64,000 bases of DNA from Prorocentrum cordatum (Eukaryota). The position numbers and the translations under genes were made by a program. The DNA lies in NCBI GenBank assembly GCA_963575745.1, contig CAUYUJ010000114.1, forward strand, positions 992,001 through 1,056,000, given 5' to 3'. Under the pieces are notes generated by a model. It saw nothing but the letters and a program-made list of their open reading frames with translations. It searched no databases and had not been told where the DNA came from. The number at the start of each line of letters is the position of its first letter. Within the stretch, counting starts at the first letter, position 1. This document shows positions 1 to 64,000 of the stretch, in pieces.

Positions 1-3000
1 AAAACATGATGGACCCACGAACCCGGAAAGGGATATAGACATGTGGAGCACGGTCACGTTTTCACGATACCCAACTGGGCGACACCTCAAGAAACATCCC
101 ACGAGACACCCCGCGAAACATCCCACGAGACACCTCACGAAACATTCCACGAGACACCTCACGAAACATTCCACGCGACACCCCCGCCGCCCGGAGCCCA
201 CCAGAGGCCGCTCCAGTCAAAAAACAAAGTCAAAAAACAAATATAATCGTACGATCCCAGCGCGATCGGGGGAGGGGGAGGGGGTAGGGGGAGGGTGGTG
301 GTGGTGTATTATTTTGGGACCCCCCCACCGTTGGGGACGGAGGGGACGGAAGGGAGTCGGCACCTCCTGGGCCGCGTCTTGGCTAGACAACTCGCCGACG
401 GAGTCTGGGGAGGGCCCCTCCCATCGCCCGCCGCGTTGCTTGCCACTGACGTCGCCACCATCGTCGTTCAGGAGGGAAAAACATGATGGACCCACGAACC
501 CGGAAAGGGATATAGACATGTGGAGCACGGTCACGTTTTCACGATACCCAACTGGGCGACACTTCAAGAAACATCCCACGAGACACCCCGCGAAACATCC
601 CACGAGACACCTCACGAAACATTCCACGAGACACCTCACGAAACATTCCACGCGACACCCCCGCCGCCCGGAGCCCACCAGAGGCCGCTCCAGTCAAAAA
701 ACAAAACACTCGTACGATCCCAGACGCGATCGGGGGGGGGGGGGGGGGGGGAGGGGGAGGAGGTGGTGGTGGTTTTATTATTTTGGGCCCCCCCACCGTC
801 GGACGGAGGACGGAAGGGCGTCTGGCACCTCCTGGGCGCGTCTTGGTAGACAACACGGACGCCGACGGGACGTCTTGGGGGTGGGGGAAGGGCATCGCCG
901 TCCGCCGCCGCTTGCTGCCACTGACAGTCTCACCATCGTCGTTCGGAGGGAAAACATGATGACCACGATCCGAACCCGGAAAGGGGTCTACATGAAGCTG
1001 GAGCTCTGTCACGTTTCTCGATACCAACTGGGCAACACCTCATGAAACATCCCACGTGACACCCAGCGGAAACATCCACGAGGACACCTCACTCGAAACC
1101 ATTCCACGAGGACCCTTCACGAAACATTCCACGCGACACCCCCGCCGCCCGGAGCCCACCAGAGGCCGCTCCAGTCAAAAAACAAAACACTCGTACGATC
1201 CCAGACGCGATCGGGGGAGGGGGAGGGGGAGGGGGAGGTGGTGGTGGTGTATTAGTTTTGGGCCCCCCCCACCGTCGGGGACGGAGGGACGGAAGGGCGT
1301 CGGCACCTCCATGGGCCGCGTCTTGGTAGACAACACGCCGACGGACGTCTGGGGAGGGCCTCGCCATCGCCGCCGTTGCTGCCACTGACGTCGCCACCAT
1401 CGTCGTTCAGGAGGGAAAAACATGATGGACCCACGAACCCAGAAAGGGATATAGACATGTGGAGCACGGTCACGTTTTCACGATACCCAACTGGGCGACA
1501 CCTCAAGAAACATCCCACGAGACACCCCGCGAAACATCCCACGAGACACCTCACGAAACATTCCACGAGACACCTCACGAAACATTCCACGCGACACCCC
1601 CGCCGCCCGGAGCCCACCAGAGGCCCGCCCTACAGTCAACAAAAAAAACACTCGTACGATCCCCGCCGCGATGGGGGGTGGGGGTGGGGGTGGGGGAGGT
1701 GGTGGTGGTGTATTATTTTTGGGCCCCCCCCACCGTCGGGGACGGAGGGACGGAAGGGCGGTCGGCACCTCCTGAGGCCGCGTCTGGTAGACATACGCGA
1801 CGGAGTTGGGGATGAGGGCCTCGCCGTCGCCGACGTTGCTGCCACTGACGTCGCACCATCGTCGTTCAGGACGGGAAAAAATCTATTTGGACACACGAAA
1901 CCCGGGGAAAAGGGATATAGACATGTGGAGAGCCGGTCAGTCTTTTCACGATACCAACTGGGACACCTCAAGAACATTCCAACGAGAACCCCGCGCGAAA
2001 CATCACACGAGACACCTCACGAAACATTCACGAGGACACCTCACGAAACATTCCACGCGGACACCCCCGCCGCCCGGAGCCCACCAGAGGCCGCTCCAGT
2101 CAAAAAACAAAACACTCGTACGATCCCAGACGCGATCGGGGGAGGGGGAGGGGGAGGGGGAGGTGGTGGTGGTGTATTATTTTTGGGCCCCCCCCCCACC
2201 GTCGGGGACGGAGGGACGGAAGGGCGTCGGCACCTCCCTGGGCCGCGTCTTGGTAGACAACACGCCGACGGACGTCTGGGGATGGCCTCGTCGTCGCCGC
2301 CGTTGCTGCCACTGACGTCGCCACCATCGTCGTTCAGGAGGGAAAAACATGATGGACCCACGAACCCAGAAAGGGATATAGACATGTGGAGCACGGTCAC
2401 GTTTTCACGATACCCAACTGGGCGACACCTCAAGAAACATCCCACGAGACACCCCGCGAAACATCCCACGAGACACCTCACGAAACATTCCACGAGACAC
2501 CTCACGAAACATTCCACGCGACACCCCCGCCGCCCGGAGCCCACCAGAGGCCCTCCAGTCAAAAACAAAACCATCGTACGAATCCCAGACGCGATCGGGG
2601 GGGGGGTGGGGGGGGGAGGAGGGAGGGGGAGGTGGTGGTGTTGTATTATTTTTGGGCCCCCCCCACCGTCGGGGACGGAGGGACGGAAGGGCGTCGGCAC
2701 CTCCCTGGGCCGCGTCTTGGTAGACAACACGCCGACGGACGTCTGGGGAGGGCCTCGCCGTCGCCGCCGTTGCTGCCACTGACGTCGCCACTATCGTCGT
2801 TCAGGAGGGAAAAACATGATGGACCCACGAACCCGGAAAGGGATATAGACATGTGGAGCACGGTCACGTTTTCACGATACCCAATTGGGCGACACCTCAA
2901 GAAACATCCCACGAGACACCCCGCGAAACATCCCACGAGACACCTCACGAAACATTCCACGAGACACCTCACGAAACATTCCACGCGACACCCCCGCCGC

Positions 3001-6000
3001 CCGGAGCCCACCAGAGGCCGCTCCAGTCAAAAAACAAAACACTCGTACGATCCCAGACGCGATCGGGGGAGGGGGAGGGGGAGGGGGAGGTGGTGGTGGT
3101 GTATTATTTTTGGGCCCCCCCCACCGTCGGGGACGGAGGGACGGAAGGGCGTCGGCACCTCCCTGGGCCGCGTCTTGGTAGACAACACGCCGACGGACGT
3201 CTGGGGAGGGCCTCGCCGTCGCCGCCGCTGCTGCCACTGACGTCGCCACCATCGTCGTTCAGGAGGGAAAAACATGATGGACCCACGAACCCGGAAAGGG
3301 ATATAGACATGTGGAGCACGGTCACGTTTTCACGATACCCAACTGGGCGACACCTCAAGAAACATCCCACGAGACACCCCGCGAAACATCCCACGAGACA
3401 CCTCACGAAACATTCCACGAGACACCTCACGAAATATTCCACGCGACACCCCCGCCGCCCGGAGCCCACCAGAGGCCGCTCCAGTCAAAAAACAAAACAC
3501 TCGTACGATCCCAGACGCGATCGGGGGAGGGGGAGGGGGAGGGGGAGGTGGTGGTGGTGTATTATTTTTGGGCCCCCCCCACCGTCGGGGACGGAGGGAC
3601 GGAAGGGCGTCGGCACCTCCCTGGGCCGCGTCTTGGTAGACAACACGCCGACGGACGTCTGGGGAGGGCCTCGCCGTCGCCGCCGTTGCTGCCACTGACG
3701 TCGCCACTATCGTCGTTCAGGAGGGAAAAACATGATGGACCCACGAACCCGGAAAGGGATATAGACATGTGGAGCACGGTCACGTTTTCACGATACCCAA
3801 TTGGGCGACACCTCAAGAAACATCCCACGAGACACCCCGCGAAACATCCCACGAGACACCTCACGAAACATTCCACGAGACACCTCACGAAACATTCCAC
3901 GCGACACCCCCGCCGCCCGGAGCCCACCAGAGGCCGCTCCAGTCAAAAAACAAAACACTCGTACGATCCCAGACGCGATCGGGGGAGGGGGAGGGGGAGG
4001 GGGAGGTGGTGGTGGTGTATTATTTTTGGCCCCCCACGTCGGGGACGGAGGGACGGAAGGCGTCGGCAACCTCCCTGGGCCGCGTTTGGTAGACAAACAC
4101 GCCGACGGACGTCTGGGGAGGGCCTAGCCGTCGCCGCCGTTGCTGCCACTGGCGTCGCCCACAGTCGTGTTCAGGAGGGAAAAACATGATGACCCACGAA
4201 CCCGGACCCCTAAAGGGATATAGACATGTGCAGCATGGTCACGTTTTCACGATATCCAACTGGGCGACACCACACGAAACATCCCACGAGACACCCCGCA
4301 AAACATCCCACGAGACACCTCACGAAACATTCCACGAGACACCTCACGAAACATTCCACGCGACACCCCCGCCGCCCGGAGCCCACCAGAGGCCGCTCCA
4401 GTCAAAAAACAAAACACTCGTACGATCCCAGACGCGATCGGGGGAGGGGGAGGGGGAGGGGGAGGTGGTGGTGGTGTATTATTTTTGGGCCCCCCCACCG
4501 TCGGGGACGGAGGGACGGAAGGGCGTCGGCACCTCCCTGGGCCGCGTCTTGGTAGACAACACGCCGACGGACGTCTGGGGAGGGCCTCGCCGTCGCCGCC
4601 GTTGCTGCCACTGACGTCGCCACCATCGACGTTCAGGGAGGGAAAAACACGATGGACCCCACGAACCCGGAAGGGATATAGACATGTGGAGCCGGGTCAC
4701 GTTTTCACGATACCCAACTAGGGTGCGGACACCTCAAGAAACATCCCACGAGACACCCCGCGAAACATCCACGAGACACCTCACGAAACATTCACGAGAC
4801 ACTCACGAAACATTCCACGCGGACACGCCCGCCGCACGGAGCCCACCAGAGGGCCGCTCCAGTCAAAAAACAAAAAAACCACTCGTACGATCCAGACGCG
4901 ATCGGGGAGGGGGGAGGGGGGAGGGAGGGGGGGGTGGTAGTATTTTGGGCCCCCCCCACCGTCGGGGACGGAGGGACGGAAGGGCGTCGGCACCTCCCTG
5001 GGCCGCGTCTTGGTAGACAACACGCCGACGGACGTCTGGGGAGGGCCTCGCCGTCGCCGCCGTTGCTGCCACTGACGTCGCCACCATCGTCGTTCAGGAG
5101 GGAAAAACATGATGGACCCACGAACCCGGAAAGGGATATAGACATGTGGAGCACGGTCACGTTTTCACGATACCCAGCTGGGCGACACATCAAGAAACAT
5201 CCCACGAGACACCCCGCGAAACATCCCACGAGACACCTCACGAAACATCCCACGAGACACCTCACGAAACATTCCACGCGACACCCCCGCCGCCCGGAGC
5301 CCACCAGAGGCCGCTCCAGTCAAAAAACAAAACACTCGTACGATCCAGACGCGATCGGGGGAGGGGAGGGGGGAGGGGAGGTGGAGTGGTGGGGGTATTA
5401 TTTTTGGGCCCCCCCACCGTCGGGGACGGAGGGGACGGAAGGGAGTCGGCCACCTCCCGGCCCGCGTCTTGGTAGACAAACACGCCGACGGCCGTTGGCG
5501 GAGGGCCTCGCCGTTCGCCGCAGTTGCTGCCACTGACGTCGCCACCATCGTCGTTCAGGAGGGAAAAACATGATGGACCCACGAACCCGGAAAGGGATAT
5601 AGACATGTGGAGCACGGTCACGTTTTCACGATACCCAACTGGGCGACACTTCAAGAAACATCCCACGAGACACCCCGCGAAACATCCCACGAGACACCTC
5701 ACGAAACATTCCACGAGACACCTCACGAAACATTCCACGCGACACCCCCGCCGCCCGGAGCCCACCAGAGGCCGCTCCAGTCAAAAAACAAAACACTCGT
5801 ACGATCCCAGACGCGATCGGGGGAGGGGGAGGGGGAGGGGGAGGTGGTGGTGGTGTATTATTTTTGGGCCCCCCCCACCGTCGGGGACGGAGGGACGGAA
5901 GGGCGTCGGCACCTCCCTGGGCCGCGTCTTGGTAGACAACACGCCGACGGACGTCTGGGGAGGGCCTCGCCATCGCCGCCGTTGCTGCCACTGACGTCGC

Positions 6001-7600
6001 CACCATCGTCGTTCAGGAGGGAAAAACATGATGGACCCACGAACCCAGAAAGGGATATAGACATGTGGAGCACGGTCACGTTTTCACGATACCCAATTGG
6101 GCGACACCTCAAGAAACATCCCACGAGACACCCCGCGAAACATCCCACGAGACACCTCACGATACATTCACGAGACACCTCACGAAACATTCCAACGCGA
6201 CACACCCGCCGCCCGGAGCCCACCAGAGGCCGCTCCAGTCAAAAAACAAAACACTCGTACGATCCCAGACGCGATCGGGGGAGGGGGAGGGGGAGGGGGA
6301 GGTGGTGGTGGTGTATTATTTTGGGGCCCCCCCCACCGTCGGGGACGGAGGAGGCACCGCGGTCGGCACCTCCCTGTCCGGGCCGCGTCTTGGTTAGACA
6401 ACCACGCCGACGGACGTCTGGGGAGGGCCTCGACGTCGCCGCCGTTGCTGCCACTGACGTCGCCACCATCGTCGTTCAGGAGGGAAAAACATGATGGACC
6501 CACGAACCCGGAAAGGGATATAGACATGTGGAGCACGGTCACGTTTTCACGATACCCAACTGGGCGACACCTCAAGAAACATCCCACGAGACACCCCGCG
6601 AAACATCCCACGAGACACCTCACGAAACATTCCACGAGACACCTCACGAAACATTCCACGCGACACCCCCGCCGCCCGGAGCCCACCAGAGGCCGCTCCA
6701 GTCAAAAAACAAAACACTCGTACGATCCCAGACGCGATCGGGGGAGGGGGAGGGGGAGGGGGAGGTGGTGGTGGTGTATTAGTTTTGGGCCCCCCCCACC
6801 GTCGGGGACGGAGGGACGGAAGGGCGTCGGCACCTCCTGGGCCGCGTCTTGGTAGACAACACGCCGACGGACGTCTGGGGAGGGCCTCGCCCGTCCCCGC
6901 CGTTGCTGCCACTGACGTCGCCACCATCGTCGTTCAGGAGGGAAAAACATGATGGACCCACGAACCCGGAAAGGGATATAGACATGTGGAGCACGGTCAC
7001 GTTTTCACGATACCCAACTGGGCGACACTCAAGAAACATCCCACGAGACACCCCGCGAAACATCCCACGAGACACCTCACGAAACATTCCACGAGACACC
7101 TCACGAAACATTCCACGCGACACCCCCGCCGCCCGGGAGCCCCACCAGAGGCCGCTCAGTCAAAAAACAAAACACTCGTACGATCCCAGACGCGATCGGG
7201 GGAGGAGGAGGGGGAGGGGGAGGTGGTGGTGGGTATTATTTTTGGGCCCCCCCCACCGTCGGGGACGGAGGGACGGAAGGGCGTCGGCACCTCCCTGGGC
7301 CGCGTCTGGTAGACAACACGCCGACGGACGTCTGGGGAGGGCCTCGCCGTCGCCGCCGTTGCTGCCACTGACGTCGCCACCATCGTCGTTCAGGAGGGAA
7401 AAACATGATGGACCCACGAACCCGGAAAGGGATATAGACATGTGGAGCACGGTCACGTTTTCACGATACCCAACTGGGCGACACCTCAAGAAACATCCCA
7501 CGAGACACCCCGCGAAACATCCCACGAGACACCTCACGAAACATTCCACGAGACACCTCACGAAACATTCCACGCGACACCCCGCGAAACATTCCACGAG
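1..7600. repeat. Tandem satellite, ~458-bp unit, ~16.5 copies, with an internal 24-bp subrepeat (CACGAGACACCTCACGAAACATTC) and a (GGGGGA)n tract
   Basis: AAAACATGATGGACCCACGAAC recurs at 1, 478, 1417, 2344, 2811, 3269, 3727, 5104, 5565, 6023, 6486, 6944 and 7400 (458-bp period in clean units). The array runs off the left edge. Confidence 0.97.
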
Positions 7601-7702
7601 ACACCCCACGAACAGGCAACCACTCAACCAAAGCACATCGCGGACGAGGACGACGACGGCATTCCACGAGACACCCCACGAAACATTCCACGGGAGTGCG
7701 AC

Positions 7703-8345
7703 TGGGTGTGGTCGTGCTGTGGTGTGGTCGTGCTGGGGCGTGGTCGTGCTGAGGAGTGGTCGTGCTGGGGTGTGGTCGTGCTGGGGTGTGGTCGTGCTGG
7801 GGGGTGGTCGTGCTGGGGGGTGGTCGTGCTGATGGGGTGGCCGTGCTGGGGGGTGGTCGTGCTGGGGCGTGGTCGTGCTGGGGCGTGATCGTGCTGGGGT
7901 GTGGTCGTGCTGTGGTGAGGTCGCGCTGTGGTGAGGTCGTGCTGGGGTGTGGTCGTGCTGGGGTGTGGTCTTGCTGGGGTGGGGTCGTGCTTGGGTGGGG
8001 TCGCGCTGTGGTGAGGTCGTGCTGGGGTGTGGTCGTGCTGGGGTGGGCTCGTGCTGGGGCGGGGTCGTGCTGGGGAGTGGTCGTGCTGGGGCGTGGTCGT
8101 GCTGGGGTGTGGTCGTGCTTGGGTGGGGTCGTGCTGGGGTGTGGTCGTGCTGGGGTGTGGTCGTGCTGGGGTGGGCTCGTGCTGGGGTGGGGTCGTGCTG
8201 GGGAGTGGTCGTGCTGGGGTGTGGTCGTGCTGGGGTGTGGTCGTGCTGGGGCGTGGTCGCGCTGGGGTGGGGTCGTGCTGGGGCGGGGTCGTGCTGGGGA
8301 GTGGTCGTGCTGGGGCATGGTCGTGCTGGGGTGTGGTCGTGCTGA
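7703..8345. repeat. 16-bp G-rich minisatellite (GGTCGTGCTGGGGTGT)n
   Basis: Directly visible tandem copies with single-base variants. Confidence 0.95.
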
Positions 8346-8542
8346 GGCGGCCCGCACCCTGTGATTTATCGATCGGGATTTCAAAAACAAGCGTTTCGCC
8401 GGAGACATCCTCAAATTTTAATCCGCCGGCCTCCTTCGACCTCGATATTTATCAGGGAAAGAATCCGCCGGCCTCCTTTAAGTTGGGCGCGGGGGACTAT
8501 GTTTACATACTAAAAGAGAACCCTGGGCCTGAGCCCTTTCCG

Positions 8543-8702
8543 GGAAAAACACAGACACACTTAATCGCCGATTCCCCAGAAAATATGGGAAAATATGGGA
8601 AAATATGGGAAGTGGGGGGAAGACAGAAACCCAGAAGATATGGTAAAATATGGGTAATATTTTGATTTGTGTGTATTAATTTGTGTGTCCTGGGGCCCCT
8701 TC
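8543..8702 (+). mobile_element. Dispersed ~150-bp MITE/SINE-like element (called family S here)
   Basis: ACACAGACAC...CCCCAGAAAATATGGGAA...TTTGTGTGTCC(C/T)(A/G)GGGCCCCTT also occurs at 14630 (split), 25480 and 35545, and in degenerate form near 42520. Confidence 0.8.
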
Positions 8703-8808
8703 TGTCGTCGCCGCCGTGGTCGTCGCCGCCGCCGTCGTCGCGACAGCCGCCCGCGTCGCTGTCGCCCCCGCTGCAGTCGCTGCCGTCTTCTCGCCGCCGC
8801 CGGCCGCG

Positions 8809-8842
8809 GCGAGGCGGGCTACTCGAACTGGGAGGCGGGGTG
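8809..8842 (+). CDS. Partial or degenerate exon of the Cys/Trp-repeat gene (EAGYSNWEAG-W)
   Basis: Matches the 3' third of exon 16335-16442 and ends TG|GT. The following 40 bp match the intron after 16442. No intact 5' half or acceptor is seen. Confidence 0.55.
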
Positions 8843-9951
8843 GTCGCTGGGGTCGCCCTGGAAGCCGCGCGCGCTACACGGGGATCGGTGAGATCGACAG
8901 GGGACGGAAGGAACGGGTACGAAAGCCAGGGTTGGGTGGCATGTCGGCCCCTCGCAGTTCAAAGGTTGTTTCGAGCTTGGGGCGGAAGAGGCAGATTCCT
9001 CTCTCTCTCTCTCTCTTTCTCTTTCTGTTTGTTTGTTATTTTTGTTGGTTCTCTCTCTCTGTTTTTGTGTTGCTTCTTGTTTTACTGGAGACATTCATAT
9101 TGCTTTCTTATGATTATTTTCGCGAGGGGATGTTACGAAGAGTTCCTTCAGGAAGCGCCCTTTTGTGTGTGGGCGTGCCAATATATTACCTTAGGGGAGG
9201 GCACACATCGATTTTTTTCCGTGGGCGTTTTTGCATCGTTTTCCTCTGCGGGGATACAAAAATATTCCCTCTGTGTGTGGGGGGGTTTGGACTGGTTGAT
9301 CCTTTTTGTGTCGGACGGGGGGGGACCATGGGGGGAAAGTCAAACTTTCCCCGCGACGTAACCGGAATCAATTTGTCCCCACCCACATCTTCGTCGCAGC
9401 GCCGCAGAGGCAGTCCGCACGCGCGCTCAGGCGGTCAGGACAATGGAAAGCGCAAACTCACCGGCGGCAGGAGGAAGGGACAACGGGCGAAAGCGGCTGC
9501 GAGGGGGGAAGGAGGGATGGGAGGGCACTGCCATGGCGATGTGCGTCGCCGTGGAGCGGCCGGGGCGGGCAGCCAATGCTGCATCCCTGGCAGCAGGCGC
9601 AGGGGCTGCAGTGCACGAAGCGGAAGAGGCACTGCACTGAGACAGACAACGAATGGCCACGTCGACGACGACCCAGTCATGCGGGTGGCCAAGAGGTGGC
9701 TGGGCCCTGGGCGGCAAAATGCAGCGGGGAAGGCCATGGGCCGGCTGGAGGGGGCGGGCATTGCTGCCTGCTGGGGCCTGCGTTGGCGGGTGCGGGAGGG
9801 GACCGATCCCACCGGCAGCTGGCCAGCGAGGAGGCAGCGCAGCAGGTGGCGGGGGCGCAGTGGCGCGCCCGCGCAGCAGCGCCGTGCACTGCAAGGGGCG
9901 AATGGCGGCGGCCCGTGCCGGCCTGAGGGGGGCGGGAAGGGGGCAAACGCT

Positions 9952-10120
9952 GAGCATTTTCCTAGGGTGGAGGGCTCAGGGTGACATCCATATGGGGGGT
10001 TCTGCTCCTCGAAAATCAGTCCGTCTTGTGACTCACCTTTTGCAGGTTCAAAACTCGAAAGTGAATCGACGGCATTTCAGATTTCACTCACCCTTTGCCC
10101 TCCACCCAAAGAAAATGCTC
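9952..10120 (+). mobile_element. MITE, ~170 bp, TIR GAGCATTTT...GGGTGGAGGGC
   Basis: Imperfect TIRs; an inverted homologous copy lies at 40832-40996. Confidence 0.75.
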
Positions 10121-11269
10121 TGAACTCTGAAACGACTGGGACCCCAGGTCGCCGTGCGGCGAGGCGGCGGGCAGGCGGAGTCAAAAGCGGCGCGCAGATG
10201 GCGGCAGACCCGGGCGGCACCCAGCCTGGAGGCAGCCCACGCAGCAGCGCAAGCGCCCCGGCGGGGTGGCAGGGGGGGTGCGCCTCTCGGCACGCCCAAG
10301 GGCCAGAGGGCCCAGAGGTGGCAGGGGGGAGCGCCTCTTGGCGGCCGCCGCAAGCGCCACCCAGGGCGCCCAAGCCACTGGCAACTGCAGCATTTTGAAG
10401 AAGCGGCGGCCGCGCTGGCAGGGGCCAGCGCCAGTCGGAGGCGCAGCCGCAGGCCCAGACAGCAGCCAAACTTAAGGCAGCAGGCGCGGAGGCGCCATCG
10501 CCCCAGACGGATTGACAGCTGGGCGCCCCCTTGCACGCTCCACGGGCCGTCTGGCACAGGGGTATGGTTGACGGGAGGCCGACCAGAGAGCCCGCGCGGG
10601 CAGCGCGCGCGCCGCGCCAGGGCCGTCAAGCCGCGGGCGGGCGCAGCGTCCCGAAAGGGCAGTGGGAGGCGACTCCGTGTCCAGGCGCCGCGCCAGGGTC
10701 ATCCTAGCCGTTGGCAGGCACAGCGCCCCGAAGAAGCGGCGGTCGCGCCAAGTGACTCCATCATCCGGGGTTGACCGAGCATCCCAGATTCCAGGTTCAA
10801 CGCATCTGATGGGCCCGCACACTTGCACGGGCAGCGATCAGCCAGCGAACCCAGGCAGGTGCAACGCTTTTGATCGGTGCGCACACTTGTGCATCGCAGC
10901 CACGGCACGTCCTGGGGAGTTAGGCGCTCCAGCAGGGAGGAGGTATATCCACCTGGAGGAGCGTGCGCACCCAGAGGGAGGAGAGGGGGTCGGCGCGCCA
11001 CCTGGGGTGGGTAACGCGCCCACGAGACACGCGCCTGATTGGTGCACGCACAGGTATAATTACGCGCCTGGTGCCAACTGGGGGGGGTACGTAGGCGCCG
11101 TGGGGTGCAGAGTCGGATATCCAGGGCCAGTGCCAGTGAGTGCAGTGACGAACAGAGCGTCGCGACCGTCGCACAAGCGCCCGCCAGGTTGCCACCTCAT
11201 CACCCCCATGCCCCGGACTGTCGGGCACATGCCACTGCGGGACTGAATTCGCGCAGACGCTGGTAACGG

Positions 11270-12945
11270 TCATGCTGCTCCCTGTCGTGCTGCTGGAGTC
11301 CGTCGTGCCGCCCACGATGGTGTTGCTGAAGTCCGTCGTGCTGCCGCGGTGCCCGCGGTGGAGTCCGTAGTGCTCCTCTTGATGCTGCCGCTGGAGTCCG
11401 TCGCGCGGCTCCCGATCGTGCAGCTGAAGTTCGTCGTGATGCTCGTCGTGATGCTCGCGATCGCGCAGCAAAAGTGCGCTGGGGTCCGTTGGCTGCAACC
11501 CACGGTTGTTCTGCTGGAGCCCGTTGTGCTGTCCACGATGGTGTTGCTGGCGCCCGTCATGCTGGTCACGATGGTGCTGTTGGAGTCCAACCAGTTGCTC
11601 GCGGTCTCGCTGGTGGAGCTGCCGCGCTGCTCCAGGTGTTGCTGACGGCCACCCTGTTACAATCCGGCGTGCTTTTCACGGCCGCGCTGCAGGGGGCCGT
11701 CGTGCTGCTCGCGGCGGTGCTGCTGGAGTCCGTCCATCCAGCGACTCACGGTCGCGGTGCTGGAGTTCGTGCTGGTTCTGGAGCTTGTCGTGCTGCCCAC
11801 GGCCGCGCTGCTAAAAAATGTCCACCCACAGCGTTTGCACAACAGTGTCCACCCACAGCGTTAGCACACAAATATCCACCCACAGCGCTTGCATATAAGT
11901 GTCCACCCACAGCGTTGTTTTGTAAACGTGCCCACCCACAGCGTTTGCATAAAAGTGCCCACCCACAGCGATTGCATAACCGTGTCCACCCACGGCGTTT
12001 GCATACAAGTGGCTACCCACAGCGTTTACATAAAAGTGTCCAGTCACGCTGCTAGAGTCCGTGGCGCTGTTCGTGATGGTGCTGCTGGAGTCCGTCGTGC
12101 TGCTCTCGATCGTGGTGCTGCAGCCCACCGTGTTGCTCGCGAGGCTGCTTTTGGAGTTAGCCGAGCTGCTCGCGTTCGCGCTGCTGGAGTTCACCGTGCT
12201 GCTTACGATGGTGCTGCAGGCGCCTGTTGCGCCGCTCACGATGGTGCTGCTGGAGCCCGCGGTGCTGCCCAGGTCGTACTGCTGGAGCCCGTCATGCTGC
12301 TCGCGATGGAGCGGCGGAGTCTGTCATGCGGCCGTTCTGCTGGAGTCCGTCGTGCTGCTCAATGTCGTGCCTGGGCTGTCGTGTTGCCTACAGTGGCAGT
12401 GCCGGAGCACGTCCGCTGTCGCTGCGGGGTCCGCCATGTTGCCCGCGGCCAGTTGCTGGAATCCGTCGCGTTGCTCACCGACGCGCTGCTGCGGGCCGCC
12501 GCGCTGCTGTAGTCCACCTTGTAGCTCGCGTTCGCGCTGCTGGAGCCCGAAGCGCTGCTCGCGGCAACGCTGCTGAAGTGCGCCATCTGCAGCCGGCCGT
12601 GCTGCTGGAGTCCATCATGCCGCTCGCGATGGTGTTGCTGGAGTCCTAGCTGCTACTTCCGGCCGGGCCGTTGAAGCCCGTCGTGCGGAAGGAATCCGCC
12701 GCTGCTCGCGATCATGATGTTAGAGCCGCCTTGCCGCTGGCCATGCTGCAGTATGTAGGCGTCCGCCATGCTGGTCACTGTCGTGCAGTTGGGGTCCTCG
12801 CGCTGCTCGCGATAACGCTGCTGGCGCTCGTCCTGCTGCTTGCAATGGCGTGACTTGGGGCCGACCTGCTGCTGGCGGACGTGCTAATGGAGTCCGACGC
12901 GCAGCTCTAGATGCTGCTGCAGGAGTCCGCCATGCTGCTCGCGGC
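11270..12945. repeat. Degenerate ~33-bp minisatellite (GTGCTGCTGGAGTCCGTCGTGCTGCTCGCGATG-like)
   Basis: CTGGAGTCCGTCGTG recurs at about 33-bp spacing and gives spurious VLLES ORFs. Confidence 0.85.
11817..12042. repeat. 27-bp tandem repeat (TCCACCCACAGCGTTTGCATAAAAGTG-like) inserted in the 33-bp array
   Basis: About 8 adjacent copies of CCACCCACAGCG with no unique spacers. Confidence 0.9.
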
Positions 12946-13299
12946 CAGGGCGGCGAAAGCCGAAGCGCGCAAGGCCGAGGCGCGCGCGTGCCAGGAGAGC
13001 CAGGGCGGGGCAAGGTCAGGACGACGTCCGAGGGCACGCCCGGACCAGAATTCCGAGGCGAAACCGACTGCGGCGACGGGGGAGGCGCAGTCCTCCACCA
13101 GGCACGCGCCCCAAGCCCGCCCGCGCGGTGGAGGGCGCCGCCGACGCCGTCGACGCCCCAGCCGTCCTCCGTGCCCCCAGCCAGGGTAACCTCAAGGATT
13201 CGGACGATCTGCGGGACCCACCCGCCAGCGGGGAGCGGCCCTGGGGGGGAGCGGCCCGTGGCCGGGAGGATCGCCTGGCCCGTGGGAGCAGCCCAGCCG

Positions 13300-14240
13300 A
13301 ACCGAGCGACCGGCCAGCCCTCGTCTGGCGCGTGGGAGCAGCCCAGCCGCCCACTGCGAACTCCCGCACGAGCCCCCCGCCCATGGCCCAGGCGGTCGCT
13401 GCCAGCCGTCGGACAGCGGGCGGAAAGACCAGGCAGGCGCATGGCCAGGGCGGCCGTGGCATTCAGCGTTGAAGTCTCCCTTCAGGGGGGCCACTCCGCG
13501 AACTGAGGGGACTAGCTTACACCAGGTGCCAGGGAATCGCGACTGATCGTCGCACGCACGGGTGGAAAAGACAGATCCCACGGATCGGTTTTGGGGGGTC
13601 GTTCCGCGGTGGGGCAGCGCCGAGCATAGAGACCCATTGCCCTGAGGAGCGGGCGCCATTCCAGGCCCCGCCGGGCTGGAGACACCGAAGAGAGCTTCGT
13701 GTTGGCATCTGTCACAGACGGCTGACATTCCAAATGCGTTCGAAACGTCTTGGCACTTTTTTCCCAGATGTAAGATGCTCGATTTGTTGCTCTGACTTCC
13801 GCGGTCGGATCTCTGTTCAGGATTTGTCGGTGCAGATGCCTCGAGAAACCGCTCATCTGGCGTGTGAGAGCAACCCGGCCCACCCCGAATTCCCGCGCGC
13901 GATCGATCCCACCGCCCATGGGCCCAGGCGGTCGCCAACGGCCGTCGGGCCGCGAGCAGACAGACCAGGCAGGCGCATTTCCAGATCGGCCGTGCCAGTC
14001 AGCGACGAAGTCGCCCACGGGGGGGGTGGGGCACTCCGCGACGCGCAGGGTTGCGCTTGCACCAGGTGCCAGGGAATCGGCGCTACTGCTCCTGCGGGTC
14101 GACCTGGCGGGTCATTCCGCGGTCGGGCAGCGCCGAGCGTGGAGACCCACTGGCCCGAGGACCGCGCGCCGTGCCAGGCTCCGGCGGGCTGGAATGGTCG
14201 GAGCCGTGGGAGCGAGCTTCGCTGGCGCCTCGCAGGATCC
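13300..14240. repeat. Diverged direct duplication, offset ~535-540 bp
   Basis: ACCAGGCAGGCGCAT and CACCAGGTGCCAGGGAATCG occur at ~13428/13963 and ~13520/14060. Confidence 0.75.
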
Positions 14241-14763
14241 CGCAGGGGCTAGGGTCGAGCAGTGGCGAAGCGTTCCGGTTCGCTTATAGCCCTACCAACC
14301 AATGTTCTAAGAATTTGTTGCGGTTTCCACGAAATGTTCTTAGAACATGTCTGGTTGGGATTGTCTTGTTTTAACACATCGGATGGGCCCCCCTCTCCCC
14401 CCACCGAATGGGCGTTCCCCGTCGTGGAAAATTTGGCCGCGCGCGTCACCAGGTCCTCCCGACAGAGGGGCATCCCCAGGCGTGGGAAGATCTGTCCCGG
14501 GCTGGTCGGAGGTCCCGTTCGATCTCCAGGTTAGAGAGAGTCAAGGCGGCCTCGACGGCTTCGCGACTGATCGTCGCAGTCACAGGCGTAGCGAGCGCTG
14601 CCAGCGCTGCCCTTTCCTCAGGGTTCAGGAGGAAAATCAACACAGACACAATTCATCGTCGACTCCCCAGGAAAATACAGGAAAATATGGGAAGTGGTGG
14701 GGAAGACAAAAACCCAGAACATATGGGGAAGATATGGGGAATCCTGCTATTTGTGTCTATTTG

Positions 14764-15556
14764 CACAGGGGTACCATAGTTTTGACCATAAGGCGTCAGC
14801 CTTCCGACCACCCCCCATCCCCCAGTAGAATCTTAGCGACAGGTTTTCGGTCGGGCAGCGGTCCGAAGCCGATGGGCTCGTACCCCGTAAGAATATATTC
14901 CAGATTTCGTAATGAAAGGGAGGGGGTCTGGACCCTCCAAGACAAGCCATTTCAGACCTCCCCCGTGGGAGAACCCTCCAAAACATCGTCCCCAGACCCC
15001 TCAGGCCCTCCAAGATAGCCTGGAAGAGACCCCCCCCGAAATGAGACCCCCCTCCCTTTATTACGAAATCTGGAGTAATAATGTATCTTTAAAACGGTGT
15101 GATAATCGCTCCGTCCTACTAAAAATAGGCCGGGAAATCATTCCGACTTGGACCCACTCGCACTGGAATCACTCCGCACAGACAGAGTCAAGTTTCTCTT
15201 AGGATTTGAGTCGTCGCCCCAAAGAAAGCGCACCCGCGCGTTTCCGCATCGGTTTGAATGTTTCATTTTGCGTTCTTTATCCAAGTAGACATCCGCTACG
15301 GGCGCGCGATGACCCCTCCTGGGGCCTTCGGGCCCCAGGAGGGGTCATCACGCGCCTTCGGCGGATGCGTGGCGCTCGGCATCCTTATCCAACGCGGTTG
15401 CTCCTGCTTCACTGGTTGGTCATCCGATCTCAGAGAGCTCAAGGAAGTTGGGGGGCCCGCATCGGGGCATGTCTGTTTCCTCCTCCGTCGTCGGCGGCAC
15501 GCGGCACCAGCGAGGCAATTCTCCACCGATGGTCAAAAACTCTAGTACCCGACAAG
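14764..15556 (+). mobile_element. Solo diverged copy of the TIR-bounded unit of the 20218-24894 element
   Basis: Left end GGGGTACCATAGTTTTGACCAT, right end ATGGTCAAAAACTCTAGTACCC. The body is colinear with 20218-20731. TATTTG is duplicated at 14758-14763 and 15557-15562. Confidence 0.85.
14898..15075 (+). mobile_element. Tc1/mariner-type MITE, 178 bp, TA target duplication
   Basis: ~32-bp TIR (C/T)TCCAGATTTCGTAAT..AAAGGGAGGGGGTCT with TA on both flanks. An inverted copy lies at 34524-34702. Confidence 0.88.
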
Positions 15557-15649
15557 TATTTGTGTGTCCCAGGGCCCCTTCAAGGGTGACCTGGCCCGGG
15601 GCGGCAAAGAGGGGGGTGATGACTAGGGGGTGGGGGGGAGATCATGTCG

Positions 15650-15777
15650 CGGGCCATGATATTTCCCCAGATTTCATGGCGCCTCTTCTTATTTCAGTGC
15701 GTCCCTGGCCACCCCGCTTGGCCGCACACATGCCGCCGGTCATGATGTGCACCCCCCCCTCTTGGACACCCCCCTCT
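15650..15777 (+). repeat. Dispersed repeat, second copy at the window end
   Basis: GGGCCATGATATTT..CCAGATTTCATGGCGCCTCTT...CACATGCCGCCGGTCATGA also occurs at 63884-64000. Confidence 0.85.
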
Positions 15778-16334
15778 TGGCCGCCCCCGAGTAGCGAGAG
15801 CCGCCGGTGCTGCCCGTGCCACAGGGTGACTTGGGGGGGGCCGCCCCGGGCCCAGACTGCACGGCGGGCAGCGTCGGGCTGGGTTTTTTCGGGGCTCCCA
15901 GAGGGCCGATGCCGGGGCGGAGCCGGGTCCACAGCAGCCAGGTCGGACCAGGCCGAAGCACGCGCGTGCCCCCCAGACGTCTCAAGAGGCCCCCAAATAA
16001 ATGCCCTCCAAGGGTCATCCGCTCCTCCTTCTCCTGCACCTCCTCCTCCTCCTGCTCCTCCTCCTCCTCCTCCTCCGATTCCTCCTCGATACTCCCCCTC
16101 TCGGGGTACGACCTTTCACCCAGCCATTTATCCCATTGTATTCTCATCCAAATCCCTGATCAGGGCAACTCGTCTGGGCATCGCTTCTGGATGGGCTGGT
16201 GGGTCGGTCGGTCGGTCGACGACCTCGAGTGACTCAGTCTGCTGAGCTCTGCTGGGGGGATGGGGGCCACAATGGCAGCCTTCAGCCCAGACGCATGGGC
16301 TGCTGGGGGACAGGGGTTGTTTCTGCCACCTCAG

Positions 16335-16442
16335 GTCTGACGACAAGAAGGCGTGGTGCTGCGAGAACAAGCAGATGGGCTGTTCGACAACATCTTTGCC
16401 CTATGACTGCGAGGCTGGCTACTCGAACTGGGAGGCGGGCTG
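16335..16442 (+). CDS. 108-bp phase-2/2 exon: SDDKKAWCCENKQMGCSTTSLPYDCEAGYSNWEAG
   Basis: CAG| acceptor and TG|GT donor. Homologous to the exons at 26149 and 26406 with many synonymous differences. Confidence 0.85.
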
Positions 16443-17146
16443 GTCGCCGGGGGGCACCCTGGAAGCCGCGCGCGCGCGCTGCACGGGGAGGAGGTCGGCC
16501 GGTCGGTCGGTCGAGGACCTCGAGTGACTCAGTATGCTGAGCTGTGCCAGGGGTGTGCGGGCTACAAGGGCAACCCTCGGCCGAGAAACGTGGGCTGCCA
16601 GGTAGCCCACGGGGCCGGAGGCTCTTGCTGTCCTGGGAGGTGGGGAGGAGGGTCTCCTGGCAGGCTCGTGTTCTCCTGCCTCTGGGCGTTCCGGCGACCC
16701 GCGCCCGCACTCCCACGCTCCCACGCCCCTCCTGCTCCCAGCCTCTCGCTCCTCAGACGCCTCGGCCGCCTGCCGGCACCGGGCTGGGCCGCTGGAGGCT
16801 CTTGATCTCTCGTGGGAGGCTGGGATCGGGTGTTGCTAGAGGTGCCCCTGGCCCAAGGTACCCCCCAGGGTTCTCGGGGTGGCCGAGGCGGCCTCCCAGG
16901 CCCCCCCTCGCGAGGCCCAGAGGGTCTCGTGGGCTCCAGAACGGAGCGAGAAGCCCAGGGGAGCGAGAAGCCCAGGGGAGCGAAAGCCATGTTGCTAAGG
17001 GGGCACCTCCGGCCAGGGGCACCTCTGGCAACACCCGCTGGGGAGGGGGCCGGGGAGTGGGGCGGCCCGCGGGGCGCCTTCCTGAGGCACCCACGGCGAG
17101 GAGGCAGGCAGGGCGGCGGAGGGCCGCGTGGCCGAGTACCTCAAAG

Positions 17147-17302
17147 ATCGGGCCTGTCCCTCCACAGGAGGAATACTCAAACACAGTTTATAAAATAGCC
17201 TGGGGACTATTTTTGGGGGTATTTTTTTTGCCATGCTTGAGCATTTTTCTGGTATTTCTTATTCTTTGGTTGAAAATCCCCCAGTAGGGGGACACGCCCG
17301 AC
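17147..17302 (+). mobile_element. MITE, ~155 bp, TIR TCGGGCCTGTCCC
   Basis: Inverted ends TCGGGCCTGTCCC / GGGACACGCCCGA; homologous copy at 52990-53140. Confidence 0.75.
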
Positions 17303-17399
17303 TCAACAATTGCCCCGCCCGCACTTTTTGGAGGCGGCGGGCGCGGGCACGCCCCGAGTTGGTTGAGCGGCTGATCGGAGGGGCAACGCTTGGGGGATA

Positions 17400-17562
17400 C
17401 AGTGCCGTTTTTAATACATGCTCCGCGTGCGGATCATGTATTAAAAATGCAGGGGTTTAGTATTAAAAACAACGATGAGTTCATGCATAAATTTGTTCAT
17501 GAATTAAGCATGTATTTAAAATCCGATATTTTCAAAAATCCCATGTGTCAAAACCTGCCCTG
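17400..17562. mobile_element. Putative Tc1/mariner MITE with an internal AT-rich hairpin
   Basis: TA|CAGTGCCGTTTT ... AAAACCTGCCCTG|TA, with a palindrome at 17408-17447 (TTTTTAATACATG...CATGTATTAAAAA). Confidence 0.5.
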
Positions 17563-18212
17563 TATGGGCTCATGGGGGGAGCGCATCGACCCCCCGTCGC
17601 CCATGCATTGCCGATAGGGGCCATGTAGCTTGCCGCGCGCGGGAACGTGCAGCTTCGCTATCGGGGGCCCATCGCTGATCGATCGGCGGTTTCTGGCCGA
17701 TTCCAGCTCGATGTTTCCCCCCAGAGCTGCCACCCCCCATCGTTCCCCCTCGGTGCTGCGGGCAGCGCTTGGCAGATGAGTTACCGCGCCGGCCTCGAGG
17801 CGGGCACCTCAAGGCGGCGGCGTGAGACCCCAGACCGCGCGCTCTCACGCGCCCACACACGCACAAACACACTTTTCTTTTTTCTGTTGCGGCCTCGCGC
17901 GCAGCGACGAGGCGAAGTGTACGATGGCGACAGGGCCCCCAAGCACCATGCAGTCCTACCAGCATAAGCCATCAGGGCGTGGATAGCAGGGAGGATACAC
18001 GCAGCAATTTGGGAGATACCCTCAAGGAAGCATTTGGTATGGAGGACAGCATAAGCCATCCGGGCATGGAAGGCAGGGAGTGAGCGCGCAGGCCAAGGGG
18101 GTTGCCCCGACGGCGATCGTGAAGGACGAGGACGACGCCTGGCGGGGCCGAGCGAAGTGCAGTGCGCGCCAAAGGGCGACAACAAGGAGGCGTGCAGCGC
18201 CCTGAAAACCAA

Positions 18213-18810
<598 letters not shown>

Positions 18811-18899
18811 TGGGAGATCCCGGGCCCCGGGCCCCGGGCCGGAACCTCCCTTGTATATAGGGTGCGGCCCTCTCCCGGGGCGCCCTTCCGGCGGCCCCC

Positions 18900-19910
18900 G
18901 CGCGTTCCAGCCCGCCCAAGAGGGCTCCAGGAGCGCCGAGAGAACCCCAGGATCGCTTCAAGACCGCCAAAGATCGCTTCCAGAAGGGTCAAGAGGCGCT
19001 CAAACCGCCCCAAGAGGCCTTCAAGAGGCCCCCCACGAGCGCCCCGGGAGACCAAAATAGCCCCATTTCCTTCGTAAAACGTACATTTTTACGATATCAG
19101 CTCCCTTAGCTGTCGGAGCGGCCAGAAAACCCCACGAGGCGCCCAAGGACGCTCCAGGACGACTGAGGACAGCCCCAAGACGGCCCAGGAGGGCCTCCCG
19201 GGACGCTCCTCCGGCGGCCCCCGGGCTGCCCAGTCCGCCCAAGAAGGCTCCAAGAGCGCCGAGAGAAGCCCATAGGATCGCTTCAAGACCGCAAAGGATC
19301 GCTTCCAGAAGGGCCAAGAGGCCATCAAACCGCCCCAAGAGGCCTCCAAGAGGCCCCCCAAGAGCGCCCCGGGAGACCAAAATGGCCCCATTTCCTTCGT
19401 AAAACGTGCATTTTTACGATATCAGCTCCCTTGGCTGTCGGAGCGGTCCGAAAGCCCCACGAGGCGCCCTAGGATAGCCCGAAGACAGCCCTGGAAGGCC
19501 TCCCGGGACGCTCCTCGGGCGGCCCCCGGGCCTCCCAGTCCGCCAAAGAAGGCTCCAAGAGCGCCGAGAGAAGCCCAGGATCGCTTCAAGACCGCCAAAG
19601 ATCGCTTCCAGAAGGGACAAGAGGCCATCAAACCGCCCCAAGAGGCCTCCAAGAGGCCCCCCAAGAGCGCCCCGGGAAACCAAAATGGCCCCATTCCCTT
19701 CGTAAAACGTACATTTTTAGGATATATCATCCCTTGGCTGTCCGAGTTGTCAGACAGCCCCAGGAGGCGCCCAAGGACGCCCCAGGACGCCTGAGGACAG
19801 CGCTAAGAGGGCCTAGGAGGGCTTCCTGGGACGCTCCTCGGGCGGCCCCCGGGCCTCCCAGTCCGCCCAAGATGGCCCAAGAGACTTCCCGGTCGCCCCG
19901 AGAGGGCCCC
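18900..19910. repeat. Tandem repeat, ~300-330 bp unit, about 3 copies
   Basis: CCCCATT(T/C)CCTTCGTAAAACGT at ~19061, ~19387 and ~19689. Related degenerate sequence lies on the opposite strand near 43830-44100 and 48290-48440. Confidence 0.88.
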
Positions 19911-20782
19911 CGGAGCGCTCCGATACGGCCCAACATGGCCTCCATAGGTCTTTCTATGTTTTGAGGCCCAGAATGAGGCCCTCCAGATTTGGTCCGACGA
20001 TGTGGCGCGGCTCCAAGGGGGGGGGGCCTAATATTGCAGAACAATACAATATGTAGCATATGTAACAAGTATGCAATCGTTGGATACACTGGACACGTTG
20101 CATTAAAGCATCCGCGGACCTGCCTCTGGCAACACGTCATTTTCGGACGTAGATTTCCCGCGAATCGCCACGGAATCGGACCCGTTCTTGCGAACACCGT
20201 TTTCGGAGAAAACTAGACGGGGGTACTAAAAGTTTTGACCATAAGAACGTCATGCTCTCGACGCCCCCTGCCCCCCCGTAGAATCTTAGCGACATGTTTT
20301 GGGTCGGGCGGCGGTTCGACTCCGATGGGCTCTCACCCTGTAAGAATATAATAATATATATTTAAAACAGGGTGATAATTACTCCGTCCCATTTAAAATA
20401 GGGCCGGAAAACACTCCGACTTGAACCCATTCACAGTAAACCACTCCGCTTGGGTCACGTTTGATCGTCCGTGTCATCATCCCCATCGACCCTGTCCTTA
20501 TCATGCCAACGCGATGTTTCATTGTATTCCTTGTTGCGTTGATGCTGTGAGACCCTGGGCATCCTTCTCCAATGCGGTCGCTCTCGGTTCACTGGTTGGC
20601 CGTCCCAGAGGGCCCACAAAGGCTCGCGAATCCGCATCGAGGCACCTTTGCATCCTGATCGGTCCGCCGCGGCACGCGTGACCAGCGAGGCAATTCTCAT
20701 CTTATGGTCAAAAACTTTAGTACCCCCGAAGGGCAACATGGGTTCTCGCCGCCGCCAATCATCATCGTCATCTCCATCATCT

Positions 20783-20803
20783 TTGCAGCCGCTTTGGCTC
20801 AAG
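20783..20803 (+). other. Relict dinoflagellate spliced-leader-like sequence
   Basis: TTGCAGCCGCTTTGGCTCAAG versus DinoSL CCGTAGCCATTTTGGCTCAAG. The last 11 nt are identical and it ends 31 nt before the ATG at 20835. Confidence 0.75.
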
Positions 20804-20834
20804 ACCTTAGCAAGGATTTGCTCTGCTGTTGGTC

Positions 20835-21236
20835 ATGGGGTTGACAGGCGCAGTGCAAGCCCGGAGGGCTTTGGTGAAGTTGCTCCTCACGGTTGCTGCG
20901 GCGTACTCGGTTGTGGTTCGCCTCCACAGGGACTCCCAGGACAGCGAGGTGATCGCAGCCTTTCGAAAGGTGCTCCGCAAGGCGCACCCGGACAAGGGCG
21001 GGGCAGACGAGCACACGAAGCAGCTGAACGCCGCGAAGGAGCGTCGTGAAGAGCAAGATGGCACAGTCCGTGGGGGCGGCGCAGGCGAAGCTGATGAAGC
21101 GCGTCTGCAGGGAAGTGGTGCGCAAAAAGGGCGCGGCCACGGGCTTCTGAAGCGGGCCAAGCCCCGAGCCGCATTGGGGCGCGTTCACACAGGTGGAACA
21201 ACTCAAAATCAGCGTCGGCGTTTGCCGCGCGGGTGA
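20835..21236 (+). pseudogene. N-terminal J-domain ORF truncated by internal deletion
   Basis: ...DSEVIAAFRKVLRKAHPDKGGADEHTKQLNAAKE has helix II, HPD and helix III of a J-domain. It then joins out of frame to the DDE-like C-terminal segment. Confidence 0.8.
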
Positions 21237-21754
21237 GCACTCCATCTGCCCTGGCCGTTGGCCGTGCAGGTGAGAAAAGTCCGCGCGGGGGGTACTATAG
21301 TTTTGACCATAAGACGTCATGCTCTCGACGCCCCCTGCCCCCCCCGTAGAATCTTAGCGACATATTTTGGGTCGGGCGGCGGTTCGACTCCGATGGGTTC
21401 TCACCCTGTAAGAATATAATAATATATATTTAAAACAGGGTGATAATTACTCCGTCCCATTTAAAATAGGGCCGGAAAACACCCCGACTTGAACCCATTC
21501 ACAATAAACCACTCCGCTTGGGTCACGTTTGATCGTCCGTGTCATCATTCCCATCGACCCCTGTCCTTATCAATCCACGCGAGGTTTTTTGTATTTCCTT
21601 GTTGCGTTGATGCTGTGAGACCCTGGCACCTTCTCCATGCGTTCGCTCTCGGTTCACATGGCTGGGCCAGTCCCAGAGGGCCCACAAAGGGCCCTCGCGA
21701 ATCCGCATCAAGCACCTTTGCAGTGCATCCTGAAGTCGGTCCCCGCGCACGCGT

Positions 21755-21854
21755 NNNNNNNNNNNNNNNNNNNNNNNNNNNNNNNNNNNNNNNNNNNNNN
21801 NNNNNNNNNNNNNNNNNNNNNNNNNNNNNNNNNNNNNNNNNNNNNNNNNNNNNN
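21755..21854. other. Assembly gap (100 N)
   Basis: Run of N inside the array, so true copy number is unknown. Confidence 1.
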
Positions 21855-22552
21855 CCAAGCCCCCGGGCCGCATTGGCGCGTTCGCAGGTGGACAACTCAT
21901 CAGCGTCGGCTGTTTGCCGCGCGGGTGAGCACTCCATCTGCCCTGGCCGTTGGCCGTGCAGGTGAGAAAAGTCCGCACGGGGGGTACTATAGTTTTGACC
22001 ATAAGACGTCATGCTCTCGACGCCCCCTGCCCCCCCGTAGAATCTTAGCGACATATTTTGGGTCGGGCGGCGGTTCGACTCCGATGGGCTCTCACCCTGT
22101 AAGAATATAATAATAATATATATATATATATATAAAACAGGGTGATAATTACTCCGTCCCATTTACAATAGGGCCGGAAAACACTCCGACTTGAACCCAT
22201 TCACAGTAAACCACTCCGTTTAGGTCACGTTTGATCGTCCGTGTCATCATCCCCATCGACCCTGTCCTTATCATGCCAACGCGATGTTTCATTGTATTCC
22301 TTGTTGCATTGATGCTGTGAGACCCTGGGCATCCTTCTCCAATGCGGTCGCTCTCGGTTCACTGGTTGGCTGTCCCAGAGGGACCACAAAGGCTCGCGAA
22401 TCCGCATCAAGGCACCTTTGCATCCTGATCGGTCCTCCGCGGCACGCGTGACCAGCGAGGCAATTCTCATCTTATGGTCAAAAACTTTAGTACCCCCGAA
22501 GGGCAACATGGGTTCTCGCCGCCGCCAATCATCATCGTCATCTCCATCATCT

Positions 22553-22573
22553 TTGCAGCCGCTTTGGCTCAAG
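22553..22573 (+). other. Second relict spliced-leader-like copy
   Basis: Identical to 20783-20803; the downstream start codon is mutated to ACG. Confidence 0.75.
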
Positions 22574-22692
22574 ACCTTAGCAAGGATTTGCTCTGCTGTT
22601 GGTCACGGGGTTGACTGGCGTAGTGCAAGCCCGGAGGGCTTTGGTGAAGTTGCTCCTCACGGCTGCTGCGGCGTACTCGGTTGTGGTTCGCG

Positions 22693-22920
22693 AGCCCCGC
22701 AGAGCGGTGCTGGTTTTGGCTGCGTCGGAAGCTGCGGCTCATGGACTTGGACGACGCCGTGAAGAAGCGGCCCGTGCTGGGGAAGACGGTGTACAGGGCG
22801 CGGGTTCGGAGCGTCGTGAAGAGCAAGAAGGCACAGTCCGTGGGGGCGGCGCAGGCGAAGCTGACGAAGCGCGTCTGCAGGGAAATGGCGCGCAAGAAGG
22901 GCGCGGCCACGGGCTTCTGA
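22693..22920 (+). pseudogene. C-terminal fragment of an IS630/Tc1-like DDE transposase
   Basis: SPAERCWFWLRRKLR resembles the (SPDL)NPIE.xW..LK motif carrying the last catalytic residue. A basic helical tail follows and ends KKGAATGF*. Confidence 0.6.
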
Positions 22921-23270
22921 GCGGGCCAAGCCCCCGGGCCGCATTGGCGCGTTCACAGGTGGACAACTCATCAGCGTCGGCCGTTTGCCGCGCGGGTGAG
23001 CACTCCATCTGCCCTGGCCGTTGGCCGCGCAGGTGAGAAAAGTCCGCACGGGGGGTACTATAGTTTGACCATAAGACGTCATGCTCTCGACGCCCCCTGC
23101 CCCCCCGTAGAATCTTAGCGACATGTTTTGGGTCGGGCGGCGGTTCGACTCCGATGGGCTCTCACCCTGTAAGAATATAATAATATATATTTAAAACAGG
23201 GTGATAATTACTCCGTCCCATTTAAAATAGGGCCGGAAAACACTAGCAAGGATTTGCTCTGCTGTTGGTC

Positions 23271-23702
23271 ATGGGGTTGACTGGCGCAGTGCAAGCCCGG
23301 AGGGCTTTGGTGAAGTTGCTCCTCACGGTTGCCGCGGCGTACTCGGTTGTGGTTCGCCTCCACAGGGGCTCCCAGGACAGCGAGGTGATCGCAGCCTTTC
23401 GAAAGGTGCTCTGCAAGGCGCACCCGGACAAGGGCGGGGCAGACGAGCACACGAAGCAGCTGAACGCCGCGAAGGAGCGTCGTGAAGAGCAAGAAGGCAC
23501 AGTCCGTGGGGGCGGCGCAGGCGAAGCTGATGAAGCGCGTCTGCAGGGAAGTGGTGCGCAAGAAGGGCGCGGCCACGGGCTTCTGAGCGGGCCAAGCCCC
23601 CGGGCCGCATTGGCGCGTTCACAGGTGGACAACTCATCAGCGTCGGCCGTTTGCCGCGCGGGCGAGCACTCCATCTGCCCTGGCCGTTGGCCGCGCAGGT
23701 GA
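23271..23702 (+). pseudogene. J-domain ORF copy (deleted derivative)
   Basis: AFRKVLCKAHPDKGG; near-identical to the 20835 copy. Confidence 0.8.
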
Positions 23703-23937
23703 GAAAAGTCCGCACGGGGGGTACTATAGTTTTGACCATAAGACGTCATGCTGTCGACGCCCCCTGCCCCCCCGTAGAATCTTAGCGACATGTTTTGGGT
23801 CGGGCGGCGGTTCGACTCCGATGGGCTCTCACCCTGTAAGAATATAATAATATATATTTAAAACAGGGTGATAATTACTCCGTCCCATTTAAAATAGGGC
23901 CGGAAAACACTAGCAAGGATTTGCTCTGCTGTTGGTC

Positions 23938-24369
23938 ATGGGGTTGACTGGCGCAGTGCAAGCCCGGAGGGCTTTGGTGAAGTTGCTCCTCACGGTTGCT
24001 GCGGCGTACTCGGTTGTGGTTCGCCTCCACAGGGACTCCCAGGACAGCGAGGTGATCGCAGCCTTTCGAAAGGTGCTCCGCAAGGCGCACCCGGACAAGG
24101 GCGGGGCAGACGAGCACACGAAGCAGCTGAACGCCGCGAAGGAGCGTCGTGAAGAGCAAGAAGGCACAGTCCGTGGGGGCGGCGCAGGCGAAGCTGATGA
24201 AGCGCGTCTGCAGGGAAGTGGTGCGCAAGAAGGGCGCGGCCACGGGCTTCTGAGCGGGCCAAGCCCCCGGGCCGCATTGGCGCGTTCACAGGTGGACAAC
24301 TCATCAGCGTCGGCCGTTTGCCGCGCGGGCGAGCACTCCATCTGCCCTGGCCGTTGGCCGTGCAGGTGA
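23938..24369 (+). pseudogene. J-domain ORF copy (deleted derivative)
   Basis: AFRKVLRKAHPDKGG; exactly 667 bp after the previous copy. Confidence 0.8.
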
Positions 24370-24894
24370 GAAAAGTCCGCGCGGGGGGTACTATAGTTTT
24401 GACCATAAGACGTCATGCTCTCGACGCCCCCTGCCCCCCCGTAGAATCTTAGCGACATGTTTTGGGTCGGGCGGCGGTTCGACTCCGATGGGCTCTCACC
24501 CTGTAAGAATATAATAATATATATTTAAAACAGGGTGATAATTACTCCGTCCCATTTAAAATAGGGCCGGAAAACACTCCGACTTGAACCCATTCACAGT
24601 AAACCACTCCGCTTGGGTCACGTTTGATCGTCCGTGTCATCATCCCCATCGACCCTGTCCTTATCATGCCAACGCGATGTTTCATTGTATTCCTTGTTGC
24701 GTTGATGCTGTGAGACCCTGGGCATCCTTCTCCAATGCGGTCGCTCTCGGTTCACTGGTTGGCCGTCCCAGAGGGCCCACAAAGGCTCGCGAATCCGCAT
24801 CAAGGCACCTTTGCATCCTGATCGGTCCGCCGCGGCACGCGTGACCAGCGAGGCAATTCTCATCTTATGGTCAAAAACTTTAGTACCCCCGAAG

Positions 24895-24932
24895 TAGAAC
24901 CTAAGCGCGCGCGAAGCGCGCGCGTGGTTCTA
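24895..24932 (+). other. GC hairpin with GAA loop, resembling a Helitron-type 3' end
   Basis: TAGAACC-TAA-GCGCGCGC-GAA-GCGCGCGC-GT-GGTTCTA, followed by (TA)n. Confidence 0.55.
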
Positions 24933-25479
24933 TATATATATATGTATATATTTATACATTCAACACACACGCACACACGCTAATGCACACGCACCTACAC
25001 AAACACACACATCCACACACACACACATGTTTTGGCGTCGCGGCGTCGCGCACAGCGTCGAGGCTTAGAACGTTGAAGAGTGCAAAGCGGGAAACGCGCG
25101 CGTCCGGCCTGATCAGAAACACACACATCCACACACACACGCACACACACACACATAGATACACACATCTGCCTCCGACGCGCCGAAGAGCCCAGCTGGC
25201 GGTGGGGATGACAGCGACTAGAGCTTGCGAATACTCAAAAAAACAGCTTTGGCTGGTCGTTGGCTGTGGAGGGTTGCGCTCAAACAACTTCCGCAGCGAG
25301 GCTTCCGCACCCCCGCGGCGAGCACTCGTTCGTTCTCCGGGGCGCAACGGCAGCGGACGGTGTACGCTCAGCAGCGGGACACGCGGGCCTGCATTGCAGT
25401 TGCGCTGCTGCGAGCGCGCTAGGGCCGAAGCAGAAGCCAGCCGCGAGCTCGGGCTCAGGCCACGCAGGACTCAGGAGCG

Positions 25480-25632
25480 GAAAAAACACACAGACACAAT
25501 TAACCGTCAATCCCCAGAAAATATAGGAAAATGTTGGAAGTGGGGGGGAAGACGAGAATCCAAAAAATATAGAAAAATATGGGGAATCCTGGAATTTGTG
25601 TATTTATTTGTGTGTCCCAGGGCCCCTTGAAG
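25480..25632 (+). mobile_element. Family S element, intact copy
   Basis: Colinear with 8543-8702 and 35545-35688. Confidence 0.82.
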
Positions 25633-25957
25633 AACGGCCGCGCGTTCGCCCCCGACAGATCGGAGGCGGCAGGGGGGGGGTCGCAGTTTGCGCCAGCCCG
25701 TGGCAGCGTCGTGCTGTTGTACACAATGAGCACAAGAGGGAAGGAGGCAGAAGCAGGGGATGAGAGAGAGAGAGATACAGTGAACCCGAATAGGAAGGAT
25801 GGGCAACCGTCCCAAGGGTACCCTTGCATCCTTGCCTCCTCGGCCCATCCTTGGCCACTTTCGTTGGCCGCGCCCCGCTCGAAAAGCTTCGACGTGGCCT
25901 TTCAAGGCCCTTGCATCCCTATCGCGCATCCTTACTATACTGATTGACTGTAAAGAA

Positions 25958-25993
<36 letters not shown>

Positions 25994-26148
25994 AAAAAAA
26001 ACATATATCAAATATAACACAAAACAAAACACGCAGAAAGAGAGAGAGAGAGAGACATAGAGATGGGACAAACAAAGACGTTGGGAGGCAGTTCTAGCAA
26101 GTGTCTGAGAGCAAAACGGGGAAAGGGGTTGTTTGTAACGCCTCTCAG

Positions 26149-26256
26149 GTCTGACGACAAGAAGGCGTGGTGCTGCGAGAACAAGCATATAGGGTGTTCG
26201 ACAACATCTATGCCCTATGATTGCGAAGCTGGTTACTCGAATTGGGAAGCTGGTTG
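26149..26256 (+). CDS. 108-bp exon: SDDKKAWCCENKHIGCSTTSMPYDCEAGYSNWEAG
   Basis: CAG| acceptor, TG|GT donor, phase 2/2. Confidence 0.88.
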
Positions 26257-26405
26257 GTCTTCTGTGTATGAAAGTACCCCAGAACCGGTTCAATGTCTCA
26301 GAAGACGCACGGGTTTTGCAGTAGATGGCCTGAATGAATCGCGAAGGGGGGCAGTTCAGGTCAAAGAGGTACGTATAGGTTTTGTGTATGCTTCGAATCC
26401 CCAAG

Positions 26406-26516
26406 GTCCGACGACAAGAAGGCGTGGTGCTGCGAGAACAAAGAGATGGGTTGTCCGGCAACGACATCTCCACCTTATGACTGTGACGCTGGTTACTCGA
26501 ATTGGGAAGCGGGTTG
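26406..26516 (+). CDS. 111-bp exon: SDDKKAWCCENKEMGCPATTSPPYDCDAGYSNWEAG
   Basis: AAG| acceptor, TG|GT donor; flanking introns are 149 and 150 bp. Confidence 0.88.
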
Positions 26517-26666
26517 GTCTCGTGCGTGTTGGAACCATCCCAATTCTGTTCCAATCCAAAAGATCCGGAGAAGCACGGGTTCTCTCTCACCCGCGTGAGT
26601 TGTGAAGGGGGGCAGTTTTAGTCAAAGAAATGCGTTTGAGGTCGGGGTTTGTTTCCAACTCCCAAG

Positions 26667-28716
26667 GTCCAACGACAAGAAGACATGGTGCTGCGAGAAC
26701 AAGAACATGGCTTGCGGAGGGACGAACCCACCTGCTGGTGCAGCAGACCCGATCCCCCTCCCTCTTCCTGAGAGCACCGTTCCTGTCCAGAGCGATGGGT
26801 CGCCGTGCGTGTGCACACAGCAGACGTCGGATGGGAAGTACCCGGCAGGCAGCCATGGCGTCTACGGCACTTGCAAGGAAGGCGAAGGATGTTGTGCCGC
26901 AAATGGAAAGTTGTGCGACGGCACCGCCAGCGTGATGCCCCCCACCAGTTCGGATGGCGTGCCTGCCACCTCCCCTGGCAGCGGAGCTCTACCGCCAGCA
27001 ACTGGCCTCCCTGGCAGTGCGGCGCCCCTGCCGCCAGCAAGCTCCGATGGCGGCGCCGGGACACCATCGTCGTCCCCTGGCAGCGGGAATGGCTCGGGAC
27101 CGCCCCTTGCGCCGCCGACAACCTCCGATGGCGGCGCCGGCCCAGCGGCGTCCCCAGTGGCGCCGCCATTATCCCCTGTCAGCGGGACTGACTCAGCACC
27201 GCCCGCTGCGCCACCGGCAATCTCCGATGGCGGCGCTGGCACAGCGGTGCCACCGTCGTCCCCCGGCAACGGGTCTGGTTCGGGACCGCCTCCGTCGCCG
27301 CCAACGACCTCCGATGGTGACGCTGGCCCAGCGGCGCCCACAGCGGTGCCCTCAACGACGTCACCGTCGTCCCCTGGAAGCGGCCCCGCCTCGGGTCCGC
27401 CCCCTGCGGCGCCGGCGACCTCCGATGGTGGCGCCGGCCCAGCGGTGCCACCGTCGTCCCCTGGCAGCGGCCCCGCCTCGGGTCCGCCCCCTGCGTCGCC
27501 GGCGACCTCCGACGGTGGCGCCGGCCCAGCGGTGCCACCGTGGTCCCCTGGAAGCGGCCCCGCCTCGGGTCCGCCCCCTGCGTCGCCGGCGACCTCCGAT
27601 GGTGGCGCCGGCCCAGCGGCGCCACCGTCGGCCCCCGGCAGTGGCCCTGGCTCGGGTCCGCCCCCAGCGCCGCCAGCGACCTCGGATGGCGGCGCCGGCC
27701 CAGCGGCGCCGCCATCATCCCTTAGCAACGGGACGGACTCAGCAACGCCCCCTCTGCCGCCGGCAACCTCCGATGGCGGCGCCACGACGCCACCGTCGTC
27801 CCCTGGTAACAGCTCTGGCTCGGGAACGCCCGCTGCGCCGCCAGCGACATCCGATGGCGGCGCCACGCCGCCATCGACGTCTCCTGGCAGCGGCCCTGGC
27901 TCGGGACCGCCTCCTGCACCGCCAGCGACCTCCGATGGCGGTGCTGGCCCAGCGGCGCCACCGACGTCCCCTGGCAACGGGACTGGCTCGGGTCCGGACT
28001 CTGCGCCGCCCGCAAGCTCCGATGGTGGCGCAGGCCCAGCGGCGCCCCCAGCGGCGCCGCCATCATCCCCTGGCAGCGGCTCTGGCTCGGGTCCGCCCCC
28101 TGCGCCGCCAGCGACCTCGGATGGCGGCGCCGGCCCAGCGGCGCCGCCATCATCCCTTAGCAACGGGACTGGCTCGGGACCGCCTCCGGCGCCGCCAGCG
28201 ACCTCCGATGGTGGCGCTGGCCCAGCGGCGGCGCCCACAGAGGTGCCCCCAGCTGCGCCACCGTCGTCCCCTGGAAGCGGACCTGCCTCGGGTCCGCCCC
28301 CTGCGTCGCCAGCGACAGCCGATGGCGGCGCCGCGGCGCCACCGTCGGCCCCTGGCAGTGGCGCTAGCTCGGGTCCGCCCCCAGCGCCGCCAGCGACCTC
28401 CGATGGCGGCGCTGGGCCAGCGGCGCCCCCTGGCAGCGGCACTGGCGCGGGACCGCCCCTTCTGCCGCCGGGGAGCTCCAATGGCGGCGCTGGCCCATCG
28501 GCTCCTCCAGGACTGCCGCCCTCGGACTCTCACTCTGCAGCTCCTTTCTCGTCACCGTCGCCCCCCCGTGATGCCAGCGCAGAGGTTTTCCGCGCCAGAG
28601 ATGTTGTTCAGCGTCCATGCAGAGTTCGCACCCAAAGTCGCAATGCTCACGTCTGTCGTAGCACAATGTGGACTCCAATTTCTCTGGGCCAATCGCAGCG
28701 CGTTACCACACCCTGA
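26667..28716 (+). CDS. Large exon: last Cys/Trp half-module, a small Cys-rich segment, then ~30-aa Pro/Ser/Gly/Ala repeats (PATSDGGAGPAAPPSSPGSG); probably a surface or secreted protein
   Basis: AAG| acceptor in phase with the upstream exons and an open frame to the stop at 28716. Repeats vary mainly at third positions. The true 3' end may be an earlier donor near 28585. Confidence 0.8.
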
Positions 28717-28809
28717 CCCAGACAAGGTGGTGGCGGTGCAGAAATATTGGTGGCAGCGTTCGTGTTGTTAGAGTATAAGTTATAGTGTGAGCTGTACTGT
28801 TAGTATTCG

Positions 28810-33810
<5,001 letters not shown>

Positions 33811-34523
33811 ATCGGGCGGAGCCATTACCGGGATAAGTCATTCCAGAGCGTTTTGGAACGTTCTCAGAGCGCTCTGAAATGGTTGTGGCGCCCAAAACGT
33901 CCTCTGGGAAATGCATATCTCAGAGATCCCCCACTTGTTCCGAAGAAGAAAAAGTTGCATCGGCGCTTTGCCCCCTTCCCTGGCGTGCAGAGCGCGCCAG
34001 GGGCGGCGCCAGAGGCGCCGCCAGGGGGCCCAGCGCAGATCTAAGAAATCCGCGCGGACATCCTAGAGTTTCTGATTGTGCAGTGTTCTGTTCGTCGAGC
34101 GTCCTGGTCGGGTTTTGTCCCGGTCTTGGCCTCGTCCGATTTGTTGGCATGATGTTGGTTTATCTTCGATGTTCACGCGGATACGGGCACGAGCAGCTGC
34201 GAGGATCTTTGGCGGCAGAACTCAAGAGCAGCAAGTGGTGATAGCCCCCTTGAGAGGAAGCGGATTCAATGTGGGGCTGAAATTGGTGGGCGTTTGCGCT
34301 GGGAAAAAATATCTTCGATGCTGACCGACCCCCGCGTGGCCCCCCTCCTGCCGGCGGTACTCAGGAGCGCTGCCGGGCTCGATGGTTCCGCCGCCGTGAG
34401 GCGCGGCTCCCGTGGCAGCGCCGCAGGGCGAAGTTACGCGCGCCGGCGGCGCACATCAGAGTAGATAGGAACGTGACCCCAGCATCCTCCTTCTTCTCCT
34501 CGGCTCCGAGGCGGAAATTTACA

Positions 34524-34702
34524 CTCCGGATTCCATAACAAAGTGGGGGGGGTCACATTCGGGGGGGGGTCTAATTTGAGCTGTCTTGGAGGGTTCGAGG
34601 GGGTCTGGGCAAAGGGCCGCCCTTTGATGGATAGTCTGGGGGGTCTAAAACTGTTCGTCTGGGAGGGTTGTGACCCCCTCCCTTTTATTACGAAATCTGG
34701 AG
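34524..34702 (-). mobile_element. Tc1/mariner-type MITE, same family as 14898-15075
   Basis: Right end TTATTACGAAATCTGGAG|TA; decayed left TIR CTCCGGATTCCATAAC; body is reverse-homologous. Confidence 0.8.
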
Positions 34703-35154
34703 TACATGACCTCCGCCTGGAGGGTCAGTGTTCGGAGCCTCGGCAGGCGTTGGATATGGACATCTTCGGGCCCCCGCGGCCGAAATGTATCCATATATCC
34801 ACCGCCCGCTGGGGCACCAGGACGTCGGTTCCCAGGCGGTGGATGTGGATACATCCCCGCCTGGCATCGGTGACTCGGTGATGACCCCCTCTGTCTGACC
34901 CGGGTTAGCGAGCCGCTCTTGGCCGCGAGGCGGCCGCGCATGTTGGCTGACCCCATTGCAGCTTTTTGGTTTCCTGCTGACCCGGGTCTGTATTGACCCG
35001 GGTCAGCAGATCCCCGAAGAGAGGAGCATGACCCCAGCATCCTCCTTCCTCCTCCTCGGTGACTCGGTGATGCGGACGGCTCTCCCGGTGAAGGGCAGCG
35101 CCCTCAACCCCTCCCGCTGGTGAGCAGGCGGGAGGGAAACAAAAGCCAAGAGTA

Positions 35155-35302
35155 GGGGACCACATGCGAACCCTACCCCTGCCCCCCACGATTTCTGAGG
35201 GGGGGGCGGGTTCACTTCGCTCGGGAGCTCCCGAATGAAGTGAACCCCACCCTCCCCCTCAGAAATCGTGGGGGGCAGGGGTAGGGTTCGCATGTGGTCC
35301 CC
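35155..35302. mobile_element. Fold-back (fully palindromic) MITE, ~150 bp
   Basis: GGGGACCACATGCGAACCCTACCCC ... GGGGTAGGGTTCGCATGTGGTCCCC with TA flanks; second copy at 41587-41736. Confidence 0.9.
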
Positions 35303-35544
35303 TAAAGAGGTAACAAGAAAGAGCTCAAAAAGCAAGAAAAGGGAGGACGGAGCCTCGAGCCCCTGGGGAGGACGGAGGAAGCAGGGGTATGGCTGAGCTC
35401 CGGCGCTGTGCGGGTGCAGAGGTGGGCCGCGCGTGGGCCCCGCGCTCCCCAGGGGGAGAGAGAGGCCCACCTCGGCGCACCTCGCCTCGAGCGGGGGCCC
35501 GTCCTCCTGTCATCCCGAGGTCCAGAGGTCAAAACTCAGGAGAG

Positions 35545-35688
35545 AAAGACACACACAGACACAATTCATCGTCGACTCCCAGGGAAATATGGGAAAATAT
35601 GGGAAGTGGGGGGGGAGACAAAAGCCCAGAAAATCTGGGAAAATACTGGGGATCCTGGTATCATTTGTGTGTCCCAGGGCCCCTTCAA
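35545..35688 (+). mobile_element. Family S element
   Basis: Colinear with the other copies. Confidence 0.82.
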
Positions 35689-36689
35689 AAACGCGCGGGG
35701 GGGCAGGGTGCGTGGGACGCGGCCTCGTGCACGGTGGGTCAAGTCGCCCCACGCATGCCCCGTGTCGCTCCCGTCGCCGTCGCAGAGACTCCGCCCAGCC
35801 GCCGACGCACAGAGTGCGCAGGACGCGGCGGCGCGCGGCAGGAGCGGCCCGTGTGGGCAGGGTGGGGGGGGGGGGCATGCAGAGGGCGCGGGCACGAAGC
35901 CGGGTCTTCCGGGCGCGGCGACAGCGGCTGCGCGAGGAGGAGGAGGAGGTAGAGCGTGAGAGGCGGGAGTCGAGAGGGTAGGCGAGGAGCGGGAGCGGGG
36001 ATGGCCCGAGCGGAGCCACCACCAGCCGAGGTGTTGGAGTGGTGGCCCCCTCGGCCAGGCTCTCGGGTGCGGGCCGCCGTCTCGTCCACGGCCTGCAGGG
36101 GAAGCTGTGGCTTCCCCTGGAGGCCGGCGCCGAGCACGGGTCTGAGGCCCCGCCTTCTTTTGCCCCCCCTCTGCTAATTAAAGCTGCGCGTGGCCCGCTT
36201 AGCTTCTATCAGAAGAGGCTCGCTCTCGACCCGCGGATCAAAAAGTGCCGAGCACGGCTCCTTTTCCATCCCCGCCACGTTGTGCTCAGTTCGTGAGGTG
36301 GAGGCTCGTGAGGTACCCGCAGCACAGAAGATTGCGGTTGTGGAAGTAGGCGGGGTGTTGGAGTTGGAGTGCGTTGGTGTGCACCGCGTAATTAGGTGGA
36401 GGGTTCCTGGTGCCGCGTCGTGCGGTAGCTGATGCTGCTGCTGTTGTGGTGGCAATGACTGCGCAGTGGAGGTGTGGCGTAGTGGTGAGCATTGTGGGAG
36501 AGGCAGGAGCCAGCTGGCCGTCGTGGAGCAACATAGAGATGTGGGATGGCTGCGCCCTGCAGTGTGCGGCTGCAGCTGCAGAGGTTGACGCTGGGAGAGG
36601 TTAATTTCAGTGTTGGCGCCCCTCGCGATGAGGTTGGCCCGTGCCACGGGTCCTGCTCCCAGCACCTGGGTTGGGGGTCGTAAGTTGCC

Positions 36690-39600
36690 AGGCTATGGGC
36701 TGAGGTTGCTGCCGCGGCCGCGACTGTTCTCGGCCCAGTTTCCGTTCATTTTTGGAGGGACAGCGGAGAGGTGGAGGCATGGTTGCGTGTGACGTCGGAT
36801 TGGTAGGGCACTGGTGATGGTCGTTGGTGCCCTCGCTAGATGCTGTGTCTGCTGCGGCGCTGGATGCTTCGGGAGGGCGCGGCGGCCCGCGGTCATCTCG
36901 CGGAAGATGGCGCGGTGCACGATGTCCAGCACGATGCGGCGGAATTCGCCCAGGTCGTCGGTCTCCATGGTGAGGCGGAGGTCGACGATGGCGTCGGTGA
37001 TGGTGGAGATGTACACCCTGTAGTCGGTCATGTGGTTGGGGTCGATGCCCTCTGTCCGGAGTATTGGTAGCTATGGTTCCTCGCCGCACTCGCGTGCCTG
37101 GTGGGTGGCGTCGTCCGATGCACGTTCTCCCCAGGCCCAGCAGCCGGTGGGGGTCCACGCCCTCGTATTGGGTGGCGGCTCGCTCCATGTGATGCGGATG
37201 TTGTTGCCCTGCTTGATGGTGAGGCATATGTCTTTGTAGTTGCCTTCCAGTGTCCAGTCCTGGTATGCCGCGCGGTCCTGCTGGACGTCGCCGTCGGGGC
37301 AATCCAGCGCTGTCCTGAAGAACATGGTGACGGGGAAGTAGCCCTCTATGGCCCGTGGTGGCGCGTCCTCCGTGTCGAGGTGCTTGGTATCGCTAGTGCT
37401 ACTGGCCGCCATGCCGCTGACGGGTATGTAGCCCGTGTCCATGGCTTAAGTCGGAGCCTCGGCCTGGATGCTGGCATGCGCCGGCGGTGCCTCCTTCTGC
37501 TGCGGTGGTGGCAGTCGTGTCGCCAGTGCGGTCTGCGAGGCTGTATACGTGTCGTATGCTGTGGTGGATCTTGGCGACGTGCTGCGTGGTGATACAATGG
37601 GTGTAGGGCTCCTCTGGGGAATGATAATGGGCGGCACCTTGTATTTCGGTGGCCGCGCGTTGTCTGTGGTGGTGGTCTCCTTGTCGGTGAGCTCCATCTG
37701 CTGCGCTTCGACGTTGTAAGGCACTTCCACTTGGTGTCCTGATAGATGGCGCCTTGTGTGCGAATGCGCTTGTGTTGTGTGCCTTCGGGTTATGCGGTCC
37801 GTCCGCGGTGAGGACCTCTTTGGTGCGTGGGGAGACTTGGTCGAAGAGGTCGGTCCACTCGCTGCTGTCGCAGTAGATGATGCCGGTGCAAGTGCATATG
37901 TTACATTTGCCGCCCAGGGGGTTTTCCTCCACGTGCCTTCTCGAGCCGCAGATTCTGCACATTGCGATCGGGTCGGTGGCGGTCGGAGCAGGGGTGTCGT
38001 TGCTGGAGCCTCGGTGGTTGCCAGTGGCCAGCGGCGCGTAGCTTGTCCGATCCGTCCTATACGTCACCTAGCTCTTTAGTATCATGCCCACGTCGACGTA
38101 ATTAACCCGTGAGCAGGTTATTCGCGATGTTCTTGTCGACTTGGGCTGTCTGCAGCAGCTCTCCTCCGAACCTCATGTTGGCGAAGGAGGATTGGGTGGT
38201 TTAGCTGGGAGATGGCGAAGATGACGCTCTCGCCATAGTCACTGTTGCTTTTGCATTTGTTGCTGAACCGCAGCTCGTGAATTTCCTCAGGTGGCGTCAA
38301 ATCCATCACCTCGTTGGCTTTCATAGGTGGTGGTCCTGGCGGTAGTGGCGATTTAGGTTCGTCGCCTTCGATTTCGAAGGAAGGCACTCTGCTAATGACT
38401 AGGTCGGCCGTTGCCTTGTTCGTGCACCGAAAGGTATCATTGTTGTCGTTAGCTTCCAATCCTCTGGTTCTTCCCACGTTGTCTCGCGCGTCTGTGGGTT
38501 GTGGTAGTAAGCCCGCGCGGTGTTCTTGTCAGGGTAGGCCTTCCATGGGTACGGTAGTGCCATGACATGCCGCCGTCCAGGTTAGGTGGCTCCTTCTTCG
38601 GCGCGGCTGGCTCGTAGATCAGCGGCACGGTGCGGGCGTGCGGGGTATACCTAGGTGCGAGGTCAATCGGTTCCTGTGCTGTCATTGGGTACGTTGTCAA
38701 TCTTAGTGAAGTCGTAGGGTGCAGGCTTCGCTATAGGTAAGATGGCAGTATTCCCAACTTGCGACTCGTGAGGAAACAGCATGCGCCCTCCTTTCTTCGG
38801 GCTGAGTGAAGTTGGGTGGCTTGCGCTCGGTCGGGTCGATGGCCTTACAGGCTGGATACATACTGTGACGTCCAGGCATGTGTGTAAGGCACTGCAGGTT
38901 GAGCTGCTCATCATATTCGAGGTCTTGGTTGAGTTCGTGTGACTCACGGGTTCACGGAGCTCCTTCAGCTTGGTGTCCATTTCGGTCCTGTATTCCTCGC
39001 TGATGGTATTGTAGTCGCGCTTCCCATGATCCTGACCTTGGCGGGCGGCTGCCGCGGAGCGGAGTTCCTCGTAAGCCTCGCAATGGGCGTGGCTACTCTG
39101 GGAGGTATGAGCTCCATGTCAATGCTGTCCGCGTCGTCTATCGTCTAGGTCGTGATGATGCTGCCGACATGGTCTGATGTGTCGGTAGCTGCGTCCTTGT
39201 AACATGAGATGGGTCGTGTGTGCTGGGGTTCCCCGAGCTCTGCTGGCCATGTGGATAGGATGCCTGCTCCCGATCCAATCGTCGTTTCCACTGGCTGCTC
39301 TGGCCTCGCTCAGTGGTTGCCTGTAGGGTGCGCTGTGGAGGTTCAGGTTGACGTCGTTGTGACTTCATTGGGCGAGGGGTACCCGGTCCCCCGTGGGAAC
39401 CCCTGGGAGCGCGTGTGGGCCCCCCTTGGTCTGCGGCGCGATGTGGCGAATGTCCTTGGGGATGATGCAGACGTCAGTGGTTGCATGCATTGCTTTGGAG
39501 CTCTTGGTCTCGATGACGTCCCCTAAGTAGGGAAACGAGTTCTGTACACCGACGCTTTTTCCGACCCTGCGCTGAAATTCGCACAAGAACGCGGATCCTG

Positions 39601-40063
39601 GTGTATACGGGATCTTGGTGTATACATGTTTTGTTGCGTCCCTTGGAAAACGGGAGGGAAGTATACATCACACCACCCCGACGTCGTCCCCGACCCTCAG
39701 AAAAGTCCCCGGATTGAAACAAAACCCGCCATTGGTAATGTATATGTTCCAGTTTCCGATTAAGTACATGCATCTCGTTCTCGCTTCCGAAGGCGTGAGT
39801 AGGTTGCAGTCTGGCGCCGTGCCCAAGTGTACGAAGTTGTCGCAGGGTCCTCCGTCGTGTTGGGCGTGGTTGCTGTGGATTGTCTTGCGCCACTCTGCTT
39901 CGATGGTTCGCCATTTTCTGGCCTGTTTCGCAGAGGCGCTGTGGACTTGCTTGATGTTGGTCCACTCCTTCTCGTTTGAACCCTTGAAGGAGTTGGTCAG
40001 CACCAGCATTGGTGGTTCCCGCTCTGCAAGCTGCTGCGCCCTCTCCGATGGTAGTGTTATCAT
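36690..40063 (-). pseudogene. Decayed long coding region of unknown function downstream of an APE endonuclease remnant
   Basis: Chain of complex-composition minus-strand ORFs broken by stops and frameshifts (39668-40063, 38118-38477, 37399-38067, 37071-37442, 36693-37031). Includes a CRIC..NPL..C..CTG cluster. Confidence 0.5.
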
Positions 40064-40064
40064 T

Positions 40065-40470
40065 GGCTGGTACCGCTATGTAGGCTATCCTCTCGGCTTG
40101 TCTTTGCCTCTTGCGGGTGTAGTTGGTCCCTTTTGCGCGTACTCTTGCGTTGACCGCCACCATGTCGTGTTTTCGGAGGCACGCGTGGAGGAGCCTGCCT
40201 CTTCTCTTCTCCGGCATGGGCTCGCCTTCGTCGCCGATGAAGTCAGAGATGTCCTCGCCTGTGGTGCCGTTCGCGTCGATCAGCAGTAGGTCGACCTTGC
40301 ATCTTTCGGTGTCCGCCGAGAGAGATGTCTAGAATTCCTCTGCCTTCTCGTCGGTGCTGTCGTTCTGCGGGGCGTATGCCACTGCTACTGCTCTGGCCAT
40401 ACCAGTGGCCTCGATCCTCGTGATGAGCAGCCTTGATTCCTGTCGTAGTAGATTGCAGTGGTTTGGGCGT
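40065..40470 (-). pseudogene. APE-type endonuclease domain of a non-LTR retrotransposon (RTE-like)
   Basis: Manual translation gives SRLL..VAYAPQ..EEF*..LLLIDANG..IG..GRLL..MVAVN..YT..RIAYIAVP, with an in-frame stop at 40329-40331. Confidence 0.8.
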
Positions 40471-40477
40471 GCGTACA

Positions 40478-40830
40478 TTTTTCCCATCCTGTAGTTTTGG
40501 GACCTCGTTTTGAAGAGACAGCGCCCCGCGTTCCTTCTCCTCCTCCCCCCTCCTCCCTTCCTGCCTCTGCCCTCCGCATGTCCACCGTTTCAGCGCACCT
40601 AGTACAGCGCTTCGTGGCCCCACAAGGAGCTCCGCCGAGGGCCCCAGCGGCACAGTCCGCATACCATACCCGCATCCGATTTGGCGCACCCCCCACACGT
40701 TTCGTGGCCCCATAGGGAGCTCCGCCGAAGGCCCCAATGGCACAGTCCGCATGGCGCACCCCGCACCTGTTGTGGCGCACCCCTCACGCGCTTCAGGGCC
40801 CCATAGGGAGCTCCATCGAAGGCCGCAGCC
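40478..40830 (-). mobile_element. SINE-like element with 90-bp-type repeats and a conserved tail
   Basis: Reverse-homologous to 53270-54757, including the tail CTGTCTCTTCAAA.CGAGG.CCCAA..C.ACAGGA. Confidence 0.75.
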
Positions 40831-40831
40831 C

Positions 40832-40996
40832 GAGCATGTTCTCTGGGTGGAGGGCAAAGGGTGAAATCTGGAATGCTGTCTCGATGGATTTTCGAGGCTT
40901 GGATCTGCAAAAGGTGAATCACAAGACGGATTGATTGTCGAGGTGCAAAAGCCCAGATGGATTTCACCCTGAGTCCTCCACCCTAACGAAATATTC
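40832..40996 (-). mobile_element. MITE, same family as 9952-10120
   Basis: Reverse-complement homology over the whole length; inserted in the SINE-like element. Confidence 0.75.
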
Positions 40997-41586
40997 AGGC
41001 AGCGGCAAAGTCCGCATGGTGTACCCGCACCCGATTCGGCACAACCCTCACACGCTTGATTACCAGCGACGGAGGTCGGCTCGAGTTTGTCGGCGGGGGC
41101 GACCCACCCGCGCTTACAGTCAAGACGGTGAGACAAGGACCACGACAGGTTCAGGAGGGGCTCTTATTTTCGCGCTGCTCCTCAGGTCCTGCTCGGGGAA
41201 CCTGTTCGTGGTCGAAGCTCGCCGTGTTCAGAGAAGCGCCTGCGCTCCTTGACCAGTGTTCCCGATGGTAGCAGTATGACTGCACTGACGAATGCAGGGT
41301 GCCCTGGAGAGCAGTACTCGGGGTGCTTAGAAGCCAGGTTCTGGCTCACTCGTGCGACGCGTCACGGTGGGCGCGTCGCTGTGCAGGGACGTTTGGCCAC
41401 TCCCACGAACAGCAGGCCCTCCCACCTACCCTCCCGTGCGCGCCTGCCAAAGAAAGCACTGGACGTCAGGCACCTCCCGTGCGAGCAGTGCTATTCATCT
41501 TCCGTAATTCGCTTAGGAAGCATTTCTTTCAATCTCCCAGGGCACCGTAGCCTCCCAATACGTTCTGTTCTGCAGCGGCAGGTTTG

Positions 41587-41736
41587 GGGGGCCACATGCG
41601 AACCCTACCCCTACCCCCCACGATTTCTGAGGGGGAGGGTGGGGTTCGCTTCGCTCGGGAGCTCTCGAACGAAGTGAATCCCACCCTCCCCCTCAGAAGT
41701 CGTGGGGGGTAGGGGTAGGGTTCGCATGTGGCCCCC
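41587..41736. mobile_element. Fold-back MITE, second copy
   Basis: Palindrome homologous to 35155-35302. Confidence 0.9.
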
Positions 41737-42177
41737 TAAGATTGTGACCCTCCGGGAGTGCTGCCGGGTACCGCTGTACATTATAGCGAACTCGTCAGGT
41801 ACGGCAGGCTCGTGCCGTGCCGACGCAGCGGCGACCCCGCCGGCCCGCCGCGGCCGTTCGAGGTCGAGCGGCCCGTGGCCCGGGACCGGCCGACATCGAG
41901 AGATCCGCGCGGTCGCGGTGCTGTGATTGTCCAAGGTCGAACGGTCCACGGTGTCGGTCAGGAGGGGGCAAACACACAGACACGAGTCGTCGTCGGCCCC
42001 CAGGAAAATGTATGGTCCAGGGCTTGGGCCCCCCCCCCCCAATGCTGATGCCATTGGGCCCCCCCCCCCGCGCGATGGTCCCCCCCGCCCACCCCTGTGG
42101 GCGTGGCGTGGTGCTGCGCTGCGGTGCCCCCCTCCCCCCCCCCTGTGGATGTGGTGTGGTGCTGTGGTGGTTCAGAG

Positions 42178-42392
42178 GTCGTCGTCGTCGTCGTCGTCGT
42201 CGTCGTCCTCGTCGTCCTCGTCGTCCTCGTCGTCCTCGTCGTCCTCGTCGTCGTCGTCGTCATCGTCGTCGTTGCCGTCGTCATCGTCGTCATCGTCATC
42301 GTCGCCGCCGCCGCCAGCGTCGTCGCCGCCGCAGCTGTCGTCGTCGTCGTTGTCGTCGTCGTCGTCGCCGTCGTCGTTCGTAGTCATCGCCG

Positions 42393-42423
<31 letters not shown>

Positions 42424-42425
42424 TG
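42178..42425. repeat. (GTC)n microsatellite
   Basis: Directly visible. Confidence 0.97.
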
Positions 42426-45400
42426 TCTCTGGGACCATACCATCTGGGGGGTGGGGGCCCGAGGAATCTTGGGACCATACCATCTGGGGGGGGGGGCCGT
42501 GGGCCCGGAGCCCGGGATCATATATTGGAACATGTGGCAAATGGGGGGGGGACACCAAGAAAACATTTGGACACATGGGGAATCCGGGGAGTTGTGTGCA
42601 TTGACGTGTGTTGTTTCCTTGAGCCCCTTCAGTCAGAAGCCCTTGGGCGATCCACGCTGTGTCAGAAGCCCACGCCGAGGTCGTCACGACACGAGCCTGC
42701 CGCAGCGATCCCCCTGGCGAGGATGCCACGTCGCGCCCTGCCGAGGCTGCGACACGTAGCTAGGAAGCCTCACGACAAGGCCTGCGTCGGAGCCGGCCAG
42801 GATCGGAGGGAAATGCGGCGTGGCGATGCTGGCGCCAGATGGGATGTCGAGACGCGTCCAGGGAAGGGGGGGGGCTTCGGCAGTAACACGCGAAACCAAA
42901 GTTCGCCCGTCCCTCCACTGCACCTTCTGTTCTTCCTCCCCGCCTGTTCCCTCTCCATCTTGCCATGCCGGTGTTTCTCCGTTTTCATTGTTGCAGGCTC
43001 CCGGGGGCCCTCCAAGGACCCTGGGACAGTCAAAAAATAGCTATAAGATGTGAAAAGCTGGTCCTTGGGGGCGACGCACAGATCTAGGACCCGTTTCCCA
43101 CAGGACCCGTTTTTGTCTTGGTAACCCTTCCTTTCTGCCTCCCCATACCGTCTCCCTCTGCGACCGCCGGCCCCCCGCTCAGAGTGTTTGCTCGGCCGCG
43201 CTTGGTTGGTAGGTAGGTCGTTTTTCTTGTCGGCTGGCTGGCTGGCAACTCGGTTGGTTGGCTTGCTGTCTAAACTGATAGTTGGCACTGGATTTGGGCT
43301 ACGTGCTGGCTGGCTAGACGCGCGCCTCTAATAAGGAATGCGAGATGGTGGCCTCGAGAGCGCGCTGCCCGTGTCATGTGCGCGGGCTCGAGGGTTCGGG
43401 AGCGCGCGCGCCCCGAGCTATTTGCAAAAAGTGCGTGGCCTCGAGTCCCAAGCGAAGCGGGGCTGGGTGGGGTGGGGTGGGGTCGGGGGGGGGGCGCGAA
43501 CGACGCCCCCCGACACACATCGCAAAACAGAACGTGACAGTGCTGCTGCTCTGGAGAAGGGTGGCGCTTCTGGGCAACTTCCGTCGGGGTGGGTAATAAT
43601 GTACAAGGAACGAAGCTTCGGGAGCGCCAGCGCGTAGGAATCTACGACGGAGTGCGGCTTCGGGGGCGCATATTTGCAATCTTGTGCAAGGGTTTCTGGC
43701 CTCAGGGGCGCGAGCCTGGCGTAACTTCAGATGGATTGTAGCTTGGGGAGCTGGCGTAATGTGCGAGGGATTGCTGCCTCGGGGGGCGCGAATCTGTTTC
43801 TTGGGTGCTTTTTAGAACCTCTCGACAGCGTCTTTGGGGCGCCTCGGAGGCTCTTGGGGCCTCCCTGGGTTGTCTGAGGGCGCTATTGGGCCGTCTGGGC
43901 GCTTTCGGAGTTCGTCTTGGGGGGCTATCTAGGGGTCCTCAAGGGCCGTCCGAGGGCTCCCTTGAGCAGTTGGGGTCCTCTTGGACCGCTTTTGGGTATT
44001 CTTGGAACCCTGTCAGGTTTTTTGGGGGAGCCCTCTCGAGGCCCTCGTGGGCCGTCTTGAAGCCATTTTGGGGGCTTCTGGGGCCGCCGTGACCAGACGG
44101 AAACCCGCAAAGACGAGAATGCGAACAGCGCCGAACTACCTAAGGAATGTCTCCGGGGACCAAGTGGATGCTCTTAAATATCTCAGGCTGTCGTGACCAG
44201 TCTTTGAGATGGCAACCGCTGCTGGCATCCTAGCTCCACTCTTCAGCGCGCCGGGCCCTGGCCACCTGGCATGGTGGCGGCCCTCTGCGCGGCCTTGGCG
44301 GAGGCGGGCCCTGGCGTTCTGCTGGAACTGGCGCGCGGGGCCGTGGCCAACGCGGCGCGGGTGGCGTTCGCGGGGCCGCTGTCGCGCTCCGCCCCCCACC
44401 CGGCGTCGCGCGCGCCCTGCCCGGGCTGCCCGCCAGCGCCGCCGTGCCCAGCGTGCGCTTCTAGAGGCGGCGGCAGCGTGTCGACCCGCGACTGTGGCGC
44501 GGTTCGACGGCGACGGATGGACTCATGAACGGCTGCTGCTGTGGCCCGTCCACATAGACCGCCGTCGCGAGTGCTGGGCGCTCGCGACCACCGACGGCGA
44601 TCGCTACGTTGAGCGGCGCGCGGACAGGGTCTGGCGCACCTTGCTGATCCATGGCTGGCCCGAGGGGTTCCGCGACAACGCGGTGCGCTTCCGCAGCGAG
44701 ATCGACCGCGGGACCCCGCGCCACGCACGGCGGCGCGGGGCTCGATGGCCCACGAGACCGCCGCGGCGAAAGAGGCGGCGAGGCCCTGGGCGCGCAGTTC
44801 AGCGGCTGCGAGGGCTGCGCCCGCCCGATGCCGCCCAGGTTCTGGAATGCGCGCGGCGCGATGCAGGCCTTGCTGCGGCGCTGGTCGGTGAGCGGGCTGG
44901 AGCTGGATATCGCGGTTGGCCACTTCGCACGATTTGGCCCGATCCGCCGCGAGAGTCAGCTGCTTCCGAAGCCCACACCGTGCACCGCTTCATCCAGAGA
45001 CACTACTTCGAGCGGGGCGCGATGGATTTCCTGCGCGCAGACTGGGGCGCTGCGTGGCTTCCAGGAGTCTACCAGTCGGACGCCCCCCTCGACGGCTCCG
45101 GGCTGGCTCGCTCGCTGCGGGGCCCTGAGGAGGGGGGCCGCGCGGGCCGAAAAGCGGGGCGATCTCGCTATCGCCCGGGCGCGGAAACCGCGCCGCGGTG
45201 GCCGCTGGGCTGCAGGCGCTGGCCGACGCGGCCGCCGGGCCGCGCGGCGCCCGGGCGCCGCGCATCTCGGAGGAGGAGGTGGCGCGGCGGAGCGTGGACT
45301 ACGACTTCAAGGGGGCGCCCGCGGAGCTGCTGCGCGCCGACCGCTCGCGGACAGACCGCCGGGCCTTCCAGGAGGGCATCCTGGATCTCGAGGGCCGGGC

Positions 45401-46221
45401 CGCGGTCGAGGCCGCGGGGCGGGTGGCTCGATCGCGCGCTGGGCGAGACGGTCGGCTTCTCCAGCTGGGGGGGCAACGCGGCCGCGGCCCTTGCCTTCTC
45501 TCGGTCGCGAGCCCGCGACTTCAAGCTGCTACCAATGATTCGACGGGCTGCGGCGTGCTCGTTCGGGCGCTTCATGTATAAGTGGACCCTCAATTCAATG
45601 GCAGCGACGAGGGCTGCATTGTTTGCGCGGCAATCTGATGCCGACAAATGCGCGACTCACTTGCTATCCAGTGTCCGAGGGTTCTCCTGATACCAGCCGA
45701 TCGCTACGTCTGCAGTCATCTGGGCCCGAGGTTGCGGGCCGCCCCGGCGCCCCGCCAGCCAGCGAGCGGGGCCCAGCGGCCGCCGAGGATTTGGCCGCAG
45801 GCCGGCGCCCCGGCGCGGGCGTTAAATTGACGCGAGGGCTGCCGGCGCCCCCGGGGCTCGCGCGCCCGGGCAGAGCTGCCTCCTGGAGCCCGAGCCCGCG
45901 CCGGGCTCGAACCCTGAGTCGGGAGGCTTGCAACGGCTTGGCGAGGCGAGCAAGGCCAGACGCACTCCTGCCTGGAGCGAGCACCCGAGACGGGCCGGGC
46001 CCGCGCGGCGGCGGGCCTCCTCCGCAGCGCCAACGCCGCGGCCGCGACCGCCGCTGCCGCCAAGGACGCCGGGGGGAGCCGCTGTGAGGAGGGGCTTCCC
46101 GGCCGCGAGTCAACGCGGGCCGACGCCCGCAGCGCCGAGGCGAGGGCGCGTCGCATGGCCCGCGAGGAGCTGCCGCCGGGCTAGGTGGCCACGCAAGTGC
46201 GTCCCCTGATTCGCCCGCCGG

Positions 46222-46900
46222 ATGAATGACGAGTTCCGCGCAGGCCGCCGGGCTTGGCGCGGCAGGGGCTTGTTGGCGGCGGCCACGTTCGTCTTCCAGG
46301 GCTGTAGCCGCAGCGGGTGGAGGAAGCTCCCCCAGGCCTTCGGCCGCCTGAAAGGCCGGCGAATATTCGGCCCGCCCATGAATCGGACGTTGCTGCCTGG
46401 GCTCACGTGGGCCGCTCTCGCGCTGCACCTGACGCGGCAGTGGCGCTGTCTCACCGCGGCGGGCGTTGAAATGATGCTGGGGGACTACCTGCGGCCGTCG
46501 GAGCTCCCATCGCTCCCGCGTCTGTCGCCGCTGCTGGTCCAGGACAAAACGGATGAGGCCGACGGCGCAGGGGCGGTGGGCTCGGCGAGGGCCCTGCTAC
46601 GGCTAGACCGCGCGCTCAGGCTGTCTGGCACTTCGGTCGGGGCCCTGTCTCGGGGCGCGTCTTCCTGCGGGAGCACAGCCAGATGTTTGCGCGGACGGCG
46701 GCGGCCCCGGGCTCCGAGATGGCGCCATGTCTCGGCCGCCGCAGCGGAAACTCGATCGATCGATCTCACCGAGAGCGCAGCTTGGACGAGCGCATGGAGA
46801 GGGGCTGCCGGCGAACGGCCTAGCCAGAGCGTGGCGAGATGCGCGAAGACGGGGCGGCACAACGACGCACGGCGGGAGTCGGGCGAGGCGCGGCTGGCCC
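46222..46900 (+). pseudogene. Tyrosine recombinase remnant
   Basis: LK GRR..P..R..LP..WAALA..MLGDYLRPSEL (box I Arg); catalytic Tyr region decayed (SVARC). Confidence 0.7.
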
Positions 46901-47009
46901 GCGCCCTCGACTGCGATCGCCCGCTCAGAAGGCGCGTCGCGCGCGAGCGCCCCCAGCCGGGGCCGGCGACGAAGCCGTGGTTTTTGTTGCCCCCAAGCTT
47001 TTCAGCTTT

Positions 47010-47700
47010 TCAGCGGCGCAGGCTGCGCGGCCGCAGCCGCAAGGGGCGCTGGCCGCTGCTCGCGAGAGCGGGGCATCGAGGCGGGGCCGGCCAGCAGCCC
47101 CCTTCGCACCTGTGCCGAGGCCATCCTGCGATCGCGCATCCTGTCAAGTCTGGCAATGGCCGCGGTGCTGGTCACGCCTTGTACTTCCTTTTCAGCGGCG
47201 CAAGATGCCAATGCGCCGCTGCGCAGCCGAGAGAGCCCGCGGGGCTTCCCCCGCGCCCCCAGAATCTAGCAAGAGAGAGTCGACCTAATTCGGCAAGGCC
47301 TGTCTTGAGCTGACGCTCCGAATGATTCGCTCGTGCGTCTGAATGCGCGCCCCGTTCTGACTCGAGCATCCTCGCAGCAGTTATATGTGGCTTGGCCTTG
47401 CTTTAATGTCAGCGCTGTCGTGCGCCCACGGTAGGGTGGTCGCGATCAATCGCTGCAGCCGCGGCACCCCCCCACAGGAAATGGCCGCGAGAGTCTTCGG
47501 GGGCTCCGATCTTGATTCGGGACTCCCAGGCCAGCCTGGGTCCGTTTCGCGCGCGGGGTGGCATGGCTTGCGCCTTTTCTCCGACAAGAATCACGTCAGT
47601 CTGGAGGGGCGGAGTGCGCGGGGGGGCCGCTGGCAACCCGCGAAAGACCGCTTCCGCCCTTGCTCGGGCCCTGCATTTGCACAGCTGGAATGACAAGTGC
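47010..47700 (+). pseudogene. C5 DNA methyltransferase-like remnant
   Basis: TPCTSFSAA..LRSRESPRGFP (motif IV PC), later NRCSRGTP. Frameshifted. Confidence 0.55.
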
Positions 47701-48689
47701 TCGATCTGATTCATTATCGCACTTACTGTGCTGATGCCCGTTGGCATCCGTGCCCCATGGCTGTGAACTTCCGCCTGGGACGAACGGACACACATATATA
47801 TATATGTATGTATGTATGTCTGTATGTATTATGTATATACATACATAGATATATATATATATATATATATGTTCGAATGGAATCGCGAGCCAGGCCCTTC
47901 AGTCGGGCGCGCTCATCCGCTTTGCGCTTCAATGGCGAAACTTCAGGGCCTAACTGACAGCATATTATGTTTTCCTCCGAGAGTTAACAGAGCAGGCTTG
48001 TGGGGGGGCACGCGAATGCTCTTAAATGCATGGCGTTCCCGTGACCAGTTTTGAGATGACAATCTCTGCTGCTATCTTGGCTCCGAGCTTCCCTTCCGCA
48101 CCGCCCTCCTAAAGAGGGTGAGCAGACACGCGCTAAACATCCGAATTGGGTCGCAAACCAGGCCCCTCCGTCGGGCACGATCATCCCTTTATTCCAGCGG
48201 CGCATCTCCAGGGCCTACCTCGCAACAGTAGATGTTATCCGCCTGGAGTACAAACAGCAAGTCGATGCTGCTGGCATATTCGGGCGTTGCTGGGGGTCCT
48301 CTAGGAGCCCTCTGGGGCCGTCTCGAGATCCTTTCGGTCAGTCTTGACGCGAACTTGGGCCACTTTGAGGCCATCATGGGCTGCCGTGGAGGCATTTTGG
48401 ACCATCTTGGCTGCTTTGGTGGCTTGCTTGGGTTGTTTTAGAAACCGTTGTGGGTATGTTGGGCGCTCTGGGGAGCGCCAGGGAGAGATTAGGGCGCCCA
48501 TGGGGCCTCGGGAGGCAGGTGGGGGCGATGCTAGCACATGGGTGACGGTACAGAGGGCACCCTTAGAATGATTACACAAACCCTTCCAGGCAGCACTGAG
48601 CATCCTACCACGCCTCAGCGGACGCAACTCCGCCACGGATGAGGAGGAGCAGGCCACAACGCGAAGGCGGCTGGGGTGAACAGGAGGAA

Positions 48690-49380
48690 GGACGGGAGGA
48701 GGAGGAGGGGGAGGAAGAGGAGGAGGAGGACGAGGAGGAGGAGGAGGAGGAGGAGGAGGAAAAGGAGGAGCAGGACGCAACGCGAGGAGGTTTGGGGAGG
48801 AGGGGGAGGAGAGAGAGGAGGAGGAGGAGGAGGAGGAGGAGGAGGAGAAGCAGGACGCAACGCGAGGAGGTTTGGGGAGGAGGAGGAGGAGGAGGAGGGG
48901 AGGAGGAGGAGGAGGAGGAGGAGGAGGAGGTGGAGGTGGAGGTGGAGTGGGGGAGGGGGGCGACGCAAAGGGAGGAAATCTAACGGGAAGGGAACGCAGG
49001 TGCGCCGCGGAGGATGAGGGGGGACAGCGCGAGGTGGTCTGGAGGGGTGGGTCGAAGGAGGAGGAGGAGGAGGAGGAGGAGGAGGTGGACGGGGGGCCTT
49101 TTTCCAGTCTTCCTTTGCCTTTCTTTCTGGGCGTGGGTGGTCCCTTCCCGTCCTCCTCTCCCCTTCCCTCCTTTCCTCCAGCCCGTAGCCTACGGGAGGA
49201 GGTGGAGGCCTCCCGCCTTCCTCCTTTCCTCCAGCCTGTAGCCTACGGGAGGAGGAGGAGGAGGAGGAGGAGGAGGAGGAGGAGGAAGAAAAGCGGAGGA
49301 GGAGGAGGAGGAGGAGGAGGAGGAGGAGGAGGAGGAGAAGCAGGAGGAGGAGGAAGAGGAGCAGGAGGAGGTGGAGTACG
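48690..49380. repeat. (GAG)n-rich low-complexity tracts
   Basis: Directly visible; a similar tract lies at 56190-56300. Confidence 0.95.
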
Positions 49381-49779
49381 AGGCAGTTCCGCCGCGGCCG
49401 CCCGCGGGCCTCCGCCCGCCGCCCGCGTCGCGACTGCAGCGGGGCCGGGGGCGCGCCGCGTTTGGCGGCCCGGCCGACGACCTCCTCCCGAGGAGCCTCG
49501 GGGGGGGCTGTGGAGGTCGCTGTCTGCGTCTCGGGCCGGACGAAAGGGGGGGATATTGGGAAGAGGGGGGGTTACGAAATTTGCTGCATGCAGCTGGGTT
49601 CGGCCTCACCGAGGGGCCCATTCCTCGATACATAGCCGCCTCCGGCGCTGAGAAAATCAGCTACGTGAGCTGATTCTCAAACCTCCCCTTTTGTTATCCC
49701 CCCCTTTCGCCCGACCCGAGCGTCTCAGCGGCACCGCAACGGGTGCTCACTGCACCCGTAAGGCTTGTGAAGAAAAACA

Positions 49780-49965
49780 GCTTCCAGATCAGAGCCTGAG
49801 CTTTCCTCGCACATCTGAGCGAATCTGGAATCCAAGGTCGACGATGGAGGACGGCACCGACGACAAACATGAGTTGTGCTTGATGTGGTTCCATAGCTTC
49901 ACGGTGATTGCAGGTTTCGCCAAACCTGGACGATTGGTTAAGAACGCAAGAGTTGCAGAGTACGT
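49780..49965 (-). pseudogene. Possible SWIB/MDM2-like domain fragment
   Basis: YSATLAFLTNRPGLAKPAITVKLWNHIKHN aligns without gaps to the SWIB pattern LS..LA.......R..V...LW.YIK.N; an in-frame stop follows. Confidence 0.35.
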
Positions 49966-50084
49966 CTTCTGAGGTTGAAGATGTTCTCCAAATTGGATTT
50001 CGTTGTCAGGTCCGCCGCCTTGTGGTCGCCGTCGCATCCCCGTCGCCGCCGCTCGATTGCCCCCCCTGCCCCGCTGGTTGATTT

Positions 50085-50530
50085 GCTTTGTTTTGCATGA
50101 CTTCGTAATGCTTTGCATTGCTTTGCGTTGCTTTGCATTCCTTTGCATTCCTTTGCATTCCTTTGCATTGCTCTGCGCTGCTTTACATTTCTTTGCACTG
50201 CTGTGCGTTGCTTCGCACTGCTTTGCACTGCAGTGCATTGCTGTACGGTGCTTTGCATTGCTGTTGATGTATGTTGTTCTGCAGTGCTCTGCATTGGCTT
50301 GCATTGCTTGGCGTTGCTTCGCATTGCTTCGATTTGCATTGCTCTGCATTGCTTTGTATTTCCTGGCATTGGTTTGTATTCATGTGCACTTATTTGCGCT
50401 GCTTTCCATACTTTGCGTTGCTGTGAGCTGATTTGCATTGCTAGCAGTGCTTTGCATTGCTCTGTGCCGCATCGATTGCACCACATGGGCTGCACCACAT
50501 AGATTGCACCACATGGGTTGCACCACCTAG
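50085..50530. repeat. Degenerate pentamer/decamer repeat (GCTTTGCATT)n
   Basis: Directly visible. Confidence 0.92.
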
Positions 50531-51793
50531 ATTGGATCGCAAAGGTTTGGTTGGGGTGCAAGCTGGCTGGCATCGCAGTACTAGTCTCTAGTGTAACGAG
50601 TCCTTTGGAAACCAGCCGAAAGTTTCCCTTCTACAGAGCCTTTTTAGTGCATTGCAGCGTTGCCCGCATCGGGAAGCGTCGGGTCCGCCAGGTCGCTGGC
50701 CAAAGTACACGTCAGTAAAGTCCTTGTCTGGAGTCTGGTGGGCGTTGTGCGCCAGCCAGCTCGGCCAGAGCGCCGGATCATGCCTCGGAGGAGGGCCAGT
50801 CGAGACAACGGCGGCGCTCCCTGGCGTTGCAAGTCCTTATCGGGCCTTCCAGAGGCTTCTCGTCGCCACGGCAGGATCCACCTCGAAAGACAAGTCAGGA
50901 TGGACCACCGGAGGGGCCCAGGGACCGCTTTCGAGCGGGTGTGGGCTGGGCGGGAGAGGCGCCGCTGTCTCAACTGGCCCCCCTCCGGCTGCAGCATCCT
51001 GCAGAGCCGGGCTTGGGCTGAGCCGGGTTTGTTGAAGGCCAGTCGCGGCCCTGCAGGTGGCCTCACGAGTTGGTCGTGCCGGTTTTGAGAAGCCTCCCAC
51101 GAAGCTGCAGCGCTGTTTTTTCTTCTACACTGGTCGAGCCGGGCTTGCGCCGAGCCGGCTCGTTCCACGACCGATTGCGGTGAGTTTCGGCCCCGACGGC
51201 GTCATCCATATTTTCGTCGGCTTTCGGCAGTTCTTCGGCCTCGGGATGCTTTCCAGCAGCTGCGCCTCTCGGAGGGTATCAATGTATACACCACGTCGTC
51301 TTGTCGGCCAAGGAGCCAAGGAGTTCAGCGAAGAATTTTTGTGTATAGACGCTCTAGCGTCCCACAGGGGGGGGTCTATACACGGAGCTCCTTGGCATAC
51401 ATTTCGAGCCCGTCCCAGCCTGGCCAAGAGCGCTCCGCTGATGCCCGAATCGTCCCGAGCGGCGTCCGGAGACGCGAATTATGTGACCCGGTCCGAGTGC
51501 CAGAGGACGAGGATCAGTCGGTGGGGATCGGGGAAGGGGGGGGTGCGAATCTTGCTGCATGCGCTGGCTTCTGCAATGCCGCCGAGAACTTTCGTCGATG
51601 CGTTGGTGCCTCTTGCGCCTGGAGGTGCTGGGAAAGTCAGACCAGCCGCGTGAGTTGGTTCATTAGCCCTGAGAAGCGACAGCATGGCCGAACAGCCCAG
51701 GGGCGGGCATTGCGCGCATTCGCCAGGGAGCCTCGCTGACGACATGGACCATCGGCGCCCGGATCCCATCTATTGCTCCCTGGGCTATTCTCT

Positions 51794-52042
51794 AGGCCTC
51801 GTAGATGGGGTCGGAATAGATGGGATCGGAGGATCGCGCCGCATCGCCGATGCATCGGCGATGCATCGGCGATGCGGCTCGATGTGGGGCCCAATTTTCT
51901 CCACGCCGACGTCGCGGATGTATCGCCGACGTCGCCAGTGCATGGCCGCCGCATCGCCGATGCATCGGCGATGCATCGCCGATGCATCGGCGATGCGGCG
52001 ATATCCTCCGACCCCATCTACTCGGACCCTATCTGGAGGCCT
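51794..52042. mobile_element. Fold-back element with long TIRs built from palindromic GCATCG(C/G)CGAT units
   Basis: AGGCCTC.TAGATGGGGTCGG... is mirrored by ...CCGACCCCATCTA...GAGGCCT. Confidence 0.78.
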
Positions 52043-52989
52043 CTATATTCGCCCCCCTCGTCGCCTCCGAAGCCCGCCCTCTTGGCCATCCCCCCCCACA
52101 CCTCTCGTCCGAGCCCCGGCAGCTGGCGGCGCGCACCCCCAGGAAGGAGTGCTGCCCTCAAGAGCAAGCCTCAGGGGCGCATGGGCTCCGCGTCTTGCAA
52201 CGCGCCTTGGAGTGGTCTCTCGATGTTCTATTCACGACTATCTTGGAGGACTGAGCACAGAGCGGGTAGTGGGCAGGTAGGATGTGCGTTCGGCGCATTT
52301 TCTGTAGCTGAAGAAGAAGAAGATGGCTCGGAATCTCTTTGGGATGCGATGTCCGCGCCACGGAGTCCTACGCGCGCGTGGTGGCAAGAGGCAGGGGGCT
52401 CTCGAGTGCCTCGTCGGATGCTCCATGGTGGCCCCCAGTTGGGAGGTATCGGGCCGGCTTGTCGGAGATGGATGCGCGCCCTTGACGTTCATTCACCGCC
52501 GACGGGTGCCCGATAGGCACACCGCGCGCAGGAGCGTACGGCACACCGCGCGCAGGAGCGTACGGGTGCCCGATAGGCACACTTTCGCCCAGAACCCGCC
52601 TGTATGGGGGACATGCCCGACCTGAGCGTACGGACTCGCTGCGGGGGGCCCATCTCTCCGATCAGTCGGCGCTGCATCGCCGATAGTCGAGCTCGAGGTT
52701 CCCTCCCAATGTCAGCGACTGCAAGGGGTGCGGTTACGCCAGGGTGCGGTTTGCGATCGGCGCCGTGGGGGCCTGGAGGGCACGACACTGTCCTCGTCGG
52801 GCCTCCTCGGGGCGCGGCGGGGAACTCCATCGAGGCACCCGCCCGCCCCCCATGGTGCCCCCCAGGGTGCCGATTGCAAACCACACCCTTTGCCAGCCGC
52901 ACCCTTTGGAGTCGCCGACAATGAGCCAGTCCTCCCCTGTCGCTGCCTTGTTGCCCACTCCCTCCGCCGCCTCGGCGACCTGGATTTAG

Positions 52990-53140
52990 GTCGGGCCTGT
53001 CCCTCTACTGGGGGAAGATTCAAAAATAGTCCAAAAATAGTCTGGGGACTATGTTTTGACAATGTTTCATGGTTTTTATTGTATGTTTGGGATCTCCTAA
53101 TTTTTCGTCCAAGATTGGCCTGTAGGGGGACAGGCCCGAC
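52990..53140 (+). mobile_element. MITE, same family as 17147-17302
   Basis: GTCGGGCCTGTCCC ... GGGACAGGCCCGAC; shared AAATAG.CTGGGGACTAT core. Confidence 0.8.
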
Positions 53141-53269
53141 TTGAACCTGGATTGGCTGGCTTCACAGGCCACCGTGGATCAACGCAGGGAAACCTTTTGG
53201 GCGCCTCGCTGGAAGGCTGAATGGCGCTCTTGCGGCTCCGCCTGCGTCCGCCTCCTCTGAGCGGGGTAG

Positions 53270-54757
53270 ACTCATGCGAACCCCGCTACTGGCGCCTTGT
53301 GAGGGGTGTGCCGAAATGGGCGGGGTATACGCATGCGAACACTGCCACTGCGGCCTTCGGTGGAGCCCCCTCTGGGGCCACGAAACGTATGGTCGGTGTG
53401 CGAAAATGAGTGGGGGAGGCGCATGCGAACTCCGCCACTGGGCCCCTCGGTGGAGCTCCTTGTGGGGCCACAAGGCGTGTGAGAGGTGTGCCAGAATGGG
53501 TCGGGGAGACGCATGCGAACACCGCCATTGGACACCTCGGAGGGGCTCCCTAGAAGGCCGCGGATCGTAAGAGGGGTGTGCCGAAATGGGTTTGGGAATC
53601 GCATGCGAGCACCGCCTCTGGGGCCTTCGGTGCGGCCGCGAAGCGTGTGAGGGGTGTGCCGAAGCGGGCGGGGGATCCACATGCGAGCATCGCCACTAGG
53701 GCCTTCGATGGAGCTCCCCACGGGGCCACGACACGTGTGAAGGGGTATGCTGACATGGGTAGGGGAGACGCATGCGAACAATGCCATTGAAGCACCCTGT
53801 GGAGCTCACAAAAGGGCTACAAAACGCGTGAATGTTGTGCCGAAAGGGGCGGGGAGACGCATGCGAACACCACCACTGGGGCCTTCATTGAAGCCCATTT
53901 ATGGGGCCATGGAACGTGTGAGGGGTGTGCTGGAATGGGCGGGGTAGACGCATGCGAGCACCGCTAGTGAGCCTTTCGGTGGAACGCCCTACGGGGCCAC
54001 GCAACCTGGGAGGGATGTGCCGAAATGGTCGGGGGATACGCATGCGAACACCGTTATTGGGCCTTCGGTGTAGCTCCTTGTGGGGCCTTGAGGCGTGTGA
54101 GGGGTGTGCCTAAATTAGTGCACGAGACGCGTGCGAACTCCGCCACGGGCTCCGTATGGGCTCACAAAGCGTGTGAGGGGTGTGCCGAAATGGGCCCGGG
54201 AGACGCATGCAAATACCGCCATTGGGCCCTTCGGTGGGTGTGCCAAAGTGATTGTCAGAAACGGGCGAATGGGGTCTTTGGAAATGGGGCCGCGAAACGT
54301 GCGCGCAATAATTCCTGCACTAGTGGGAAACGATCACATACATCGCACCGTGCCTCGTGCAATAGTCGGAGTGCAATAGTTTGCTCGCGCGAGCGCAATA
54401 GCTTATCTCTGCGATGCAATAGTGTGTGTTCCTGGTTTCTTTTGCGAGCAATAATTTGCAATAGTTGGCCTGCCACGATGCAATAGTTGCGCGTGGTCAT
54501 ACAATATGACGCAATGCTTGAGCCCGCGGGCGCAATCGTTTGCAATAGTTGCGCGCAGTAGCTCCACGCAGCGAACTACTGCAGCTGCGGTTTGCGGCCC
54601 CATTTCCAAATACCTCATTTCCCCAGAACCAAGGTTGGTGCGGATGGCAGAGGCAGGGATGAGAGGAGGAAGAGGGCAGCGGGAGAGAAGGAAGGAGACT
54701 CGCTGCGCTGTCTCTTCAAAGCGAGGACCCAATACCACAGGACGTTTGGGAACAAAA
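53270..54757 (+). mobile_element. SINE-like element: ~11 tandem 90-bp units, a purine tract and a conserved tail
   Basis: GCATGCGA(A/G)C at 53331, 53421, 53511 and 53601 (period 90). The tail is shared with 40478-40590. Confidence 0.78.
54262..54625. mobile_element. MITE with TIR ..TTTGGAAATGGGGCCGC and internal GCAATAG repeats
   Basis: Inverted match between 54268-54298 and 54590-54619; it interrupts the SINE-like element. Confidence 0.7.
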
Positions 54758-55439
54758 TAACAACGAGGGCGATTATGAAACGATCCCACCAGTGCTGCGC
54801 AAAAGTGGACCATTACAACATGCGAGCGCAAGGTCATTCTGAAGTGTCTGGGCATCTCTCCTCCACCTCGGCCTCTGACGGCCACTTTCAGGCCCAAGGA
54901 CGACTCCGTGAGAATGAATACAGATGGGAAGGTTGTCTGATGTCTGACGAGCTGGCGGCCCGCAAACAGGTGTCGGCGCGAGGTGGGGGGCCGTTTGAGA
55001 AGGAGAGGGAGAGGAGAAAGGAGGAGGAAGGGAGGGAGGAGAATGAGGAGGAGCAGGAGTAGTAGCAGGAGGGAGAGAAGGGGGAGGACCAGTGTAAATC
55101 CAAGGCGCATCAACGATGTTGCAATAGACTTGCCCTCCGAGTACCAAGCATCCTCTTCATAGGTCACTAAAATCATCTTCACTGCTGGAAGTGCCAATCT
55201 GAGAATCCCCAATCGTGCCCAAACACCAGTCCTTGGACTTGGACGCCGCGGGTCAAGTTTGACGTTCAGCCCTGCCGACCGTGCATCGCGCCAGAATATC
55301 ATTCCCAGGACTCCAGCACGAATCAAAGTTCTGGTTGCGCCCTGACAACCCTACATCGTCCGGGAGAACCGTCTCTGGGACCGCAGCCATACGAAACCAG
55401 TAATTTGTTGAACACGTTTAAGGCACATGTGCGCTGCGC

Positions 55440-57190
55440 TAAGGCGAGAGCCACGTTTTGCAAATCAGCAGCCCTCCATCCGTGAAGCTCTTGCGAACCG
55501 TCAAGACGAATGCGCGCGGCGCTTCTAGGCGAAAGCCGCACTTTGGGAAACGGCCCGCCCTCCATGCGCGAAACTTCCGCAAACTGTTTTCTTACCAGCC
55601 TGGAGCATATCCCTATCCCTATGCTGGGCACCTCCTCATCACGATGTCAATCTTAGGGAGTCCCTTATTTTTGGAGGGCGAATCCCTAAGATTGTCATCG
55701 TCTTTTGGCGTGTCAATCTTAGGGATAGGGATAGGTTCGAGGCTGGTAATTTTCTAAGGGAACGCGTGGAGCGCCAAGGCGAGAGCCACATTGGAATGGG
55801 ACCAGCTTTCCATCTGCGAGGCTTCTGGAAACTTGTTAAGACGAATGCGCGCGGCAGTAAGAAGGCGAGAGCCGCGTGCTCAGCAGCACCGCTGCAGCAA
55901 ATTTTGGAAACGAATGGGCGCGGCAGGGAGGCGACGGCCACAATGTGAAAAGGTGCCGTCCTCCCTCCGCGGAGCTCTTTTGCAAGCTTGTGAGACGAAG
56001 ATGCGTGGCGTCAAGACGAACCCCACATGTTGAACAGGACCCGCCCTCCATCCGTGAAGCCTTGAGGGGAGCTCTGAAGCTTAAGAATCACGATTTGTGA
56101 GGATGTCTCAGGCGAAGCGCCGGGCCCGCCCTACCAACACGTCTCGGGGCGCGACAGGGAGGAGTTATCTCCAACCCCAAACAAGGAATGGAGGAGGAGG
56201 AGGAGGAGGAGGAGGAGGAGGAGGAGGAGGAGGAGGAGGAGGAACAGGAGGAGGGGGGGGGGAAGGAGGAGGACGGGGAGAAGGAGGAACGGCAGCAGCA
56301 GGAGCAGGATACGATAGTAGGCGGGCCGCCTCCTGTTCCCTGCCGACCTCTCGGCAGGAACCGATGGCCGTGCACGTGCCGCAGGTGGTGGCGCCGGCGG
56401 GCCCCGCCAGGCCTTCACCCCACGGTGCCTTCCCGTGATGCCTCCCCCCTCCTCGTCCAGCCTTCAGGTGTCGCGGATCGGGAGACTGGGAGGCTATGAG
56501 CCATGCCATGCTATCTCCGACAGTCTCCTGGCGACAGAGCCGGCGTGGCTCCGAGATGGCACGCGGCTTCGGGTTTCGCTCCGAGGGCAAAGAGAGAGAG
56601 AGAGAGTGCTGCAAGCTTTGGGTCTGCTCGACGCCGACCTGCCGCGTGTCAGTTTTCGGAGAGAGAGAGAGAGAGAGAAAGAAAGAAAGAGAGAGAGAGA
56701 GAGCCCGTCGAGACGGATCGGAGGAGGAGGACTCCGACCCTGAGTTCGACGGAGGCGATTTCTTCCAACCAGCACCTGCTTTGAGCGCGATCCACAACCC
56801 CCTTCCCTCTTTGCCCTCCCCGCCCATCCTCGTCCTTCCCACCCCCCCGTCCATGTTCTTTATATGAATAACTCTTTCCCGTCGCACCCCCAGACGTGTG
56901 TGTGGGGGGGGCGGGCCTTGCGTTTCCTTCACCATGTGTGTTCCCGAAGCTCGAGAATCTGCAGCAATTCCAAGGAAGGGGCGCGGGTGATGTTCGACAT
57001 GTGGTTCTCGCTCCGGTGCCGCGCACATCCGTCTTCGAGTTTGCAACCGATGGAGGGCGACTCTTCTTCACAGTGTGGCTCTCGCCGTAGCCCTGCGCAC
57101 TCTCGTCTTGAAGGTTCGCAGCCGTTTCAAAGATGGAGGGCGGGTCATGCCACAGCGCCGCGCGCATTCGTCTTCAAAGGTTGCAGCCGG
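55440..57190. repeat. Degenerate dispersed/tandem repeat (CCCTCCATC...AAGACGAATGCGCGCGGC)
   Basis: Copies on + at about 55440-55560 and 55776-56060, and on - at about 56990-57190. Confidence 0.65.
55592..55749. mobile_element. MITE, TIR TTACCAGCCT.GA.C.TATCCCTATCCCTA
   Basis: Inverted ends plus internal inverted TCAATCTTAGGGA motifs. Confidence 0.75.
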
Positions 57191-57760
57191 TTCAAGGACC
57201 AGGATCCGTGGTCTGGCGCGAGTTAGGATTGCCAGGGCGCAATTGTCACGTTGATTCGAGGTGTTGAAGTCCCAGGATTGGTGCTCCTGGTGCGGCTCCG
57301 GAATGTCGGGACGCGACAGTCGCGCTGATTCGCGGCGTTGCAGTCCCAAGATTGGGGTTTTGGTACGATTCAAGATTGTCAGGCCGCAGTCATCACGTCC
57401 GCGGCGTTGCAGTCACAGGGATTGCGTTCTGGCACGACTGACGATTCTCACATGGTTGTCTTTCGGTGGGGCACTCCACGCTTGTAGAGACCTGTGGAAA
57501 AAAAAGGGAACGTGGAGGGAGGGCTCATTGCTGCAGCATCTTTGATGCACCTTGGGTTTGAGCTGCTCCTCCTCATCCTCATCCTTCCAGGCGCCGGCTC
57601 TGCAGGGCCGGACCATCGCACTTCCTTTTCCGAGCCCTAAGTCAGCCTTTGCTGCTTTCTCGTCGGCGCTCGCTCAGTCGAGGCAGCGTGTTTCTGTTGG
57701 TCTTTCTGTCGAACGAATTGAGGGCCCACGGAGACAAGTGCAGTCTCGGTCATCCGCGTC

Positions 57761-60700
57761 ATGATGATGGCGCCAGGGGGGAGACAGTACACACTGAGCA
57801 TTCTGCAAGTCAATCAGATGTACGCCAGTACTTCTGACTGTTTGCAAGACGTCGCCGATCTCTTTCATAATGATACTAGTCTCGCTGGCACTGGAGTTCA
57901 GAGCTATGGACGAGCTGGTGTGGCTACGCGGCGCAGGGCTGGCACCAGTTGGTGCCTCGATGCCGGATGGTCCCGACTTCCGCACAGTAGCAAATCGTCC
58001 TTGGCCCGAACACAAAACGGAACTCGGTTGTGCTGACCTGTGTCGCGCCGGCAGCATGCCGAAAAATCGCTTGCAGAACTCGCAGCAAACACTACGACAT
58101 AGCCATGGTCTCCGCGCACTTCCTCCCATCCCGTCGAAGGCCGGTCAGTTTAAAAAGTACCACCAGGCTTGCGACTCCATCATCAAATGCTTGCGTTCGT
58201 TACCGCTATGGCGGGTGCACACGTGTTTCCCGATCGTCCGCACCGACCTCAATTCAGGGTTTGGGCTTACCAAGTTGGAAGGCACGGAACGCCGGCGACC
58301 CACCGACAGCAGACATATAGGCCCCACCATGACGCAGCAAGACAGAGATACTCCGCCGAAGCTGCCCTCCCTTCACATGTCTGCGCGTACATACTTCACA
58401 TCATGGGCATGGGCTGACATTCCTCAACACCATGGACAAAAAGGCAGGGCAGTCAGCTCGACTACATCATGATACCCTGGTGTGCCTTATCCATGGCACG
58501 TACAGGAAGACCTTTTGAGACGAACACAACGCCCTCTTCAGGCAATGGCAGCACGCACGCCCAGAGATCATGTCCCCGTTCATGTTATACTGGCTTACTC
58601 TTGTCTGACACGCGTTGACTGCCCACCTGTGAGTTCGATCCCCCTCCGTTCGGATTCGTTCAGTTTCAACACAAGTGGATGGCCTACGTCGATGCACGAT
58701 GCAAGGGGCTCCACCGCCACGCGCGACGCCGCTCTCCCTCGGCCGAGTACTAGCAAGTAGCGAATCTTATCAAGGAGCTTTCTCTTCAACGACGGCAGCT
58801 TCGAGAACAGCTTGGTTCGGCGACGCGCTGCTACGAGATGGCCAGAATCGCCAAGGAGCTCAAGGATCGCGGCAAGGTGCTTCTCAATATACGGCGGATA
58901 TACTTGGCGCTGTGGCGACAGGACATTATGGACGAGCCCGCCCAGGCACGCAAGCAGGATCGCCAGACAGAAGTTGCCCGATTGTCAAAGCTGCTGTCTG
59001 CGAGGGCCACAGTCCTCGAGAGGCGCAGTTACATATATGCTCCTGTTACCGCTCCCTGTCCTGAGGACCTTAGGGCTAGGCTCATGACTGGGAGGTCTCC
59101 TGGCCACGCCATCTACTGGTTGTAGGAAAGAAAAAACTTCTTGTATCCTCCTGAGCTCGGGTCAGACGCGGAGGATTTCATGCGCCCTTTTTAAACGGAT
59201 GCCGAACTCCAGTGGGCCTACGGGGAGGTCCGACTCATATCTAGATATTTTCGAATTGTCAGTAAGATAGGGGCGCACTCCCCGCGGCCACGCCGTCTGG
59301 GGCTTTCCTGGATGCTGTCGCACGCCGCGCAGGCGGACTTCCAAGAGGTTTCGGGGCCCACGTGCAAGCGCTCCACGATCGACCAGAAGTGGGCTTGACA
59401 ATACTCGAAGGCCTTTCTTCGCCGCGTGCAACGTGCTGAGCAGACCCCAGCAGCGCGGCATCTGTCGCGAGGGTTCGCCATCAACGCGGCAGGGCTCGCG
59501 CGCGTTCTTTGCCACTCTTAGCCGGGACTTTATCGCAGTAGGCCTTCGCCCGGGCCAGAGGAGCCGCGAGCCCCTCCTTGCTCGCGGTCGCGCAGCGGGC
59601 AGTCGGCGAGGGGCGCCCGCGACGATCTAGCCACGCTTGAGCCGGCGCCTCCGCCGTTTTCGATTGCAGCATTTAAGGTGCCATGGGGGCGTCGGCAACG
59701 CCTCTGGCAGCGCCGACTGGGCCCGCCCTGCAAGCGCGAACCAGGCCATCATGAACCCCCAAAATGTTGCATATGGGGACCAGCGCTCCGACGGGCTCCA
59801 TCGCCACGCCTCGCGTGGGAGCACTTCAGGAGTCTGCGGGCCGTCGGGGCCATCGCTCGGGGCATCGATGCCGTTTCGGGGGGCGAGTGGCCCATCGAGT
59901 TGGGCCTCTCGTCTCACGCGTGCCTTGTCGGCGCCGTGGGGGGTCTCGATTCGGATTCGCGCGCGGCGCGCAGTCGCGGGGACTTTCGATCAGAAGGCCC
60001 TTCCCCCGCGGCGCCATCCCATCCGAGCGCCCCCTCGCAACGACCTCCTCGACCAACCCTGCTAAGCCGGGGGCCGCGGTTGCGCCGCTCGGGGCAGGCT
60101 CGCAGATCGGCCGCGCAAGATTCGAGCCCGCGCCCCTGGCCGCCGCAGGCGCGCCCACTGGCGCCGCCAAGATGTCGGGCGGCATGATGCGCGGAGATTG
60201 CGGGTTCAACGGCGAGCTTCCAGTTGGGCAAGCAGCCGCAGACGCTGAGCCCCACTGCACGGGGCGACAAAAGCGGGCAGCACATCACGCGAGGAGGGCG
60301 GCGAGAGGAGGAGCTACGCGCGAGAAGGAGGGGCGCGAGGTACTGGCTCCTTATTTGCGCGCGCATGACGCCGTCTGCGCTCGATTTGCAATCCATGAGA
60401 ATCATGCGGCATCAGAAGTGGGCGCTCAATCCAGGAGCCCGCGCTGCCGAATGGGGCGCGCTCCCAGGTTGCGCGCGCGTTGAACAAGCCCGCGAATTGC
60501 AGAGCGCGGGCCGGGTGCTGGACTCACTGAGGCAGCGTGTCCATGGGTTCGCAGATGTATGGAGGGCGCCGCGCCCCTGGCTCAGCTCGGAGGCGACGAG
60601 CATAGCGCGGCACGGCAGTTTCATGGGCTGCTTTTTTTTTCCGACCCAGAGCTGACCGATTGCTTCGCGCTTCTCGGCGCCGAAAAGATCAGGGCCGCAT

Positions 60701-61660
60701 CCTCGGCCGCCAGGCCCCCCCCCGCCGCGCCGGGCCCCGCCTGGCCCCCCGGATGCCCAACCAGGAGATGGGGCATGGCTGCGCGGCCCCTGGGCGCTCC
60801 AGAAGACCCTGCGGCGAGAGGCAAGTCCTCGTTCAACTACGTGGTCATGACGGTCGAACATGGGCGCTCCAGAAGGAGGCGGCAAACGATCATTGTCTCG
60901 CGTGGAACAGCGCCCTTGAATCCAGAAGCTCAGAGCAGAAACGCGTGGTTTCTTTTTTTTTCAGCTCTGCATTTGCACGATTCGCCTCAGCGCTGCGCCG
61001 CAACCCCCGGCCCCGCCGGTTCCGGAAAGTCCGCGACGCGGGGCTCAGATCGCCGGTCCTCCCCGACTTTCACTGCACATTCGCTTTCGCGTCATCCGCG
61101 CCCCATTGTTCGAGAGCAGCCGCGGCCAGCGCCCTTGCGCGACCACCCTGGAAGCAAGCGCAGATTGCGGGGCGGGACTGCGCAGCGGACTGCAAAGAGC
61201 AGAGGCACTTCGCGACATCGGGCCACCGTGTTCCGCGCATTCATGGCGCCGTTGGCACGCCTCATGGAGACGACGACGCAGGCGCGGATAATCGGGGCCC
61301 AGGCCATAGCGGTTCCCAAACACGACTGGGGGCAGACGACCCAGAAGGACACAGCAGAGACGCTCCGAGCATTGGCCGGGCGCGCGAGGTACTGTCGCAG
61401 CAGAGTCGCATCTTAGCACGTTGGTTCGACTACGAATGCAGACGAGACCTCAGCGGACACGCGCATGGCACAATTCATGCTGGGTCCTTACATTCAGAGC
61501 CAGGCGGTCACGATAGACGGCTCGCCGCTGAGGACGTCGCACGCGGCAGCGCAGGTGTTCGCGAAGCTGCAGCGCGGCCGGCGAGAGATGGGGAGCGCCT
61601 TCGTCAGAAGTTCGGCACGCCCCCCGGGAAGATCCAGAAGCACGTGCCAGATTGAATGCT
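57761..61660 (+). mobile_element. Decayed near full-length non-LTR retrotransposon (APE endonuclease + RT)
   Basis: Colinear remnants: EN (LSILQVN.., LPP.P, TDLN at 58245, DHVPV at 58566); RT-like GLRPGQRSRE (~59540), GVGNASGSADW (~59690, D..NAF), NDLL (~60040), PYL (~60350). Many stops and frameshifts. Confidence 0.65.
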
Positions 61661-63883
61661 GACAGCACTGGAGGTGGCCCTATTCCAACAGCGACTGTTC
61701 TCTGAGGGCTCTGGTGGTAATTCTTTTCACGAAGAACTGCTGCGACGCCCTGTGCGCGCAGTTGGTTCCATTCAGGATTCGATTCAGGCAACGTGCGCCG
61801 CGCCTTGGTTCCATTCAGATTTCGGTTCGGATATTCGAACTGGTCCAAAGTGGTCTTCTCTGGCATTGGCAATTAGAGCCTCTTCAGAGGGGATCTGAGA
61901 AGTTCATTTTGCAGCATTGCTCTGGGGGTCACCACCCTTGAAGCCAATAGCATTGAGCCCTTGGAGTTGGTATTGATTGTAGTTCAGAGTTGCCCAGGTT
62001 AACACTGTTTCTGCGGCCCTCGCCTCTTCCTCGTTCGCTGCTGATGATGCGCGTGCCTAGAGCGCGTTGCTTGCCCCCCATCCTTTTTCTCCCGTCCGAG
62101 CCAGTGAGTCCCGATTCAAGGCAGGTAGAATTTCGCACGTAACGCCGCCGCCCCCTCCGTTGCCCTCTTTTTGTTTCGTTATCTTCCGTAGCTGTTGCTG
62201 TTGCCTGTTTTCGCCTTCTCCTGGCCACCTGGCGTGTGCGTACGTGCGTGTGTGCGTGCCTGCGTGTGGCGTTGGTGGTGTGTGTCCTGTTTCTTCTCGT
62301 CCGTCGTTCCCCACCGTTCCCTTGTCGCGTGGTTGCTGGGGCGTGGCCTAAGATTGAATTGGGAGGACTCCCGATTCTCCTCCATTGCATGCTTGCCGAT
62401 GGGAAGATGGTGTTCATGTAGGCCGCCACAGGTCCTTTCCCACCAGGACGGTCTCGTTTTGGGTCATTGGTTTTCCCCAGCGAGGCTGCAGGCTATAGCC
62501 CCGAGCTATCCGCAGATCCTTCTACATATCTTGTCTTGGTCTTGCGGCGCGTGGCGTTCCAGGCGCCACCCACCAGGGTCGCAAGCGCCCCAATCCAGTC
62601 CAATCGTTTTGCTTCCTCCCGCTCCTCCCGCAGCGCCAGCTCAATATGCGCGCGCGGCCGAGCCGGCGCCGTGGAGGCCCGCCATGCCCCGCAGAGTTTC
62701 CAGAGGGGCGCGACAAACACAAACAAGCGCCGGTCCTCATGAAAAGATTCGGAAATACGGGGGATGGAGGGAAATAAGAACATCCATGTACGAATAACAT
62801 ACACGGGGGGTGAATAATGGATTTCGCGTCGATTTGTGTTTGCGTCTCCTGTTTTTGCTGTGTTTTTTGGAGGGTCGGGAACGAATGCGAAGATTGGTTC
62901 CGTTGCCTTTCGCGCGGTCATAGGCTCGTGGTTTTTGTCTCGCTGGCTGCGCTGGTCCACCCTCGTCCTTGCTGTTGCAATATTTCCTCGTCCCGTCCCC
63001 CCCTCCTCTTCCCTGCTGGTCCTCCTGATTGTGCTGTTGTGTTTTTTTGTTGCTTCTCTTCATGTTGCTGCTGCTTGTGCTGTTCCTGCTTATCGTCCTG
63101 TCTGCTGCGTCTGCTCCACATTCTCCTCTTCATTGCGCCGTTCACCCTCGTCCCCGTCATGATCGCCCATGTTCCTCTTCATCATATGTATGTTGCTCCT
63201 TGCTCCTGTTTTTGCTAGTGTTCCTGTTTCTCTTGCTCATCGTTGTCAAGCCTCCTGCTCGTCGTCCTTCTCCTGTTTCCTCTCACCCCGCCCATCCTTC
63301 TGGTCCATCTGTCTCCCGACATTCATTACACGCGGCCCCGAATATAGGTCGAATGGGGGGCCCAAGATGGCGTTTGACTGGACAGGCCAGCGACCTCGTG
63401 CACTCTCGGGGCGAAGGCATTTCCCGTCTCCCTGCCCCCTTCTCCTTCCCGACCCCCTCCTCCCTCCTCCCGTCTCCTTCTCCCCCGCCCCCCTCCTCCC
63501 CCCCTCCGCCCCTCCCCATTTCCGGTTGAAAATCGCATGGGGGGGATCGGAGGAATGGCGGTGCGCTCCCTGGTCTCGCCGCTTTCCTGCTCTCATACGG
63601 TTCCAAGAGGTCACGGGAAAGGGGCGAACGGGAATCCAGTTCGCCATTTTCTCCCAGACCCCCATATGGCTGTGGAGGTCGATCAATGGAGAGGAAACAT
63701 GTTGCCTGATACTTTCCACATGTCTCAAACACGTCTTAAACATATGTAAGACATGCTTAAAACGTGTTTAGAAGATTTCTCCTACATGTTAAACACACTC
63801 AAAACTCAACGATGGGACTGTTAGGGTGCCCACTGTCGTGGCACCCACAGCCCTATGGCCGCCGAGCGTGTCCCGAATCCTGT

Positions 63884-64000
63884 GGGCCATGATATTTTCC
63901 CAGATTTCATGGCGCCTCTTCCTTATTTCATTACGTCCCTGGCCCCCCCGCTGGGCCGCGCACATGCCGCCGGTCATGACTTGCAGTTCCCCCTCTTGGA
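63884..64000 (+). repeat. Dispersed repeat, copy of 15650-15777
   Basis: High identity by eye; truncated by the window edge. Confidence 0.85.

What the first reader, a model, noticed from the sequence alone, without database searches (positions are those of the whole stretch)
20218..24894. Candidate undescribed mobile element: J-domain + DDE cargo between direct repeats that are themselves TIR-bounded
Seen: the array starts and ends with a complete ~510-bp unit bounded by 29-bp TIRs, all units are in direct orientation, and coding remnants lie between units rather than inside the TIR pair. The cargo begins with an HPDKGG J-domain ORF and ends with an IS630/Tc1-like C-terminus. Two different internal deletions are present (junctions near 21040 and 22692), so a longer parent existed. 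Known: ordinary Tc1/mariner elements hold the transposase between outward-facing TIRs and lack J-domains. Inference: this is a eukaryotic composite-transposon-like element or an integrated concatemer of a circular replicon with a DDE integrase.
Basis: partly seen in the sequence, partly recalled or inferred. Interest (0 to 1): 0.9.

Follow-up and report, generated by a model that had tools for sequence, protein, structure and literature searches.

The report
Decayed array of Rep-plus-transposase element
This is a tandem array of gutted copies of a seemingly undescribed dinoflagellate mobile element that pairs a virus-like replication gene with a Tc1-like transposase gene and a repeat-bounded, origin-like spacer, which would be an unusual mix of plasmid-like and transposon-like parts.

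Summary
Window 20216-24894 is (A-B)5-A. A is a ~515-bp non-coding unit with 29-bp inverted ends. B is a coding remnant with two different internal deletions.

The reading needs correction. The J-domain and the DDE tail are not one cargo protein:
- The J-domain is the N-terminus of a ~480-aa replication initiator (J-domain, HUH nuclease, SF3 helicase).
- The tail is the C-terminus of a separate ~395-aa Tc1-like DD34E transposase.

In 79 metagenome loci that encode the Rep:
- The transposase lies on the same strand in 28 loci.
- An A-like unit precedes the Rep gene in 28 loci.
- 8 contigs map as circles or tandem repeats, with units of about 3.7-7.4 kb.

A contains a hairpin with an AT-rich loop and four ACTCCG repeats, so it looks like a replication origin. 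A also inserts on its own: a diverged solo copy at 14764-15556 interrupts a repeat that has three intact paralogues. TA flanks three of the four ends of the array and the solo copy.

The window copies are dead derivatives. The family appears undescribed in the literature I searched.

Not shown: circular forms, enzyme activity, and the exact array layout (an N gap lies inside it, and only contigs were available, no raw reads).

The parts
20214..20215 (.). TA immediately left of the array (possible target-site duplicate)
   Evidence: Read directly; it pairs with TA at 24895-24896.
20216..20731 (+). A1, a complete origin-like cassette. Left inverted end 20218-20246, hairpin 20333-20375, ACTCCG repeats at 20319, 20381, 20413 and 20443, right inverted end 20700-20728 followed by AAG.
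20732..21283 (+). B1. Leader with spliced-leader-like TTTGGCTCAAG at 20793-20803. Rep start ATG at 20835, about 70 codons with HPDKGG. Deletion junction at 21038-21043. Last 37 codons of the transposase at 21037-21147, in another frame. Stop at 21148-21150, then the 3' untranslated part.
21284..21754 (+). A2, a partial copy with many small indels that runs into the 100-N assembly gap at 21755-21854.
   Evidence: 91.6% identical to A1.
21855..21975 (+). B2, only the last ~120 nt (3' untranslated part) after the gap.
21976..22501 (+). A3, a complete cassette with an expanded (TA)n in the hairpin loop. Right inverted end at 22470-22498.
22502..23046 (+). B3. Leader with TTTGGCTCAAG at 22563-22573. 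Start codon changed to ACG at 22605-22607. Rep codons 1-29. Deletion junction at 22692/22693. Last 75 codons of the transposase at 22693-22917, starting at the catalytic E. Stop at 22918-22920.
23047..23244 (+). A4, truncated after ~198 nt and joined to position ~80 of B. It loses the right inverted end and the spliced-leader-like motif.
23245..23712 (+). B4, which carries the same Rep-to-transposase deletion as B1. ATG at 23271, transposase-frame stop at 23584-23586.
23713..23911 (+). A5, truncated at the same point as A4, so it is a duplicate of the A4-B4 unit.
   Evidence: 98.5% identical to A4 over 197 nt.
23912..24379 (+). B5, the same form as B4. ATG at 23938, stop at 24251-24253.
24380..24894 (+). 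A6, a complete cassette that closes the array. Hairpin 24496-24538, TAATTAC at 24539, ACTCCG at 24482, 24544, 24576 and 24606, right inverted end 24863-24891 followed by AAG.
24895..24896 (.). TA immediately right of the array.
14764..15556 (+). Diverged solo copy of A (82% and 74% identical over its two ends) inserted into repeat R. It is flanked by TG on the left and TA on the right. It carries a nested ~174-bp MITE at about 14900-15073, inside the hairpin loop.

Best explanation
The array consists of dead, internally deleted, tandem copies of a two-gene mobile element found in dinoflagellates.

**The intact unit (about 3.7-5.2 kb in relatives) has three parts, in this order:**
1. A, a non-coding cassette bounded by Tc1-type inverted ends. 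It holds a hairpin with an AT-rich loop and direct ACTCCG repeats, so it is most likely the replication origin.
2. A Rep gene of about 480 aa: J-domain, HUH nuclease, SF3 helicase.
3. A Tc1-like DD34E transposase gene of about 395 aa.

**What the window shows directly:**
- Each B has lost everything from Rep codon ~70 (or codon 29) to transposase codon ~360 (or codon 322).
- The array begins and ends with a whole A.
- A also occurs alone.

**Inferred mechanism:**
- Rep nicks the origin in one A and terminates at the next A. This releases and amplifies circular or concatemeric copies, with the J-domain recruiting host Hsp70 as in polyomavirus large T antigen.
- The transposase binds the inverted ends and inserts any stretch that runs from a left end to a downstream right end. 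The product is A alone or A-(genes-A)n, inserted at TA.
- Every inserted copy therefore carries an origin on both sides of its genes.
- The mixed deletions, and the duplicated A4-B4/A5-B5 unit, then arose in place by microhomology deletion and unequal exchange.

The copies in this window encode no working enzyme. They could move only with help from intact copies.
For: **The two genes**
- The transposase tail is 85-92% identical to Tc1-like transposases. D, D and E are invariant in 15 of 15 aligned relatives, with 34 residues between the second D and the E.
- The J-domain N-terminus is 85-91% identical to the first 23-67 residues of 416-aa proteins, and 62-70% identical to the start of a 510-aa protein. 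These proteins continue into LLTY, HxHLxLQF, a conserved Tyr, Walker A GxSxxGKT and LDD.
- The AlphaFold model of the 510-aa Rep (P0162) has mean pLDDT 89.7. Its best fold matches are a redondovirus Rep (E 1.2e-7), AAV Rep68, SV40 large T, papillomavirus E1, and the wheat dwarf virus and TYLCV Rep nuclease domains (TM 0.60-0.65).

**Linkage**
- 28 of 79 Rep loci carry the transposase, always on the Rep strand.
- It is present in 12 of 26 loci with at least 1.5 kb downstream of Rep, and in 12 of 19 loci with at least 2 kb upstream.
- Rep and transposase identities co-vary: rho 0.49, with 42 of 2000 permutations as high.

**The A cassette**
- nhmmer with the window's A hits 28 of 79 loci at E<=1 (19 at E<=0.01). 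All hits are on the Rep strand, and they lie upstream of Rep or after the transposase.
- In 10 or more loci, inverted ends homologous to the window's enclose that region.
- The hairpin folds better than shuffles: z -3.9 in the window, -4.5 in L001, -4.2 in L041. Covariation exceeds 498 of 500 shuffles.
- There are four ACTCCG per A, against 0.48 per kb window-wide.

**Circular or tandem topology**
- Exact terminal redundancy occurs in 8 of 79 contigs.
- L021 holds a short deleted unit next to a full unit.

**Polarity and insertion**
- The solo A interrupts repeat R, which has three intact paralogues.
- TA flanks both ends of the array and the right end of the solo copy. The left end of the solo copy has TG where the paralogues have TA.

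**Family size**
- 349 Rep clusters have E<=1e-3 among 8000 candidates scored.
- A and the ends of B have far higher k-mer depth than the flank, and many further deletion joints appear in four runs.
Against: - No circular molecule, nicking or transposition has been shown.
- Terminal redundancy in contigs fits tandem repeats as well as circles.
- RNAalifold found no consensus hairpin, and three of six hairpins tested were not better than shuffles.
- The canonical nonanucleotide (recalled as TAGTATTAC) was seen in only 1 of 28 loops (L062).
- The TA evidence rests on two insertions, one of which has a mismatch. The right boundary lies 3-5 nt outside the inverted repeat in both.
- About half of the loci with enough sequence lack the transposase.
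- The closest Rep proteins (P0159-P0161) lose the helicase part through frame changes, so this lineage may be extinct.
- Units released from one circle would be identical, so the mixed array needs later in-place change.
- The array contains an N gap, and no listed contig bridges the flank-to-A1 joint.
Confidence: 0.7

Rival explanations
1. Passive amplification. Two copies of a MITE (A) happened to flank a chimeric pseudogene (B). Unequal crossing-over between the A copies built the array. A, the Rep and the transposase have no functional link.
For: - Arrays of the form (A-B)n-A are what unequal exchange between flanking direct repeats gives.
- A4-B4 and A5-B5 are a plain in-place duplication.
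- The deletions have microhomology junctions.
Against: - The order A, Rep, transposase, on one strand, recurs in loci whose Rep is only 41-62% identical.
- A-like cassettes with homologous inverted ends sit upstream of Rep in 28 of 79 loci.
- In-place growth of the array is compatible with the best explanation and is part of it.
Confidence: 0.12
2. Ordinary Tc1-like transposon with reversed polarity. The element runs from TA|TGGTCAAAAAC through Rep and transposase to GTTTTGACCA|TA, and the interior of A is only the spacer between tandem copies.
For: - TA lies next to the inner ends of both repeats (TCT-TA-TGGTC and GACCA-TA-AGA).
- Deletion derivatives keep both ends of the gene arc.
Against: - Both boundaries of the solo copy and both array ends lie at the G-rich ends.
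- In relatives those outer ends read CAGT or CACT. From memory, this is the usual Tc1 terminus.
- The interior of A is conserved and always present.
Confidence: 0.08
3. Assembly artefact. Reads from many dispersed or extrachromosomal units were chained into an array that does not exist at this place, or not with this order and copy number.
For: - There is a 100-N gap, and an indel-rich A2 next to it.
- The unit is highly repeated.
- Only contigs could be laid, no raw reads, and none of the listed pieces bridges the flank-to-A1 joint.
Against: - Tandem B-to-A joints occur in independent runs (X8 and X20).
- An independent metagenome contig (L021) shows the same kind of mixed array.
- Both ends of the array coincide with the element's ends and TA.
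Confidence: 0.07
4. Domesticated host genes. The J-domain Rep and the transposase are cellular genes kept in tandem arrays, as many dinoflagellate genes are. The window holds decayed copies.
For: - Spliced-leader-like motifs lie within 200 nt upstream of 13 of 68 Rep starts and 7 of 27 transposase starts, against 0.011 expected per 200 nt.
- Protein conservation is strong.
- Tandem arrays are common in dinoflagellates (general knowledge).
Against: - The cassette has inverted ends, inserts on its own, and has intact paralogous empty sites.
- Deletion derivatives are abundant and heterogeneous.
- There are hundreds of diverged lineages on short circular-mapping contigs.
Confidence: 0.05

Closest known systems
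Tc1/mariner (IS630-Tc1-mariner) DD34E transposons
   Same: - The transposase has Tc3-type HTH and DDE_3 domains.
- D, D and E are invariant with a 34-residue spacing.
- The inverted ends are about 25-29 bp, starting CAGT or CACT in relatives.
- TA lies at the insertion flanks.
   Different: - The inverted ends enclose a non-coding origin-like cassette, not the transposase gene.
- The transposase lies outside its own end pair, next to a Rep gene.
- Integrated copies therefore start and end with whole cassettes in direct orientation.
Rep of CRESS-DNA viruses (Redondoviridae, Geminiviridae) and their integrated head-to-tail arrays such as the geminivirus-related DNA of Nicotiana (the latter recalled, not checked here)
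   Same: - HUH nuclease plus SF3 helicase, by fold and by motifs.
- An origin-like hairpin with an AT-rich loop and nearby direct repeats.
- Head-to-tail multimers in a chromosome.
   Different: - An N-terminal J-domain.
- No capsid candidate in L001 or L064.
- A linked DDE transposase, and inverted ends around the origin.
- Spliced-leader-like leaders.
Polyomavirus large T antigen
   Same: - The same domain order: J-domain with HPDKGG, a nuclease-fold DNA-binding domain, then an SF3 helicase.
- SV40 large T is a fold match at E 1.5e-4.
- The large T J-domain is a weak sequence match at E 0.2.
   Different: - The HxH and Tyr motifs are kept here, whereas the large T origin-binding domain is an inactivated nuclease (PMC13595969, passage seen).
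- I did not examine whether a zinc domain is present.
- Shared descent of the J-domain was not tested.
Bacterial composite transposons (IS-cargo-IS, such as Tn10) and virus-transposon fusions such as Teratorn (both recalled)
   Same: - Two direct copies of an element with inverted ends bracket the cargo, and the outermost ends define the mobile unit.
- A replicon is coupled to a DDE transposase.
   Different: - Here the flanking modules are non-coding and the cargo encodes the transposase.
- The flanking module looks like the replicon's origin.
Helitrons
   Same: A eukaryotic mobile element built on an HUH rolling-circle initiator fused to a helicase.
   Different: - The helicase here has the SF3 fold, not the Pif1-like fold.
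- This element has inverted ends and a DDE transposase, which Helitrons lack.

Membership tests
Tc1/mariner superfamily | Transposase with HTH DNA-binding domains and a DDE_3 catalytic domain | tested here: met
   Full-length relatives match PF13358 at 45 bits (cut-off 28.6). They match PF01498 at 27-30 bits, just below its 31.5 cut-off. The window keeps only the last 37 or 75 residues.
Tc1/mariner superfamily | Catalytic D, D, E with about 34 residues between the second D and the E | tested here: met
   D180, D290 and E325 of P0003 are invariant in 15 of 15 sequences. In the window only the E survives, in B3, so the local copies are inactive.
Tc1/mariner superfamily | TA target-site duplication | tested here: inconclusive
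   The array has TA on both sides. The solo A has TG on the left and TA on the right, where three intact paralogues read TA. Only two insertions were available.
Tc1/mariner superfamily | Transposase gene lies between its own inverted ends | tested here: not met
   In the window and in L001, L002, L005, L014, L021, L049 and others, the ends enclose the non-coding cassette, and the gene lies outside it.
CRESS-type Rep replicons | Rep with an HUH nuclease domain and an SF3 helicase domain | tested here: met
   Motifs are invariant in 60 sequences. The model has pLDDT 89.7. Fold matches include redondovirus, geminivirus and AAV Rep. Pfam Gemini_AL1 matches only at E 0.0017, below its cut-off.
CRESS-type Rep replicons | Origin hairpin with a conserved nonanucleotide in the loop | tested here: inconclusive
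   The hairpin is supported in the window, L001 and L041, with modest covariation. RNAalifold found none. Loops carry TA[GAT]TAT-like words; the canonical word occurs only in L062.
CRESS-type Rep replicons | Circular genome | tested here: inconclusive
   Exact terminal redundancy occurs in 8 of 79 contigs. Tandem arrays give the same signal, and L021, L035 and L079 are tandem.
CRESS-DNA viruses | Capsid gene | tested here: not met
   L001 has no long ORF besides Rep and the transposase that does not overlap them. Six other ORFs of L064 have no Pfam match. No structure-based capsid search was made.
J-domain proteins | HPD motif between helices II and III | tested here: met
   H50, P51 and D52 are invariant in 60 of 60 sequences. 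The profile matches DnaJ J-domain structures at E 1.6e-5. The window ORF matches at E 1.7e-5.
Composite transposon | Flanking modules encode the transposase | tested here: not met
   The ORFs inside A have no Pfam match. The transposase is in the part between the A copies.
Helitron | Rep fused to a Pif1-like SF1 helicase, and no inverted ends | tested here: not met
   The helicase matches the SF3 helicases of E1, large T and Rep. Inverted ends are present.

The most novel reading that the evidence does not exclude
This is a new class of eukaryotic mobile element, an episome-transposon hybrid. A CRESS-type Rep copies the element out of the chromosome from origin to origin. A Tc1-like transposase pastes concatemers back in. 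Because the transposase's inverted ends enclose the origin rather than the genes, every insertion is bracketed by two origins. This would be a replicative route for a cut-and-paste enzyme. In addition, its Rep is a catalytically intact HUH-SF3 initiator that already carries the HPDKGG J-domain. That is the domain order of polyomavirus large T antigen, so the family could bear on how large T arose from Rep-like ancestors.
Probability: 0.45. Interest if true: 0.92.

Novelty: new variant of a known kind. Interest (0 to 1): 0.83.

Why it matters
- **A new combination of modules.** Both enzyme modules are textbook, but their union is not. I found no description of a eukaryotic element that links a CRESS-type Rep to a Tc1-like transposase, nor of a Rep with a J-domain. 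This rests on seven literature searches and on passages of two reviews of Rep evolution.
- **The family is large.** 349 protein clusters were found. It is conserved down to 41% Rep identity, is present in two dinoflagellate genera by name, and is common in marine metagenomes. It may therefore account for a visible share of repeats and odd gene models in dinoflagellate genomes; P0002, P0004 and P0158 are such models.
- **A possible new mode of movement.** The inverted topology, with ends around the origin, suggests a replicative way for a cut-and-paste transposase to spread. It gives a concrete, testable system in organisms whose genome dynamics are poorly understood.
- **A link to large T antigen.** The J-domain-HUH-SF3 order offers a comparison point for the origin of polyomavirus large T antigen.

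Tried and rejected
- **Genome search.** No whole genome is held for this window. Genome-wide copies, target-site logos and full-length local copies could not be collected.
- **Pfam on the tail.** Pfam on the 90-aa tail alone found nothing. Homology came from protein searches.
- **Viral contigs.** The scan with the Rep matched 15 pattern stretches, none confirmed.
- **Hairpin consensus.** RNAalifold on 18 hairpin regions predicted no pairs. One of my rows was a useless 22-nt fragment. My own quick hairpin finder missed most loci.
- **Flanks versus B.** I tested whether the array's flanks continue into B-like sequence, because a GAGAAAA word sits at nearly the same offset left of the array. It was not significant: 149 of 500 and 75 of 500 shuffles scored as high.
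- **Reversed polarity.** I considered it because of a remembered likeness to Tc3 ends. I dropped it because the shared core CTATAG is a palindrome, and because the boundaries and the CAGT/CACT termini point the other way.
- **Sequencing runs.** No RNA holder is listed. X20 is only guessed to be RNA. All four runs laid were contigs. No listed piece bridges the flank-to-A1 joint, and parts without cover say nothing.
- **Earlier findings.** Three look-ups gave nothing relevant.
- **PDB by sequence.** The profile found only J-domains with confidence. Rep chains scored E 0.2-0.43. The fold search was needed.
- **Capsid.** None found by ORF listing and Pfam. No structural search for capsids was made.
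- **Not attempted.** I did not run a complex prediction, or phylogenies of Rep against viral Reps.

Full report
**1. Observation**

The region is a repeat array. Call the ~515-bp unit with 29-nt inverted ends A, and the stretch between two A copies B.

- The arms of the inverted ends are 93% complementary. The end pattern occurs 4 times in the window, against 0.00 expected.
- The layout is A1 B1 A2(gap) B2 A3 B3 A4' B4 A5' B5 A6, all in one orientation.
- A4' and A5' are cut at the same point (A position ~198 joined to B position ~80), so that unit was duplicated after the cut.
- The array starts at 20216 and ends at 24894 with complete A copies. TA lies on both sides (20214-15 and 24895-96).
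- A 100-N gap lies inside the array (21755-21854), next to an indel-rich copy.

**2. What B encodes**

B1, B4 and B5 carry an ORF with HPDKGG that matches Pfam DnaJ at E 1.7e-5, below the cut-off. B3 carries a 75-residue tail.

*The tail.*
- A search for longer proteins found 7 hits. They are 57-92% identical, and all carry the PF13358 domain, with or without PF01498.
- Two are named Tc1-like transposases of Prorocentrum cordatum.
- The exhaustive search found 289 clusters at E<=1e-3, with full-length members near 390 aa.
- An alignment of 15 relatives has invariant D, D and E with 34 residues between the last two.
- B3 starts exactly at that E. B1, B4 and B5 keep only the last 37 residues.

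*The J-domain.*
- It is not part of the transposase. One gene model (P0002) joins 143 N-terminal residues to the transposase start.
- The same N-terminus, at 90-92% identity, continues in P0159-P0161 and in P0162 (53%) into a different protein. That protein has LLTY, HxHLxLQF, a conserved Tyr, a long helix, then GKSHTGKT and LDD.
- Pfam gives weak geminivirus Rep matches (E 0.0017).
- The family is large: 349 clusters among 8000 scored, mostly 470-500 aa, one named from Polarella glacialis.
- The motifs are invariant in 60 sequences.
- The predicted structure (pLDDT 89.7) matches a redondovirus Rep, AAV Rep68, SV40 large T, papillomavirus E1 and geminivirus Rep nuclease domains.

The protein is therefore a rolling-circle initiator with an added J-domain. 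Each B is the start of the Rep gene fused by deletion to the end of the transposase gene. The two deletions overlap (Rep codon ~70 to transposase ~360, and codon 29 to ~322), and one junction shows a 6-nt microhomology.

**3. The intact unit**

A scan of metagenome contigs with the Rep profile gave 79 loci.

- *Transposase.* It is present in 28 of the 79, always on the Rep strand. That is 12 of 26 loci with at least 1.5 kb downstream, and 12 of 19 with at least 2 kb upstream. About half of the lineages therefore carry it.
- *Co-variation.* Rep and transposase identities co-vary (rho 0.49; 42 of 2000 permutations as high).
- *L001.* Both ORFs are intact (482 and 392 aa), with nothing else of note.
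- *A deep lineage.* L064-L071 were recovered at ~7.4 kb in eight assemblies. They pair a 41%-identical Rep with a 27-29%-identical transposase, and their other ORFs have no Pfam match.
- *Terminal redundancy.* Eight of 79 contigs have exact terminal redundancy of 41-141 nt. This means circles or tandem repeats.

**4. A belongs to the unit**

- nhmmer with the window's A finds 28 of 79 loci at E<=1 (19 at E<=0.01). All hits are on the Rep strand, upstream of Rep or after the transposase.
- Inverted ends homologous to the window's, with core TAC-TA-A/T-AG-TTTT-GAC, enclose this region in L001, L002, L005, L007, L014, L021, L037, L044, L048, L049 and L052.
- Inside, three features are conserved: a C-rich block, an AT-rich word flanked by CACCC...GGGTG, and TTACTCCG-like repeats.
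- The window's hairpin folds at z -3.9, L001 at -4.5 and L041 at -4.2. Three other loci do not beat shuffles.
- A named stem shows covariation above 498 of 500 shuffles and above all slid controls. RNAalifold predicts nothing.
- Each complete A has four ACTCCG in direct orientation, against 0.48 per kb window-wide.

By analogy with CRESS origins (hairpin plus iterons next to the Rep gene), A is most likely the origin. This is inference.

**5. Which part moves**

*The solo copy.*
- A diverged copy of A lies alone at 14764-15556, 82% and 74% identical over its ends.
- It interrupts a repeat R that has three uninterrupted paralogues in the window.
- The paralogues read ...TATT-TA-TTTGTG.... The filled site reads ...TATT-TG[A]TA-TTTGTG.... 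This fits a TA duplication with one later change.

*The ends.*
- The array has TA on both sides.
- In both insertions the left boundary is at CAC/GAC followed by the G run. The right boundary is at CCC(CC)G plus (AC)AAG.
- In relatives the outer termini read CAGT or CACT. From memory, this is the Tc1 consensus.

The transposase-type ends therefore define the cassette A, or any stretch from a left end to a later right end, as the mobile unit. The genes sit outside a single end pair.

*Other evidence.*
- This explains why the array starts and ends with whole A copies, and why A occurs alone.
- L021 independently shows a partial A, a short deleted unit, a full A, a full Rep and a full transposase in tandem.
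- Contigs of four runs show very high k-mer depth on A and on the two ends of B relative to the flank. They also show many further joints, such as 20813 to 21220 in three runs, and tandem B-to-A joints.
- Depth from contigs is not a copy number. None of these data test the array's exact layout.

**6. Host**

- The motif TTTGGCTCAAG is the remembered 3' part of the dinoflagellate spliced leader. It lies 32 nt upstream of the Rep ATG in B1 and B3, with 2 matches in the window against 0.03 expected.
- With up to one mismatch, it lies within 200 nt upstream of 13 of 68 Rep starts and 7 of 27 transposase starts. The background is 0.011 per 200 nt.
- This fits dinoflagellate hosts and their known habit of recycling processed cDNA into genes (recalled: Slamovits and Keeling 2008, not read here).

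**7. Mechanism**

*Shown:* the architecture, the homologies, the conserved catalytic residues, the insertion boundaries and the deletion derivatives.

*Inferred:*
- Rep nicks at the hairpin in one A and closes at the next. This releases unit circles that replicate by rolling circle. The J-domain engages Hsp70.
- The transposase binds the ends and inserts A or A-(genes-A)n at TA, so each new copy has two origins.
- Later microhomology deletions and unequal exchange shape the arrays.

The window's copies lack every catalytic domain, and B3 has lost its start codon, so they are relics. I put 0.85 on the identity of the parts and about 0.45 on the full mechanism.

**8. Comparison and novelty**

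- Tc1/mariner membership holds for the enzyme but fails for the element, because the gene is not between its own ends.
- CRESS Rep membership holds for the enzyme. Circularity and a canonical origin are open, and no capsid was found.
- Large T antigen shares the domain order but not the intact nuclease motifs.
- Helitrons and composite transposons each share one trait.
- Seven searches of the paper library found no description. Term searches of two Rep-evolution papers, PMC6668415 and PMC13595969, found no mention of a J-domain. Subscription journals are not covered.
- I rate it a new variant of known kinds (replicon-transposon hybrids; integrated Rep arrays). There is a fair chance that it deserves its own class.

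Noticed in passing
window ~14900-15073: A ~174-bp MITE with its own ~30-nt inverted ends is nested inside the solo A copy. It is inserted in the AT-rich loop of the hairpin.
   Followed up: no
window 8548-8702, 25465-25632, 35536-35688 (and interrupted at 14625-14763 / 15557-15585): A dispersed ~150-bp repeat family R has four copies in the window. Its intact copies served as empty-site paralogues for the solo A insertion.
   Followed up: partly
window 18214-19883: A long (AC)n-like microsatellite (18214-18770) and a 303/325-bp tandem repeat (18872-19883) lie just left of the array. The stretch 19620-19740 has very high k-mer depth in the runs laid, so it is another abundant repeat.
   Followed up: no
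window 24897-24933: A near-palindrome (AGAACC...GCGCGCGCG..GGTTCT) lies directly right of the array's TA.
   Followed up: no
L021:1-4243: This metagenome contig has a partial A, a short unit in which the Rep leader is joined straight to the transposase 3' untranslated part, then a full A, an intact Rep and an intact transposase. It is the same kind of mixed array as in the window.
   Followed up: yes
proteins P0002, P0004, P0158, P0067: Public gene models read across deletion junctions of this element family and so look like J-domain-transposase fusion proteins. P0158 (1696 aa) strings several array units together.
   Followed up: partly
L064-L071: A ~7.35-kb unit was recovered at nearly the same length in eight assemblies, two of them with terminal redundancy. 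It has a distant J-domain Rep and a distant Tc1-like transposase, plus ~3.5 kb without Pfam matches.
   Followed up: partly
L002, L013, L014, L016, L024, L050, L059 and others: Nearly complete spliced-leader-like sequences are encoded in the DNA upstream of both Rep and transposase genes. The leaders of both genes therefore seem to have passed through processed cDNA, or to mimic host mRNA 5' ends.
   Followed up: partly

What the first reader, a model, noticed from the sequence alone, without database searches (positions are those of the whole stretch)
20835..21040. HPDKGG J-domain at the N-terminus of a mobile-element ORF: a T-antigen-like replication protein?
Seen: a compact J-domain starting about 30 aa from the ATG, in three copies. 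Known: HPDKGG is the motif of the N-terminal J-domain of polyomavirus T antigens, which continue into an HUH-derived origin-binding domain and an SF3 helicase; it also occurs in Pam18/Tim14. Inference: the deleted middle may encode an HUH Rep and SF3 helicase, making this a J-Rep-helicase plus DDE element that recruits host Hsp70. The Rep and helicase are NOT visible in this window.
Basis: inference. Interest (0 to 1): 0.82.

Follow-up and report, generated by a model that had tools for sequence, protein, structure and literature searches.

The report
J-domain remnant of Rep-helicase transposon
The three HPDKGG J-domains are broken leftovers of a dinoflagellate mobile element whose intact relatives encode a J-domain fused to a virus-like rolling-circle replication nuclease and helicase, next to a Tc1-type transposase, a pairing I could not find described.

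Summary
The window (Prorocentrum cordatum) carries three exact HPDKGG J-domain ORFs. They sit in a 4.7-kb array (20216-24894) of internally deleted units.

Each unit keeps only about 70 N-terminal residues of a larger protein. These are joined out of frame to the last ~36-75 residues of a Tc1-like DDE transposase.

Undeleted relatives number at least 349 proteins, or 2105 clusters at 50% identity. They come from Symbiodinium, Polarella and marine metagenomes. They are ~480-aa intronless proteins with three parts:
- a J-domain with invariant HPDKGG;
- an HUH endonuclease (fold match to geminivirus Rep, Z 11.4);
- an SF3-type helicase with Walker A, Walker B and motif C.

A same-strand Tc1-like or pogo-like transposase gene lies beside the Rep gene in 34 of 79 metagenome loci, and the two genes co-diverge. 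Units of 3.7-8.7 kb appear circular or tandem. They also carry a non-coding cassette: Tc1-type inverted repeats around a conserved AT-rich hairpin with ACTCCG repeats, a likely replication origin.

No Rep, helicase or intact transposase is present in this window. The proposed life cycle (rolling-circle copying plus transposase-mediated integration) is inferred, not shown.

The parts
20216..24894 (+). Array of alternating units B-A-B-[gap]A-B-A*-b-A-b-A-B. A is the deleted gene segment and B is the non-coding cassette bounded by inverted repeats. TA dinucleotides flank the array at 20214-20215 and 24895-24896.
   Evidence: Self-blast and repeat maps and sequence reading. The flanks show no similarity to A: 285 of 500 and 499 of 500 shuffles reach the observed alignment scores.
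20216..20731 (+). B cassette, copy 1. Inverted-repeat arms lie at 20218-20246 and 20700-20728, with their outer (GGGGG) ends facing outward.
   Evidence: Arm pair with 2 mismatches in 29 nt. The pattern scan gives 4 matches against 0 expected.
20333..20375 (+). Hairpin with a 9-bp stem and an AT-rich loop that holds the conserved 20-mer (20351-20370). An ACTCCG motif follows. This is the candidate replication origin.
   Evidence: DNA fold -9.7 kcal/mol, z -3.7. The 20-mer recurs on the + strand in 12 of 79 metagenome loci with up to 4 mismatches, and 0 times in shuffles.
20732..21279 (+). A unit 1: an internally deleted gene segment made of the J-Rep N-terminus joined to the transposase C-terminus.
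   Evidence: tblastn with P0003: residues 1-73 map to 20835-21053 at 90% identity. The transposase tail runs to 21147.
20785..20803 (+). Stretch resembling the 3' part of the dinoflagellate spliced leader, 31 nt upstream of the ATG.
   Evidence: Read. The 10-mer at 20794-20803 is exact 26-58 nt upstream of the J-Rep ATG in 3 of 68 metagenome loci (L033, L074, L087). The likeness to the spliced leader is recalled, not tested.
20835..21236 (+). J-domain ORF copy 1 (ATG to stop). Only about residues 1-70 are in the original frame.
20916..21041 (+). J-domain copy 1 (Pfam DnaJ positions 6-51). The HPDKGG codons are at 20985-21002.
21040..21150 (+). Remnant of the Tc1-like transposase C-terminus (last ~36 residues plus stop). 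It lies in a different frame from the J ORF.
   Evidence: tblastn, and the alternative-frame reading compared with P0002/P0003.
22502..23042 (+). A* unit: a separate deletion derivative. It keeps J-Rep residues 1-29 and transposase residues 427-501, including the third catalytic-residue motif. It has no J-domain.
   Evidence: tblastn: P0003 2-29 maps to 22608-22691 (93%) and 427-501 maps to 22693-22917 (91%). No Pfam DnaJ hit.
23271..23702 (+). J-domain ORF copy 2 (HPDKGG at 23421-23438). It sits in a 667-bp tandem sub-unit that lacks the right half of B and the first ~76 nt of A.
23938..24369 (+). J-domain ORF copy 3 (HPDKGG at 24088-24105).
24376..24894 (+). Terminal B cassette closing the array.
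14760..15556 (+). Solitary, diverged B cassette with a small nested inverted-repeat insert. It is flanked by TA on both sides inside a TATTTGTGT repeat. Its flanks are unrelated to A.
   Evidence: Blast hits at 14768-14798 and 15506-15550, sequence, and a copy of the 20-mer at 15078.

Best explanation
The HPDKGG J-domains are the surviving N-termini of a replication protein of a two-gene dinoflagellate mobile element.

SHOWN
- Gene 1, intact only in relatives elsewhere, is a ~480-aa intronless protein. It has a J-domain, a disordered linker, a catalytic-looking HUH rolling-circle endonuclease of the CRESS/geminivirus type, and an SF3-type helicase.
- Gene 2, on the same strand, is a Tc1-like transposase (DD35E). 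In one lineage it is a pogo-like transposase instead.
- A third, non-coding part (B) lies between the end of the transposase gene and the start of the Rep gene. It consists of 16-29-nt Tc1-type inverted repeats enclosing an AT-rich hairpin and ACTCCG repeats.
- In this window every copy has lost the stretch from Rep codon ~71 (or ~30) to transposase codon ~464 (or ~427), by deletions at short microhomologies. The copies are therefore dead remnants that encode no Rep, helicase or transposase activity.

INFERRED life cycle
- Rep nicks the hairpin in B and copies unit circles or concatemers by rolling-circle replication. The J-domain recruits host Hsp70 to load or remodel the Rep hexamer.
- The transposase cuts at the outer repeat ends, which face the genes. 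A gene-carrying piece must therefore run from one B to the next (B-A-B, as cut from a multimer). It is pasted at TA sites.
- Recombination or Rep-mediated release between the two B copies restores the circle and leaves solitary B cassettes.
For: Identity of the J ORF
- The window's first 74 residues retrieve P. cordatum proteins at 90-99% identity, and J-Rep proteins at 41-66%.
- tblastn places only residues 1-73 of the Rep and only the C-terminal end of the transposase (P0003 residues 414/427-501) in the window.

Family
- 349 proteins at E<=1e-5 among 8000 scored candidates.
- 2105 cluster representatives at E<=1e-3, 271 of them at E<=1e-30.
- Named members come from Symbiodinium natans (one labelled 'Replication associated protein' by UniRef), S. 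necroappetens, Symbiodinium sp. CCMP2592 and Polarella glacialis.

Motifs: invariant HPDKGG, T130/Y131, H172, H174, Y224, K229, G361-K362, D402-D403, T449 and N451 in 25 of 25 sequences. The corresponding residues are invariant in 43 of 43.

Fold (model pLDDT 92.6)
- Residues 3-143 against TYLCV Rep: Z 11.4, rmsd 2.6 A, 105 of 108 residues. Against WDV Rep: Z 11.2.
- Residues 213-359 against JCV and SV40 T-antigen helicase: Z 10.0.
- Foldseek against PDB: Vientovirus Rep 2.5e-6, SV40 large T antigen 3.3e-5, AAV Rep68 5.1e-5.
- Foldseek against BFVD: 474 matches at E<=0.001, topped by CRESS-virus Reps covering both domains.

Linkage to the transposase
- A transposase gene is present in 34 of 79 loci (26 Tc1-like, 8 pogo-like), and every best match lies on the Rep strand.
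- Rep and transposase pairwise identities correlate: Mantel r 0.74, with 0 of 2000 permutations as high.
- The transposase ORFs have no stops (14 of 14). D175 is present in 13 of 14, D286 in 14 of 14 and E321 in 14 of 14.

Circular or tandem units
- Seven contigs have exact terminal direct repeats, giving units of 3704-7426 bp.
- L043/L072 and L097/L098 are circular permutations of one sequence from different assemblies.
- L044 has a 126-nt, 99% terminal repeat, and L056 holds two diverged units in tandem.

B cassette
- Inverted repeats of one shared type flank the conserved 20-mer in the window, L034, L035, L043, L059 and L063, with a similar pair in L089.
- In 8 of 12 sites the minimum-energy fold puts a stem around the motif, and the stem sequences differ between loci.

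Orientation of the repeats
- The array begins and ends with whole B cassettes next to unrelated DNA and TA.
- A solitary B sits between TA and TA.
- Contigs of public runs join A-tail directly to A-head without B, keeping a few end nucleotides, like excision footprints.
Against: - No Rep, helicase or intact transposase is in the window. No intact helicase was found in the closest relatives either: P0005-P0007, at 85-88% identity to the window, lose the frame before Walker A. Activity in P. cordatum itself is therefore unsupported.
- Sequence-only tools barely see the Rep. Pfam Gemini_AL1 hits 11 of 25 members (best E 0.0017) and REP_ORF2-G2P hits 12 of 25 (best E 4.7e-4), all below threshold. 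The PDB profile search found J-domains only.
- The helicase Z of 10.0 is no better than that of ClpX-type AAA+ proteins (9.8).
- The Tyr-Lys spacing is YxxxxK, not the YxxK that I recall as canonical.
- Terminal repeats cannot tell circles from tandem arrays, and no circular DNA was observed directly.
- In 45 of 79 loci no transposase was seen. Most of these contigs are under 3 kb, but L040, L046, L075 and others have 1-2 kb of flank without one.
- In 4 of 12 motif sites the minimum-energy fold has no enclosing stem.
- A/B junctions inside units lack TA, and the left end of the array is 4-5 nt shorter than internal left ends.
- In L089 a separate 52-nt inverted repeat encloses both genes and B, as in a classical transposon.
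- In run X1 the word depth of the A head and tail (17,000-43,000) exceeds that of B (5,900-11,200). My model does not predict this.
Confidence: 0.8

Rival explanations
1. Classical transposon reading. The mobile unit is [inverted repeat - J-Rep - transposase - inverted repeat]. B is only a spacer or preferred target between tandem copies. Deleted copies are ordinary MITE-like derivatives that keep both ends.
For: - At least 24 different internal deletions keep the A head and A tail next to the repeats (joints 20779-20816 to 21220-21249). Head and tail have the highest word depth, as expected for transposon ends.
- L089 has a 52-nt inverted repeat that encloses both genes, and the contig ends at it.
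Against: - The array starts and ends with complete B cassettes, not with A ends.
- A solitary B has unrelated flanks with TA on both sides.
- B, with its hairpin motif, is conserved between lineages whose proteins are only ~50% identical.
- The L043 repeat begins with CAGTG on the gene-facing side, which I recall as the outer end of Tc1.
- A-tail to A-head joints lacking B look like B excision footprints.
Confidence: 0.15
2. Integrated or episomal virus. The units are genomes of a CRESS-like or polyomavirus-like virus of dinoflagellates. The window holds decayed endogenous viral copies, and a capsid gene exists but was missed.
For: - Circular-looking 3.7-8.7-kb units.
- The Rep fold is that of CRESS-DNA viruses.
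- The 7.3-kb units (L097-L104) hold extra ORFs of 180-358 aa without Pfam matches.
Against: - The 3.7-4.1-kb units (L033, L034, L043/L072) have room for the two genes and B only.
- The IMG/VR scan returned J-domain matches only: 32 loci, none covering the Rep or helicase.
- Copies lie on nuclear contigs of up to 1.4 Mb and in diverged tandem pairs.
- A transposase with inverted repeats and TA flanks is a transposon feature.
- The extra ORFs lie in 59-60% GC DNA, where long spurious ORFs are common.
Confidence: 0.08
3. J-transposase. The J-domain is fused directly to the DDE transposase and assists transposition. There is no Rep in the Prorocentrum lineage.
For: NCBI gene models P0002 (277 aa) and P0003 (501 aa) of P. 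cordatum join the J N-terminus to a Tc1-like DDE_3 domain. The window ORFs run from J sequence into transposase-derived DNA.
Against: - In the window the two parts are in different frames, joined at a 7-nt microhomology.
- P0002 and P0003 still contain the Rep segment with motif I (vLLTY) between the J-domain and the transposase.
- Relatives at 85-88% identity to the window (P0005-P0007) continue into the HUH domain.
- In 26 loci the Tc1-like transposase is a separate ORF about 430-920 bp downstream of the Rep stop.
Confidence: 0.03
4. Host chaperone fragment. The ORF is an exon or a captured piece of an ordinary host DnaJ gene carried by a MITE.
For: The J-domain profile matches cellular DnaJ best (E 5.7e-6). 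The window ORFs are short and repeated.
Against: The residues upstream of the J core and the whole N-terminus align with the N-termini of J-Rep proteins. All 25 aligned relatives have the same J-Rep-helicase order. Most metagenome loci encode it as one uninterrupted ORF; 5 of 79 gave no open frame of 300 residues or no usable map.
Confidence: 0.02

Closest known systems
Rep proteins of CRESS-DNA viruses (Cressdnaviricota: geminiviruses, genomoviruses, nanoviruses, vientovirus) and the related bacterial integrated plasmids described by Kazlauskas et al. 2019 (PMC6668415; I read matching passages only)
   Same: - An HUH nuclease followed by an SF3 helicase in one ~350-aa module.
- Best fold matches over both domains.
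- An origin-like hairpin with neighbouring short repeats.
- Small units that may be circular.
- Like the bacterial integrated plasmids, no capsid gene.
   Different: - An N-terminal J-domain and a ~40-residue disordered linker.
- A long helical insert between nuclease and helicase.
- Tyr-Lys spacing of YxxxxK.
- The candidate origin loop is 23-30 nt, not a short loop with the nonanucleotide I recall.
- The partner gene is a DDE transposase, not a capsid or a site-specific integrase.
Polyomavirus large T antigen
   Same: Same domain order: a J-domain with HPDKGG, then an HUH-fold DNA-binding domain, then an SF3 helicase. The SV40 full-length chain is the second-best Foldseek PDB hit (E 3.3e-5), and the JCV/SV40 helicases reach Z 10.0.
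   Different: - Here the HUH histidines and the Tyr are invariant. As I recall, the T-antigen origin-binding domain has lost them.
- The nuclease domain matches geminivirus Reps, not the T-antigen origin-binding domain.
- The J profile scores T-antigen J-domains weakly (E 0.0086-0.11, against 5.7e-6 for DnaJ).
- No capsid genes.
- The Zn-binding domain and the LXCXE motif were not looked for.
Tc1/mariner and pogo transposons and their MITEs
   Same: - The neighbouring gene has HTH_Tnp_Tc3_2 plus DDE_3 (above the Pfam cut-off) with a DD35E triad.
- Short inverted repeats.
- TA next to all 4 insertion ends seen in the window.
- Many internally deleted derivatives.
   Different: - A second large gene (J-Rep-helicase).
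- The inverted repeats enclose a non-coding origin-like cassette rather than the transposase gene.
- Units occur as tandem or circular multimers.
Helitrons
   Same: Eukaryotic mobile elements that use an HUH nuclease fused to a helicase. Tandem arrays are common.
   Different: As I recall, the Helitron helicase is SF1 (Pif1-like) and Helitrons have no DDE enzyme or inverted repeats. Here Helitron_like_N matched only 2 of 25 members, at best E 0.07.
Bacterial cointegrates formed from plasmid dimers by cut-and-paste insertion sequences (recalled from the IS10/IS50 literature)
   Same: The product is a donor replicon flanked by two direct copies of the transposable segment, with a target duplication at the outer ends. 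This is the B-A-B layout of the window array.
   Different: The known cases are prokaryotic. No eukaryotic case is known to me, and the donor multimer is not shown here.

Membership tests
J-domain (Pfam DnaJ, PF00226) | HPD tripeptide in the loop between helices II and III | tested here: met
   HPDKGG is present in 3 of 3 window copies and invariant in 25 of 25 relatives. The P0008 model has helices 35-49 and 57-76 with HPD at 50-52.
J-domain (Pfam DnaJ, PF00226) | Profile score above Pfam's gathering cut-off (27.8 bits) | tested here: inconclusive
   The window copies score 25.2, 22.6 and 25.0 bits, all below the cut-off. Relative P0012 scores 30.9, above it. All 25 relatives match at E<=1 (best 6.8e-10).
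HUH rolling-circle Rep endonuclease (CRESS/geminivirus type) | Motif I (hydrophobic-hydrophobic-T-hydrophobic) and motif II (H-hydrophobic-H) | tested here: met
   Relatives only: LLTY with T130 and Y131, and invariant H172 and H174 in 25 of 25. T13, H55 and H57 are invariant in 43 of 43. The window copies lack this region.
HUH rolling-circle Rep endonuclease (CRESS/geminivirus type) | Motif III catalytic Tyr (YxxK) | tested here: inconclusive
   Y224 and K229 are invariant (FYxWADK) at the end of a helix. The spacing is YxxxxK. No residue-level superposition or enzyme assay was done.
HUH rolling-circle Rep endonuclease (CRESS/geminivirus type) | Nuclease-domain fold | tested here: met
   Z 11.4 (rmsd 2.6 A over 105 of 108 residues) against TYLCV Rep, 11.2 against WDV Rep, 10.8 against the vientovirus nuclease domain and 9.6 against FBNYV M-Rep.
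SF3 helicase | Walker A, Walker B and motif C (conserved Asn) | tested here: met
   GxSxxGKTEW (356-365), HDxxxLDD (396-403) and T449-x-N451. G361, K362, D402, D403 and N451 are invariant.
SF3 helicase | A fold specific to SF3 rather than general AAA+; an arginine finger | tested here: inconclusive
   JCV/SV40 helicase reaches Z 10.0, against 9.8 for ClpX and other AAA+ proteins. Foldseek ranks vientovirus Rep, SV40 large T antigen, AAV Rep68 and papillomavirus E1 first. The arginine finger was not assigned.
Polyomavirus large T antigen | Origin-binding domain that is an inactivated HUH fold; Zn-binding domain; virus with VP capsid genes | tested here: not met
   The HUH and Tyr residues are conserved. 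The units hold no capsid-sized third gene in the 3.7-4.1-kb forms. The Zn domain was not examined.
Tc1/mariner transposase (neighbouring gene; C-terminal remnant in the window) | HTH plus DDE_3 domains and a DDE triad | tested here: met
   DDE_3 scores 37-48 bits against a cut-off of 28.6 in 6 loci. D175 is present in 13 of 14, D286 in 14 of 14 and E321 in 14 of 14. The window keeps only the part from the third motif onward, in A*.
Tc1/mariner transposon | Inverted terminal repeats with a TA target duplication | tested here: met
   29-nt arms with 2 mismatches. TA adjoins both ends of the array and both ends of the solitary B. This rests on two insertions only, and the left end of the array is irregular.
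Helitron | RepHel with an SF1 helicase, and no inverted repeats | tested here: not met
   Helitron_like_N matched 2 of 25 members at E 0.07. The helicase motifs and fold are SF3-like.

The most novel reading that the evidence does not exclude
Dinoflagellate nuclear genomes host an undescribed class of mobile replicon. It is a plasmid-like unit of 3.7-8.7 kb that pairs a CRESS-type rolling-circle Rep carrying its own J-domain with a cut-and-paste DDE transposase. The transposase's inverted repeats enclose the replication origin rather than the genes.

Rolling-circle multimers would be the transposition substrate. Integration would therefore automatically produce tandem arrays and greater-than-unit copies from which Rep can release new circles.

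If this is true, it gives a living example of a J-domain joined to a still-catalytic HUH-SF3 Rep, the domain order of polyomavirus T antigen. It also offers a concrete mechanism that could contribute to the tandem-repeat-rich architecture of dinoflagellate genomes.
Probability: 0.4. Interest if true: 0.9.

Novelty: new variant of a known kind. Interest (0 to 1): 0.8.

Why it matters
1. It links two mobility machineries that are normally separate in eukaryotes: a rolling-circle Rep and a DDE cut-and-paste transposase. The two co-diverge in one unit (Mantel r 0.74), and the family is large (2105 clusters at 50% identity).

2. J-HUH-SF3 is the domain order of polyomavirus large T antigen, but here the nuclease looks catalytic. 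Virus evolutionists have proposed that such proteins descend from CRESS-type Reps. This family shows that a J-domain can be joined to an active-looking Rep, and it allows a test of what the J-domain does for a Rep hexamer.

3. Dinoflagellate genomes are rich in tandem arrays. An element whose integration product is inherently tandem, and whose non-coding cassette carries an origin, is a testable contributor.

4. For annotation: P. cordatum and S. natans gene models merge these genes into 'Tc1-like transposase' proteins of up to 1696 aa. These models are artefacts.

For this window alone, the copies are dead remnants.

Tried and rejected
- Whole-genome search: no genome is held for this window. 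Full-length P. cordatum copies and a census of insertions could therefore not be made.
- ARAGORN found no tRNA, although B contains a T-arm-like string. Rfam found nothing in 20150-21450 at E<=1.
- The IMG/VR scan with the family alignment gave 32 loci, all matching the J-domain only (query residues 6-98). None was a family member.
- The PDB sequence-profile search gave J-domains only. The two caspase rows at E 0.28-0.29 are noise.
- Pfam sees the Rep only below threshold and does not see the helicase, apart from scattered AAA hits in 2-4 of 25 members.
- The profile search of 1.84 billion representatives listed only family members among its best 150 (all E<=2e-42). It gave no bridge to outside families.
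- A third protein search for intact P. cordatum-lineage proteins found only P0005-P0007 and P0002 at 92% identity or more to the query; the next hit is at 64%.
- RNA evidence is weak. One guessed-RNA run (X19) has 8 contigs on the A head, A tail and repeats. One metatranscriptome (X20) has a single 158-nt contig on 21054-21165. Neither shows transcription securely.
- No J-domain phylogeny against host DnaJ, Pam18 and T antigens was built, because I had no tool-supplied reference sequences. Only the relative E-values bear on this.
- Long ORFs elsewhere in the window gave no meaningful Pfam hits (6 tested; only low-complexity matches in one).
- Literature: nine full-text searches found no description of a J-domain-Rep or of a Rep-plus-Tc1 element in dinoflagellates. 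Of their listings I opened only PMC6668415 and PMC13595969, as matching passages. Neither mentions dinoflagellates or a DnaJ/J-domain fusion. Subscription journals and Repbase are outside the library.
Full report
1. OBSERVATION

The window is GC-rich eukaryotic DNA, and no genome is held for it. Its J ORF is 90-99% identical to NCBI proteins of Prorocentrum cordatum.

The HPDKGG-coding 18-mer occurs exactly three times, at 20985, 23421 and 24088, against a chance expectation of 0.01. Each site lies in an ORF of 133-143 residues counted from the ATG.

Pfam DnaJ matches residues 30-71 of each listed ORF at 22.6-25.2 bits. That is just under the 27.8-bit cut-off.

2. LOCAL ANATOMY

The copies lie in an array, 20216-24894, made of two alternating segments.

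- Segment A (about 550 bp) holds the J ORF.
- Segment B (about 515 bp) is non-coding. It is bounded by 29-nt inverted repeats at 20218-20246 and 20700-20728.

The order is B-A-B-[100 N]-A-B-A*-b-A-b-A-B. The 'b' units are shortened B cassettes joined to an A that lacks its first ~76 nt, giving a 667-bp sub-repeat.

tblastn with the P. cordatum gene model P0003 shows what A contains. It holds residues 1-73 of the J protein and then, in another frame, the extreme C-terminus of a Tc1-like transposase. A* holds residues 1-29 and transposase residues 427-501. The two junctions differ, and the A junction sits at a 7-nt microhomology (21038-21044). A and A* are therefore independent internal deletions of a longer parent in which the J gene lies upstream of a transposase gene. 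No other Rep, helicase or transposase piece is in the window.

3. THE PARENT PROTEIN

The 74-residue N-terminus finds proteins that continue well beyond the J-domain. A search with one of them, P0008 (510 aa), gave 349 proteins at E<=1e-5. A profile of the region after the J-domain found 2105 cluster representatives at E<=1e-3 among 1.84 billion.

Named members come from Symbiodinium natans, S. necroappetens, Symbiodinium sp. CCMP2592 and Polarella glacialis. The rest come from marine and other aquatic assemblies.

In 25 aligned members the following residues are invariant:
- HPDKGG (J-domain);
- T130 and Y131 (motif I);
- H172 and H174 (HUH);
- Y224 and K229;
- G361 and K362 (Walker A);
- D402 and D403 (Walker B);
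- T449 and N451 (motif C).

Sequence libraries barely recognise the middle of the protein. Gemini_AL1 matches 11 of 25 members and REP_ORF2-G2P matches 12 of 25, all below threshold. The PDB profile search returned J-domains only.

Structure settles the question. A model of the post-J part (pLDDT 92.6) gave these matches:
- geminivirus Rep nuclease domains at Z 11.4 and 11.2, rmsd 2.6 A over nearly the whole target;
- full-length vientovirus Rep, SV40 large T antigen, AAV Rep68 and papillomavirus E1 in Foldseek;
- 474 viral proteins at E<=0.001, led by CRESS-virus Reps aligned over both domains.

The helicase Z against T-antigen helicases (10.0) is not better than against general AAA+ proteins (9.8). 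The SF3 assignment therefore rests on the motifs, the small size of the domain and the whole-protein matches.

A full-length model shows a three-helix J-domain, a disordered linker (residues 78-115), then the nuclease.

4. THE PARTNER GENE

Seventy-nine metagenome loci encode the protein. In most of them the Rep-helicase part mapped to one uninterrupted frame. Five loci (L063, L079, L092, L105, L111... for the exact list: L063 gave no usable map; L079, L092 and L105 gave no open frame of 300 residues) did not, and several others are cut by contig ends.

In 34 of the 79 loci a transposase gene lies on the same strand:
- 26 are Tc1-like (HTH_Tnp_Tc3_2 plus DDE_3, above the Pfam cut-off);
- 8 are pogo-like (DDE_1).

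These 34 include redundant assemblies of the same element: L097-L104, L043/L072, L044/L077, and L056/L057/L081. Most of the 45 loci without a transposase are contigs under 3 kb, but several have 1-2 kb of flank without one.

Evidence that the pairing is stable rather than accidental:
- The Tc1-like ORFs are open (14 of 14) and keep a DD35E triad.
- Rep and transposase pairwise identities correlate: Mantel r 0.74, with 0 of 2000 permutations as high. This points to long co-inheritance rather than chance nesting.
- S. natans gene models of 902-944 aa merge the two genes.

5. UNITS, CIRCLES AND ARRAYS

- Seven contigs have exact terminal direct repeats, with units of 3704-7426 bp.
- L044 has a 99% terminal repeat of 126 nt, giving a unit of 8667 bp.
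- L043/L072 and L097/L098 are circular permutations of one sequence in different assemblies.
- L056 contains two diverged units in tandem.
- Both gene orders occur at fixed spacings: Rep followed by transposase, and transposase followed by Rep.

The elements are therefore circular, tandem or both. The data cannot separate these possibilities. The window shows that the tandem form exists in a nuclear genome.

6. THE B CASSETTE

In the transposase-to-Rep spacer, divergent lineages share inverted repeats of one type. These flank a conserved AT-rich 20-mer in the window, L034, L035, L043, L059 and L063, and L089 has a similar pair.

The 20-mer recurs, always on the gene strand, in 12 of 79 loci and at 7 sites in the window. 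It appears 0 times in shuffles.

In 8 of 12 sites the minimum-energy DNA fold puts a stem around the motif, and the stem sequences differ between loci, that is, they covary. In 4 of 12 sites it does not.

ACTCCG repeats lie beside the hairpin.

This is the layout of a Rep origin, a hairpin plus iterons. The nick site itself is not shown.

7. WHICH WAY THE REPEATS FACE

Three observations say that the outer ends face the genes.
- The array starts and ends with complete B cassettes next to unrelated DNA, with TA on both sides.
- A solitary B at 14760-15556 sits between two TA dinucleotides inside a TATTTGTGT repeat.
- Contigs of public runs join A tail to A head without B. They keep 1-7 end nucleotides, like excision footprints.

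B alone is therefore a transposable unit. A gene-bearing unit must span B-A-B, which is the layout of a cointegrate cut from a multimer.

Three observations go against this, or are left unexplained by it.
- The word depth of the A head and tail exceeds that of B, and at least 24 different deletions keep those A ends.
- L089 has an additional 52-nt inverted repeat around everything.
- Junctions inside units lack TA.

I therefore hold the life-cycle model at about 0.4, and the identity of the J ORF at about 0.9.

8. COMPARISON AND NOVELTY

The Rep module is a member of the CRESS-type Rep kind by motifs and fold.

It is not a T antigen. The nuclease residues are conserved, and the J-domain profile prefers cellular DnaJ (E 5.7e-6) to T-antigen J-domains (E 0.0086 or worse).

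Three things appear new: the J-domain fusion, the stable pairing with a DDE transposase, and the origin cassette bounded by inverted repeats.

Nine full-text searches found no description. UniRef's automatic label 'Replication associated protein' on one S. natans member shows that the Rep likeness has been noticed by a pipeline.

9. VERDICT

- The window copies are dead.
- The family they point to is of high interest.

Noticed in passing
window 20785-20803; L033, L074, L087 (26-58 nt upstream of the J-Rep ATG): A stretch resembling the 3' end of the dinoflagellate spliced leader sits just upstream of the J-Rep start codon in the window. Its last 10 nt are exact in three distant metagenome loci (3 of 68 examined; about 0.03 expected by my own estimate). 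It may be a relic of retro-copied mRNA or a leader built into the element. The likeness to the leader is recalled.
   Followed up: partly
window 20693-20814 and 21181-21302, compared with 20815-21180: In contigs of public runs the A head and tail have word depths of 17,000-43,000 (run X1). The J ORF interior has 425-1,087 and the array flank 47-184. Many joints skip the ORF. Most genomic copies therefore lack even the J remnant.
   Followed up: partly
window about 14890-15075, inside the solitary B cassette: A small nested element with its own inverted repeats (ends at about 14899-14932 and 15041-15075) is inserted in the AT-rich loop region of the solitary B.
   Followed up: no
window 24895-24932: Immediately right of the array lies a 38-nt palindrome: TAGAACC, then a GC-rich core, then GGTTCTA. 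An (AT)n/(CA)n microsatellite follows.
   Followed up: no
window 18150-20000: Long (CA)n-type microsatellites give His-Thr repeat ORFs. A 323-bp direct repeat (19501/19824) gives reiterated ORFs on the minus strand. No known domains were sought.
   Followed up: no
window 30001-34000: GC content drops to 0.42, against about 0.60 elsewhere, with strong GC-skew swings. ORFs there gave only low-complexity Pfam matches.
   Followed up: partly
window 20305-20325 (and each B copy): A tRNA T-arm-like string (GGTTCGACTCC) lies upstream of the hairpin. ARAGORN and Rfam find no RNA gene there. It overlaps one ACTCCG repeat.
   Followed up: yes
L098 1146-1221 and 4607-4682 (7.3-kb units L097-L104): Two copies of a 76-nt near-perfect palindrome (36-nt arms, 4-nt loop) lie upstream of the transposase gene and upstream of the Rep gene. 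A second inverted-repeat pair (1438-1457 with 3326-3345 or 3470-3490) brackets the transposase gene alone. Extra ORFs of 180-358 aa have no Pfam match.
   Followed up: no
L044, L054, L056, L057, L068, L077, L081, L095: In one lineage the Rep's partner is a pogo/Tc5-like transposase (DDE_1, with HTH_Tnp_Tc5 in L044) instead of the Tc1-like one. This implies exchange of the integration module.
   Followed up: partly
P0001 (1696 aa), P0002 and P0003 (P. cordatum); P0284-P0286 (S. natans): Public gene models string together several deleted or adjacent element genes into single 'Tc1-like transposase' proteins. They are annotation artefacts of these arrays.
   Followed up: partly
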